Below, piece by piece: positions 1-64,000 of a stretch of DNA of 64,000 bases. The position numbers were made by a program, and so were the translations under genes. The stretch is from assembly GCA_030390025.1 (NCBI GenBank), contig CM059432.1, positions 100,194,001 to 100,258,000 of the forward strand, written 5' to 3'. The notes under the pieces are model-generated. The model was not told where the DNA came from. It searched no databases and saw nothing but the letters and a program-made list of their open reading frames with translations. Positions within the stretch are counted from its first letter, which is position 1. The number at the start of each line of letters is the position of its first letter. The stretch comes from Squalus acanthias. Lineage: Eukaryota.

Positions 1-172
1 TCTCCTTTAAGATGCTCCTTAAAACCTACCTCTTAGACTAAGCTTCTGTTCATCCACCCTAATATAACCTTATGTGGCTTATTGTCAAGTTTTGTTTGAT
101 AACGCTCCTGTGAAGTGCCTTGGATGTTTTACAATGTTAAAGTTGCTATATAAATACAAGTTGTCGTTGTTG
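1..172 (+). mobile_element. L2 LINE 3' end fragment
   Basis: L2-type tail (cttaaaacctacctc...gtgaagtgccttggatg...gctatataaatacaagttg) ending in short GTT repeats; the same tail start recurs near 9375-9420. Confidence 0.7.
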
Positions 173-174
173 AT

Positions 175-605
175 AATGGTTTCCAATAACTTCCCCAAAA
201 CCGATGTTAGGCTGACTGGCCTGTAGTTTCCCAGTTTATCGCGCTGCCCTTTCTTGAATACTGGTATACCATTAGCAACCCTTCAGTCCTCCCACACTAC
301 TTCTGTATCCAATGAGGATTGAAAGATTGTGACCAATGCCCTTCTATTCCATCCTTTGCTTCCTTCAGCAACCTAGGATGCATTCCATCCAGAACAGGTG
401 ACTTACCAACTTTCAGTAATTCTAATCTTTTTAGTATGTCTTCTCTATCTATTACTATCCTGTCCATAACTTCCCTCTCTTTTAGTGTAACCTTCACATC
501 ATCTACTTCCATTGTGAAGACGGATGCAAAGTATTCATTTAATACTTTAGCCATGTCCTCTGCCTCTACATGAAGATTTCCCTTTTGGTCTTTAATGGGC
601 CCAAC
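175..605 (-). mobile_element. CR1 LINE ORF2 fragment (decayed)
   Basis: ORF 297-554 MAKVLNEYFASVFT...LKVGKSPVLDGMHPRLLKE, followed by the NYRPVSLTSV-coding region. Confidence 0.8.
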
Positions 606-1261
606 TTTTTCACTTTATATGCCATGGACAAATAATATGTGTGGCGATGATAAGGCAGCAATTATTACCCATCCCTAGTTGTCTTGACAAGGTAGTGGTG
701 GGTCTTCTCCTTGACTGCTTCAGCTCTTGTGGTGATGGGGCTCCCATGATGGTGTTAGGTAAGAAGTTCCAGGATGATGAAGGATTAGTGATATATGTCC
801 AAGTCAGGATGGTGTGTTGTGAAGGAAATAGCCATATTCCAAGAAATACATCATCCTATAAACAGATTTGATAATATTAAAACATGACAAACTGGGGTTA
901 AAAATCTAAAAGCCTCAACGACACAAGCCGTAAAACAGAAATACAGGCTTCTGAGATAAGATGGTTTGTTAACACAAAGCTGTAAAACACCACAAGCTTT
1001 GAAATGGGAAATGTTTGTAAATACAAAGACATGGCCCAATTGAAACAGCAGGCTGGAGGTTCCTCTATGTCTGAACATTGGAACCAACACAATGGAATGA
1101 CCCAAGTAAAGTGTCAAAATCTAACACATCGAACAGGTGCACAGAACATTAAAAAAAAACAAGTGCCTTTGAAAAAATGACATCAAGTTAAAGAAATGCC
1201 TGCCGTAAAATAGTTTTATGTTAAACTTAGAACAAGGAGACATGGCTCTTAATATAACATA

Positions 1262-3550
1262 GAAGAAACATAGAAACATAGAAGATAGGAGCAGGAGTAG
1301 GCCATTCGGCCCCTCCAGCTTGCTCCGCCATTCAATGCGATCGCGGCTGATCATCCAAATTCAGAACCCTGTCCCTGCTTTCTCCCCATATCCCTTGATC
1401 CCTTTTGTAAGGGGTTTTGTGTCGTGCTTGTATCGCAGGCGGTGCTGTTACGGGGTTAGGCCTTCGCTGCCTAATATTATTGCTTGCTCTGGTCTCCGGC
1501 CAGCCTTGTTGCAATAAGCACCTGTGAGTGGTTCGACCCACTCGTCCTTACGGTTCTAACACTGGACTTAGGTGCGAGAGCAGTAATGCAGAGAAAACTC
1601 AAATAGACCCGGTTGAATAGTACGAAATGGAAATCTTTATTGCATAGCGTCCAAGATCATGAAGTACATGTCATAGGCGCAAATTAACGAGAGTACAAGT
1701 ATACATACATTCATAAAGCTTGGTCTATGGTAATGAAGAACGCACGGCACATCGTAAAAAGGGGAACACATAATACTTTATCCTTAATAAAACCACCCTC
1801 CCTTATCAATACCTACACTACATCTAGATTTGTAGGATCGGGAAACATGCTCACCACTCGTGATACTTCGGAGAATTTTAAAGTGAGGCGCTCGGCTCGT
1901 TTCGCTGCAGCGCCTGACTGTCACATGTTTTGAGGGGTCTCTGTACCCCACTTGTTTATTTTCGCTGCTGCGACAAGCAGGCTGGGCTCCCCGTTGTCAT
2001 GAAGAACTCGACAGTGCTCGGGCCCGGCTGTAGAACTCAAAGAAAAGTCTTCCTGGACCGACACCAGTTGCCGGTAGAATTCAAAGAAGAGTCTATGACC
2101 AGTTCGTGCAGTAACTGATAGAGTTCGTATAAATTCGGCGCGGTCGGGGTTTACTGACCGCGGTGGCACGTGGATTCTTCTTCTTCTCTTCTCATCTCAT
2201 CTCGTCTCGTCTCTTCGGGCCTTCGGGTCCAAAACACCGTTTACCGACACTCGGGATGGTGCACCCGGTTACTCGCCCTTCGTCGAGGCGGCTCATCCCG
2301 ATTGAGCTCCACCCAACATTCGAATAACCGTCCAGTGCGGCTAAAAGTCCAGAGTCAACAGTCCAGAGAAACAAGAGCACGAATCAAGCGAATAAGAGTC
2401 GAATCAAGAGCATCAGCCGAGATAAGAGAAAAAATAAGAGAGCGATGGACATTTGTTGTCTATAGTTATAGTGCTGTGTTCCCTTATCTCCCGCTCAAAT
2501 CTTAATGTTTGTCCTTTGTGAAATATTGGCGCTCAAAACTCCCAGCATGGGGTGATTCTTGTCTTTAACGGGTTTCGGTAGCACCTGAGACTGGCCAACT
2601 ACCCGTTAATGTTTTCCCCATTGTTGAACCGGCTCTGAGCCTCCCTGGCTGGGTTTTGGGGGCCCCCGAATACTTGTTTAATCACCCGAGAATGGCTCTC
2701 TCATTGTAGAGAAGTGGGGGTATTTGCGTGTTGATGTGTCTGGATGGGCCTTCGATTGCCCAGTACAATGGTCCTTACTTGTGCATGGAAAACGATTCCA
2801 GCACTCATATCTTTTGCTATTGTCACAAATGCAAACAGGTTGCATCCTGTCTTTATCAGTGCTTATCGAAAATGTTTATTCGAACGCCATCTTGTCTGCC
2901 CACTGTACTTCTGGAAACTTCTGCCATGATGCGCGGTGGCCATTTTACAGGCTTCTGTGTCCTGTTTAATCATGATAGCATTTCGTTTAAATAAACTGAT
3001 CAAACGAATCTGCTTCTATCTCGTTATTTCGAATCGCGATAATTGCGAAACTTTACACTTTAGCCTTAAGAAATATATCCAACTCCTTCTTGAATATATT
3101 TAATGAATTGCCTCTACTGCCTTCTGTGGTAGAGAATTCCACAGGTTCACCACTCTCTGGGTGAAGAAATTCCTCCTCATTTCTGTCCTAAATGGCTTAC
3201 CCCTTATCCTTAGACTGTGACCCCTGGTTCTGGACTCCCCGACCATCGGGAACATCCTTCCTGCATCTAGTCTGTCCAGTCCTGTCAGAATTTTATAAGT
3301 TTCAATGAGATCCCCTCTCATTCTTCTAAACTCCAGCGAGTATAAGCCTAATCGACCCAATCTCTCCTCATACGTCATTCCTGCCATCCCAGGTATCAGC
3401 CTGGTGAATCTTCGCTGAACTCCTTCCATGGCAAGAACCTCCTTCCTCAGATAAGGCGACCAAAACTGCACAAAATACTCAAGATGTGGTCTCACCAAGG
3501 CCCTGTACAACTGCAGCAAGACATCCTTGTTCCTGTACTCAAACCCTCTT
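1262..3550 (-). mobile_element. CR1 (HER1-like) 3' part, interrupted by LTR A1
   Basis: ORF 3100-3585 LYRALVRPHLEY...RRMRGDLIETYKI...FFTQRVVNLWNSLP; tail gggccgaatggcctactcctgctcct; near-identical to 40145-40770. Confidence 0.9.
1406..3057 (-). mobile_element. Solo LTR A1 (1652 bp)
   Basis: TGTAA...TTACA ends; TSD CTTT (1402-1405 and 3058-3061) restores the CR1 target; minus-strand TATA-like element near 2465 and AATAAA near 1640. Confidence 0.9.
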
Positions 3551-5396
3551 GACCAATTGAAGTAAATAAGAAATGCAAAAAACACCCTAGATGAAGTGTT
3601 TTTGAATTACAAATTGTAAAAAGTACCTACAGAGAGACTTTGTAGATATTACATCAATAGATGACACCAAGCAATTACATTGTTTATGTGTTAAACTTGG
3701 AACATAAGGAGACAGGAGTCTGTGTTACAAACAGCAGAGGTGATTTAGAAATTCAATAGAAAGACTTCCTAAGAATGGCATCAAATAGATAAATCGTTAA
3801 TAACCATAAAAATGATAAGTTTTTGAAACACCTAAAGGTACAGACAGAATTCTAAGAGTTGGCAGCTGAAATGACAGTAAGAATAGAAAACAATTCAATA
3901 GAGTATCACTAGAGACAATTAGTTTACATCAGCAGATTACTTCAAAGAATAAACCACTAAAAAAAAAGTATAAAAATAAGAGCTTTTCAGATGAAAAGTC
4001 AGAAGTTGCTGGAAGGGCAAGCATTTCTCAACTTCACAGGCACGCTCTGTAAGTTTTTAACTCTGAGTCTCGGGTAATCAAGGTATTTGATTTTGGTGGA
4101 TATTCTGGATTAAGAAATAAGTAGAAGTGTGGAAATGTAACGAAGTTAAGATTTGAGAATAAGGATCTCTGATAAGAAATGTAAACTATTTGTATTTTGA
4201 ACGGTTAAAGTTGCGATTGCCATAACAGCTGTTAACTAAATGTCGGTTCTTTAATAAATCTATATATTTTTAGAATTATCTCACAGAGTATTTCTGTATA
4301 AACTCGCGAACTCAATTTCTGTATACTCAAAGGAGTTGCTGAATTCTGGGGGGTATTCCAGACCCTCATAATATCCGGAAGGTTACAGTCTAGTTAAACT
4401 TATTAAAAGTGATTTCCGGAGTACGGTAACATCTTCACGTCGTTCCTTTCCTTTAGGGAGAGGTAGTCTGACCTTTAGACCCAATTAAGCATCTTATATA
4501 ATTCGGCTATCTTTAACTTTAATTGAAGGTGAATGTCTGGGGAATACGCCTGATCTGGGGTAGCCCGAAAAGGGCTAGGACTTGAAATTATCCCTTCAGT
4601 GTGACTTGGAGGGGAAATTGGAGGTGATGGTATTCCAACAATATTGTTGCTCTTGTCCTTCTCAGTGGTAGATAGATTTGTGCTAAACTTCCACCAAGGT
4701 TACAGTGGCAGAACTTCCCATGGAAAGTATTTCTCTTACATGTTTGTTATTTTAAAACTTGTATTTTTATGTTGTTGGCCGACTAAGGAAAAAATGGATG
4801 CCAATAGGATTTTGAAATAATTTTTGAGTGATTTGATTTATTTAATTTCAGTTTTTTGGTATGTATTTAATTGCATAAAGTTAGAGCTCAGGAGGGTAAA
4901 ATTGGATCTCGATGTGCCCGTTTTCTGAACAGTTGCAATGAGGTCCAATTTAGGGGGCCAACCTCCCATGCTCAAACAGTGTCGGAAACATGTCCATTGG
5001 TTCGTGCGATGTAGAGGCATCTCTGGCGGCCAACTGAAACTGGCGTGAGGTGCCTTGAATATGCTCATAAAGGGCCTAACGCCTGTTTTAGGACCCAAAC
5101 CGGAAATTGCTTTGCCCTGAACATCCTCTCCTCCATTGTTCAGCCCTCAGTTAATTCCACTCTTACCTATTTGATCACAACCAGAGCATCTCCAGCAATG
5201 GCTTCTCCTCTCGACCCTACATTGTTACTTCCAGTTCTCCAATGATCCATCCTTTGACCCCTCATCTTCCTCATCTACATGCTGCCCCTTAGCAACATCA
5301 GCCACAGACATGGAGTCAGCATCCATATGTACACTGATGACACCCAGCTCTACCTTCCCACCAACTTTACTGCCTCTGTGTTGTCAAGATATCCAA

Positions 5397-5544
5397 GGAG
5401 TGAAATTTGACTTGGGCAGGGACGCAAAACAGCCAGTATCACATTGCTCGCCGTTATATGGAACTGAATATCAAGCGGGGTATATAATGGTCGGCCCATG
5501 CAATACCGGCCATTTTAACCCCTCCCCGACTGGAATTTCACCCC
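5397..5544. mobile_element. Short Harbinger-type MITE
   Basis: Imperfect TIRs ggagtgaaattt / gaatttcacccc; interrupts the L2. Confidence 0.5.
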
Positions 5545-5640
5545 TCCTGTCTTGAATGTGCCACAACTTCCTCCAACTAAATATTAGGAGCCAGGGTCTT
5601 CTGCCCGGACACAAACTCCGTACATTTGTTACCAAATCAG

Positions 5641-7790
5641 GGTAGCGTAGTGGTTATGTTACTGGACAAGTAATCGAGAGGCCTGGACTAATGATCCGGA
5701 GACATGAGTTCCAAATCCCAACACAGCAGCTGGGGAATTTAAATTCAGTTAATTAAATAAATCTGGAATAAAAAAGCTAGCATCATGGCCCGGCATATCT
5801 CTCATTCTACCATTACCAGCAAGCCAGGGGACTAGCCCTGGTTCAAGGAGGAGTGTAGAAGAGCATGCCAGGAGCAGCACCAGGTGTACCAATCTGGTGA
5901 AGCAACAACACAGAACTACATACATGCTAAACAGTGAAAGGAGCATTCTATAGACAGAGATAAGCGATCCCACAACCAACGGATCAGATCAAAGCTCTGC
6001 AGTCCTGTCACATCCAGTCGTGAATGGTGGTGGACAATTAAACAACTAATGAGAGGAGGAGGCTCTATGAACACCCCCAGCCTCAATGATGGCGGAGTCC
6101 AGCACATGAGTGCAAAAGACAAAGCTGAAGTGTTCACAACCATCTCCAGCCAGAAGCCAGATCCATCTCAGGCTCCTCCTGAGGTCCCCACCATCATAGA
6201 AGCCAGTCATCAGCCAATTCGATTCACTCCACAAGATATCAAGAAACGGCTGAGTGCACTGGATACAGCAAAGGCCTATCGGCCCCAACAACATACCGGC
6301 TGTCGTGCTGAAGATTTGTGTTCCAGCTACAACACTGGAATCTATCCGACAAAGTGAAAAATTGCTCAGGTATGCCCTGTCCACAAAAAGCAGGAAAAAT
6401 CTGATCCGGTCAATTACTGCCCCATCAGCCTACTCTCAATCATCAGCAAAGTGATGGACGGTGTCGTCGACAGTGTTATCAAGTGGCACTTACTCACCAA
6501 TAGCCTGTTCACCGATGTCAGTTTGGGTTCCGCCAGGACCACTCGGCTCCAGACCTCATTACAGCTTTGGTCCAAACATGGACAAAGGAGCTGAATTCCA
6601 GAGGTGAGGTGAGAGTAACTAACCTTGACATCAAGGCAGCATTTGACCGAGTGTGGCATCAAGGAGCCCGAGTAAAATTGAAGTCAATGGGAATCAAGGG
6701 GAAAACTCTTCAGTGGCTGGAATCATATCTAGCACAAAGGAAGATGTTTGTGGTTGTTGGAGGCCAATCATCTCAGCCCCAGGGCATCGCTGCAGAAGTT
6801 CCTCAGGGCAGCTGTCCTAGGCCCAACCATCTTCAGCTGCTTCATTAATGACCTTCCCTCCATCATGAGGTCAGAAATGGGGATGTTTGCTAATGATTGC
6901 ACAGTGTTCAGTTCCATTCTCAACTCCCCAGATAATGAAGCAGTCCATGCCCGCATGCAACAAGACCTAGACGACATTCAGGCTTGGGCTGATAAGTGGC
7001 AAGTAACATTCGTACCACACAAGTGCCAGGCAATGACTATCTCCAATAAGAGCGAGTCTAACCACCGCCCCTTGGTATTCAACAGCATTACCATCGCCGA
7101 ACCCCCCACCATCAACATCCTGGGGGTCACCATTGACCAGAAACTTAACTGGACCAGCCACATAAATACAGTGGCTACAAGAGCAGGTGAGAGGCTTGTT
7201 ATTCTGCAGCAAGTGTATCACCTCCTGACTCTCTAAAGCCTTTCCACCATCTACAAGGCACAAGTCAGGAGTGTGATGGAATACTCTCCACTTGCCTGGA
7301 TGAGTGCAGCTGCAAGAACACTCAAGAAGCTCGACACCATCCAGGACAAAGCAGTCCACTTGATTGGCACCGCATTCACCACCTTAAACATTCACTCCCT
7401 TCACCACTGGCGCACCATGCTGCAGTGTGTACCATCTACAAGGTGCACTGCAGCAACTCACCAAGACTTCTTTGACAACACCACCCAAACCCTCATTCTC
7501 TACCACCTAGAAGGACAAGGGCAGCAGGTGCATGGGAACACCATCACCTCCAAGTTACCCTCCAGGTCACACACCATCCTGACTTGGAAATATATCGCCA
7601 TTCATTCATCGTGACTGGGTCAAAATCCTGGAGCTCCCTCCCTAACAGCACTGTGGGAGTACCTTCACCACACGGACTGCAGCAATTCAAGAAGGTGGCT
7701 CACCACCACCTTCTCAAGGGCAATTAGGGATGGGCAACAAATGCTGGCCTTGCCAGCAGCGCCCACATTCCGAGAACGAATAAAAGAAAA
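5641..7790 (+). mobile_element. tRNA-headed LINE copy T1 (head kept, rest of 5' region and EN deleted, RT decayed)
   Basis: Head with A-box TAGCGTAGTGG at 5644; RT motifs DIKAAFDRVWH, VPQG..LGP..F..FINDLP, FAND, YSPLAW; A-rich end. Confidence 0.85.
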
Positions 7791-8096
7791 ATTCCAACCC
7801 CTTCTCTGACCACTGTCTCAGTCTGAATCAGGATCCTATTCAACCCCAAGCTAAGCTTCAGACCCCATTTCATCTCAAACACAAGACCGGCTATTTCCAC
7901 CTTCCTAACTTCTCCTGCCTCTGCTCCTACCTAAGTCCATGCCTTTGTCACTTCCATGCTCGACTATTCAAATGCTCTCCCAGCTGGCCTCCCATCTTCC
8001 ACACTCTCTAAATTTTAGCTCATCCAAATCTCTGCTGCCTGTATCCTAGTCCGCAGCAAGTCCTACTCACCTATCACTACTATCCTCACTGATATG

Positions 8097-9137
8097 TGTG
8101 GGATCGCAAATTAGGCCTGTGAAACGAAACCTATATCCCCTAGTCTTTAAATATATATTAACCAAGGCTGTAGGGCAGTAATATTAGAAATCATGTACAT
8201 ATAGCTTTTAGATAGTTGCAAAGCATGATGGCCTATTTGGTTCATTATATTAACCCTTTTAAATAATACTGAAAGAAGTGTTGCTCCCTGCAGCCAGATT
8301 GTCGGAGTCATAGCTTACTTTCTAGGCATTTTAGAAGGTCATTATCAGTGCTACAGAAGCAGTGTTTATACGTAGTTGGTCTTTGGAAGAGATAAGGGAA
8401 ACTGAACTGTACAGGGAGTCGACCATTTCTCTCTTGGTCTCAAACACCTTATCTCCCTTTGGAGCGGACCTTGTTTATCATAATAAGCTTCTCTCGAGAA
8501 TTAACGAAGTATTGGTTAGATACAACAATATGGGAAAGGAAAGATAAGCGTGGTACGACCTTGTTTAAGAGACAAGATGGAGTCTGGTAGACCTCGCTCC
8601 CAGAGACTAGATGAAGACCCCATGTATAACAACTATGTGTTATGTTTAATGTCACAGAACATTTCAGGGCGGCTCCCAACATTGAGTGACTGATCATTAA
8701 CCAATAAGGGAGCAATGGTAGCGACGCTGTTTGTATGTGTACGCCCACTTTTGTAACCTGTGGGTGTTGCCTATCGAAAGGCATATCAATGCTTGTATGT
8801 AGTTTTTCCTTTGAGAGTTGGGTTCGAGTCTGAGGAGATCAACCTCTCTCCCTTTGTGCACAAAGCCTTCTGGCTAGTTTCTAATAAACTTTTACTTTGT
8901 CTTCAGTTCCGTCTCCATCTGGTTTTGCTCCAAAATTCGATGTAACAGTAAGGCCCATTGGTGAGTAATTGGGATGCCGAGAGCAGGGGTGACCTCTTAG
9001 GACTTTAATTAGTCCCGGTGGACTCGAATTGGGCCCCTGTGTAAAACCCGGAGCAGGGGTGACCTCTTAGGACTTTAATTAGTCCCGGTGGACTCGAATT
9101 GGGCCCCTGTGAAAAAGTCCCAAATTCTGATCTAACA
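8097..9137 (+). mobile_element. Solo LTR (family E, 1041 bp)
   Basis: TG...CA ends; TSD TATG (8093-8096 and 9138-9141) inside the L2; AATAAA near 8883. Confidence 0.8.
8981..9111 (+). repeat. Tandem duplication with 70-bp period in LTR E
   Basis: gagcaggggtgacctcttaggac...gggcccctgtg at 8981 and 9051, identical over 61 bp. Confidence 0.95.
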
Positions 9138-11290
9138 TATGCATTAGGTCCTGGTATCCCAACACCTCCAATTTAAAATCCTCATGGCCTCGTCCCTCCC
9201 TATCTCTGTAACTTCTTCCAGCTTTACCACCCTTGAGAACTCTGCATTCCTTTTATTTGTGTACCTCCCCTCCCTTCACCCCACCATTGGTGGCTGTGCT
9301 TTCATCCACCTAGGCCCCATTCTCTCAAATTCCCTCCCTAAACTTCTTTGCTTCTCCACCTTCCTCTCCTGCTTTAAGACCCTGCTTTAAACCTACCTTT
9401 TTAACCAAGATTTTGGTCACCCCATCTAATATCATTCCCTCCATTTCCCATTTTCAGGCCACTACTCTCTTGTTTACACTGGGCAATTAAGATTGGCTCC
9501 AGATTTTTTTTTTTAAACTATTAAAATTCTCATGATGACAATTAGCAGTTGGATCAAGCAGAATATCTTCCTTATACCAAACATTAATGACTGTATAGCA
9601 CAAGTCTGAGTAACTGAAACTATTGAATTCCAAAATGCATGCTATATTACAGTATCCATTAGAACTAATCAATACTCACTCTTTGCAACAGAGTGGAATA
9701 TTTACTGTTATATTGGATGAAATGTTTATACTAATTAAGAGATTATTAATGATTTTGTATTAAAATATATTTCTAAATGCATTCCAAAAGATATTTAACA
9801 TACATTGATCAAACAGTCAGTTTATACCTCAGAATGTTATTATACTAAAGGAAGCAAGATTATTGGTTGATTATTATTTTATTTATGGACATCAGTACAA
9901 GGGTGAACAAGTACAACAGTAATAGGCATTGCAAGTAATGGGCAGCAGAAGCTAATTAGGTGCAATTAAAAAGGAAATTATCCAGCTTTCCTTATTATGT
10001 ACACTACATGGTTCAGTGATAATTGCTATAGCTTGACTGTAATAAGCTGCATACGTTGCACAGTTGCATGGCATTCTCACATTATGCTGGTGAAGAGTGG
10101 AAGCTTGTGTCTCATGCTGATTAGAGCACCCTGTCAAATCGCCTTCAGCAACTGTCATATTAATTAGTAATGGGGCTGGGGGCATGGTTCTTGTTTCTTT
10201 AATCTGGATCATGAGCCTGGTTTGCTCTTCAAAGAATGGGAAGATTAAAGCTTTGTTCATCTATAGTAACAATAATCCAGTAAAACACAAAAACACAAAA
10301 GTTGTGCTTGAGTGCAGAATTACGAAAGAATTCTTACTAAGCACTGAAATCACTGAGTGACTTTTTTGCTGATAAACTTGAATACCTATGCCTGGGGTCT
10401 ATTTTAACACAGAACGAGTTTCAGGTGGGCAAGGGTGGAGCAAGTGCAAAATGCACTCGCTGGCCTGCGCTTCATGTCTGGGATTTTTAACTCCTAGGCC
10501 TCATTTAAATACTGCCGGTCCACATCCTACCTTGAATAGGTAAGTGTCAGGAAGAGAGTTTCAGCTAGGGTCTCCCAGGGTGAGAAGTGGGGTGGTGGGG
10601 GAGCGGGGCAGTGGAGGGGAGTGGAAGTGGGTGAGGGTCCCAGAGAGAGGAAGCTGCAACATTCCTTGTGGGGCTCGGAGGAGCAATTGTTTGACAGTTG
10701 AAGAGTCTCTTCGTCCTTCCCACCATTTGACATTATCGGGCCCAATTGTCATTTATACATGAGGCTCCCGCAGTTTGCGCATCACTTGGCCACCAAACCA
10801 ATGGCGTTAAAATTGGAGATTGGTGCGGAAGGAAAGAAAAGGAAAGACTTGCATTTATCTAGCGCCTTTCACGACCATTGGACATCTCAAAGCGCTTTAC
10901 AGCCAATAAAGAACTTTTGGAGTGTAGTCACTGTTGTAATGTGGGAAACGCAGCAGCCAATTTGCACACAGCAAGCTCCCACAAACAGTAATGTGATAAT
11001 GACCAGATAATCTGTTTTTCGTTATGTTGATTGAGGGATAAATATTGGACAGGACACCGGGGATAACTCCCCTGCTCTTCTTCGAAATAGTGCCATAGGA
11101 TCTTTTACGTCCACCTGAGAGAGAGCTGATGGGGCCTCGGTTTAACGTCTCATCCGAAAGACAGCACCTCTGCCAGTGCAGTACTCCCTCAGCACTGCAC
11201 TGGAGTGTCAGCCTAGATTTATGTGCTCAAGTCCCTGGAGTGGGAATTGAACCTACAACCTTCTGAATCAGAGGCGAGTGTGCTACCCAC

Positions 11291-13272
11291 TTTTTTTAAA
11301 TGTTATTTATTGAACATTAAAAACAGTTACAACATCGTGATCATTCCGTTGTACCATACAAATCCATTCCGCCGCTCTGCACAGCCATCCCTCCATCACA
11401 TATTAACATCAAAACCTGAAGTTTAATTTGTCTCCCATAACATATACTAATCTATTGTACTTTAAAAATTGATCAGTAATCATGGCTCTGAGTAAGGGAA
11501 GTGTGCCTGATAATCCCTCCATCATTTAATCTCCGGCCCTTCCCTCCTCTCATGTTCCGTCCCAACTTTTCAGGCAGCTGTTGCTTTCTCCTGCAGCCTC
11601 CGGCTCTTTTTTACCTCCTGTTTCAACCTTCCCTGAAGTTTCAGCCTCTTCCTTACATTAGGTTTAGGCCGAGGAGCTGCCCTTTCTCCCTCCTTCTGCC
11701 CCTCACTAACCTTTCCCTTTCCACACGATGCCACCCCAGCCCCCACTTCCATGTCTCTGTCGCCCTCTGACCCCTCACTCTCGAGCTCTTCTGTAACCTC
11801 CCGTCCCTGCTCCCCGTCAGATACATAATCTCCCTTAGAAAGTCTTTCTGCTATCACGGATTCTCCAATAGTGCCACTCCCTTCAGGCTCATCTCCACCA
11901 CTGACCCTTGCTCCCCGTTTCTTCTCTCTCTGGGACAATGGCGCATCTGCACCTATCTTGCTCCCTTCTGGCATCTTTGTCTCCCCGCTCCCGTCCTGCT
12001 GCCACTTTAAGGCTCCTGCCTCTTGCACCCTCTCCTTGTCTCGCCCCCTCCTGCTCCCCGAGATGTCCGACTCCCTGTCTTTCTTTGGAGTACTTACACT
12101 TACCCTGCACCCCGCTCCCGCCTCCTCTCCCCCCGCGGACACCAGATTCTTTAGGGAGAGCCGAGCCGTATTATGGCTCGACTCTGCCCTCGACCCGTGC
12201 TGCCCGCTTCTGTCTTTCTCCTTTTCCACCGTACTTGGTGTGTTTTCCACCATCTCCATCCTGTTCTCTGCTCCGCAATTTTCTGCCTCTTCCTGCGCTC
12301 TTTTCTCCTTCCAATCATTAGCTGTGTCCTCCGCCTGCTCCGCGCCTCCATCTCCCATCTCCTCATCACTCAAGGGGCTTCCTTCTGCCTCACACTCACA
12401 GCGGGTGGGGCTTTTGTGACACACCCCACAGCTCTCCGCCTTGCGATGTGTCCAGACTCGCCACAGTTATAACAGTACAAGTTTGGAAAAGCTTTTTACA
12501 AGATGGTCATGTCCAAGACATTAATAACAAACCCTCACCTGGTTATCATGCAGTACCCGGAAGTACTGCACTCCTTCCATTGTCTCGAATTTCATGCTAT
12601 ACGGCAACGGCTTCACCCCCTCTCAGAACCGCACCTTTACATAACGGGTTCTATCTGCTATCCGCGTTCCTGGATAGTATCTCCTCTTTATTGCCGAGCA
12701 AATTTTAATGTCCCACGACTCCAACTTTTTTGTTAGCACATCGTCCTCAATATAAACTGACAGGTTTAACAATGAGACCACCACCTCTTCAGAATATAGC
12801 AGAGATATTTCCAAGAACTTATCTCCAACCTTCAAACTCAGTAAAAGTCTTTCCACCTCCTCTCAGCCACTGACCGTCACCTCAAACCCAACATTCGGCT
12901 TTGGTCGGCAGGCAAAGCAGCTTCCATCGCTGCAGTCCTCATGGATAATATCCCAAGCTCGTATCTCCTTATCCTTGCACTGAACCACCACCGTGTTTTC
13001 TTTTACAAACCTCCTGAGGTCCGGCCCAAATCTTTGGGCCTTTTTTTCTCCCTTCCCCAACATTTTCTCCCCTGATTAAATTCATCCTGGGAACATTGTC
13101 CTCTGAGGTGCCCGGCACTCTGGGCCACTCAGCAGCCATCTGGCTGCTGTTTAAGGAACAAAAAGGCCCTAAATTCTGAAAAGAAAACACCACCAACTTT
13201 TTACAAACTCACTCCAACTCCCTGCAGTAATCAAGCACCCAGCAGCGCCTGCTCACTCCAAGCCCCGCCCAC
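11291..13272 (-). mobile_element. ORF1-only Tx1/L1-clade element (~2 kb) with AATAAA and poly(A)
   Basis: T8 at 11291 and tttatt near 11306; gag-like ORF1 upstream; no EN or RT sequence. Confidence 0.75.
11570..13140 (-). pseudogene. Tx1/L1-type ORF1p (zinc-knuckle gag-like, ZCCHC3-related family), with stops and frameshifts
   Basis: VVSLLNLSVYIEDD...IKRRYYPGTRIADRTRYVKVRF...LPYSMKF...YFRVLHDNQVRVCY*CLGHDH (CCHC remnant), then C..C......CEC and a long charged tail. Confidence 0.75.
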
Positions 13273-14508
13273 CTAGAGAGTGCCACAGCTGACACAGGAG
13301 CTGGAAATGGAGCCACTCCTTTTTAACTGCTGGCCCACTCCATTCCCACCCAGTGGGGAAAGAGTTACAATTGCCCTCTAGACATGTACCACTACACAGT
13401 AAGTAAAAGAGAAAATGTGGGAAAGTCTCAAATGCAAGTTGGTTTCATCACTGACTCTAAGGTTCTGACTGAAAACAACACAATACAAAGGAAATCTTAT
13501 GACTCAAGGCTAAGTAGAATGTTTTTGGATTATTTTAATTTTAACTTACATTAATGAATCAACAGTTATTACTTGAACTGTGACTGGGGGGGGGTGGGGT
13601 GATATTTTTCCAAGAATAACAGCAAACCAATGTGCTGGCATGTAACCTCCCCTCCTTTGAATCTGAGCCATTGTTTTATCCTGTACTCTTGCATTGGTGT
13701 CTGCTCTATCAGCCACTACACTCCTGGCCTTTGGAATCCCTTCTTTAGTTTCCACCGCCTTATCACCTCCCTCCTTGTTTTCAAGCACCTTCTAGAAATC
13801 CTTCTATTTGACCTTGTTTTAAGCTCTTTTGTGTCCTACCAGGCATCTACTATTTCTGTCCCCAGAATTCAAGATATTGTCCTCTACGTGAAGAGATCCT
13901 TTGAATGTAAGTTTTTGTTGCATTGGTGACTGTGAGCTGAGAAGAGAGGAGAAAAATATCATATTCCATAAGTGATCAAAAACAAATGAGGGAAATTAAA
14001 ATGGGTCCAACATAATGGGAGAAATGTTTTAATGTTTGCAAAGGAGGTGGATTGATCTGCTTATTAGCTTGCCAAAAATGGGACAGTAACTTGCCCTTAG
14101 CAACTTAGCAAGGGAAGTACTTTAGTATGCCTCTAAAATGTGTTCTTATGCACTGTCAATGTCACATAATATTACCTGTATTTTCTATCGCTATAAGTAT
14201 GGGTTAGATTCTCTGCCCACCCATAGTCAATTGTTAGCAGTCTGCACAGAGCGGGATTAAACGGAGTGGACTTGAACAGAGTGCTTTGTTTGGGAATTTG
14301 GAAAGAGTGGGAATTTGGAGAAGAGAGGGAAGGAGTTGTTGCTTTTTGCCTACACTACTTGTAGTGCATTGTGTTACAGGTAGATATTTAATTTCAGTAC
14401 CCTTAACTTAAGCTAAATCAAGTAAGTTGTCAGGAAACGACACTGTAAATTAAGTGACCTAATTACAAATTTAATTACATTTAATTAAATAAATCAAGGT
14501 CATATACG

Positions 14509-15451
14509 GATGGCAGTGCAGGCGGAGTGCCGCAACTGCAGCATGTGGGAGTTTGTGGAGAGCATTGTGATCCCGGACAAAGAACGTTAGCAGTAAGTGC
14601 CTGCATCTTGAGGAACTTCAGCTCCGAGTTTTTGAGCTGGAGTCTGAGGTGCAGACATTGCGGGGCATCAGGGATGGGGAGAGTTACCTGGACACTTTGA
14701 TCCAGGAGGCAGTCACACCACTTAGGTTAGGTAGTGGTACAGGTCTGGTTAGTGGTCAGGGACAGGAGGGTGTGTCTGCAACTCAGGCAGGTAAGGGGAC
14801 CCCAGGTGCAGTGCTGGAGGAGCCTCAGCCTTTGCCCTTGTCCAACAGGTATGAGGTTCTTGCTGCCTGTGTGGATGAGGGAAAAGCCTGCAGAATGGAT
14901 GAGCAGGCTGACCATGGCACCATGGTGCAGGAGGCCATTCAAGTGGGGGGAGTGAAACGGAATGTAGTTGTGGTAGGGGACATTATAGTCAGGGGGATAG
15001 ATACTGTTCTCTGCAGCCGCGACCGAGAGTTCCGAAGGTTGTGTTGCCTGCCTGGTGCCAGGGTTAAAGACATCTCCTCGCAGCTGGAGAAGAACTGGGA
15101 GTTGTCGTGGTCCACATAGGAACCAACAACATAGGTAGAACTAGGAATGAGGTTCTGCTGAGGGAGTTTGAGGAGCTAGGATCCAAATCAAAAAGCAGAA
15201 CCTCAAAGGTAATAATCTCTGGATTGTTACCTGAGCCACGTGCAAATTGGCATAGGGACAAACAGATTAGAGGTTTAAATGCGTGGCTCAAAGAATGGTG
15301 TGGGAGGAAGGGGTTTCGGTTCATGGGGCACTGGTACCAGTACTGGGGAAAGAGGGAGCTGTTCCGCTGGGACAGGCTCCACTTAAACCAGGCTGGAACC
15401 AGTGTCCTGGTGAACCGAATAACTAGGGCAGTAGACAGAGCTTTAAACTAA
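14509..15451 (+). pseudogene. CR1 ORF1: zinc finger/leucine zipper plus SGNH esterase, frameshifted
   Basis: MAVQAECRNCSMWE; LSNRYEVL; VVVGD.IVRG; CCLPGARVKD; VHIGTNN; IISGLLP; DRLHLN. Confidence 0.85.
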
Positions 15452-15653
15452 TGAAGGGGGAGCAGGAGGATTCAGGAAAGAGTAAATTTAAAAGCAGCGA
15501 GAGAAATGTCAAGGCTCTAGAGCAGAGTAAAGTTTGGGGTAAAAATAAGCAGAGTGGGTCAGGAAGGGACAGAACAAGTAACAAAGGTAATAAGGTATCA
15601 GTGACTAAGGTGACATCAGGGAAAAAGAGAAATAAATCAAAGCTAAAGACACT

Positions 15654-16474
15654 GGGCTGGATTTTGAAGTTGGAGTCGGGTTGGGGTCGGGAATCACACA
15701 TTCTGGCTTGTGAACCCGCCTCCATCGAGATGTGGCCAACCCACTGTATTTTCCCTTGATTGACCTTGTTGAGCCCGCCCAGTGGGGGCCACCCGGCAAC
15801 AGGTGACATCACAGACTGACATTTCATCTGTCAAGAGCTTTTGACAGATGAAATATCAGTGTTTGACAGCTCTGTGAAGCTGTCAAACACTCACAATATG
15901 ATTTCTAACTTCAGTCCTTCCTTTCAGGCTGAGTTAGAAATCATTCCAGCACAGAAAACAGAAGGTTGCAGTTTTTGACAGAACCACGGCTTTCCTGCTT
16001 TCTGTGCCGGTGAGATTTCTAACTCCCGAGAACTGAAGGGCTGACACCTGCAGGAGGAAGTTAAGGTAAGTAAAACGTTTTCCAACACTTAGCACTTACC
16101 TTACACACTTACCTCTGCACACATGCACCCATCACTCACCTGCCCACCGGACATATCGACCCCTGCAGACCCATGGCCCGACCCGATAACTTGGAGTGGT
16201 TGCCACCTGTCGGGAAGCCCACACTTTTCTTTTTAAAATAGGGATTATGCAAAAAACTGCCTGTTAACTACCTGTTAACAGGCAGTTAATTGTCACTAAT
16301 CCCTTCCCGCCTCGGGGAGTCGGGTCTCAGACCAGGTCGGGTACCCGCCGCCAGAAAAACTGGCATGGAGGCGGGTTGGAGTCGGGATGGGGTCGGGACC
16401 CCCGAATCTGCAACTTTAACCCCCCCCCCCCCCGCCTCCAAGCCTGACTCCACGGGTCATTGAAAATCCAGCCC
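15654..16474. mobile_element. Harbinger-type MITE with a multi-hairpin interior
   Basis: TIRs gggctggatttt / aaaatccagccc; TSD ACT. Confidence 0.9.
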
Positions 16475-16522
16475 ACTATATCTGAATGAGCGAAGCATTC
16501 ACAACAAAATAGATTAATTAAT

Positions 16523-17228
16523 GGCCCAAAAATTAGTGAGTGAGCCTTCGTGCGAGGGTAAGGCCTTCCCGCGATCTCTCACTGCGCGCTTGCTTTTTCA
16601 GTCCGAGCTCGCACGAACTTGATGTTCTGGACAGCAGCTGTGCAGGGCTTTCGTATCCCACAGGCGTAGTTAATTCGTGCGAGCTGTGGGATCACGTGAC
16701 TCAGTTAGAGCCAATGGCAGCACACCATCTTTCATTCATAGCTTTCACAGCACGGCTGTGAAAGCTATGAATACTATACCCCCCCAAAAGAACAGCTGAA
16801 CCTCAATTAAATTTTTTTAAAACCCATCACATTAATAAAATAAGTATAGTTAAATAAATTAACCATTTTAAACAAAAAATTAAATTTTTGAAAAATTTTT
16901 AAATCTTTTAAAAAGTTATAAAAATAAACTTACCTGTCTTTAAAGTCTCTAAAAAAGATATACCTGTTAAAAAAAATTCAAAATAATACTTAATTAAGTA
17001 CTTACCTTGTTAAAAGAGGGTCTTACACCTCCTTTCTTTATGTCTAAAATGTTCCATGCTTACCTGCGCGTCCAAAGCACTAAGTGCACTGCGTGCGCGC
17101 AGCCTGTGAATTCACCAAGTGCCGGTTTTCAGCGCATGCGCAGTGCATGCAGAAAACCGGCAATTGGAGACAGAATACGTGAGAGTACACAGTGCGTACT
17201 CTCGCGTAGCGGCACTAATTTTTGGGCC
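16523..17228. mobile_element. Harbinger-type MITE (706 bp; sister copy at 57562-58305)
   Basis: Perfect 16-bp TIR ggcccaaaaattagtg; TSD AAT. Confidence 0.92.
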
Positions 17229-18356
17229 AATAGCACAGATAGAAATTAACAGGTTTGATCTAATAGCCATAACGGAGACGTGGTTGCAAAGTGACCAAGT
17301 TTGAGAACTAAATATTCCAGGGTACATAACTTTTAGAAGGGATGGCCAAAATGGAAAAGGAGGAGGGGTAGCCCTGATAATAAAGGATGGGATAAAGACA
17401 GTATAGAGTAAGGATCTTAGCTCTGAAAATCAAGAAGTATAATCAGTTTGGGTGAAGCTAAGAAACAGCAAGGGGCAGAAAACATTGGTGGAAGTTATTT
17501 ATAGACCCCCAAACAGTAGTTGTAATGTAGGGCAGAGTATAAATCAGGAAATTAGAGGTGCATGTAACAAGGGTAATACAGTAATCATGGGGGACTTTAA
17601 TCTACATATAGACTGGGCAAACCAAATTTGCAATAATAGTGTGGAGGACAAATTCATGGAATCTATGCAAGATAGTTTGCTAGATCAGTATGTTGAGGAA
17701 CCAACTAGGGAACGGGCTATTTTAGATCTGGAATTGTGCAACGAGAAAGTGTTAATTAATAAACTTGTAGTAAAGGGGCCTTTAGGGAAGAGTGACCATA
17801 ATACGATAGAATTTTATATTGAGTTTGAAAGTGACTTCGTTGAATCCGAAACTAGGGTCTTGAATCTAAACAAAGCAAACTACGTAGGTATGAGGGGCGA
17901 GTTGGCTAAGGTAGATTGGGAAACTACATTAAAAGGTATGACAGTGGACGAGCAATGGCTAGCATGTAAAGAATTAATACATAATTTACAAGAAATATAC
18001 ATTCCTTTAAGGCACAAAAACCCCACAGGAACAGTGGACCAAACGTGGCTAACAAGAGAAGTTAAAAATAGTATTAGATCAGAGGAAGAGATTTATAATG
18101 CTGCAAAAAAGAGTAGTAAGCCTGAGGATTGGGAGGATTTTAGAATTCAGCAAAGGAGAACCAAGAAATTGATAAAGAAAAGGAAAATAGAATATGAAAG
18201 TAAACTAGCGAGAGACATAAATACAGACTGTAAAAGCTTCTATAGTTATGTAAAAAGGAAAAGATTAGAGAAAGTAAATGTGGGTCCCTTACAGGCTGAG
18301 ACAGGAGAAATTATAATGGGAATAAGGAAATGGCAGAGAAATTAAATAAATACTTT

Positions 18357-19165
18357 GCCGCGATTTTCTCCTCTGTGTCGGGATGGGTGCGGGTCAGCTG
18401 GTTTCCGTGTTCCAGTCCCGCCCGCAGCTACCTCCACTCCACAGACGTGATTTTCCCTTGATTGGCCTTGTTAAGCCCGCCCTGCGGGCTTGCTGGCCAA
18501 TTAACAGGAAGCGGGTCTGATGACGTCACTTGATGAGGTGTCATCTGCCGGCTTCCTTAAAGGGACCATGCACAATTTTATTTTGACTGTTGATTTTTCA
18601 GTGTTTGACAGCATTGAGGTACTGAAAACACTGACAATCACAGCACAAAGGTGAACTCTTACACCCAGGCTCTCCAATGACCCCCTCCATATGCTGGAAT
18701 CGATGGCAGCTGCAGGTGAGATGACAGAAGCGATCTGTCACTGGTGAGAGAGGTTGTCCCAATGAGGTGGCACTGGACATACAGTTGGATTTAAAAACTT
18801 ATAAGCTAAAGAAATCTGTATATGTATTAAAAATGCAGTAACCAAAATTTTCTTTGCTCTGAAACTCACCATGTGCAACATTGCATCCTTGACACCACTT
18901 CTGCAGCTGTCATCTTTTCACAAACATCAGACCAGACTCACAACACGCCACACTTACCTGGCGTGTTGTCCGGATGTCGTGAAACCTGACCCAGAAGCTG
19001 GAAAATCAAAAAAGACCCTGAATAACTACTGACAAGTAACTTTTAATAGGCAGTTAATTGCTTTTAATCCGTTTACCACCGTTAGGTGTCGGGTCCATTC
19101 GCAAATCGGGGACTCGACACTTGGGAAGGTTGTTTGGAGGCAGGTTGACGGTGGGTTCGGAATAA
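18357..19165. mobile_element. Harbinger-derived non-autonomous element replacing CR1 RT
   Basis: Shares sequence with the MITEs at 15654 and 56752 (ttgattggccttgttaagcccgccc, ggaagcgggtctgatgac); Myb-like start PRLSND.L.ML near 18665. Confidence 0.6.
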
Positions 19166-19894
19166 AGGTTGGCCTTTATTACAGGTGGATTTCAGTATAA
19201 GAGTAAAGACGTCTTACTGCAATTATATAGGGCCCTGGTGAGAACACACCTGGAGTATTGTGTACAGTTTTGGTCTCCTTACCTAAGGAAGGATATACTT
19301 GCCATAGAGGGAGTGCAACGAAGATTCACCAGATTGATTCCTGGGATGGGGGGATTGTCCTATGAGGAGAGATTGAGTAGTCTAGGCCTATATTCTCTAG
19401 AGTTTGAAGAATGAGAGGTGATCTCATTGAAACATACAAATTTCTTACACGACTTGACAGGGTAGATGCAGGGAGGATGTTTCCCCTGGCTGGGGAGTCT
19501 AGAGCAAGGGGTCACGGTCTCAGAATAAGGGGTCGGCCATTTAAGACTGTATGAGGAGAAATTTCTTCACTCAGAAGGTGGTGAATCTTTGGCATTCTCT
19601 ACCCTAGAGAGCTGTGGAGGCTCAGTCGTTGATTATATTCAAGTTGGAGATCGATAGATTTTTGAATATTAAGGGAATCAAGGGATATGGGGATAGTGCA
19701 GGAAAGTGGAGATGAGGCAGAAGATCAGCCATGATCTTGTTGAATGGCGGAGCAGGCTCGAAGGGCCAAATGGCCTACTCCTGCTCTTATTTCTTATGTT
19801 CTTATGTTAGAAAAAGTGGCATATTTCACAAATCAGTAATTTCAGTGCAGTATGCTGAGGTCTCTCTCAATCTTTAAAGTGTGGTAACAATATT

Positions 19895-20715
19895 GGGATG
19901 GATTTTAATGGGGAAGGTGGGCTGGGGGTGCGGGGGGCTCCAAAGGGGGTGGGAAACCCGGGAGAACGGGTTTTCCTGCAGGCCATGCCGACTTTAACGG
20001 CAGGGCCTGATTTTCATGTGAGGCCTCTGTTTCCCACCTGCAGCCAGCCAGATGGAGAGGTTGGCTGGCTCTGGGCGGGTAGGCCTGCGGCACTAGGCCG
20101 CACAGAGGAGGGAGAGAAGGATCAGGTGGGGGCCGGGGTCGGCCTCCGGATCATCGGGGGGGAGGGGGGGTGGAGGAAGATCGGGGCTGGAGGATTGGTG
20201 GGGGGAAGGGAAGCTCGTGGTCAGCCACTGGAGCATCAGCGCCGGCCTCCAGATGATCCGGGGGTGGGGAAGAGAATTTTGTGGCCGGCATCAGGATCAT
20301 CGGGGGAGAGCGATCGGAGGCCTCATGGGGAGATCTCCGATCGCGGAGGGGGGTGGGTTAGGCAGGGACCCTGGATCCAGGAAGTAGGTATAAAGGCACT
20401 TACCTCCTAGATGCAGCAGTCCTCGCCTTGCTGTAACTGCTGGGTTTTAGGAGGTGTGTAAAACCCGACCAGCTACAGTTAAACACTAATGGAGGTTAAG
20501 GAAGAGGCTTCCAGCCTCATTGTAATATTTAAATTGACGTCCGTCCTCCTGGCAGCGGGTTGGCTGCCCGCCCCCGTTCCGGCTCCCATCCTGCCTCCGT
20601 TTAAACCGGAAATGGGCGGGTTGGAGGCGGGTTCAGGTCGGGATTCCAATTTTTTAACAATTTAACGACACCCACGCTCCTAACACACCTGTTTTTTTAG
20701 GCTAAAATTCCCCCC
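19895..20715. mobile_element. Harbinger-type MITE with a GC-rich gatcggg-repeat core
   Basis: Ends gggatggattttaa / ctaaaattcccccc; flanks att/aat. Confidence 0.7.
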
Positions 20716-20774
20716 AATGTATCGCTTCCATTTTGCCAGGGTGAGCATTTACCTCCAGTAATTGTTTAGAATTG

Positions 20775-20910
20775 ATGCGGAGATGCCGGCGTTGGACTGG
20801 GGTGGACAAAAATGAGAGGTCGCACAACACCAGGTTATAGTCCAACAGATTTATTTAAAATTTTAATAAATCTGTTGGACTATAACCTGGTGTTGTGCGA
20901 CCTCTCATTC
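20775..20910. mobile_element. Penelope-like element, fold-back terminal remnant
   Basis: ~50-bp inverted arms; 13-bp TSD TTGTTTAGAATTG; same family as 46409 and 47043. Confidence 0.85.
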
Positions 20911-21625
20911 TTGTTTAGAATTGGTTTAGTTTGATCACATTTGGTTGACTTTGTGAAGTGGACCTCATTCTAGTCACACAATGAGCTTTCAAGTTTTCTG
21001 AATCATGTAGTTGGGCATGGTGTGGCGGGGGGTGGGATGGAAAGAATTATCCACCTAACAGTGAAATCTCTACCTGGTTTCATCAAGGTGGCAAATTAAG
21101 TTTTGGATGATGGCCAGAGATAGCAAAAGTCATTTCACTGAGAGTCACTTCCATTGAAGAATTTCAAATATTTGTAAAGTAAAAGAACTGTTCTTTTTAT
21201 TGTGATAACAATGATGTGTGGCTTATAAATGTGAAACAGAGGGTAGTCATAATTGGGAGCATTTCAAGCTGGTAAGTGATTATGAAGGCCCCTTTCCTGT
21301 TTATCCTACATAATACAATTTATTACTTTTAATTTGAAGTTGCTTAATTTAATGATCTGTTAATTTTTATTGAAATCCTACAAAAAATGCTTGTGCTGTT
21401 TTAAATTGCTTAATTCATAAATTTGGATAGTTCAATTTTATTCAACCAAGAAAACAACTTTGAATTAACAGAAGTAGACTGTAATTAAACATACCATTGC
21501 AGATTTCCCATAGCATTGCTTACGGGGAGTTAGAGATTATGATTTTGCAAAGGGTGCTGGGCCATAACAGTAGGGGAGGAGTACACATCATCATTGATAT
21601 GAGTCTTATGAGTGATATGATCAGA

Positions 21626-22541
21626 GGCCATTATGCCAAAATTAGTAGCGGGTTTTTAAAATAGGCATTAGGCCCCTGATTAACATATTCAAGGGGCCTA
21701 ACAACCGTTTCAGGCTATTGGATGCTTTGAAGTCACCATCTGCCAATTTAGCAGTCGCTGCACTTCCGCGGGAGATCAGGTGTGGGACACTGCCACTTGA
21801 AATGTATCCCCAATGCTCAGTTCTCACCTGACAAACGGGCATGACACTGCCTAATTTCTCCCCCATAATGTTTCCTTACCACTGTAGGTAGACAAATAAA
21901 TGTGTTTCCCTCACATATCACTGTTACATAAATAAAAACAGTGCACATCAAATAGCAGGTTATGGGGGTTAACTTCGGGAACCCAGCGCAGGGTTATTAC
22001 AAATGCTGAGGTCTGAGGAACCCTAGACATTGGGCCTCGGACCTCATTACAATGAAGGCGGTACTGCGGGAGGACGCAGCACCAGGTAAGTAAGTGCTCC
22101 AAATTTGTGGGTGGTTGGGGGTGTTTGTGCTTGCGAGGGTCGGGGAGCATTTGGGGGCCACGGGGGGGCCTGGAGGTCATGGCCAGTGTGGTGGCCAGAG
22201 GGGTCGGGACAAAGGCCTGGAGGTCGGAGGTCGGGCTCTCGGGACCAGGAACAGTGGTGATTGGGATGGTGATTGTGGTAAGTATTTACCTTTTTTTAAT
22301 TTATGCAATGTTTAGGGTTGGTTTTCCCCGAGGCAGCCAGGGCAAACCAATGTTGGAGCAGGGACCTGAAGCAGACATTAGGCCCCTTATTTGCATATGC
22401 AAAGGGGTAATGCCTGGTTCAGGCGTAGGTAAAGGACACCTCTTGTTTGTCCTTACCCAATATGGTGGGTGGGCGCACTTCCTGCACACCATTTTGGGGC
22501 CTTAGGGGGCTGCATAGCACTGGATAAACAATTTAACCCCC
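21626..22541. mobile_element. Degraded Harbinger-type MITE(s)
   Basis: TIR-like ends ctaatttctcccc and caatttaaccccc; GC-rich core with GGTAAG motifs as in the other MITEs. Confidence 0.5.
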
Positions 22542-24129
22542 TATGAGTTTTTATAGCGAAGGCCAAGAACTATAAAATTTTAGTATAAATTAAACAAATT
22601 TGCATCTTTTCTTTACCAAATATCTTGGTAAACACTACTTAGTGCTACTATTATTTCTAATTGAATACACAATTTTAAATTTAGGACTTTTATTCAGAAC
22701 TTGAGAAATATAATTTTCTGCTTCGATTAATTATTTTTTATTCATTGGTTTTGAGCTGTCTCTCAGATATACATAAAGAAAAGAAATGTAGCTGTTGTAT
22801 CCAGAGTACAATACAAAATATAAATAAATTCATCTTGTTAAAACAATTCAAATTGCAAAACTTTATTTGTACACATCTAACGTGCTGCCTTTCCTAAAAA
22901 AAATTCCTTTTTCCCAGCAGAGTTACCTCAGACAAAGTAGTAAAATGAATACTTTACATTGCTTTGTTGTCTTTATACAAAAAATGGCAAGCTTGTAACT
23001 TTCATTATTCCTAAAAAATGGTTTCTCCCAGGATGCATCATTACCTATAACTGCAGAACTTTTTTTTATGATTGACGCCTCTTCTGGCTTCTGCATCACT
23101 GGTTAAGGGGAGGGGCAATCTTATTATCAATTATAAAAACAATCTGAAATTAATAGTCACTGGTGAATCCTTGGAGTTTTAGTCTGCTACCTGTTAAGTG
23201 TCTTCATAAAGTTTAAAGTGTAGTTTTGGGAACTCAGGCCTCCGTTCCTCAAAGAAGCACAGACTCTAATGGAAAACATTCCTACACATATTTCAAGTAG
23301 GCAAAAGGCTGGAATACAAGTAAGTTTTAAAATTTCCTTTCTAAATTGTGTAATTTTATGTTTTTATTATGTTACAAAACTTATTTTCAGCAATAGGTTT
23401 CTACCCTCTCCACATTCCCCTCAGCCAACCCTACTTTCTCTTCAAACCACCCACCTATCTCTCCCCACACCATCCTCCAGGGGTATTCTGACCTCCCTAT
23501 TTGTATCCATTCAAGGCCCATTTGGAACCTAATTCCCATCCCTAGACTATCCCCCCCCCTACCCTACTCATGATATCTAAACTGTTGAAGCCTACACGCC
23601 TCTGCCTCTTTCAATTAGCTGACCCCACAATTCACGATGGGTTTAGCAATACTACCTGAAGGCTGGCAGAACTCCCATTCCGCCTCAAATCTGATGGCGC
23701 AATGGAGTCATTAGCATTTTAGGCCATCAATATTTAATCCTTGCATCATACGTTAACAGATCATTTGTTATTGCCTTGGGCAATTTCAAACCCCTTTTAA
23801 AGGGCCTGCTATTGTGCAGTTCTACCCTCCAAAGCTATATTCATGGCTACCTCGCTTGCCTAGCCTGGACTCCACTGGTAAAGTCTGCATACACTCGTGT
23901 GGAGGTCAGTACACCTCCATTCACTTGGTGTACTGGCTGCCACACAAAAACCAGGTCCCCTTCCAGTTTCAGGAGCAAGAATTCCTGGCTTAGCAAGTTC
24001 TAATCCCTGGCTCCACTTCCTGGCCATCATTTGGATCATGAGGGGCATATGGAGGTTCTGCCAGGACAACCAGGAAACTCCTAGAATTGGCGCAGACCTG
24101 GCTTAACTGTGCCCTTTACAATGGAAATT

Positions 24130-24252
24130 CATATGAGTTATGAGGAGAGGCTCCCGAAGCTGGGAATGTTTACATTGGAGACAAGAAGGCTCAAGGGTGG
24201 TCTTATGAAAGGATACAAGTTCCTAATGGGTACAGATAAACTAGACGTCAAT
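24130..24252 (+). mobile_element. CR1 RT C-terminal fragment
   Basis: MSYEERLPKLGMFTLETRRLKGGLMKGYKFLMG. Confidence 0.7.
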
Positions 24253-24441
24253 GGCCTGCATTTAGCATTAAGAATAACAGTGAGGCTAACAGCGCTCAAC
24301 ATTATTATGGAGCAAATCGGTCAGCAACTTCCGGAGTCTGCACATGCGCACTTAAATGTGGAAAACAGGAAGTTGCTGTCCAATTTACCCTGCTCTTCCA
24401 CAAGCTTTGCTCCACCGGTACCTTGCTGATAGACTCAGCAT

Positions 24442-27400
24442 TGTAAGGGGTTCCGGCGTGCTTGTATCGCAGACGGTGCTGGTGCGAGGTTAGGCCTTCT
24501 TTGCCTAATACTATTGCTTGCTCTGGTCTCCGGCCAGCCTTGTTGCAATAAGCACCTGTGAGTGGTTCGACCCACTCGCCCTTACGGTTCTAACACTGGA
24601 CTTAGGTGCGAGAGCAGCAATGCAGAGAAAAACTCAAATAGACCTGGTTGAATAGTACGAAATGGAAATCTTTATTGCATAGCGTCCAAAATCATGAAGT
24701 ACATGTCATAGGTGCAAATTAACGAGAGTACAAGTATACATACATTCATAAAGCTTGGTCTATTGTAGAATTCGCAATATATCGCGATTTTATTAATAAG
24801 GAGAAAACACAGAGTTTCGTTCAAACAGCTTTTATTTCAGCAGAATGCTGTCAGGTTTCTCAAAGTGGACACAAGCAGCCTGTAAAATGGCCGCCGCACC
24901 TCGTGGCAGAACATTCTAGACTTTTCGACAAGCAGACAAGATGGCGTTCCAATAAACATTTGTGCAAGATCGATTAAGATTCAGCACATTGAAGATAACA
25001 CACGAGACATTATGGGTTTACAGTATACACATAAATACTGAAATCGGTCTCCCAGGTACGAATGAAAGCTATTGTACCAAGTAATCAAGGGCCCATCCAA
25101 AGACATTAATATGTAAAATCCCAACGACTCTACGATGAGAGAGCCGTTAGCGGGTAGTTATACAAAACACTTGGAAGCCCCAAAACCCCTCCAGGGAGAA
25201 CACCGACCGATTTAACAATGGGAGAAATATTAACAGGTACTCAGACATTTACGAGTAGCCCCGAAACCCATTAAGAACGGAGATCACCCATACAAGACAT
25301 TTGAGCGCCAAACCCAAACAAAAGAAAGGACATTAAGGTTGGGCGGGAAACGGAAGATTTTGTACTATAATTACAAGCTCCAACCGTCCATCTTTCTCTT
25401 ATTCTCTTATCCGATCGACTCGTAACCTCGTGGCTGCTCCTGTGTTTTGACTCGTAGTCTTGTTCCTGCTTTGCCTGGTGCCTCTTTGAAAAAGACTGTT
25501 GAACTTTATGATCCGTTCGGATCTACCTCGTGTCGCGTAACGAAGACCTATGTTGGTAACTGGCATCGGAACCAAAGGCCCGAGATGAGATGAGAAGAGA
25601 GGAAGACCATACTCATCGCCACGGTCAGTAAGCCCCGACCGCGCCTGTAGGTCGAATAGCCAAGTTTCCTTGCCAGGGAGACTTCTTTGAACTTGCAAGA
25701 ACAGACCTCGGAAGATCCTCCAAGATGATATTGACTGGTCTGTGAAACCCATTCGGACAGTGCCTGTTAAACCAACCAACACAGATCTTCATCACAGCAG
25801 ACGTTCCAGCCTGCTAGCCGGAGCAGAAGCAAGTAAACAAGTGGGACCAGGAGACCTCCTGATCGATACGTGGGTGCTGCGGTGAAAAACATCCGATCAG
25901 CTATTCGGAATTTCTCCGAGTTATCACGAGTGGTGAGCATGAGTCTCGAAATCCTACGAATCTAGCTAGGACAGATATTGATAGGGGAGGGTTTAAGTAT
26001 TAAGGATACTTGTAATGTGTGCCCCTATTTACGGTGTGTCGTTCGTTCCTCGTTTCCCTAAAATTAGTTATATAACTGCATGTAAGATTGTATTGTCATT
26101 AATCTGTGCTTATGACATGTATTTCATAATCTTAAATATCATGCAATAAAGATTTTCCATTTCGTACCATTCAACCGAGTCTACATGAGTTTCATCTCCA
26201 TTACTGCTCTCGCATCTAAGTCCAGTGTCTAGAACCGTAAGGGCGAGTGATTCGAACCACTCACAGGTGTGTCTAGTGCTTCCAGACTGGCTGGAGACCA
26301 GAACAGGCAACAAGGCCTAAACTCGCACTGACATACAGGCTGCACAGAGCCGCGTGAATCTCACAGGCTGCGAGACACGCACGGTCAAATCCCTTACACT
26401 ATGGTAATGAAGAACACACGGCACATCGTAAAAAGGGGAACACGTTATACTTTATCCTTAATAGAACCACCCTCCCCTATCAATACCTACACTACATCTA
26501 GATTTGTAGGATCGGGAAACATGCTCACCACTCGTGATACTTCGGAGAATTTTAAAGTGAGGCACTCGGCTCGTTTCGCTGCAGCGCCTGACTGTCACGT
26601 GTTTGGCGGGGTCTCTGTACCCCACTTGTTTATCTTCGCTGCTGCGGCAAGCAGGCTGGGCTCCCCGTTGTCATGAAGAACTCGACAGCACTCGGGCCCG
26701 GCTGTAGAACTCAAAGAAAAGTCTTCCTGTACCGACACCAGTTGTCGGTAGAATTCAAAGAAGAGTCTTTGACCGGTTCGTGCAATAACCTGTAGAGTTC
26801 AAGAAGTGGGTCTTATATTTTCAGGCGCAGTCGGGGTTTACTGACCGCGGCGGCACGTGGATTCTTCTTCTTTTCTTGTCATTTCGTCTTGTCTTGTTGG
26901 GCCTTCGGGTCCAGACACCGTTTACCGACTCTCGGGATGGTGCACCCGATCACTTGCCTTCGTCGAGGCGGCTCGTTCCGATTGAGCTCCACCCAACATT
27001 CGAATAACCGTCCAGTGCGGCTAAAGTCCAGAGTCAACAGAGTCCAGAGAAAACGCAGAAGGCTGCTCGTCCAGCAGAGCGATACCCGAGGATCAGAATA
27101 ACAGAATAAGAGTTCAGCCCGAGTCAAGAGTCAGCAGAGAATAAGAGAGCGATGGACATTTGTTCACTATAGTTATAGTGCTGTGTTCCCTTATCTCCCG
27201 CTCAAATCTTAATGTTTGTCCTTTGTGAAATATTGGCGCTCAAAACTCCCAGCATGGGGCGATTCTTGTCTTTAACGGGTTTCGGTAGCACCTGAAACTG
27301 GCCAACTACCCGTTAATGTTTTCCCCATTGTTGAACCGGCTAGGAGCCTTCCTGGCTGGGGTTTGGGGGCCCCCGAATACTTGTTTAATCACCTGAGAAT

Positions 27401-27784
27401 GGCTCTCTCATTGTAGAGCCGTGGGGGTATTTGTGTATTGATGTGTCTGGATGGGCCTTCGATTGCCCAGTATAATGGTCCTTACTTGTGCATGGAAAGC
27501 GATTCCAGCACTCATATCTTTTGCTATTGTCACAAATGCAAACAGGTTGCATCCTGTCTTTATCAGTGCTTATCGAGTATGATCCCATCTTATATTGAAA
27601 TGTTTATTCGAACGCCATCTTGTCTGCCCACTGTAATTCTGGAAGCTTCTGCCACGATGCGCGGTGGCCATTTTACAGGCTTCTGTGTCCTTTTTATCAT
27701 GACAGCATTTCGTTTAAATAAACTGATCAAACGAATCTGCTTCTATCTTGTTATTTCGAATCGCGATAATTGCGAAACTTTACA
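24442..27784 (-). mobile_element. Solo LTR A2, interrupted by LTR B1
   Basis: TGTAA...TTACA; TSD GCAT (24438-24441 and 27785-27788); colinear with A1. Confidence 0.92.
24764..26398 (+). mobile_element. Solo LTR B1 (1635 bp), nested in A2 in opposite orientation
   Basis: TGTAG...TTACA; TSD CTAT (24760-24763 and 26399-26402). Confidence 0.92.
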
Positions 27785-28029
27785 GCATTAAAATCCATGT
27801 AAGGGTATGAAGTTGCTGTACGTACCCACTAGTTACCCATTAAACACGCCCAAACTAGTTAGAGCTGATGCTTTGGGATGTAAGTGAATTTTTAATGGCA
27901 TGATAAATCTTAATTACTGCCAAACAACCTTTCTGGCACTGAAAATGTAATTTTACAAGTGTGGAGTCTCATTCCTTCAGAATTTAGTAACTGTTGGAGA
28001 TTTATCAAAATAATTTAAATTTAAAAAAT

Positions 28030-28950
28030 CAGATTGGTTGAAGAGCCACGCTGTTGCTTTTCCTGCTCACACACGCCACAGAGCCGCTGTAGAGGGTGCC
28101 GCACTGGATCAGACACCCGATGACACCAAGTTGTCACTTAAAAGATACGAAAAGTCTATGGGTAGCTGTAAGCACAGAAAACAGCGAGCACCGTTCCTTC
28201 GCCACTGACTGCAAAATCCAGGTGATCATGTTTAACATAGTCACAGATTCAACAAAAAGAGACTGTAGCCTTAAGTTTAGCAGGGGATGGGGAAGTTGCA
28301 CTTGGGAACAAATCTAGCTTTCATGACAGAGCCATCCTTCCATTGTTCCTTTTCCTTCAAATAAATCTGGCACAGATGTCTGGCACAAGATGAAAATATC
28401 ATAGGTGTTGCATTGAACTGCATGATACTGTCTTGGTGGCCATTTACCACTGATGGAGTTGCAAGGAGCCCAGATGGCCACATGGGTGCCATCAATAACT
28501 GATGCAGTTTTAGAAAGCTGGTAGTCCAGTAGAATTGGGAAGCCTTGTCATGTTGCTATTTCTCATCAATGGGAAAGAAAGTGAAGCTGTCCATCATCCT
28601 GAATAAAGCATCTGTTACCTGTTTGATGAAACAATGCACAGCGAATTTGGAAATACTTCCTCTCTTGGACCTAGCTTGGAAGGAATAAGAGGCATAAAAA
28701 TTGAGAACCATGATCATGGCCATTGGCAGTATTAGCCCCATGTTCAAGTTTTTCTGCAGGTCTTCCTCAAGTAGATAGCACTACCTGCCTGTGATCATCC
28801 AGAGGCAGTGCTCTTCATCCATTTTCCAGATAGCTGTACCTGTAGATGTGATGGGTGGCATGAAAGTGGGTTAGACAGTTTGCTTTTGACATCCCTGATG
28901 ACATCCTTGATGGCGCTTCTCTGTTCTAGATCATCGTCTACCAATAAGCC
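28030..28950 (-). pseudogene. PIF/Harbinger transposase remnant
   Basis: LNFYASYSFQ...ISKFAVHCFIKQVTDALF...F.FFP and DGTHVAI in a neighbouring frame (HARBI1-like). Confidence 0.8.
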
Positions 28951-30094
28951 GAGTGACAAAGGAAACCCTGAAAGCAATTCCCATTTTAATGAGCTTTCTG
29001 ACGGCACAATCTGTGAATCTGCAGCTTCTGATGCCTGACAGGTGAGAACCGACCTCAGCTGTAGTATTTGTTTCATATGGGTAGATTTAGGACATTGCAC
29101 ATCCACTGCATGAAAATTAGAATTTCGTAGGGCTTCTCCTTAACAAGCAACAATCCAGAAATTAACAAGCATAACATGGCTAAGGCACGGTACAGGAGAT
29201 GTGACGCACTGCCGGTTGACAGTGTGATTTCTGGCAGATGTAAGGCAGGGAGGAGGTGAAACTATCAACCCCCAATATCACTAACCAGTATTCCTGAATT
29301 GCTACTGTCATAATGCTTTATGCCAATAAAAAAAAACTATAAGCTTCGACCAATACTGATTCTTGCAATACTTGGGCTAGAGGAAAAGAATGGACATTCT
29401 GGCCCTCAATTTCCCAATCCACTGTTGCAACTTCAGCAGGACACCTGGAGAAAACTGGTACATTTTTTTAAAATTCATTCACAGGATGTGGGCAGTCACT
29501 GGCAAGGCCAGTATTTATTGCCCATCCCTAATTGCCCTTGAGAAGGTGGTGGTAAGCGCCTTTTTGAACCACTGCAGTCCGTGTGGTGAAGGTAATCCCA
29601 CAGTGCTGTTAGGTAGGGAGTTCCAGGACCCAGTGACAATAAAGAAACGCTGATATATTTCCATGTCAGGATGGCGTGCAACTTGGAGGGGAACTTGGCG
29701 ATGATGGTGTTCCCATGCGCCTGCTGCCCTTGACCTTCTAGGTGATAGAGGTCACGGGTTTGGGAGGTGCTGTCAAAGAAGCCTTGGCAAGTTGCTGCAG
29801 TGCATCTTGTAGATGGTACACACTGCAGCCACGGTGCGCTGGTGGTGGAGGAGTGAATGTTTAAGGTGGTGGATGGGGTGCCAAACAAGTGAGCTGATTT
29901 GTCCTGGATGGTTTCGAGCTTCCTGAGTGTTGTTGGAGCTGCACTCATCCAGGCAAGTGGAGAGTATTCCATCACACTCCTTACTTGTGCCTTGTAGATG
30001 GTAGAAAGGCTTTGGGGAGTCAGGAGGTGAGTCACTTGCCGCAGAATACCTAGCCTCTGACCTGCTCTTGTAGCCACAGTATTTATGTAGCTGG

Positions 30095-31749
30095 TGTAAA
30101 ATTCGCAATTATCGTGATTCGAAATAACGAGATAAAGCAGATTCGTTTCATCAGTTTTATTTCAACGAAATGCTGTCATGATTAAACAGGACACAGAAGC
30201 CTGTAAAATGGCCACCGCACCTCGTGGCAGAAGCTTCCAGAATTTTCAGTGGGCAGACAAGATGGCGTTCGAATAAACATTTCAGTATAAGATTGGTTAA
30301 TACGCAGCAAACACTGATAAAGACAGGATGCAACCTGTCTGCATTCGACACAATAGCAAAGATATAAGTGCTGGAATCATTTTCCATGCACAAGTAAGGA
30401 CCATTGTACTGGGCAATCGAAGGCCCATCCAGATACATCAATACGCAAATTCCCCACGGCTCTACAATGAGAGAGCCATTCTCGGGTACTTACACAAGTA
30501 TTCGGAGGCCCCCAAAACCCCGCCAGGGAGGCTCCTAGCCGGTTCGACAATGGGAAAAACATTAACGGGTAGTTGGCCAGTTTAAGGTGCTACCGAAACC
30601 CATTACAAACAAGAATCACCCCATACTGGGAATTTTGAGCGCCAAGATTTTACAAAGGATGAACATTAAGATTTGGGCAGGAGATAAGGGAACACAGCAC
30701 TATAACTATAGTGAACAAACGTCCATCGCTCTCTTATTCCTCTGATCCTCCCGGCGCTGATTCGTTTGAACTGACTCTGGACGCGGGCTGAACTTTTATT
30801 CTCCTATGTTGGGTGGAGCTCAATTTGGAACGAGTCGCCTCGACGAAGGCCAGTGACCGGGTGCACCATCCCGAGGGTCGGTAAACGGTGTTCTGGACCC
30901 GAAGGCCCGACGAGACGAGATGAGAAGAGAAGAAGAAGAATCCACATGCCGCCGCGGTCAGTAAACCCCGACCGCGCCCGTAAATATAAAGACGATTTTT
31001 GAACTCTATCAGGTTGCTGCTGAACCAGTGGAAGACTCTCTTTCGAATTCTATCGACAACCGATGTCAATACAGGAAGACTCTTCTTTGAATTTTACCGG
31101 TTAACTGGTGTCGGTCCAGAAAGACTTTTCTTTGAATTCTACAGCCGGGCCCGAGCACTGTCGAGTTCTTCATGACAACGGGGAGCCCAGCCTGCTAGCC
31201 GGAGCAGAGAAGATAAACAAGTGGGGTACAGAGACCCCTTCCAACACGTGACAGTCAGGTGTTGCAGCAAAACAAGCCGAGTGCCTCGTTTAAAATTCTC
31301 CGAAGTATCACGAGTGGTGAGCATGTTTCCTCGCTCCTACAAATCTAGATTAGTGTAGGTATTAATAGGGGAGGGTGGTTTTATTAAGGATAAATATAAT
31401 GTGTTCCCCTTTTTATGATGTGCCGTGCGATCCTCATTACCCTAGACCAAGTTTTATGAATGTATGTATAATTGTACTGTCATTAATTTGTGCCTATGAC
31501 ATGTACTTCATGATTTTGGACGTTATGCAATAAAGATTTCCATTTCGTACTATTCAACCGGGTCTATTTGAGTTTTTCTCTGCATTACTGCTCTCGCACC
31601 TAAGTCCAGTGTTAGAACCGTAAGGGCGAGTGGGTCGAACCACTCACAGGTGCTTATTGCAACAAGGCTGGCCGGAGACCAGAGTAAGCAATAGTATTAG
31701 GCAACGAAGGCCTAACCCTGCTCAAGCACCCTGAACCGAACCCCTTACA
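30095..31749 (+). mobile_element. Solo LTR A3 (1655 bp)
   Basis: TGTAA...TTACA; TSD CTGG (30091-30094 and 31750-31753). Confidence 0.92.
30670..30710 (+). promoter_or_regulatory. Putative LTR core promoter (E2F-like/GATA motif plus TATA-like element)
   Basis: gatttgggcaggagataaggg...tataactata; equivalent motif in A1, A2, B and LTR C (gatttggcgggtagataagg...tataatt); YY1-like CAAGATGGCG upstream. Confidence 0.5.
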
Positions 31750-34700
31750 CTGGTCCAGTTAAATTTCAATGGTTATGCCCAGGATGGTGGCCGATTCGGC
31801 GATGGTAATGCCTTTGAATGTAAAGGGGAGGTGGTTAAACTCGCTCTTGTTGGAGATGGTCATTGCCTGTCACTTGTGTGGCGTGAATGTTACTTGCCAC
31901 TTATCAGCCCAAGCCTGAATGTTGTCCAGGTCTTGCTGCATGCAGCCACGGATGCTTCATTATCTGAGGAGTTGCGAATGGAACTGGACACTGTGCAATC
32001 ATCAGCGAACCTCCACACATCTGACTTATGATGGAGGGAAGGTTATTGATGAAGCAGCTGAAGATATTTCGGCTTAGGACACTGCCCTGAGGAACTTTTG
32101 CAGCGATGTCCTGGGGCTGAGATGATTGACCTCCAACAACCATAACTATCTTCCTTTGTGCTAGGTATGACTCCAGCCAGTGGAGAGTTTTCCTCCTGAT
32201 TCCCATTGACTTCAGTTTTACTAGGGCTCCTTGATGCCACACACAGTCAGATGCTGCCTTGATGTCAAGGGCAGTCACTCTCACCTCACCTCTGGAATTC
32301 AGCTCCTTTGTCCATATTTGGAACAAGGCTGTAATGAGGTCTGGAGCCGAGTGGTCCTGGCAGAACCCAAACTGTGCGTTGGTGAGCAGGTTATTGGTAA
32401 GTGCCGCTTGATAGCACTCGACAAGCCCATCCATCACTTTGCTGATGATTGAGAGTAGGCTGATGCAGCATTAATTGGCCGGATTGAATTTGTCCTGCTT
32501 TTTGTGGACAGGACATACGTGGGCAATTTTCCTCTTTGTCAGGTAGCTGCCAGCATTGTGTCTGTACCAGCACAGCTTGGCTAGAGGCGAGGCTAGTTCT
32601 GGAGCACAAGTCTTCAGCATGACAGCCAGAATGTTGTCGTGGCCCATAGCCTTTACTGTATCCAGTGCGCTCAGCCGTTTCTTGATATCACGTGGAGTGA
32701 ATCGAGTTGGCTGAAGACTGGCTTCTGTGATGGTGGGGACCTCAGGAGGAGGCCAAGATGGATCATCCACTTGGCATGTCTGGCTGAAGATGGTTGCAAA
32801 CACTTCAGCCTTGTCTTTTGCACTCACGTGCTGGGCTACGCCATCATTGAGGATGGGAATGTTCATGGAGCCTCCTCCTCCCGTTAGTTGTTTAATTGTC
32901 CACCACCATTCACGACTGAATGTGGCAGGACAGCAGTGCTTTGATCTGATCTGTTGGTTGTGGGATCACTTAGCTCTGGCTATAGCATGCTCCTTTCGCT
33001 ATTTAGCATGCATGTAGTCCTGCGTTTTAGCTTCACCAGGTTGGCACCTCATTTTTAGGTACGCCTGATGCTGCTCCTGGAATGCTCTTCTACACTCCTT
33101 ATTGAACCAGGGTTGGTCCCTTGGCTTGATAGCAATGGTAGAGTGAGGGATATGCCGGGATGTGATGGAATACAGTTCTGCTGCTGCTGATGGCCCACAG
33201 CGCCTCATGGATACCCAGTTTTGAGCTGCTAGATCTGTGCTGAATCTATCACATTTAGCATGGTGGTAGTGCCACACAACATGATGGAGGGTGTCCTCAG
33301 TGTAAATACAGGACTTTGTCTCCACAAGGACTGTGCGGTGTTCATTACTACAAATACTGTCATGAACATCTGAGACAGGTAGATTGGTGAGGATGAGGTC
33401 AAGTCGGGTTTTCCCTCTTGTTGGTTCTCTCACCGCCTGCCCCAGGCCCAGTCTGGCAGCTATATCCTTCAACACTACAGACGGGATGTTGTCGGGGCCC
33501 ATAGCCTTTGCTGTATCCAGTGCGCTCAGCCGTTTCTTGATATCATGTGGAGTGAATCGAGTTGGCTGAAGACTGGCTTCTGTGATGGTGGGGACCTCAG
33601 GAGGAGGCCGAGATGGATCATCCACTCGGCCCCCTCAGTCAGTAGTGGAGCTACCGAGCCACTCTTGGTGATAGACATAGAAGTCCCCTACCCAGATTGC
33701 ATTCTCTGCCCTTGCTGCCTTCAGTGCTTCTTCCAAGTGGTGTTCAACATGGAGGAGTATTGATTCATCAGCTGAGGGAGGGCAGTAGGTGATAATCAGC
33801 AGGGGGTTTCCTTGCCCATGTTTGACCTGATGGTGTGAGACTACATGGGATCCGGAGTCAATGTTGAGGACTCCCAGGGCCACTCTGCTGACTGTATACC
33901 ACTGTGCCGCCACCTCTGCTGGGTCTGTCTGGGACATTGGCTGAAATGTATGATCCTGAGAGTATGATTGTTGACTTGACTAGTCTGTGGGACAGTTCTC
34001 TCAATTTTGGCATAAGTCCCTAGATGTTAGTGAGGAGGACACTGCAGTGTCGACTGGGCTGTGTATGCCTTTGTCGTGTCCGAATCCGATGCCTAGGTCG
34101 ATGCCCGGTGGTTCATCTGATTTTATTCTTATTATACTTTTGTCATTGCAGTTTGGTACAACCACATTGGTGTGAGTCTGGACTCACATATAGGGCGATC
34201 GGGTAAGAACAGCAGAATTCCTTCCCTAAAGGACATTAATGAACCAGATGGGTTTGTACGACAATCCGGGAGTAAAATGGTCACCAATACTACATGGTCA
34301 CCATTATTGATGCTATCTTTTTAATTCCAGATTTTTTTAATTAACTGACTTTACATTCCCCAGCTGCCATGATGGAATTTGAAATTGTGTCTCTCGATCG
34401 TAAGGCCAGGCCTTTGGGTTACTAGCCTTGTAACATAACCACTGTGCTAGCGTAACCCCCCCTGAATGTGGCTGGAAACAGTAGTTTCTGAAGTTATAGC
34501 AGGAGATTGGGACAAAACCCGTGGAAATTCAGGCCCTCTGTGCTGAAGTGTAAACACAAGAAATGTGTGTATACAGCTTTTGAATATCAGTCTGAAGAAA
34601 GTGATGAATATAAATGTGGAGACTGTCAATCTTGACATTTCTCCACTGTCAATTTTAAGCTCTGTCGTTAGAACATTTGGAATATGGTGATCTTGCGTGG

Positions 34701-35094
34701 CATTTGATGGTTAGGTTGAAGAGAAAAATGTTGCAACATTTCATCACCTGTCTCGGTACCATCAAGTATTTCCTTTCAACCAAGGGAATGGATTATCTGG
34801 AATGAGGTAATAGCGTGTGCTTGGTAGATTTCATGTTCCTGACAGGTCTCACTGCTCATATGAATGTTTTCAATTTATGCCTTCAGGGAATCATACACAG
34901 CAGCCATGGATAATGTAAGTAGTGGGATAAGTCTGCTCTGAAGTGCAACTTCATTGGCTGTGAAGCACTTTATAATGTCCTGAGGCTTTGAAGGATGCTA
35001 TGGAAATCCAAGTGCTTTCACAAAAATGAATCCCTTTGTCTGTGTTGGAATACTTATTAGATTTGTTTTTTGCTGGTTCTGGCACGCACGGAGT

Positions 35095-36103
35095 TGGTAT
35101 AGTTGCTGCTTGCTGTTTCTGAGGCAAAGAATACACATGTTGGCCAGAAAACCGGGAGAACTCCCTAGCTCCTCTTGAAATCTTGGGATCATTTACATCC
35201 ACCTGAAAGGATAGGCAGAGCCTGGATTTAAAATCACATCCGAAACACAATAGGGTAGAGTTTCCGCTCATTTATGCCAGTAATATCAGTGCAATTCAGG
35301 TGGAATCGGTCAAACCAGCGCAAAAGATCGGAGAAATTTAAACATAAGTGAGTTACGCCCAAAACCACATACGTTCGTGCTTTCCGCGATCTTTTAAACT
35401 GGTTCAAGATTCAGTTCGACCGGATCAGGCCCCGCCCACAAAACTAGCCACATCCCCAGGTCGAAATTGTGAGATTCAGCCCATTGCACTTGTTTGGGAA
35501 GGCTCTTCAAATTGTGTTCATTTTCTTAGGTGCACAGGCACTAGTAGGCACGTTTTATAAGATTTTTCTCTTCAAAAAATATTTAATTTACTAATGAAAC
35601 TTTTAAATGGTTCAGTATATGCTTTTTTTAAGTAATTTTCAGTGATTTTAAATCAGGTTACTCACAGGTGGAGGACTGGACATTCTTATTATAAATGCTT
35701 CTTTTTAGTAATAAAGCTATTTATGCTGAATTAATAAAGCTGCACCTGGACTCCACTCTTGAAGACATCAAGGAATATTGTTTAATGGGAAGAAAAAAAA
35801 AGGAACAATTACATTCTATTATGCTGCCTGATTGTGCTGGTTCATGGAAGATTTTACATTTGGGAATATGTAAATGAATTAATGCAAACTTGAACTGTAA
35901 CATAACCAGCAAAATTTTGGGCGCAATTTCCCGATTGTGCCCAAAGCGGAAACTCTACCCTCGTGCCTCTGACAGTGCAGTGCCCCCTTAGTACTACACT
36001 GGAATGCCAGCCTAGATTATGTACAAGTCTTTGGAGTGGGGCTTGAACCAGCGACTTTCTGATGGAGAGACAAGAGTGCTACGACTGAACCAAGGCTGAC
36101 ACC
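35095..36103 (-). mobile_element. DeuSINE split by a MITE
   Basis: Deu-domain pieces at 35150-35250 and 35963-36020; tRNA head at 36030-36103. Confidence 0.7.
35253..35960. mobile_element. Harbinger-type MITE
   Basis: TIR gggtagagtttccgc / gcggaaactctaccc. Confidence 0.85.
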
Positions 36104-36662
36104 AGTAAGCCTGATTACAGCAACAGGAGCTCTCTGTTCGACCTCTGGGTCTTGCTATATTTACCTAAATATTGGGCAGGGAAAGGCACGGTCTGGTTCA
36201 AATGGGACACGAGGTTTACTTACTGGAGTAGCCAATGATACTGGATTTAAGAACAATATTTAGTGTAAAAACCAAGTTATAAGGTGTTCCACATTGAAGA
36301 AAAGAATCAGTCGTAGAAAGCAGTTAACAATATGTAACATAATCACCAATCCACTAGACATTAAGAAAAGTAATTGTCTGGATAGGCAATGTTTCTATAC
36401 ATTTATACAACTTTCCTCCCCAGTCTGTTCTCAATTTGCTGATCTCAGGCAAAGCAGCAGTAAGGGCTTTGTAATTGGCATCTGTGCCACTGGGCTGCTG
36501 ATGGGAAATAAGCCAGTGCTTCAACTCCTGATCGCTAATGAACAACCTCTATTGAAACAATAGCAAAATACTACAGATGCTAGAAATCTGAAATAGAAAC
36601 AGAAAATGCTGGAAATACTCAGCAGGTCAGGCAGCATCTGTGGAGAGAGAAAAAAAGTTAAT

Positions 36663-37246
36663 GGCCCCAAATTTGCAGTCAAAGGCTTCCCACGGGCAGA
36701 TGCCTCCGACCTGCAAAAAATCTATGAATTTACCTGGTGGCCCGGGAGTTTTGTAGCACCGTGAAATTCATTAGTAGCGCCCCAAGCAGGAGGTGGAGTG
36801 CTTTCCAGTAGTGCCCCACCTCCTGAATTTACGGTGGCGGGACGCTAACTTTTTCAGGGCTCAAAAATCAGCGCCCGGGCGACGCTAGTGGGCACCACCC
36901 AATTTTTCCACCTATATGTTTTAACAGGGCTAAAAATAAACTTACCTTATTGGACAAACTTTTTAATGTATAAATGAGTGATAAAATTTTATTTTTCTAT
37001 TTTTTAAAACGCTTACGCTGGTAAAAGCAGGCCTTACACCAGGCATAAGAATTTCAAGGGCATTCGCTGGGCAGAAATTGGGCAAATAGCGCAACTCTCC
37101 ACCCACGGAGTCCCTTTGCCAGGGATGCGGATGCAAGTTCCGGGTTTTCGCACATGCGCTTTGCATGCCTAAACCCGGAACTTGCGCAGCCCCTATGGGC
37201 GCATGCACATCTCGTACACACCCGTAAGAGTCGCAAAATACGGCCC
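36663..37246. mobile_element. Harbinger-type MITE
   Basis: Ends ggccccaaatttgc / gcaaaatacggccc; TSD AAT. Confidence 0.85.
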
Positions 37247-37626
37247 AATGTTTCAGGTCAATGATCTTCCATCAGAACTGGAAAAAGTGAGAGATGTAAC
37301 AGGTTTTAAGCAAGTACAAAGGCAGAGAAAGGGGGAGGGGAGGAAAGAACAAAAGGAAAGGTCTCTGATAGGGTGGAAGGCAGGAGAGATTAAATGACAA
37401 AAGGGATTATGGTGCAAGGCAAAAGGAGATGGTAATTAGACAAGTAAAGAAACAAAAGATGGGTCTAGTAGAGGTATAAATGGCACTAGCAGAATCATTA
37501 CCAACAGCTGCTGTCTGAAAAAATGGGGAATGGTGTTTATGATCTGAAATTGTTGAACTCAATTTTGAGTCCAGAGGCTGTAAAGTACCTAATCGAAAGA
37601 TGAGGTGCTGTTCCTCGAGCTTACAT

Positions 37627-37910
37627 AAGGGGTTGGTCATTTAAGACTGAGATGAGGATGAATTTCTTCTCTCAGAGGGTTGTGAATCTTTGCAATATTC
37701 TACCCAAAAGGGATGTGGATGCCGAGTCGTTGAGTATATTCAAGGCTGAGATAGATAGATTTTTGGACTTTAGGGGAATCAAGGGAAATGGAGATTCGGC
37801 GGGAAAGTGGAGTTGAGGTCGAAGATAAGCCATGATCTTATTGAATGGCGGAGCAGGCTCGAGGGGCCGTATGGCCTACTCCTGCTCCTAATTCTCATGT
37901 TCTTATGTTC
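37627..37910 (+). mobile_element. CR1 3' end inserted in the Penelope element
   Basis: HER1-like tail; duplication CTTACAT on both sides. Confidence 0.85.
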
Positions 37911-38392
37911 TTACATTGAGCTTCATTGGAACAGTGTAGAAGGCCAAGGACAGAGAGGTCACAGTGGGAGTGGGGCAGAGAATTAAAATGACAAGCAACC
38001 AGAAGCTCAACGTCACTTTTGCGGACTGAACGGAGGTGTTCCACAAAGCGATCACACAATCTGCGTTTGGTCTCCCCAATGTAGAGGAGACCACATTGTG
38101 GGTAGCGAACACAGTATACTAAATTGAAAGAAGTGCAAGTAAATCGCTGTTTCACCTGGAAGGAGTGTTTGGGTCCCTGGACGGTGGGAAGGGAAGAGGT
38201 AAAAGGGCAGGTGATGCATCTCCTGCGCTTGCACGGGAAAGTACCATGGGTAGGTGATTGAAGAGTGGACCAGGGTGTCACGGAGGGAACAGCCCCTTCG
38301 GAATGCTGAAAGGGGAGGGGAAGGGAATATGTGTTTGGTGGTGGGATCATGCTGGAGGTGGCAGAAATGGCGGAGGATGATCCGATGAATGT

Positions 38393-38717
38393 GGACCATC
38401 GGACCCAGCCCCGCCACGATCGGACCCCCCCCCCCACCCCCGCCCGACCACCCCCTGCGATCAGGACACCCCTGCGATCGGAACTCCCCCTGCGATCGGG
38501 ACCCCACCCGCGATCACGACCCCCCCCCCACCCGCGATCTGGACCCCCCGTGATTGGAACCCTTCACACAATCTCTCCTAGACCTAGCTGCTCTCTTCGC
38601 TGCAGCCTTGTGCTGCAGGCTTCCCTGCCCAACAGGCCTCCAGCCTGCTTCTGAGAGGGAAACCACAGAAAAAAAATTAAAGGAGCCCTGCAGGGACTCT
38701 GCGCTAAAATCTAGGCC
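38393..38717. mobile_element. MITE fragment with (cgatcggacccc)n array
   Basis: Repeated cgatc plus C-runs at 38395-38555; TIR-like end aaaatctaggcc. Confidence 0.55.
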
Positions 38718-38849
38718 ATTAACTTTCTGTGTTGAAGCATCTATCCCTACTCTTTTTCTTAATATCTTAGCGATTATATTGTAAATTCTCAACTGCTATT
38801 TACAACTGTGACTCTTTTCTTTTGTGCCATTTCTTTTTGCTTGGTAGCT

Positions 38850-39147
38850 AATCTTCCAAGTCCTCTTCGACAGCACCTCTTAAACCCACGACTTCCACCA
38901 CCTGAAAGGACAAGGCCAGCAGGTGATGGAAACATCATCATCTCCAGGTTCCCCTCTAAGTCATACATATATTGCTGTTTCTTCATTGTCGTTGGGTCAA
39001 AATCCTGGAACTCCCTCCCTGACAGCACCTTCACCACAGGGACTACAGCGGTTCAAGAAGGTGGCTCACCATCACCTTCTCAAGGGCAACTAGGGATGGG
39101 CAATAAATGCTGGCCTTGCCAGCGACACCCACATCGCAAGAATAAAT
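38850..39147 (+). mobile_element. 3' fragment of the tRNA-headed LINE family
   Basis: Matches 45355-45670. Confidence 0.85.
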
Positions 39148-39747
39148 ATATTTTTTTAAAAACCCACCCTATTCTTTGCCTCTGATACTGCACTGCTCCG
39201 TGCAGCTTCAAATATTGATATCTGAAGCTTTACCTTATCAGGATCTGTCAATATGCATTTCTGCAGCAGTGCTGTTGGCAAACCTTCCAATTCTTCTGTT
39301 TAAATAAACCTGTCATTTCAGGCATAGCAACTATTGTGTTGAGAATAACAGTCTTTCATCGAATGATTTATTTTTACTCTTTCCAGCTGACCACATTTTC
39401 CTCGTGCCACTATAAATCCTGTTTTTTTTGTACTGGTTTCATGGCGAGGATAACTGATTTCCCGCTGAGTCTAACTATAATCCTCTCAATGTCAACCCCT
39501 TTAGAAGCAGGAATAAACTTCCTTTTTGCTGAGAGGAACAATATCATTGAGGATATTGATTTCTACCAATAATTCCCAATCAATCAAAACTTAACTCATA
39601 AGGTTACAGTGTTAATAGTCAGTCAAACAAAGCAGCTGAAATGTTAATAGCAGCAAAACAAACCAGAAGACTCAAAAAAAAACAAGCAGCCAAGGTTACT
39701 GCTAAAATTAATTGAGCTCAATAAAACCATTCCAGATTGTAGAAATT

Positions 39748-40105
39748 CTGAGCACAAAATCTAGCTGAAACTCCAGTGCAGTACTGAGGGAGTGCTGCAC
39801 TGTTGGAGGCGCCATCTTTCAGATGAGACATTAAACCGAGGCCCTGTCTACTCTCTCAGGTGAACGTAAAAAATCCCATGGCACTATTTTGAAGAAGAGC
39901 AGGGGAGTTATCCCCGGTGTCCTGGCCAATATTTATCCCTCAATCGACATCACTAAAAATACAGATTATCTGGTCATTATCACATTGCTGTTTGTGGGAG
40001 CTTGCTGTGTGCAAATTGGCACTTCAAAAGTACTTCATTGGCTGTTGTCTGTTTTGGGTTGTCCTGAGGTTGTGAAAGGTGCTATATAAATGCAAGTCTT
40101 TCTTT
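39748..40105 (+). mobile_element. DeuSINE, 5'-truncated
   Basis: Deu-domain and gctatataaatgcaagtcttt tail. Confidence 0.85.
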
Positions 40106-40144
40106 AAAGGCATATTACTCTCTAGTCTATGCTGAGTTAGTTAA

Positions 40145-41131
40145 TAGAAACATAGAAGATAGGAGCAGTAGTAGGCCATTCGGCCCCTCGAGCCTGTTCC
40201 GCCATTTAATGAGATCATGGCTGATCATCCAAATTCAGTACCCTGTCCCTGCTTTCTCCCCATATCCCTTGATCCCTTTAGCCTTAAGAAATATATCTAA
40301 CTCCTTCTTGAATATATTTAATGAATTGGCCTCAACTGCCTTCTGTGGTAGAGAATTCCACAGGTTCACCACTCTCTGGGTGAAGAAATTCCTCCTCATC
40401 TCAGTCCTAAATGGCTTACCCCTTATCCTTAGACTGTGACCCCTGGTTCTGGACTCCCCCGCCATCGGGGACATCCTTCCTGCATCTAGTCTGTCTAGTC
40501 CTGTTAGAATTTTATAAGTTTCAATGAGATCCCATCTCATTCTTCTAAACTCTAGCGAATATAAGCCCAATCGACCCAATCTCTCTTCATACGTCATTCC
40601 TGCCATCCCAGGTATCAGTCAGGTGAATCTTCGCTACACTCCCTCCATGGCAAGAACATCCTTCCTCAGATAAGGCGACCACAACTGCACACAATATTCA
40701 AGGTGTGGTCTCACCAAGGCCCTGTACAACTGCAGCAAGACATCCTTGCTCCTGTACTCGAATCCTCTCGCTATGAAGGCCAACATACCATTTGCCTTCT
40801 TAACCGCCTGCTGCACCTGCATACTTACCTTCAGCGACTGGTGCACAAGGGCACCCAGGCCTCGTTGCACTTCCCCTTTTCCCAATCTATTGCTGTTCAG
40901 ATAATAATCTGTCTTCCTGTTTTTGCCACCAAAGTGGATAACCTCGCATTTATCCACATTATACTGCATCTGCCATGCATCTGCCCAATCACCCAAGCTG
41001 TCCAAATCATACTGGAGTTTCTCTGCATCCTCCTCACAGCACACACGCCCACCCAGCTTTGTGTTGTCTGCAAACTTGGAGATATTACATCTAGTTCCCT
41101 CGTCTAGATTATTAATATATATTGTGAATAG
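40145..41131 (-). mobile_element. CR1 3' part (RT C-terminus)
   Basis: ISKFADNTKLGG, WQMQYNVDKCEVIHFG, LVRPHLEYCVQ. Confidence 0.92.
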
Positions 41132-41659
41132 TTAATATATATTGTGAATATATATAATGTCTTGTCACTGTTGTAATATAGGAAACGCGGCAGCCAATCT
41201 CACTTGAAATGGCAGTAAGGATCCTACAATCAGTCTCAGTTTCCCTGGGCTAGGAAAGGAAACACATCAGCCCAGGGAAAAAGAAAACAAAAGAAACAAA
41301 AATAACCAGTGACATTTTTAACATTGCATAATAAGCTAGCAAGTCAAAGAAGTACTAGTCAGATAATATCTGAATGTATGAACTACCCTTGCATACAATA
41401 TCCTTTGCATGTCAGAGCAGCCCGTCAAGTGGTTTTCAATGTCAATGCTACAGGTGCTCTATGATAAGGTAATGCGACATATGAAATGACAAGAATCAGG
41501 ATTTTTCTTTCACCACAGATTTAAGTGTTTCCCCGTTCAGAGAATTCCTTGCATATGATATGACTGCATTTATACTGCCACTCAATGTAAAGCAGCTTCA
41601 GGTATATATCAATATGAAAGGGAGAATCAGGGCCCATCTGAATTTCAGTTCAGACCAAA

Positions 41660-41932
41660 CGAAAGAAAGAACTTTTATATAGCATCTTTCATAACTTCAG
41701 AATTTTACAGACAATGAAGAATTTTTAATGTCTTGTCACTGTTGTAATATAGGAAACGCGGCAGCCAATTTCATCTCATCTGAAAGATGACACCTCTGAC
41801 AGTGCAGCACTCCCTCAGTACTGCACAAAAAGTGTCAGCCTAGATTATGTGCTCAAGTTTTCTGGAGTGGGACTTGAACCCACAACGTTTTGACACAGCG
41901 GGAAGAGTGCTACCACTGAGCCACAGCTGATA
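41660..41932 (-). mobile_element. DeuSINE, internally deleted
   Basis: tRNA head (gtggctcagtggtagc...ggttcaagtccc) and partial Deu-domain. Confidence 0.75.
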
Positions 41933-42702
41933 CCTATAATTCCATCGCAGTGTGAAATCACATTTTAAAAGTGCCCAAATAGTCCATGGGAATGTCATAA
42001 TCTCATTTATCAATATTTTTAATGTTAGGAGATAAAGGATGCTTCCACCCACTCTCAGTGAGCATTAATAATGAGTTGTCCAGGCGGGATGCTCTGCACA
42101 TGCCTCCAAGCTCATTTGTTGCTGACCTCAGAGCGACCCACAATGATGTGCACTTATCTTCAAACTCAAGGCTGCCAAATGCGCTCCCGCATCTCAGTAG
42201 TTGGGCAGAGACTGTGAGCTGCTGTATTAATGCAACTTAAAATAGCTCCCAATAATTTATATTTAGCAATCCTGATCGTGATTTGGGGAACCAACAGCTT
42301 TTGAATTAAACAAATTCTGGCTCTTCTGTAACATGTGCTTTTCAAAAAAAAATAGGGTATGCAAGTAAATAGTGTTTCTTCATCACTAATGGTAGAAACA
42401 TTAAGGAATAAATTTGCACCCCGTATCATAATTACATAAATAACAAAATCTGTGCATCTTATCTCATTAACAGCAGCAGTGCCCAAGACACAGGCCATGA
42501 ACTGAATTAATCCCACAGGCTCCTTTTGCCTAACCTGTGGTTTCTTTCTTTGTGTGCATTTTTGCATAATGCAAGCTAGCTAGCTTACTAGTAAAAAGAC
42601 TTGCATTTATATAGCGCCTTTTATGACCACAGTATGTCCCAAAGCACTTTACAGCCAATGAAGTGCTTTTTGAAGTGTTGTCACTATTGTAATGTAGGAA
42701 AC

Positions 42703-42790
42703 GGTAACATAGTGGATATGTTACTGGACTAGTAATCCAGAGGCCTGGACTAATAATCGCGGAGACATGAGTTCAAATCCCACCACGGCA
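42703..42790 (+). promoter_or_regulatory. tRNA-derived internal Pol III promoter of the LINE head
   Basis: A-box-like TAACATAGTGG (TAGCGTAGTGG in T1); anticodon-like arm CTGGA-CTAGTAA-TCCAG; B-box-like GAGTTCAAATCC. Confidence 0.75.
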
Positions 42791-45673
42791 GCTGGGGAAT
42801 TTAAATTCAGTTAATTAAATAAATCTGGAATAAAAAACTAGTATTAGTAATGGTGACTGTAAAAACCTATCTGGTTCACTCATGTCCTTTAAGGAATGGA
42901 AGGAAATCTGCTGTCCTTACCTGGTCTGGCCTATATGTGGCTCCAGACCCACAGCAATGTGTTGACTCTTAAATGCCATTTGAAATGGCCTAGCAAGCCA
43001 CACAGTTGTAACAATAATAATAAGAATAAAACTGGATGGATCGACCTAGGCACCGGCTTCAGACACGACAATGGCACACCCAGCATATTGACCCTGCAAA
43101 GTCCTCCTGACTAACACATGGGGACTTGTATCAAAATTGGGAGAGCTGTCCCACAGACTAGTCAAGCAACAGCCTGACATAGTCATACTCACAGAATCAT
43201 ACCCTTCAGCCAATTGAACCAGACTCCTCCATCCAGAGGTGGCAGTACAGTTGGGAGGGAGTGGTCCTGGGAGTCCTCAACATTGACTCTGGACCCTATG
43301 AAGTCTCATGGCTTCAGGTCAAGCATGGGCAAGGAAACCTTTTGCTGATTACCACCTACCGTCCTCCCTCAGCTGATGAATCAGTACTCCTCCATGTTGA
43401 ACACCACTTGGAAGAGGCACTGAGGGCAGCAAGGGCACAGAATGTTCTCTGGATGGAGAACTTCAATGTCCATCACCAAGAGTGGCTCGGTAGCACCGCA
43501 CAGTATTTGTGGAGAAGAGGTCCCGTCTTCACACTGAGGCCACCCTCCATGGTGTTGGGTGGCACTACCACCATGCTAAATGGGATAGATTCAGAACTGA
43601 TCTAGCAGCTCAAAACTGGGCATTCATGAGGCACTGTGGGCCATCAGCAGCAGCAGAATTGTATTCCACCACAATCTGGAACCTCATGACCTGGCATATC
43701 CCTCACTCTATCATTACCATCAAGCCAGGGGACAAACCCTGGTTCAATGAAGAGTGCTCAGGAGCAGCACCAGGCATACCTAAAAATGAGGTGCCAACCT
43801 GGGGAAGCTGCAACACAGGACTGCATGCATGCTAAATAGCAGAATCAGCATGCTATAGACAGAGCTAAGCGATCCCACACTCAAAGGATCAGATCAAAGC
43901 TCTGCAGTCCTGCCACATCCAGCTGTGAGTGGTGGTGGACAATTAAACTACCAGTGGGAGGAAGAGGCTCCCTGAATATTCCCATCCTCAATGATGGTGG
44001 AGCCCAGCACACAAGTGCAAAAGACAAGGCTGAAGCATTTGCAACCACCTTAAGCCAGAAGTGCTGAGTGGATGATCCATATCGGCCTCCTCCTGAGGTC
44101 CCCACCTTCATACTGAGCACACTGGATACAGCAAAGGCTATGGGCCCCGACAACATCCCGGCTGTCGTGCTGAAGAATTGTGCTCCAGAACTAGCCGCGC
44201 CTCTAGCCAAGCTGTTCCAGTACAGCTACAACACTGGCATCTACCTCACAATTTGGAAAACTGCCCAGGTATGTCCTGTCCACAAAAAGCAGGACAAATC
44301 CAATCCAGTCAATTACCGCCCCATCAGTCTATTCTCAATCATCAGCAAAGTGATGGAAGGTGTCGTTGACAGTGCTATCAAGCAGCACTTACTCACCAAT
44401 AACCTGCTCACCGATGCTCAGTTTGGGTTCCGCCAGAATAACTCGGCTCCAGACCTCATTACAGCATTTGTACAAACATAGACAAAAGAGCTGAATTACA
44501 GAGGTGAGGTGAGAGTGACTGCCCTTGACATCAAGGCAGCATTTGACCGAGTGCGGCATTAAGGAGCCCGAGTAAAATTGAAGTCAATGGGAATCAGGGG
44601 GAAAACTCTCCACTGGCTGGAGTCATACCTAGCACAAAGGAAGATGGTTGTGGTTGTTTGCGGTCAATCATCTCAGCCCCAGGATATCGCTGCAGGAGTT
44701 CATCAGGGCAGTGTCCTAGGCCCAGCCATCTTCAGCTGCTTCATCAATGACCTTCCCTCCATCATAAGGTCAGAGGTGGGGATGTTCGCTGATGATTGCA
44801 CAGTGTTCAGTGACATTCGCAACTCCTCAGATAATGAAGCAGTCCATGTCCGCATGCAGCGAGACCTAGAGATTCAAGTTTGAGCTGATAAGTGGCAAGT
44901 AACATTCACGCCACATAGGTGCCAGGCAATGACTAACTCCAACAAGCGAGAGTCCAGCCACCTCCCCATGACATTCAACAGCATTACAATTGCCAAATCC
45001 CCCACCATCAACATCCTGGGGGTCACCATTGACCAGAAACTTAACTGGACCAGCCACATAAATACTGTGGCTACAAGAATGGGTCAGAGGCTGGGTATTC
45101 TGCGGCGAGTGTCTCACCTCCTGTCTCCCCAAAGCCTTTCCACCATCTACAAGGCACAAGTCAGGAGATGGAATACTCTCCACTTGCCTGGATGAGTGCA
45201 GCTCCAACAACACTCAAGAAGCTCGACATCATCCAGGACAAAGCAGCCAGCTTGATTGGCACCCCATCTACCACCTTAAACATTCACTCCCTCTACCACC
45301 GGCGTACCATGGCTGCAGTGTGTACCATCTACAAGATGCACTGCAGCAACTCGCCAAGGCTTCTTCGACAGCACCTCCCAAACCCGCAATTTCTACCGCC
45401 TAGAAGGACAAGGGTAGCAGGCGCATAGGAACGCCATCACCTATAAGTTCCCCTCCAAGTTACACACCATCCTGACTTGGAAATATATCGTTGATCCTTT
45501 ATCGTCTCTGGGTCAAAATCCTGGAACTCCCTTCCTAATGGGAGAACCTTCACCACACGGACTGCAACGGTTCAAGAAGGCGCCTCACCACCACTTTCAC
45601 AAGGGCAATTAGGGATGGGCAATAAATGCTGGCCTTGCCAGCGACGCCCAGATCCCATGATCAAAGAAAAAAA
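42703..45673 (+). mobile_element. tRNA-headed LINE copy T3 (most complete): head, ~400-bp leader, single decayed EN-RT ORF, tail
   Basis: EN start (KLGELSHRLVKQQPDIVILTESY) near 43130; YRPP; GPDNIP; NYRPISL; QFGFR; DIKAAFD; QGSVLGP; FADD. Confidence 0.9.
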
Positions 45674-46408
45674 GCAGCAGCCAATTTGTGCACCAATAGC
45701 TCCCACAAACAGCAATGGGATAATGACCAGATAATCTGTTTTGTAGTGATGTTGATTGAGGGATAAATGTTGGCCAGAGGCGTGGCTGCTATTTAAAGGA
45801 ATCCTGCAGCATCTTAAAGGGATATGCTTTTTACAGTGGTGAATAGCATGCAGTGAGACAGTGCAGCAGCAGTCAATATGACTGTGACCAGGGCCCCCAG
45901 GATCTCTGATGCAGCAGCGGAGGTGCTGATTGACCAGTGACCAACAGGAAGGAGGTCCTCTTGCCCTCTGATGGATGATTGGTTATAAGAACAGTGCCCT
46001 GTAAAACTGCCCAAAGGTTTGTTTTTGAGATTTGTAAAGGAAATAATCTGTAAATCGCCTATGGATTCCAATACAATGTGAAGTTTAGCTGTTGAACTGA
46101 ATGCTGGGAAGAAAATAGTTAATACAGGCTTTTAAGCAATTGAGTTGTAACATCATTATCCCTAGCTCAGGTCCAGCGAAGAAGCACTTAGTGAGATGTA
46201 AACAGGTCATGACCCCTCATTTTTGTGTGGGTCCCTTTATTAAAACTAAGGTAAAAGGCGGGGTGGGGTGGGGGGTGTTGCAAAAATGGAGCTGGCCTGT
46301 CTGACAATCAATGCTGACATGTTTCAGGATGACTGACACAAAATGGGGCAAGCCCTCTGACACATGGCTTACTCAGAAGAAAAGTTCTTCTTTGTCCTTG
46401 ATAGATGT

Positions 46409-46614
46409 CATGATGCGGAGATGCCGATGTTGGACTGGGGTGGACAAAAGTGAGAAGACGCACAACACCAGGGTATAGTCCAACAGTTTTATTTGAAATC
46501 ACAAGCTTTCGGAGTGGCTGCTCCTTCGTCAGGTGAAGAAGGAGCAGCCACTCCAAAAGCTTCTGATTTCAAATAAAACTGTTGGACTATACCCTGGTGT
46601 TGTGCGACTTCTCA
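46409..46614. mobile_element. Penelope-like fold-back remnant
   Basis: ~85-bp inverted arms; 12-bp TSD CTTGATAGATGT. Confidence 0.88.
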
Positions 46615-47042
46615 CTTGATAGATGTAGCAGTCTTTCTTAGTCTCTCTGTTTTAATCAGAAGATGATTTTTATTTCCACTATTCTTCATAGCCGTGCGGG
46701 ATCCTCGGTAACAATTCTTCCCTTTCCTGCTTCCCATGGCACGACTCAAGTCAGCAGGGAAGACTTTTCACAGCACCTTCTTTCTGCTTGCATTCACACC
46801 CTCAAAACTTGCTACTGCCCTCACAAATAATTCTCCCTTCTTGCTTCTTCCTGTTATCATGCATATTAATGTAAGTTACCTCATACATCTTGAAAATCCT
46901 TGCCCAGGGCACATTTTAATCCACTTCCACTCTTCTTGTAGGAAAAGCTGCCACACAACAGGAGGGCGACTACCAGGACAGGAGGAATCCCTGCATTCTA
47001 CGGACAGTGGCACCAATGGAAACGGCTGCCATCCACATTATA

Positions 47043-47631
47043 TGGAGATGCCGGCGTTGGACTGGGGTGGACAAAAATGAGAAGTCGCACAACACCAGGT
47101 TATAGTCCAACAGATTATTTAATTTTACAAGCTTTCGGAGCTGTTCGCTCCTTCCTCAGGTAGAGTAGCAGTGAGAGAATCTCCCAGGCGGCCTTCGGGA
47201 TACACGACAGCGCAAAATCATAGAGCAGAAACTGATAGCCAAGTTCCGCACTCATGAGGATGGCCTCAATCGCGATATCGGGTTCATGTCATGATACAGA
47301 ACGTGACTTGACATCATGGCCGGTCTTTCCAGGTGTTTTTTTTTTTAAAAAGACTAACACAAGAACCAACACAAATTGACAGGATATGCAGCCAGCAGGT
47401 GTTTTGACACGTTGGACCCCCTGGGACACATCTCATTGTCTTGGCTGTGCTCTTAGTGTGTCTTTGATGTAGGGAAAGATTTTAATAGATTTTCTCTGTG
47501 TTTATATTGTGAATTCTGGGAGATTCCCTCACTGCTACTCTACCTGAGGAAGGAGCGAACAGCTCCGAAAGCTTGTAAAATTAAATAAATCTGTTGGACT
47601 ATAACCTGGTGTTGTGCGACTTCTCATTTTT
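47043..47631 (+). mobile_element. Penelope-like element 3' end with inverted pLTR
   Basis: EQKLIAKFRTHEDGLNRDIGFMS (GIY-YIG C-terminus); arms at about 47075-47187 and 47515-47630; 12-bp TSD ATCCACATTATA. Confidence 0.9.
47544..47576 (+). ncRNA. Minimal hammerhead-ribozyme-like motif in the Penelope pLTR
   Basis: CUGAGGA-[GGAG...CUCC stem II]-GAAA; mirror copy at ~47128-47159; CUGACGA version at ~46503-46532 (minus strand). Confidence 0.6.
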
Positions 47632-48574
47632 ATCCACATTATAGACAGAGAGGGGGCACGCAGCATCTGAGATTGTCAGACTGGAGGCCAGGCACAGCAG
47701 GGTATTTGGGAGTCTTCCTTTCGTTCTCTCTTTATACTTAACTCTCTCACTCACACACCCAGCATGACAACCTAGCTGTACAATACACGACCATTCATCT
47801 GCTAACCCTTGTCACCCCTCCCCTTTTTCTAGATGACTCAGGCATTGCAGTCACACAGACTGAAGGGAAAACTGCCCAGAAGATGACTCCCTCTGACCCT
47901 TCCAAGACCAGCACAGAGATTGGCACCCTGTGCAGCACAGACAGTGAGTTAGTGGGATCAGCACTGGGTGATTCACTGAGCACAAGTGAGCAGGTGCAAG
48001 TGGAAAAGACGGCTTGGGGAACAGCTGTGGTGGGCCAGCTCATGTCCTAGCTGTCCTGAAGAGGACAGAGATACAGACTTTCAGGGCCCAGCCTTTAAAA
48101 GACAGGTGATTTCTGTGAACCAGTAATTGCTCAATGCATTAGACTGCCTGCCAGTGAGTTTCTGCAACAATTCAGCGATTTTGAAGAAGTTCACTACCGA
48201 CTACCAAATCAGTGGCCTTAAAGGGTGCAATCTAAATTTAAGCCATGGTATAGGCTTGACATACATCACCAACACAAGAATTTCTATTAGATAGAAGTCA
48301 AAAGAAATAATGAATTACTTCACTTTAATGGAAGATCAAAATGGCTCTTTTTGATTGAATAAGAGATTAACTAGAATAATATATTTTTAGTTTCATTCAA
48401 CCTTGTGCTCAATGATGCATTCGCAGAATGTCAAAAGCATAAAGTGAGAGCGAAAGCTCAAACTATATTAATATGTATGTAAGAAATTAGAAAAAGATAT
48501 TAATTGACTGGCTGAACTCTGTGAAATGTTCATTTATGTAAGGCTGTCATGTTGGAATACTTAAAAACAAAGTG

Positions 48575-49022
48575 CCTACTTTTAGAAAAGACTGAACAGG
48601 CGGGGCTCTTTTCTCGAGACAAAAGAAGGCTGAAGGGTGACTTAAAGAGGTCTTTACAATTATGAAGGGGTTTGATAGGATAGATGTAAAGAATGTTTTC
48701 ACCTGTGGGGGAGTCCAAAATTAGAGACCATAAATATTAAGATAGTCACTAATAAATCCAATAAATAATTCAGGAGAAACTTACTTACTCAGAGAACGGT
48801 TAGAATGTGGAACTTGCTACCACATGGAGCAGTTGAGATGAATAGCACAGATGCCTTTAAGGGGAAGCCAGATAAGTGCAGGAGGGAGAAAGGTATAGAA
48901 GGATATGCAGATAGAGTTAGATGAAATAGGGTGGGTAGAGGCTCGTGTGGAGCATAAACACCAGTACAGACCAGTTGGGCCGAATGGCCTGTTTCTGTGT
49001 TGTAAATTCTATGTAATTCCAT
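48575..49022 (+). mobile_element. Older CR1 3' end
   Basis: KRRLKGDL.EVF.IMKGFDR; tail ttgggccgaatggcctgtttctgtg. Confidence 0.8.
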
Positions 49023-50081
49023 GTACTTTAGAAAGGTTCAAAACATATCAGAAAACAAAGATAAGCCAGCCCCTCTCTCCACAGTGAGTACATCTCTGCA
49101 TGATTTTATTTTCCAGTACAATGGAAATTCCAAAACCCCAAAGTTAGTAGCACTATTCTCAGCAATAGCACTGCATGTTACAGGTAGAAACGAAAACAAG
49201 CAAGCTTCTTCTATCGATGCTGGTTTAAAATAGATCGACATGGAACTTCCAGTTAAAGACAAAGCTGTTCAATCAGACAATAAGTGGCAGGAAGCACTAG
49301 AGGGTAAGATATTAAACTAACCTATCAGCTGGAGATCAGAGGAGAAGAAACAAAGGATTTACAGTTCATAAAAATGATATTATCTTGTGAAAATTGGTAC
49401 CAACAAAAAAATTGTATTGTAACAGATATTTTCAAAATACCTGCTTTGCTGACGTTTAACATAGCATCAGGTCCCATCAAAAACAGTAGGCCTGAAATGA
49501 ATGGCCTTAATTGTTCAGGAGCCTTTGCATCTAACCTCACAGATAAACCTACAGGAGAGTTCAGTTTGTTCCTTATACGAGATGCTTGATGCAGAACATT
49601 TGTTATCACCATGGGAAGTAACATTTAACTTATGAGGGGTTTGAAATTGAAGGCACACAGAAAGTATTGATAAGCAAGTAAAACCGTGCAAGAGAAGAAT
49701 TGGGAAACTGATTATTTTGTTCAATATCAATTTGCCACCAGTCCGTAATGAACAGAAACAATCTATTCCAACAAATCAAGCCCTGCTAATAACTAAATGT
49801 CTGATCTTCCAATGCTACACAAACAATTGACAACGACAACAGAAGTGCCAAAACAAAAGGGTTGTACATTAGGAATAAATATTTAGATGTATCCAAAGGC
49901 AACCCTGGTTTCAGATTCAGATTCAAACTCCTTCAAAAATGCCTTAAGTCTAATTAAATCACATTCCAGAATGTATATGCAAGCAAAAATTTGTTTTCTG
50001 ATTTATTATTTGAAAAGATTGACTAGTACACTTAACCTAGGACAGTCCATTCAATCCAAAAAAGTGTATTAAATTACATGA

Positions 50082-51749
50082 TGTAGAATTCGCAATATAT
50101 CGCGATTTTTATTAATAAGGAGAAAACACAGAGTTTCGTTCAGACAGCTTTTGTTTCAGCGGAGTGCTGTCGGGTTTCTCGGGGTGGACACAAGCAGCCT
50201 GTAAAATGGCCGCCGCACCTCGTGACAGAACATTCTAGACTTTTCGACAGGCAGACAAGATGGCGTTCCAATAAACATTTGTGCAAGATCGATTAAGATT
50301 CGGCACATTGAAGATAATACACGAGACATTATGGGTTTACAGTGTGCACATAGGTACTGAAATCGGTCTCCCAAGGTACGAATGAAAGCTATTGTACCAA
50401 GTAATCAAGGGCCCATCCAAAGACATTAATATGTAAAATCCCAACGACTCTACGATGAGAGAGCCGTTAGCGGGTAGTTATACAAAACACTTGGAAGCCC
50501 CGGGGCCCCTCCGGGGAGAACACCGACCGATTTAACAATGGAAGAGATATTGACAGGTGCTCAGGCATTTGCGAGTAGCCCCGAAACCCATTGGGAACGG
50601 AGATCGCCCATACAGGACATTTGAGCGCCAAACCCTAACAAAAGAAGGGACATTGAGGTTGGGCGGGAAACGGAAGGTTTTGTACTATAATTACAAGCTC
50701 CAACCGTCCATCTTTCTCTTATTCTCTTGTCCGATCGACTCGTAACCTCGTGGCTGCTCCTGTGTTTTGACTCGTAGTCTTGTGCCTGCTTGCCTGGTGC
50801 CTCTTTGAAAAAGACTGTTGAACTTTCTGATCCGTTCAGGATCTACCTCGTGTCGCGTAACGAAGACCTATGTTGGTAACTGGCATCGGAACCAAAGGCC
50901 CGAGATGAGATGAGATGAGATGAGATGAGATGAGATGAGATGAGAAGAGAGGAAGACCATACTCATCGCCACGGTCAGTAAATCCCGACCGCGCCTGTAG
51001 GTCGAATAGCCAAGTTTTCCTTGCTAGGGAGACTTCTTTGAACTTGCAAGAATAGACCTTGGAAGATCCTCCAAGATAATATTGACTGGTCTGTGAAACC
51101 CATTCGGACTGTGCCTGTTAAACCAACCAACACAGATCTTCATCACAGCAGACGGTCCAGCCTGCTAGCCGGAGCAGAAGCAAGTAAACAAGTGGGACCA
51201 GGAGATCTCCTGATCGACACGTGGGTGCTGCGGTGAAAAACATCCGATCAGCTATTCGGAATTTCTCCGAGTTATCACGAGTGGTGAGCATGAGTCTCGA
51301 AATCCTACGAATCTAGCTAGGACAGATATTGATAGGGGAGGGTTTAAGTATTAAGGATACTTGTAATGTGTGCCCCTATTTACGGTGTGTCGTTCGTTCC
51401 TCGTTTCCCTAGGATTAGCTATATAACTGCTTGTAAGATTGTACTGTCATTAATCTGTGCTTATGACATGTATTTCATAATCTTAAATATCATGCAATAA
51501 AGATTTTCCATTTCGTACCATTCAACCGAGTCTACATGAGTTTCATCTCCATTACTGCTCTCGCATCTAAGTCCAGTGTCTAGAACCGTAAGGGCGAGTG
51601 ATTCGAACCACTCACAGGTGTGTCTAGTGCTCCCAGACTGGCTGGAGACCAGAACAGGCAACAAGGCCTAAACCTGCACTGACACACAGGCTGCACAGAG
51701 CCGCGTGAATCTCACAGGCTGCGAGACACGCACGGTCAAATCCCTTACA
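50082..51749 (+). mobile_element. Solo LTR B2 (1668 bp) with A>G-hypermutated U3
   Basis: TGTAG...TTACA; TSD ATGA (50078-50081 and 51750-51753); colinear with B1. Confidence 0.93.
50902..50945 (+). repeat. (GAGAT)n microsatellite expansion in LTR B2
   Basis: About 8 units versus about 2 in B1. Confidence 0.95.
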
Positions 51750-52101
51750 ATGAACATCTTGAAATCTTCATGAATTATGTCATTAAGTGGTGCAGTGGGT
51801 AGCACACTGTCCTTTTCCCTCTAGGACCAAATTCATATTCGGCCAGATTGATGCTACAAAACTTTCAGTCCACTGATGGCTGCAAAAGTCTTGTGCAGAA
51901 AAAGTTGGCACAGTTTCAACCAAATTTCTAGTGAACTTTTCCACATTACAAAAGCACATTTCAAGTTTGGGAACGATGAATAAGGTATAGGAAGGGAGTT
52001 CCAGAGAGCAGGAACAGGATGGCTGAAGGCTCTGATCCTTTCCTCCATCTTGGTTCTCTCCTCAAAAACAGTTTCCACTGCATCACATCCCTTTTGCCAA
52101 G

Positions 52102-52119
52102 GTCCTTCCGCGGTCGCCA
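52102..52119 (-). promoter_or_regulatory. Primer binding site complementary to the tRNA-Arg 3' end
   Basis: Minus strand TGGCGACCGCGGAAGGAC, 3 nt after the LTR CA; the + strand differs at one base from the vertebrate tRNA-Arg(TCG) end GTCCTGCCGCGGTCGCCA as I recall it. Confidence 0.8.
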
Positions 52120-52122
52120 TTC

Positions 52123-53369
52123 TGTAGGGGGTGGTGGTTTGTGTCAGCTTTGCCTCTGACTTCTGAGCGGTTCGAATCGCTCCCACTCCCTTGGTTCTAG
52201 ACCTTGGACTTATTCGGGGGTTGTGATACAAAAGGTGCAGCAGACAGCTGAGTTTGATGAAAAGAACTTCAATCTTTATTCAAAAGGTAAAACACAAATG
52301 ACAACACTCTTAACACTCTAAAGGTGGGGAACACTTCGGTACAAGCGAGGGAACTGACAGTAGAACAATACTTCACCCCACCCAACCCCACTTTACTAGC
52401 TAAGTTAGGTTTTGAAGGACCAGGGATAATGCTCACCAATCCTTTGACAGTTGGGCTAAATCGCGGTTTTGAGGTTCGCTGTTTATGGTGGTTAGTGTCT
52501 GCCATACCCCGTACGCGGTAGAGGACTTCACCTGCATCTCTGGTCAGTCTTCGTGAGTGGTGAGCGATGCCGACTCGTTCCAGTTCAGTTTGTCTTCTTC
52601 CTGGTTTCTTCTTCTTCTAATGACCACCGACTGCGACTGACTGACCTTGAACTGCTTAACGGGCCTTCAATTATACTGAATTGAAGTGGCCTTATCTACC
52701 CGCCAAATCTACTCAGTTCATTGTCTGGTTTTTGGCGGACTCGTAAATCGGTAACGACTTACTAGCGCGTTAACTGGTTTTTTAACAGTCCTTTAATCTC
52801 ACCCATTGAACATGGCCTTATCTACCCGCCAAATCTACTCAGTTCATTGTCTGAATTTTGGCGGGCCTGTTACCAGTAACTGCTCTGTAAGTGTCAGATG
52901 GCCTTTGGGATGGTTTGCATCCTGTCGATCTCCTTGGCTGATCACTGGTGATTGGTTTTGTGTTTCTAGGCTGGACTCGGTCTTTTCTATAGAATGGTCC
53001 TGAGTGATTTGTATTATGCATGTTTTCTGATGGGCCCTGTAATTGGTTTGATGGGGCCTGTTATTTTGGGTGGGACTGTCTTCTCCCAGGGTCTATTGTT
53101 CAAATGTTAATGTCTGCTGGGGCTTGAGTGGGGTCATCCCGGTTCCCCAGACAGTGCAATTAACTGCAATAACCAAAACTGCTTTTACAGAGGTCGAACC
53201 CACCTCCTTGTCCCTTTACAGGCCCAGACATAGTTTTAAAATGCCAAAACTTGGTTTTTGGTCTTAAATTCCTTAGGTTAGGCCGAAACGCATTTTTATC
53301 ACTCTGAGGTAGTTCCAAAGTCTTTTTTCCTTAGGTTTTTGGGGACCTGCAAATTTTGGAAACCTTACA
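52123..53369 (-). mobile_element. 5' LTR (family C, 1247 bp) of a truncated LTR retroelement, inside L2 remnants
   Basis: TGTAAGG...CCCCTACA on the minus strand; PBS follows; AATAAA near 52278; ~40-bp direct repeat at 52687 and 52813. Confidence 0.85.
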
Positions 53370-53836
53370 CCATAAAGAGATTTGAGGATAAAGACAAAAG
53401 ATTCTGAAATAGTTTGGGAATAGAGAGCCAGTGGAAGGACAGGGATGATAAGTAAGCATGTCTCAGTATGGGATCGAAGGCAGAGCTCTTGATGAGTTGG
53501 AGGTTAAGTAAGGTGGAGTTTGGAAGGCTGTCGAGGAAAGCAGTGTTATTACAGTTGTGAGCATATCGATACTCATACCCTTTCATTGACTAGAAAACTA
53601 GCCTTTAAAGCTGTTCCTATTCTCAAGTTGGGTATTTGATGGGGCGGAAGAGGAAAGATAAGTGAAACATTCCATGCATAAAATAATAAGAAAAAAGGAC
53701 TGGAATATCAGCAAAATATAACATTAAATTTAATATTAAAAAGACACAGAATAAGGGGGAGAACAGGAGGAAAAATGAAAGACAGAGCAACCACAGGCAA
53801 AACCTTTTTCCAGTTTAATGTATTAATCAGGGTTAC

Positions 53837-53886
53837 TATTACAGTAATAAAGCTATTCCATGTTTAATAGCTTTATTACTGTAATA
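53837..53886. repeat. Perfect 21-bp-arm inverted repeat
   Basis: tattacagtaataaagctatt, 8-nt spacer, aatagctttattactgtaata. Confidence 0.9.
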
Positions 53887-55858
53887 TTAATGTCTATTTC
53901 AGAGTTACAGTGCATGAGCTGAAAACAAACAACAGTTATCCCAGGAAGATGGTAGTTTCCCTGAACTTACTGGCAGTCTAAAGGTTAATTGATGATAAAT
54001 TGACAGTCACACTCACTAAAGTAATAATTGTAGCTGACATCCTACATCCTAATAATAAAAAAGTAAATAGGTAATGAATTACAGCCAGTTATACCTATGC
54101 AATTGCAAGGCCACCTCCCAAAATTTATAATTACAGATTAAATGTTAATAATAAATATGACACAAAATTCCCTCAGACATTCCGCTAGATGCCTGTAATA
54201 ACCCTGTCTGCCCCGCACAAGGCTACTTATGCATAGGGAGAACGGCTGGGGTGCGGGAAATTTCTTTGCTCGGAGTCCCCACTTCTTCAGTCCACAAGGA
54301 ATCCGGCCTAACACCGAAGGCTGGTATACCCAGTGATATGAGGCATTCTGGATCTTCAGAAGGGCAGAAGTGGGCCCCACCAGGGTGTGGTGGGGGGATT
54401 CAGAACAGGTTGGTGGCCTGGACCCCTAAAGAAAGGTAGAATTTGTTTTAAATTATGGATCAGCTCCCTTACACAAAGCCTGGGGGCCGGTGGGGAGGGG
54501 TTGGGTGGTTTATGGGGTGTCCAGGATGGAGGGGAGAAAGACCTGGAACTGCAAGCCCTCCGCAAATGAGGTGCCATTTTACTGACCCTGCAAACGTCGA
54601 TGGGGTCAGCACTTAAATGCTCCAATGGGCATGAACCCAGTGTATCTGCTAGACAGAAGAGGGAGAGTTTCATGCAACATTATTGGCAATAATAAGTTCA
54701 CCTTAAATTAAAACAAATATTTCCATGCTCCTTCCAGCAGTAGCAGTTTCCCATCTGGTCAAACACCAACTGCTTGTTTTTTTTTTATTCATTCACGGGA
54801 TGTGGACGTCGCTGGCGAGGCCAGCATTTATTGCCCATCCCTAATTGCTCTTAAGGTGGTGGTGAGCTGCCTTCTTGAACCGCTGCAGTCCGTGTGGTGA
54901 AAGTACTCACACAGTGCTGTTATGTAGGGAGTTCCAGGATTTTGATCCAGCAACAATAAAGGAACGGCAATATATTTCCAACTTGGTATGGTGTGTGACT
55001 TGGAGGGGAACTTGGAGGTGGTGGTATTCCCACGTGCCTACAGCCCTTGTGCTTCTCGGTGGTAAGAGGTCGCGGGTTTGGGAGGTGCTGTCAAAAAAGT
55101 CACAGTACGCCGGTGGTGGGGTGAGTGAATGTTTAAGGTGGTGGATGGGGTGCCAACCAAGCTGGCTGCTTTGTCCTGGATGGTGTTGAGCTTCTTGAGT
55201 GTTGTTGGAGCTGCACTCATCCAGGCAAGTGGAGAGTATTCCATCACACTCCTTACTTGTGCCTTGTTGATGGTAGAAAGGCTTTGGGGAGTCAGGACAT
55301 GAGTCACTCGCCACAAAATACCCAGCCTCTGACCTGCTCTTGTTGCCACAGTTTTTATGTGGCTGGTCCAGTTGAGTTTCTGGTCAATGGTAACCCCCAG
55401 GATGTTGATGGTGGGGGCTTCGACGATGTTAATGCCATTGAATGTCAAGGGGAGGTGGTTAGACTTTCTCTTGTTGGAGATAGTCATTGCCTGTCACTTT
55501 GTGTGGCACAAATGTTACTTGTGACTTAACAGCACAAGCCTAAATGTTGTCCAGGTCTTGCTGCATTCGGCCACGGACTGCCTCATTATCTGAGGAGTTG
55601 CGAATGGAACTGAACACTGCGCAATCATCCCCACTTCTGATCTTATGATGGAGGGAAGGTCATTGATGAAGCAGCTGAAGATGGTTGGGCCAAGGACACT
55701 GCCCTGAGGGACTCCTTCAGCGATGTCCTGCGGCTGAGATGATTGGCCTCCAACAACCACAATTATCTTCCTTTGTGCTACGTATAACTCCAGCCAGTGG
55801 AGAGTTTTCCCCCTGGTTCCCATTGACTTCAATTTTAATAGGGCTCCTTGATGCCATA

Positions 55859-56280
55859 CTCCAGTCCCACTCCAGAGACTTGAGCATAAAAATCTAGGCT
55901 GACACTCCAGTGCAGCGCTGAGGGAGAACTGCACTGTCTGATGTGCCATCTTTCAGATGAGATGTTAAACCGAGGCCCCTTCTGCTATCCCAGGTGAACA
56001 TAAAAGATCCCATGGCACTAATTCGAAGAAAAGCAGGGGATTTATCCCCAGTGTCCTGGCCAATATTTATCCCTCAATCAGCATAACACAAACAGATTAT
56101 CTGGTCACTTTCCCATTGCTGTTTATGGGACCTTGCTGTGCGCAAATTGGCTGCCACGTTTTCTACATTACAACAATGACTACACTTGAAAAGTACTTCA
56201 TTGGTTGTAAAGCGCTTTGAGACGTCCAGTGGTCGTGAAAAGGCGCTATCTAAATGCAAGTCTTTCTTTTTTTCTTTTTT
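55859..56280 (+). mobile_element. DeuSINE
   Basis: Deu-domain plus gcgctatctaaatgcaagtcttt tail. Confidence 0.85.
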
Positions 56281-56751
56281 ACTCGGTCAAATGCTGCCCT
56301 GGTGTCAAGGGCAGTCATTCTCACCTCACCTCTGGAATTCAGCTCTTTTATTCATGTTTGGACTGAGGCTGTAATGAGGTCTGGAGCCAAGTGAGCCTGG
56401 TGAAACCCAAACTGAGCATTGGTGAGCAGTGCTGCTTGATAGCACTCTCACTGACCCCTTCCATCTCTTTGCTGATGAGTAAGAGTAGGCTGATGGGCGG
56501 TAATTGGTCAGATTGGATTTGTCCTGGTTTTTGGGGACGGGACATACCTGGGTAATTTTCCACTTTGTCAGATAGATGCCAGTGTTGTAGCTCTACAGGA
56601 ACAGCTTGGCCCCCTTGTAGCAGCTGTTAAGTGGTAGATTGTATCAATGCAGAGATTAGACAAGCATGTCGTAAAGGCAGAGTGGTTTTAATGGGGGATT
56701 TTAACTTTCATATAGATTGGGATAAGCAGACTAGCACTTATCAGAAAGGTC

Positions 56752-57140
56752 GGGGGGAATTTTTCGGGAGTCTGCGGGCGCGTTCGATGGTGGGTCAGGT
56801 GGGAAAATGTTTTTTTTTGACAGTGGGTCGGGACCCCACTGTGAACCCGCTGTCACGTGCCTTTCCCAGATGTCGGATCTGTCAGCGCTGAACAGACCCA
56901 ACACACAGCGGCAGGGGAGGCAATTCAGGTCCTTATGATCTTGTTAACAGACCATTAAGACCATCAAATGATGTCATCAGACCCGCTTCCTTCAATTGGC
57001 TGGCAAACGCGCTGGGCGGGCTTAACAAGTCCAATCAGGGCAAAATCATTTTGAACAGCGGGCTGGACCCAGCAGCAGGATTGGGACCTGCCACTGACCT
57101 CGCCCGCCACGGACCCGCTGAGCTTGGTAAAATCCAGCCC
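56752..57140. mobile_element. Harbinger-type MITE
   Basis: Ends ggggggaatttt / aaaatccagccc. Confidence 0.75.
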
Positions 57141-57561
57141 ATAGTGAATTTCTTGAGTGTGTGCGGTATCGTTTTCTCCAACAATATGTCCTAGAAACAA
57201 CAAGGGGGGGATGTCATATTGATTTAGTAATGAGTAATGGGCCAGATTTAACCCTAACGGTGCGTGAACATTTAACTTATAGCCATCATAACTTGATCGA
57301 GTTCAAAGTACTGTTTGAAAGGGAGAAACACGCAACAGCTACTAAAATTCTAAATTTTGTTAAGACTGACTTCACTGCCATGAGACAGAGACTGTCCACA
57401 GTAAACTGGGCAAATCTGTTAATGGGTAAAATGACAAAAGATCAGTGGGAGGTGTTCATCAAAGAATTAAATGTGATACAGAAACAGTTTGTACCCTAAG
57501 GGGCAAGAGCTCTACTTGCCAAAAAAAACAGCCATGGACAACTAAAGAGGTAAGAGACAAC

Positions 57562-58305
57562 GGCCCAGAAATTGAACTCGCTCTGTTCCCGCGGGGGTAA
57601 GCCTTTCCCGCGATGTCTCACCTCGCTTATGCTTTTTCTGATCCAGCTCGCACGAAATTGATGTTCTGGACAGCTGCTGTGCTGGGCTTGCGTATCCCAG
57701 CGGCGTAGTTAATTCGTGCGAGCTGTGGGATCACGTGACTCAGTTAGAGCCAATGGCAGCACACCATCTTCCATTCATAAGTCTCACAGCATGGCTGAGA
57801 GACTTATGAATCTTACACCCCCCCAAAATAACAGCTAAACCTCAATTAAATTAAAAAAAAACCCCATCACATTAATAAAATAAGTATAGTTAATTAAATT
57901 AACCATTTTAAATAAAAAATTAAATTTTTGAAAAAATTTAAAATCTTTTAAAAAGTTATAAAAATAAACTTACCTGTCTTTAAAGTCTATAAAAAAGATA
58001 TACCTGTAAAAAAAAATTCAAAAAAATACTTAATTCACTACTTACCTTCTTAAAAGCGGGTCTTACTCCTCCTTTTTACATTTCCAAAATCTTCAGTACT
58101 TACCTGCGCGTCCAAAGCATGAAGTGCACAGCGTGCGCGCAGCCTGTAGCGCGCACGCGATGCACTCCGGCCCCGCCCCCTTTTCGGAAGAGCAATTGCC
58201 GGTTTTCAGCGCATGCGCAGGGCATGCAGAAAACCGGCAATTGGAGTGGGAATACGCGAGAGTATGCAGTGCGTACTCTCGCGTCCCGGGATCAATTTTC
58301 GGCCC
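57562..58305. mobile_element. Harbinger-type MITE (744 bp; sister of 16523-17228)
   Basis: TIRs ggcccagaaattga / tcaattttcggccc; TSD AAC. Confidence 0.9.
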
Positions 58306-60644
58306 AACATAAAACTAAAAGAAATAGCATACAAAAATGCAAAAAAAATAGCACGGATCCTGGCGAATGGGAAAGATGCAAAGATCAGAAAGGGGTGACA
58401 AAACAAATAGTAAGAGCTACAAAAAGGGAGTATGAAAAGAAACTTACAAGGGATATCAAAATCAATAGAAAAAAATGTTACAATTATATTAAGAAAAATG
58501 GGATGGTCAGGAGCAATGTTGGCCCCTTGAAAACTGCTAACGGTGATATTGTCTACACTCTACACATAAAGGGTGGCAGATGTTTGGAACTCTCTTCCGC
58601 AAACGGCAATTGATGCTAGATCAATGGTTAATTTTAAATCTGAGATTGATAGATTTTTGTTCACCCAAGGTATTAAGGGATATGGGGCAAAGGCGGGTTT
58701 ATGGAGTTAGGTCACAGATCAGCCGTGATCTCATTGAATGGCAGAACATGCTTGAGGGGCTAAATAGCCTTCTCCTGTTCCTATGTTGTTGGGGCCCATA
58801 GCCTTTGCTGCATCCAGTGCGCTCAGTTGTTTCTTGATATCATGTGGCGTAAATCGAATTAGCTGAAGACTGGCTTCTGTGATGGTGGGGACCTCAGGAG
58901 GAGGCCGAGATGGATCATCCGCTGAAGACGGTTCAGCCTGGTCTTTTGCACTTATGTGCTGGGCTCCGCCATCATTGAGGATGGGGTGGTCATGGAGCCT
59001 CCTCCTCCAGTTAGTTGTTTAATTGTCCACCACCATTCATGACTGGATATGGCAGGACTGCAGAGCTTTGATCTGATCCGTTGGTTGTGCGATCACTTAG
59101 CTCTGTCTATAGCATGCTGCTTCTGCTGTTTAGCATGCATGTAGTCCTGTGTTGTAGCTTCACCAGGTTGGCACCTCATTTTTAGGTACACCTGGTGCAT
59201 GCTCTTTTACACTCCTCATTGAACCAGAGTTGGTCCCCTGGCTTGATGGTAATGGTAGAGTGAGGGGTATGCCGGGCCATGACGTTACCGATTGTAGTGG
59301 AATACAATTCTGGTGCTGCTGGTGGCCCAGAGTGCTTCATGGATGCCCAGTTTTGAGCTGCTAGATTTGTTCTGAATCTATCCCGTTTAGCACATTGGTA
59401 GTACACACAACACGATGGAGGGGTCCTCAGTGTAATGTCGGGACGGGACTTTATCTCCACAAGGACTGTGCGGTGGTCACTCTTACCAATATAGTCGTGG
59501 ACAGATGCATCTACGACAGGTAGATTGGTGAGGACGAGGTCAAGTAGGTTTTTAAGCTCGTGTTGGCTCTCTCACCACCTGCTGCAAGCCCAGTCTGGCA
59601 GCTATGTCCTTTAGGACTCAGCCAGCTCGATCAGTAGTGGTGCTACCGAGCCACTCTTGTTGATAGACATTGAGCACATTCTGTGCCCTTGCTACCCTCA
59701 GTGCTTTTTCCAAGTGGTGTTCAACATGGCGGAGTACTGATTCATCAGCTGAGGGAGGGTAGCAGGTGGTAATCAGCAGGGGGTTTCCTTGCCCATGCTT
59801 GACCTGATGCCATGAGACTTCATGGTGTCTGGAGTCAATGTTGAGGACTCCTAGGGCCACTCCCTCCTGACTATATCACAGTGCCACCACCTCTGATGGA
59901 TCTGTCCTGCCGGTGAGACAGGAAATACCCAGGGATGGTGATAGAGGAGTCTGGGACGTTGGCTGAAAGGTATGTTTTTGAGAGTGTGACTATGTCAGTG
60001 ACACCTTCCCACTGCTAGCTCTAGGCAAACGAACAGGTACTCAATGGAGGCAACTTCCAAGATGAATCGCACTTTCACTGTATTGAATTAAGTATCCATC
60101 AAATGTGTAGTGCATTGCTTCCAAGTCAGGGAATAAAAATGATTTGGGCAAACCCAAGTTTTGTTAATAGAATATGTCACAGCCAGTATGAAAAATGAAT
60201 TTTATGTCCACTCATGAGATTCATAGTAACTCACTCACAATCTTATATGGTCGGTTATATTTATGGGAATAAAAGTCATACTTCACAGCTGGTCATTATG
60301 TTTTCAATGTTTACTGCTGCTGTTTGGGTTAGGCCATAGGTGACTTCTAATTTTTCAATGTTTTATGACCAATATCAGAAGTTTGTAACTTTTCTTCCCC
60401 ACTCCCCAAATAAAGCCTGCAATTAGGCCAAAGGGGAAGTCGCGATAAATTCCATTTTATATTTAGATAGCTAAAATTAAATAAAAGTAAATAGGCAGCC
60501 GGCATTTTAGTCATTCTGGCTCAAATAACACACATTTTACGAGATGACAATAGCTTGTTTTTTATTATTGTGCAAGCTAGTAATCAATAACTGAGTGCCA
60601 AATGAATTTATCAACATTCAAAACACATCCATATTTTTAATCAT

Positions 60645-60767
60645 GTAAGTTCTTTCCTAAATTACAACAGTGACTACACTCCAAAAGTACTTCATTGGCA
60701 GTAAAGCGCTTTGAGATATCCGGTGGACGTGAAAGGTGTTATATAAATCCAAGTCTTTCTTTCTTTT
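60645..60767 (+). mobile_element. DeuSINE 3' tail fragment
   Basis: aaagtacttcattggc...agcgctttgaga...tatataaatccaagtcttt. Confidence 0.75.
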
Positions 60768-60940
60768 AGAACGGATTTACAGAGGAATTATATATTTTTA
60801 ATGAATTTTATATAGCTATTTGTAACTAGCAGGAGAATACAACAGATAAAATATAGAGAAGGGGTTAAATATCTTCATAATGATAAATTTAATCATTCTT
60901 ACCTTGCCAGCACTAATTAATATCTTTTCTCTCCGACAGG

Positions 60941-63565
60941 GCCTTCGTGCGTGCAGCAGGAGTCCATGGACCTCGCGGATGACAAATTCTCAGAGGTGCT
61001 GATTCTTTCTGAGAGTACACCGTCACAGGGACTCATGCTTATCAAGCACCAGCTCAGATACTCGCACTTCAGTGGGTCCAGTTAGACAGATAGTTGTGTT
61101 TTCACCTGGTGACTCACACTTCACAAGTGAGCAAGAGCAGACTGTGGTGGTAGGGACACCTATGGAGAGTCCACATCGGAGGGCACAGCCCTCTCCAAGC
61201 TCTGCTTAGCTGGACACAGATGCTGTATCCCGGGGGCTGTTGATGAAAAGGATAATCATAGAGGGGCAGTAGAAAATGTGAGACCTGCCGAAGGCATAGG
61301 GGTTGTGCCACATACGAGCGGTAGGACAAGGAAGAGTAAAGCTTTGTAGTTCACAAGGGTATGCACATGGGTGTATGAGAAAATGTTCTGTTGTGAAGTT
61401 TCCGTTTTTTAGTAGAATCAATAACATTTATTACTTTGCACCACTTTCCTGTGTTGCCCATTTTTGGTTGCTGGCCGGCCCTCACCTTTTAACTTGCTTG
61501 ATGATGAATGGGAAGACATGAATTGACGAGGACCAATGGGGGGCTGTGCAATGGGGAGTTGGTTGTTTGCAGGACTGCTTTGTGTCATTGGCTTTGGGGG
61601 CAGGGGTTTGGGGGAGGAAGAGTGGGTGTTGCATGTGGTTCTGATATCAGGCCAGTAGTGGTAACTAACTGAACCTTGCATTAATAAGGGAATCCCTGGC
61701 ACCTTGGGCAGCAATGTGAGCAGCCGGTGCTCCAATGGCATTGTCATCTTCCTCATCCTCCTCCTCTTCTTCCTCCTCCTCGAATTAATTCACAGATGAT
61801 GTGTGCTCAGTGCCTTGTTCCTCCTGCAGCTCCAAACCTCGCAGCTGCGCAATGTTGTGCAGAGCACAGCACAACCATTCTGGAGGCCCAGGCTGGCGAG
61901 TACTGAAGGACACCTCCAGATCAGTCCAGTCACCTGAAGCGCATCTTCAGCAGGCCGATTGCTTGCTCAGTGACACATCTGGTGGTCATATGGCTTTCAT
62001 TGTAGCGTTCTTGGACTTTATTGGTTAGGTTTCATCGGCCAAGTTTGAAGGGGTATCCCTTTTCGCCTAGCAGCCATCCCTCAAGTCTGCTTCCAGGTCC
62101 AAGGACTTTAGGGAGCTTGGACTTCTGCAGGATGAAAGCATCGTGGTAGTTCCCCGGGAAACTTGTGCATACCTGCATAAATATCGTTTTGTGATTGCAC
62201 ACCAGCTGCACATTGATGGAGTGGAAACTCCTGTGGTTCACAAATACTCCTGGTTGATCTGAGGGTGTGCGGATTGCCACGTATGTGCAATCGATGACGC
62301 CCTGCACCTGTGGGAAGCTAGCCAGAGACACAAACCCGAGTGACCGCTCATTCTGACTGGTATCATCAGAGGTGAAATTCATATAATTGCCAGCCCTGGC
62401 AATTACATGACATTAGCCACCTGTCTTATACATTTGTGGGCCGTCGACTGGGAGATCCTGGATATGTCTCCGTCAGAGCCCTGGAAGGATCTGGAGGCAA
62501 AAATTTGAGCACGGTAGTCACTTTGGCAGCTGCTGGTAACGTGTGGCCATCAGGTCCAGCAGGGAGCAGTTATTCTTCTAGGAGGCTGCAGATGTCTGCC
62601 ACAACCTGACGTGACAATCCGAGCCTCCAGAAGCACTGCTGTTCTGAGAGGTCAAGAAAGCTCAGCCTCTGCCTGTACACCCTGTTATGCGGGTCGTGCC
62701 TCCTGCGAGCTGTACCCCGCTGCTGCTCCCCTCTCTGCTGTTCAGCTGCAGGTCTGTCAACAGCAGCCTGTTGCTGCTGGTGCTCTCCTCTATAATGTCC
62801 AGTTCCAGGTCTGTCAACAGCAGCCTGTTGCTGCTGCTGATGGTCATATTGCACTTCGTTTAAGGTTCAATCTAAGGCAGCCAATGCAGCATCCATCTTG
62901 ATCTGATTCAGAAAACCTCCAAAGTGTAGAAAGTAAACTCTCAGCAAAACGTACTGTTGTTGTGGCTGCCGCGAAACACGAATTAAGGCCGAGTCCATGT
63001 GTGGAACACAAAGCTTTTAATTACATCTGCCTGGTAAAATGGCTGCTAACAAAACTCATCTGAAAACTCTGAGGCCACGCCCACTCCTTTTCTCCTGCCT
63101 TAAAGGCAAGGTGCCTTAAAGGCAAGGTGCCCGATTTATTGTCCACGGACGGAAAAGTGGATTGCGCCCGTTTAGGTGGCGATCCGCCACACTGTCAACA
63201 AACTCTTTCTCACTATTAGGTAAGAAAGCAGCTGTGAGTACCAAGTATTTATTGGAGTATTTGCATGACTTTTAATCAGCCCCGTCAATTGCCTTTGTGT
63301 TCTTGCCTTGGTTTCAATAGTGAGTTTCAGGAAGACCAGGAAACCCGTGGATGCGCCATTAAATTTAAAACTGTATTGAAATATTGCCCCAATTGAGCGA
63401 TTAGCATATGCCGAGGGGGTTATGTGCAACCAGCCTAAAGCACCCGAGTTAAATGCGGAAGTCGGTGAGTTGGAGCCAGCTTCCGGACGCGCTCGCATTT
63501 TTGCCAACTTTAACCCCCCCAGTCATATCTAACCCCACACATTCCGCCATGTTAAAAATCCCCCC
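60941..63565 (-). mobile_element. Decayed autonomous-type PIF/Harbinger transposon (transposase on -, Myb-gene 3' remnant on +)
   Basis: Transposase homology; TIR-like end aaaaatcccccc at 63565; left boundary uncertain. Confidence 0.75.
61730..62900 (-). pseudogene. Harbinger DDE transposase (frameshifted)
   Basis: YRQRLSFLDLSEQQC..RL.LSRQ; FPQVQGVIDCTYVAI...FVNHRSFHSINVQLVC...FPGNYHDAFIL...WLLGEKGYP; CALHNIA. Confidence 0.92.
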
Positions 63566-64000
63566 TAAGCCTAACATTCATTACAAGGAAAATTAATCAA
63601 TCACATAGAGAAGTAAAACCAATAGATCACAGAACACAGATTCATTCAGACCTAATGCACCACCTAGTTGTACATTAATAAATTCAACACAAATATCATA
63701 TTTTAAAAAATCAGTTTAAGTTTAATTTCACAAAATCTCATTTTGACCTATCTTAGTTGAATGAAGCAAATATAAATTAATTTTGACCGGATTTAAATTT
63801 TAATTCATGCTTTCAGTTGTTGAAAAGGAAGTTTTTCCTGAATAAGTAAAATATCAGTAGCATTTTCAACATTTACCACTTGTATTAATGGTAAAAGTTG
63901 TATTGCTTATGCATATCACTGCCACCTAGATTCATTCTTCCCACACATACTATTGAAATGAGTGAGAATGTATTTAGTGCCTTTATCCAGCATGCTTTGG

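Follow-up and report, generated by a model that had tools for sequence, protein, structure and literature searches.

A tRNA-headed Zenon LINE of Squalus acanthias, poor in T-runs and lacking an AUG start, is a candidate for transcription by Pol III

We analysed a 64,000-nucleotide stretch of Squalus acanthias DNA (contig CM059432.1; hereafter the window) and found that the element flagged near position 42,703 is a dead insertion of a Zenon LINE. The combination that drew attention to it, a tRNA-derived head joined to a single endonuclease and reverse transcriptase (RT) ORF with almost no T-runs on the sense strand, is real and family-wide. End-to-end transcription by Pol III is the best explanation of this sequence pattern, and we think it probable that the family represents an autonomous, Pol III-transcribed, ORF1-less LINE with AUG-less, non-canonical translation. 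A more detailed version, in which a 3.3-kb coding RNA made by Pol III is translated without cap or AUG via a tRNA mimic with a modified loop, and in which the element also spawns SINEs, appears doubtful as a complete package. The features of the flagged copy and the other copies in the window are listed below.

42697–45673, + strand: whole Zenon LINE copy of an older head subfamily, 5′-complete and dead (BLAST against the 23-copy majority sequence: 1–893 and 1056–3297)
42697–42796, + strand: tRNA-derived head with a Thr-AGT-like loop (Rfam tRNA 15.4 bits, E 3.1; relaxed ARAGORN)
42705–42715, + strand: A box, with one substitution in the flagged copy
42724–42761, + strand: anticodon arm and, at the variable-loop position, a near-duplicate second arm
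42769–42780, + strand: B box
42797–42857, + strand: AT-rich spacer in which TTT is present and TTTT is absent
42858–43008, + strand: leader core, near-invariant by eye among the five consensuses published for sharks and rays; the SINE derivative retains all of it
42981–43005, + strand: hairpin with a 7-nt anticodon-like loop, C-U-AGC-A-A
42985–42993, + strand: in-frame mini-ORF AUG-GCC-UAG inside the hairpin (loop U at 42991)
43012–45612, + strand: single APE-endonuclease and RT ORF, broken in the flagged copy (973 codons in the majority)
45601–45673, + strand: 3′ tail stem-loop and A tail, the portion common to the SINE derivative (fold z −2.7)
42595–42696 (left) and 45674–45777 (right), strand not given: older short repeat, the insertion target of the flagged copy
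5641–7791, + strand: second headed copy, missing element 149 to 1246 through a private deletion
29462–34453, − strand: third headed copy, broken up by other repeats
54777–59998, − strand: fourth copy, 5′-truncated at element position 517 and interrupted
14246–19808, + strand: CR1 copy serving as in-genome control, with 32 sense T4 runs

The window thus holds four large copies of the element, together with some fragments. Three of these (42697, + strand; 5641, + strand; 34453, − strand) have the tRNA-like head in common, as had been noted. The start originally placed at 42703 does fall in the head, but the true 5′ end lies 6 nt upstream at 42697, genomic copies beginning with GGGAAC; in the flagged copy these bases overlap the target repeat. 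That repeat, which may be a Deu-type SINE, is split by the insertion, and both its halves match contiguous copies at 10837–11245 and 55865–56271. The flagged copy carries a 166-nt endonuclease deletion, several smaller deletions and three stops in the RT region, and the region of the GCU codon discussed below is gone (15 nt deleted after 43014). The copy at 5641 has 143 nt of head left before its 1.1-kb deletion, which was spanned by none of the 39 other scored hits. The T4 runs reported at 43340, 34274, 55093 and 55315 are all present, with one extra run at 29470 in a tail, and the CR1 copy does contain the many sense T4 runs attributed to it.

We assign the element to the elasmobranch Zenon LINE family of the CR1 group. 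The first 400 nt of the SquAca_Zenon-1 consensus, the length compared by eye, match our majority sequence. Both the family and its missing ORF1 are already published: PMC13343379 reports, in the passages covered, Zenon from sharks, rays, coelacanth and hagfish, with ORF1 always absent and a poly-A tail. In the available text of that study the word ‘tRNA’ occurs in neither the main text nor the supplement text and Pol III is absent from the main text; the passages covered make no mention of the missing AUG or of a SINE derivative. The tRNA head is nevertheless present, unremarked, in the published consensuses. All five elasmobranch sequences inspected by eye over 400 nt (SquAca, CarCar, HypSab, RhiTyp and ScyCan) begin with it, and the hagfish and coelacanth consensuses, three in all, have no head at their start.

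A first look at the 3.7-Gb genome gave 12,496 candidates with the head region and 40,557 with the whole copy as query, 40 of each being scored, and we fetched 40 head-picked and 40 RT-picked loci. The RT-picked set was drawn from 114 non-self hits and consisted of the 20 with the longest open frames and the first 20 others. The head continues into the ORF in 36 of the 40 head-picked loci, a figure biased by a query that included the start of the ORF. Nine of the 40 RT-picked loci reach element positions 1–3 (6/20 and 3/20, respectively), and the other 31 are truncated at scattered positions from 127 to 1730. Longer or differently headed copies, with ORF1 or another promoter upstream, were looked for and none was present among the RT-picked loci, nor did these show an alternative 5′ end or, at the junction, a shared upstream sequence; of 12 matches between flanks, none links two junctions in the same orientation. 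Target-site duplications were considered as a family feature and discarded, only one 8-mer and three 5–6-mer matches being seen among 19 copies scored.

The majority sequence was built from 23 full-length copies (22 genomic and the flagged one, 91–97% identical to it). It comprises 3,305 nt plus an A tail, and poly-A tails are seen at the 3′ ends of the 22 genomic copies. Its single frame of 973 codons contains PF14529 and PF00078, both above cut-off. In agreement with the claim that there is no ORF1, this frame directly follows a non-coding leader of ∼335 nt and the endonuclease motif begins ∼40 codons in. The absence of ORF1 does not count as evidence for Pol III, because it is reported for every Zenon element, with or without a head (PMC13343379, in the parts covered). 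The closest database homologues are 32–38% identical and mostly single ORFs of ∼960–1,000 aa, with cluster members named from shrimp and sponge; they are called with a start codon just before the endonuclease, a soft observation since gene callers impose a start. A quick RT tree, which included no named Zenon reference, sets the element apart from the in-genome CR1. A sequence search of the PDB with the endonuclease part and protein scans of viral contigs gave no match.

In the head, an A box is followed by a Thr-AGT-like anticodon arm, its duplicate and the B box; as in the heads of SINEs, there is no acceptor stem. Its likeness to tRNA is real but degenerate. The Rfam tRNA model, whose gathering score is 29, gives lower values of 15.4 bits (E 3.1) for the flagged copy and 22.1 bits (E 0.033) for a better copy (L075). 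Default ARAGORN calls nothing in the window, and relaxed ARAGORN calls a tRNA in 13 of the 23 full-length copies and in the majority. A strict pattern for the A and B boxes matches 11/23 full-length copies against 0/41 control upstream regions, and a loose pattern 16/23 against 1/41. Compared by eye across the published species consensuses, both boxes are kept, the B box in canonical form, and there are two compensatory changes in the second arm. Among copies within the genome the boxes are not extra-conserved (mismatch 0.032 and 0.043 for A and B, against 0.031 for the ORF), a decay like that of the rest of the element which is expected because the copies are dead. A pattern search for an older head subfamily like that of other sharks gave no match.

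Human Pol III terminates efficiently at T4 or T5 and not at isolated T3, with T3VT and TVT3 acting as weak terminators (PMC3141230, in the passages covered). The 3,305-nt sense strand of the majority contains no T4, 7 TTT and 14–15 A4, and the T-run result is identical in both head subfamilies (25 and 20 copies). The earlier statement that no sense T4 is shared between copies held at this larger scale: 13 of the 23 full-length copies are free of T4 and each T4 position occurs in at most two copies. In 284 kb of copies there are 41 T4 against 1,254 A4. A count of zero has P 0.016 against a base shuffle. Set against codon-shuffled controls, the majority has the predicted zero, but only 1.8–2.0 runs are expected (P 0.10–0.15), and the absence of T4 taken alone is weak, borderline evidence.

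The avoidance of T-runs is most clearly seen in TTT, whose depletion is strong and upheld by all four null models (P ≤ 0.009). The ORF contains 5 TTT, compared with 11.3 expected from a synonymous shuffle (P 0.0045), 16.5 from a third-position draw (P < 0.001) and 11.2 from a codon-order shuffle (P 0.009). The weak terminators T3VT and TVT3 are absent where 3.7 are expected (P 0.025). Phenylalanine makes up 1.8% of the ORF against 2.3–5.6% in 20 homologues, and its codons are biased towards TTC (15:3). Downstream of the A tail, the first T4 in the flank lies 7–547 nt away in 22 copies (median ∼100 nt). A separate T4-rich Zenon subfamily was also considered; it proved to consist of in-frame fused CR1 insertions, with 0–1 T4 in the Zenon parts themselves.

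Control sequences do have T4. From 80 metagenome loci we obtained 61 with an ORF of at least 450 aa, and all 61 related ORFs contain T4, with a median TTT observed/expected ratio of 1.12 and a lowest value of 0.62, compared with 0.30 for Zenon; these controls are for the most part from genomes richer in T and are mainly single copies, whereas the Zenon value is from a majority sequence. Five control ORFs fall within the element's 26-row clade in the quick RT tree and have 3–36 T4 each. Two LINE families from the same genome behave likewise: the CR1 majority (16 copies) has 11 T4 in 1,926 nt, and 9 T4 and 38 TTT occur in a LINE ORF matched for T content (0.208).

These comparisons bear on the foremost alternative, a Pol II element with a captured head. 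Its 5′ end would then be a leftover, serve as an RNA structure or belong to a Pol II promoter, and its poverty in T-runs would reflect a C/A-rich codon bias or selection against U-rich signals for splicing or decay. LINEs are regarded as Pol II units (PMC10886601 and PMC5786205, in the parts covered), an AATAAA lies ∼50 nt before the A tail, the P value for the absence of T4 alone is about 0.1 under codon-preserving nulls, and the A and B boxes show no extra conservation among copies. Against this, LINE controls from the same genome keep T4, including the one of matched T content, as do the headless clade-mates, and the 5′ end of the element is as sharp as that of a SINE. A capped RNA would, moreover, still face eight upstream AUGs and no in-frame start. 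We regard a Pol II element, with its two accounts of the T-runs taken together, as unlikely.

The start of translation is unusual whichever polymerase is involved. No shared in-frame AUG had been seen before the endonuclease, and indeed the first methionine of the ORF is codon 287, past the endonuclease domain. None of the eight AUGs of the leader is open into the ORF, so a non-canonical start is needed. The in-frame AUG at element position 303 has a strong context and is followed by UAG and, here, UAA. Its canonical use or readthrough is disfavoured, as two stops follow in most copies and no stop-free lineage was seen; stop-free copies number 157 of 2,529, near the 4% given by independence of the two sites (from single-site counts of 24 and 18 among the first 100 matches listed). 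A frameshift from the out-of-frame AUG at position 358 was likewise rejected, since 32 of 66 copies have AUA there and the main frame is the one favoured by shared variants.

The AUG at 303 opens the mini-ORF within the leader hairpin, and an in-frame GCU lies ∼10 nt beyond the stem. It is complementary to the AGC of the loop, the pairing being only 3–4 bp. By eye, the published consensuses of four other species keep the GCU but have variable linkers, and the distance from there to the first conserved residues shifts by whole codons only; no compensatory change in the AGC–GCU pair was seen in the five consensuses. The loop U (42991) is a per-insertion hotspot, the only one of 645 T sites that changes to both G and C. 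Copies with G and with C have no private variants in common and the change is unlinked to subfamily, while source lineages retain the U even where the second stop makes the UAG redundant. The loop is thus probably structured, modified and under selection. The leader as a whole folds no better than shuffled sequences (z about −1), Rfam gave no IRES match to it at E ≤ 10, and for the apical loop that lies just upstream of the hairpin the stem list contained no PKII partner. A homologue search with the leader returned one match in viral contigs and none in prokaryote genomes.

The hairpin and the in-frame GCU together form a candidate start device, and a full dicistrovirus-type IRES was not found. 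The hairpin might pair as an anticodon mimic with the GCU so that decoding begins at the next codon, which is the device we prefer, though tentatively; another structure-driven or a near-cognate start is quite conceivable, at somewhat under an even chance. Reinitiation after the AUG-GCC-UAG mini-ORF seems rather improbable. Reinitiation has reportedly been seen at ORF2 of L1. A PKI-like start was once imagined for non-LTR elements (PMC3894237, in the passage covered).

We next consider whether the ORF was used, taking variants common to several copies as a record of the evolution of the source elements. For the 23 headed copies, shared variants gave an omega of 0.24 (27N:35S), compared with 0.80 for singletons. 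With 112 loci, from which 10 duplicate or array loci had first been removed, the contrast was 29N:33S for shared variants against 1501:492 (Fisher P 2e-6). The majority frame is open in both subfamilies and the dN/dS check gave purifying selection, with omega about 0.25 (0.24–0.33 for shared variants). Upstream of the first methionine the catalytic columns of the endonuclease are conserved, and the variants there (9N:9S, omega 0.33) are borderline (P 0.056). Purifying selection on shared variants argues that headed elements made their own protein. No fully intact ORF was found in any copy, the longest open Zenon frame being 834 aa, so the family may be inactive in the S. acanthias genome; a few intact copies, from a ray and from whale shark, are listed in PMC13343379.

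The head, leader and tail of the LINE also occur together as a 390-nt SINE. The joint between leader end and tail is present in contigs of three sequencing runs, possibly of RNA, and the genome contains 134 exact matches to the junction and none to a reversed control. Of 30 fetched junction loci, 17 reach position 7 or less, and these carry the lineage-specific head of the LINE. With patterns of its own, the long form gave 1,663 and 2,529 exact matches, the latter ∼19-fold more than the SINE (2,529 against 134, with patterns that differ in stringency). The head itself may first have come from such a SINE through a template switch. Compared with the traits of a SINE2, the LINE starts at a fixed 5′ end with a tRNA-derived head that contains A and B boxes, and it has no internal Pol III terminator, but only the 390-nt derivative is short and non-coding. 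MetaSINEs have a Meta domain after a tRNA-Thr-like head; by eye, the element does not resemble the bivalve MetaSINEs in the alignments covered (PMC4824008), and identity with MetaSINE was rejected.

The SINE derivatives show that use in trans occurs, which brings in a second and still less likely alternative, a division of roles in which Pol III makes the template RNA and the protein comes in trans from Pol II read-through RNAs of headed copies. Such a division would account for the sharp 5′ end and the terminator avoidance, the copies are very numerous (40,557 candidates), and Pol III RNAs are known to retrotranspose efficiently with ORF2p in trans and without need of ORF1p (PMC2666806, in the passages covered). 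The purifying selection in source lineages is, however, easiest to explain by action in cis, the long form exceeds the SINE by the margin given above, and an AUG-less frame needs a special start anyway.

The other branch of the original prediction, a ‘giant SINE’ in which a non-coding Pol III passenger carries the LINE ORF and depends for its mobility on a headless autonomous partner, could appeal to the missing in-frame AUG, to the want of a fully intact copy and to the well-known tRNA-headed bipartite LINE derivatives (PMC5786205, in the passages covered), but it is largely refuted and very improbable given an ORF open for 973 codons in both subfamilies, the omega of 0.24–0.33, a headless full-length partner absent among 40 RT-picked loci and a head in five of five published elasmobranch consensuses (by eye).

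The autonomous branch is the one that the open ORF and its omega favour. End-to-end transcription by Pol III likewise agrees with every sequence comparison proposed for it (no T4 in the majority, no other heads, T4 in the controls), and use of the polymerase is what we infer from them. Under the autonomous, Pol III-transcribed reading, the ancestral Zenon 5′ end would have been replaced by a tRNA-derived head before or across the shark–ray split. TFIIIC would bind the A and B boxes inside the element, and Pol III would start at the fixed 5′ G, read 3.3 kb free of T4, T3-V-T and T-V-T3, and stop at the first T4 in the flank. The uncapped RNA would then be translated through the conserved leader, without the AUG that the frame lacks, and, by analogy with the family, the endonuclease–RT protein would bind the 3′ stem-loop and copy the RNA by target-primed reverse transcription. 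Loss of the interior turns such a LINE into the 390-nt SINE, in which head, leader and tail are kept. PMC10886601, in the passages covered, treats non-LTR elements as Pol II units and holds that Pol III processivity limits SINE length, to ∼1.3 kb or less; by that measure the 3.3-kb length of the element counts against Pol III.

If the Pol III reading is correct, the element would be a protein-coding gene naturally transcribed by Pol III, would point to a start element in the cell that works without a cap, and would put directly to the test the view that Pol III RNAs can do without ORF1p (PMC2666806, as far as covered). In the literature outside Repbase, Dfam and subscription journals we found no description of a Pol III-driven autonomous LINE or of a tRNA head on Zenon, and the element is not described in the parts covered of PMC4824008, PMC5499810, PMC1513397, bioRxiv 443036 and PMC10886601. 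The classical division is between LINEs, which are coding and transcribed by Pol II, and SINEs, which are non-coding and transcribed by Pol III. A LINE with a tRNA promoter retained in both sharks and rays, 3.3 kb purged of terminators and a lost AUG would break it. The promoter of human L1 was once said to be Pol III-dependent.

The comparisons that follow rest on the passages covered in each source, except for Persaeus. The leader hairpin resembles PKI of the type 6 IGR IRES (PMC12221177; bioRxiv 2024.04.17.590008) in its anticodon-like loop, in the complementary codon before an AUG-less ORF and in the short, variable, A-rich linker before that codon. It differs in that the PKII and L1.1 motifs were not found, Rfam gave no match and the pairing is only 3–4 bp; on present tests the leader is not a member of this class. 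R2 (PMC6765202) is also a single-ORF, autonomous element without a capped Pol II mRNA and is thought to use IRES-like translation at its 5′ end, but it is site-specific, is co-transcribed by Pol I and freed by an HDV ribozyme, and carries an RLE nuclease; no ribozyme was seen in the Zenon element. The published elasmobranch Zenons (PMC13343379) are like our element in their ∼3.3-kb length, APE and RT domains, missing ORF1 and poly-A tail. RTE-1_DAn and elements related to it (PMC5786205) are LINEs with tRNA-like sequence matching SINE2 heads and show that a tRNA-bearing LINE is not without precedent; they belong to another clade and are cited there as a source of unwanted hits, with no claim as to position, promoter or terminator. 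Persaeus of Lepidoptera (PMC6740152) arose, like the 390-nt derivative, by internal deletion of a Zenon and, unlike it, has no Pol III promoter. The bipartite SINEs Bov-tA, SINE2_Gav and CoeSINE4 (PMC5786205) combine a tRNA head with LINE-derived parts as the derivative does, but there it was the short form that gained the head and the partner LINE has none, whereas here the coding LINE is itself headed. Birth of a SINE in one step, by internal deletion of a headed LINE, would be the reverse of the usual model in which the head is added later.

The U of the anticodon-like loop (C-U-AGC-A-A) in the Zenon leader hairpin, at element position 309 (window 42991), is replaced by C, G or A in about one quarter of insertions. 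The bases at this position were T45/G9/C7 in the LINE copies, T17/C3/G3/A2 in the SINE copies and T76/C16/G6/A2 in the first 100 of the genome-wide matches, with no link between the variant base and subfamily. In contrast to the variable loop U, 10 further CTAG sites were quiet or almost quiet. The variation at 309 looks like misreading of a modified base by the reverse transcriptase. At the matching site of the published catshark consensus (PMC13343379), the base is printed as a lower-case letter.

In the 390-nt SINE (loci L208–L237), element 1–325/333 is fused to 3238/3240–3305. Its junction has 134 exact matches in the Squalus acanthias genome, and there are at least three junction types, every one of which stops at the hairpin's 3′ foot. 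Joints resembling the SINE's are also present in sequencing runs from other organisms. Within the full-length element, 5–7 bp could form between 87–93, where the tRNA head finishes on its 3′ side, and 224–230, in the apical loop of the long leader hairpin. By eye, this pairing is possible in all five published consensuses examined; covariation cannot be judged because the core is invariant.

Two annotated proteins, P0021 and P0094, from sevengill shark and manta ray, contain Zenon-derived stretches (72–80% identity), which are probably gene-model artefacts. A single Zenon copy carrying an in-frame CR1 insertion has been amplified as a 5–6 kb block, and the chimeric frames that result stay open for as much as 971 aa. 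The blocks (L270, L272, L282 and L287) are 96–99% identical and lie for the most part on small contigs; that at L270 adjoins a short tandem repeat.

A separate LINE family, which we take to be L1/Tx1-like (L268, L269, L271, L273, L274, L280, L281 and L286), has open frames reaching 1,306 aa and some copies in tandem, spaced about 7.2 kb apart; recent activity is therefore probable. A further multi-copy family (>1.6 kb), nested within Zenon and CR1 copies, gave no match in an RT search:

Window 1405–3058, repeat copy
Window 24441–27787, repeat copy
Window 30094–31730, repeat copy
Window 50066–51749, repeat copy

The headless clade-mates L112 and L115 have a short 5′ motif in common, GCGGATGAG, then a stem, then CAACGGCC:

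L112, positions 392 and 451, two tandem units
L115, position 181, motif

By eye, the motif is seen also in the published hagfish Zenon-2. It bears a faint likeness to the hammerhead, and an Rfam search with it gave no match.

Follow-up and report, generated by a model that had tools for sequence, protein, structure and literature searches.

Clusters of A-to-G hypermutation of the ADAR type have been described in exogenous retroviruses, with RAV-1 (Felder 1994), avian leukosis virus (Hajjar and Linial 1995), and HTLV-2/STLV-3 in culture (Ko 2012) cited as examples (PMC8586724). In these cases, as in the family described here, the A>G clusters lie in proviral DNA, and for RAV-1 the title of the original report places them in U3. 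In contrast to the cases cited in PMC8586724, the insertions analyzed here are germ-line insertions, comprise at least 15 independent events with a recurrent left border, and include one edited U3 that appears to have founded a lineage. APOBEC editing of endogenous retroviruses (ERVs) resembles the present case as the work of a host deaminase that leaves strand-biased clusters before integration, but it yields G>A via minus-strand DNA, whereas the changes reported here are A>G (PMC4866542). The ERV/LTR screen of Knisbacher and Levanon retained G>A only and had a filter that removed dominant A>G, other mismatches being described as very rare, and ADAR is not mentioned in its main text (PMC4866542). 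For Mtv61, a mouse endogenous MMTV, a 5' A>G excess was reported and ADAR was considered, as here; according to that report no ADAR context was present, in contrast to the strong and repeated context in our family (PMC12548423). In a literature search of main texts, including few subscription papers, ADAR-type edits fixed in endogenous proviruses were not found.

Lokiretroviruses carry gag, pol, and env between LTRs, a tether plus RNase H, and an Env similar to class I F fusion proteins (Wang and Han, PMC7947760). The ERV family at the present locus has the same gene layout and tether plus RNase H, and its Env may be F-like; it differs in an Env cleavage site RQRR in place of RXKR and in a weakly immunoglobulin-like Env N terminus, and the host classes given in PMC7947760 do not include cartilaginous fishes. 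A degenerate U3 motif matched 3,038 sites, i.e. the family has about 3,000 LTR sites. In one natural copy, gag, a stop codon, pro-pol, and env were found between the LTRs, with pol encoding reverse transcriptase (RT), a tether-like RNase H (PF17919/PF17917) followed by a second RNase H (PF00075), and integrase. The gag gene was assigned from position and motifs, its Pfam search giving no match. The solved structures that best matched the RT were p80 RT/RNase H and Pr125Pol, which we take to be of MLV and foamy type, ahead of Ty3. Env had no match in Pfam, including the fusion glycoprotein PF00523, and the atlas clusters found for its C-terminal half at 0.92-0.94 carry Fusion_gly, Baculo_F, or Gypsy. 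Ahead of this F-like half, Env (L055:6612-9155) gave weak immunoglobulin V-like matches at residues ~150-240 (E 0.15-1). Because the cleavage site reads RQRR and not RXKR, the family is filed only as lokiretrovirus-like, a label based on its gene and domain content. A common deleted form lacks internal positions ~1845-5465, most of pol (L191, L192, L194, L203); several edited elements are of this form and so would have moved in trans. LTR arrays with at least four LTRs at 7.7 or 11 kb spacing also occur in the family (G000:C1:143653266-143676471; G000:C1147).

The window, i.e. the whole stretch of 64,000 nucleotides that was analyzed, contains two plus-strand LTRs of this family, B1 (24764..26398) and B2 (50082..51749, TGT...ACA ends). 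B2 is flanked by the 4-bp target-site duplication ATGA (50078..50081 and 51750..51753) and B1 by CTAT. As each has its own duplication, they are two separate solo LTRs and not the pair of one element. They align over their full length with 57 substitutions; B1 is a sister of B2 without the edits and supplies the coordinate frame for LTR positions. A plus-strand A-family LTR (30079..31691, ends approximate), ~68-76% identical, served as outgroup. The sense strand of the B LTRs was fixed in full elements by the upstream polypurine tract and the downstream primer-site sequence. A likely core promoter at 50662..50690 (plus strand) consists of GGCGGGAA, presumably E2F-like, and TATAA, present in 106/108 and 108/108 copies, respectively; from it a U3/R border at about 50715-50725 is predicted as likely. 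Since this TATAA, at LTR 603, is invariant and has an A-family counterpart (611-624), and a second TATA at ~1306 is variable, the label U3 is probably right for the edited part of the LTR. A plus-strand AATAAA at 51496..51501, found in 106/108 copies, is likely close to the 3' end of a long R. The presumed R would be unusually long (~770 nt) and includes a GAGAT microsatellite of variable length (50903-50945). Another conserved plus-strand element, CCAATAAA at 50268-50275 (~LTR 188), is present in 105/108 copies of the B family, in the second subfamily, and in 3/3 A-family LTRs; it could be a CCAAT box or a poly(A) signal, and the first edit of one event lies exactly there (191). Four copies of a SINE-like tail, presumably of the shark/ray HE1 type, were seen in the window (34936-35021, 40020-40105, 56183-56268, and 60677-60762); judged by this tail, a cartilaginous fish is the probable host. 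An Rfam search of positions 49000-53000 gave no match.

The earlier note on this DNA had described a cluster of A>G differences between B1 and B2, and a pairwise recount gave the same picture: 35 substitutions up to 50677, 31 of them with A in B1 against G in B2, 3 A>G among the remaining 22 differences, a 5' G at just 2 of the changed As, and an unchanged gap at 50355-50501. Not all 31 sites are changes in B2, however; at 50250 and 50565 B2 carries the majority base, the rest stand, and 50729 was added. Compared with 30 other copies (B1 and 29 further loci), the private set of B2 comprises 30 A>G and a single G>A, a column in which B2 has A and all other copies have G. In the assembled sequence, 29-30 of the 30 other copies have A at the 30 private A>G sites. 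At these sites the A-family LTR shows A 21 times, G 4 times, and another base or a gap 5 times. The case named in the note as refuting, G as the usual state of the family, is thereby excluded. The changes occupy 50143..50729 (plus strand, LTR positions 61-646), with changeless gaps at 50184-50301 and 50355-50501. Relative to its nearest sister, the changed As of B2 amount to 30/226 in LTR 1-650 and to 0/258 beyond (Fisher p 4e-11). Besides the A>G set the two differ at only 4 positions in 1634 nt, from which the B2 insertion is judged very young; none of the 40 copies scored in the similarity search was more than 95% identical to B2.

Further edited insertions were sought in the rest of the family. 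Similarity searches for edited relatives of B2 returned 73 distinct other copies, none with an A>G cluster, and a position-ordered sample of copies gave 0/30. Motifs demanding G within A runs were then applied, with 13, 44 (30 examined), and 16 matches. Together they represent 15 independent events from subfamilies close to B2, each event having between 15 and 154 A>G, so that B2 and at least 14 other independent insertions are edited in the same stretch of the LTR. Six of the seven clear events from the third motif were known before, and a Chapman estimate from the first two motifs gave 23 events. This suggests a total of about 15-25 such events, or ~1% of insertions, a figure that is a lower bound because the motif flanks fit older subfamilies poorly. 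A mirror T>C control motif (C in a T run) gave 0 matches, its flanks being exact in 91/108 unedited copies. An R-region motif for edited copies also gave 0 matches (flanks fitting 76/108); copies edited only outside U3 were probed with this single motif. A second U3 motif, whose flanks fit just 5/30 copies, matched B2 alone. The pooled count omits copies with few or subfamily-shared changes (L090, L094-L097, L148, L150, L151, L156, L218, L220, L221), duplicate LTRs of one element, copies 12-20% distant with no sister to polarise them (L138, L142, L144, L149, L157), and L208/L216, a later find that is the 15th event in the tally. The subfamilies of L138, L142, L144, L149, and L157, 15-20% from B1, show a G excess at ~LTR 40-650 only, with 60-134 unpolarised A>G.

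The mutational spectrum was determined for the 14 pooled events, the two natural copies closest to each event serving as its reference. A>G was found at 755/2720 As in LTR 56-615, a rate inflated by the choice of events with U3 motifs, which did not select for context, spectrum, or borders. Outside this tract the counts were 7/252 at positions 1-55, 49/755 at 616-900, 44/1431 at 901-1340, and 13/896 beyond 1340. Within it, the other transitions stayed at ~1-2.5% (G>A 40/1596, T>C 19/1613, C>T 16/1698), and A>T and A>C were counted 21 and 10 times. The sense-strand G>A expected of APOBEC is thus not seen, A being the usual state. The A>G rate depended on the 5' neighbor (T 0.40, A 0.37, C 0.25, G 0.10), with 59/618 As edited after G and 696/2071 after other bases (p 3e-36); in B2 alone the values were 1/43 and 29/162. 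For the 3' neighbor the rates were G 0.33, A 0.34, C 0.21, and T 0.21, so that 3' G exceeds C and T but not A. Two elements edited in one LTR could be compared with their own partner LTR, and here 10/44 and 7/43 As after G were edited, against 31/37 and 24/37 after T. The motif described for ADAR has G depleted 5' and enriched 3' of the edited A (PMC4365171). The 5' depletion is matched strongly, the 3' enrichment just relative to C and T (PMC4365171). Both the direction A>G on the LTR sense strand and the clustering with avoidance of 5' G, claimed before for B2, thus hold in B2 and in 14 further insertions. The observation on B2 is confirmed as real and is wider than first described. The recurrent left border at LTR 60, the elements edited in one LTR, and a spreading edited lineage go beyond the first account.

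The time of the changes was addressed with paired LTRs, for which the earlier note had proposed a search. Five elements have one and the same edit set in their two LTRs, with total differences at 5, 2, 1-2, 8, and 2 positions, and the paired LTRs with identical sets lie 7.6-11 kb apart; in a tandem array, two of three LTRs share edits. Both U3s of a provirus derive from the 3' end of the RNA. Edits common to both LTRs therefore precede integration, as had been proposed. No partner LTR was found for L134, L138, L139, L143, and L147, and the partner of L133 is truncated. In the internal regions of five edited elements A>G was about equal to G>A, with a longest A>G run of 4; 1.4 kb upstream of eight edited 3' LTRs showed no A>G excess, and gag-pol-env had A>G at background. 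The paired LTRs L140/L141, with ~70 common edits, differ at two adjacent A/G sites (LTR 337-338). In the tandem three-LTR array (L087, L088, L091; G000:C26), only six A/G sites, located in U3, distinguish the third LTR from the second, as if a second round of editing had hit an edited lineage; its outer flanks are mismatched.

The changes are A>G only, on the sense strand, with ADAR-like neighbors, confined to U3, recurrent, and present in both LTRs of one insertion. The best reading, in which we have considerable confidence, would be ADAR editing of genomic ERV RNA captured by reverse transcription. Full-length sense ERV RNA would become double-stranded over its 3' U3 and then be hyper-edited from A to I by ADAR. 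The edited RNA would still be packaged, its I would be converted to G by reverse transcription, and the product would integrate in a cell of the germ line; later LTR-LTR recombination would have left the solo LTR B2.

The two one-sided elements are not yielded by the standard reverse-transcription pathway. In the first, whose flanks match (TGCT), 147 sites at positions 60-909 are G in the 3' LTR and A in the 5' LTR; the LTRs otherwise differ at 3 positions. In the second, also with matching flanks, the 5' LTR has ~98 edits, all within 61-612, and the 3' LTR has none. Plus-strand (second) transfer is generally intramolecular in culture and has been argued to be possibly intermolecular in vivo (PMC5651808). 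We somewhat favor an origin of these elements in particles that had packaged an edited RNA together with an unedited one, by intermolecular plus-strand transfer, or in gene conversion by cDNA. They are also the main support for an alternative at the DNA stage, in which the plus DNA strand of an integrated LTR pairs with an antisense RNA in an R-loop and dA within this hybrid is deaminated by ADAR. The primary events would then be the one-LTR elements, and the two-LTR elements would be daughters of parents edited in the 3' LTR, which directly accounts for both one-sided elements as well as for the plus-strand direction and a border at the antisense end. ADAR acts on the DNA strand of such hybrids in vitro. 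However, each of the five two-LTR elements has a unique pattern with no parent among the copies examined, and 60-85% of the As over 550-850 nt of chromosomal DNA would have to be deaminated and left unrepaired, for which we know of no precedent. We consider this alternative unlikely.

Misincorporation by RT, with dC placed opposite A under skewed dNTP pools while minus-strand synthesis copies U3 first after the jump, would also act before integration and predicts sense-strand A>G starting at the U3/R junction. It leaves unexplained the fourfold avoidance of 5' G and the stop at LTR 60 in 10/15 events, seen again in the second subfamily, and env and the adjacent 3' untranslated region are clean even beside 130-150 edits, so that it appears very unlikely. 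An origin after integration, through error-prone DNA repair of the polymerase-eta type (WA>WG) or through ordinary drift, is extremely improbable. The preferred 5' T and 5' A agree with such repair, but As after C are edited 2.5 times as often as As after G, the T>C counterpart was not found, A>T and A>C stay at background beside 755 A>G, and the same edit sets in both LTRs of one insertion largely refute it. An assembly artefact, or B1 as the derived copy (G>A by APOBEC or CpG decay), is likewise extremely improbable, since in the assembled sequence A is the usual state in 29-30/30 copies and in the outgroup, paired LTRs at a distance of 7.6-11 kb as well as eight unlinked insertions have identical edit sets, and the target-site duplications are intact.

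The first edit lies at LTR 60-62 in 10/15 events and at 29, 35, 79, 100, and 191 in the other five. Of As with a favorable 5' neighbor, 0/58 were edited in LTR 1-28, 6/97 in 29-50 (most of them from one element), and 101/154 in 56-130. The left border is just inside a minus-strand AATAAA (50150..50155, LTR 68-73), a candidate antisense poly(A) signal that is intact in 108/108 unedited copies, in 22/22 non-carriers of the second subfamily, and, at ~78-86, in 3/3 A-family LTRs, against a baseline of 77/610 invariant U3 hexamers. In B2 the edit at 50153 destroys it. Minus-strand cleavage would fall near LTR 52-58, and a GU/U-rich stretch follows the signal on the minus strand (50122..50132), possibly as its downstream element; the plus-strand As of this stretch are almost never edited. 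Given RNA editing by ADAR, and because of this border, it seems fairly probable that the duplex partner is an antisense RNA ending at the conserved minus-strand signal, at ~LTR 52-58, the end of this RNA setting the left border. The element edited down to LTR 29 fits a second minus-strand AATAAA at LTR 26-31 (50108..50113), which is present in 101/108 copies and mostly absent in the second subfamily; first edits at 35, 79, 100, and 191 could reflect low density or template switching. L134, L143, and L158 align only from 47-51, near the presumed antisense 3' end, the sequence upstream being unrelated. On the right, the tracts mostly end by 613-646, adjoining the invariant TATAA (603), and three events enter the presumed R. 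Since the 5' end of the RNA is the template for R and U5, this suggests that in most tracts the U3/R junction forms the right border, at a position deduced from sequence features; an early strand jump might carry some R edits across it. A linkage test for the U3/R border showed no clear break (106 copies, 157 sites).

Other sources of double-stranded RNA were considered. A hairpin within U3 was rejected, since no long inverted repeat was found (longest 25 nt at 72%), and so was a fold of U3, which was modest (z -2.8, 20 shuffles). No inverted LTR copy or long inverted repeat was found in the internal region. Just upstream of the edited 3' LTRs L133 and L139 lies an inverted piece of the same family (L196 and L197), a possible local source of antisense read-through. 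Precedents for the proposed RNA are MLV asU3 and HIV-1 antisense RNAs, which start in U3 or R; those known RNAs run into the viral body or host DNA, whereas the proposed one would end inside U3 (PMC8145503).

An edited U3 also appears to have spread. In a second subfamily, ~13% distant, 12 of the 13 As in LTR 56-130 are G, the block starting at 60 and destroying the minus-strand poly(A) signal. The block was found in eight insertions at different contigs or loci (six with the full block in the alignment, one with 9/12, and one aligned at just 7/12 sites); in 22 sister LTRs each of the 12 sites is A. The simplest reading is a single editing event in a founder that kept moving. Tentatively, the ERV may make its own short antisense U3 RNA that forms a duplex at the genomic RNA's 3' end and thereby directs ADAR to precisely the non-coding control region, with gag, pol, and env left untouched; about 1 in 100 insertions would receive a heavily rewritten U3, and some of these would lose the antisense stop signal and found subfamilies.

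RNA editing is normally not inherited. Here, judged from the genomic copies, RNA edits seem to have entered inherited DNA repeatedly, at least 15 times in one family. The edited LTRs would be the RNA-level counterpart of the APOBEC fossils of mammals and birds, a class that G>A screens would discard. As each edited copy would record one RNA molecule, the set would map a germ-cell double-stranded RNA; it points to a putative unannotated antisense RNA and would date ADAR action on an ERV in an early-branching vertebrate. The one-sided elements bear on the natural frequency of intermolecular plus-strand transfer, and they caution that dating by LTR-LTR divergence can mislead, with ~8% divergence between LTRs otherwise 3 sites apart. 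The shared 12-edit block suggests that editing can seed new LTR variants, besides causing damage. If the antisense RNA is indeed made by the ERV itself, the fossil record would show the start and the end of the duplex, and ADAR would continually supply the germ line with heritable regulatory variation in a targeted way.
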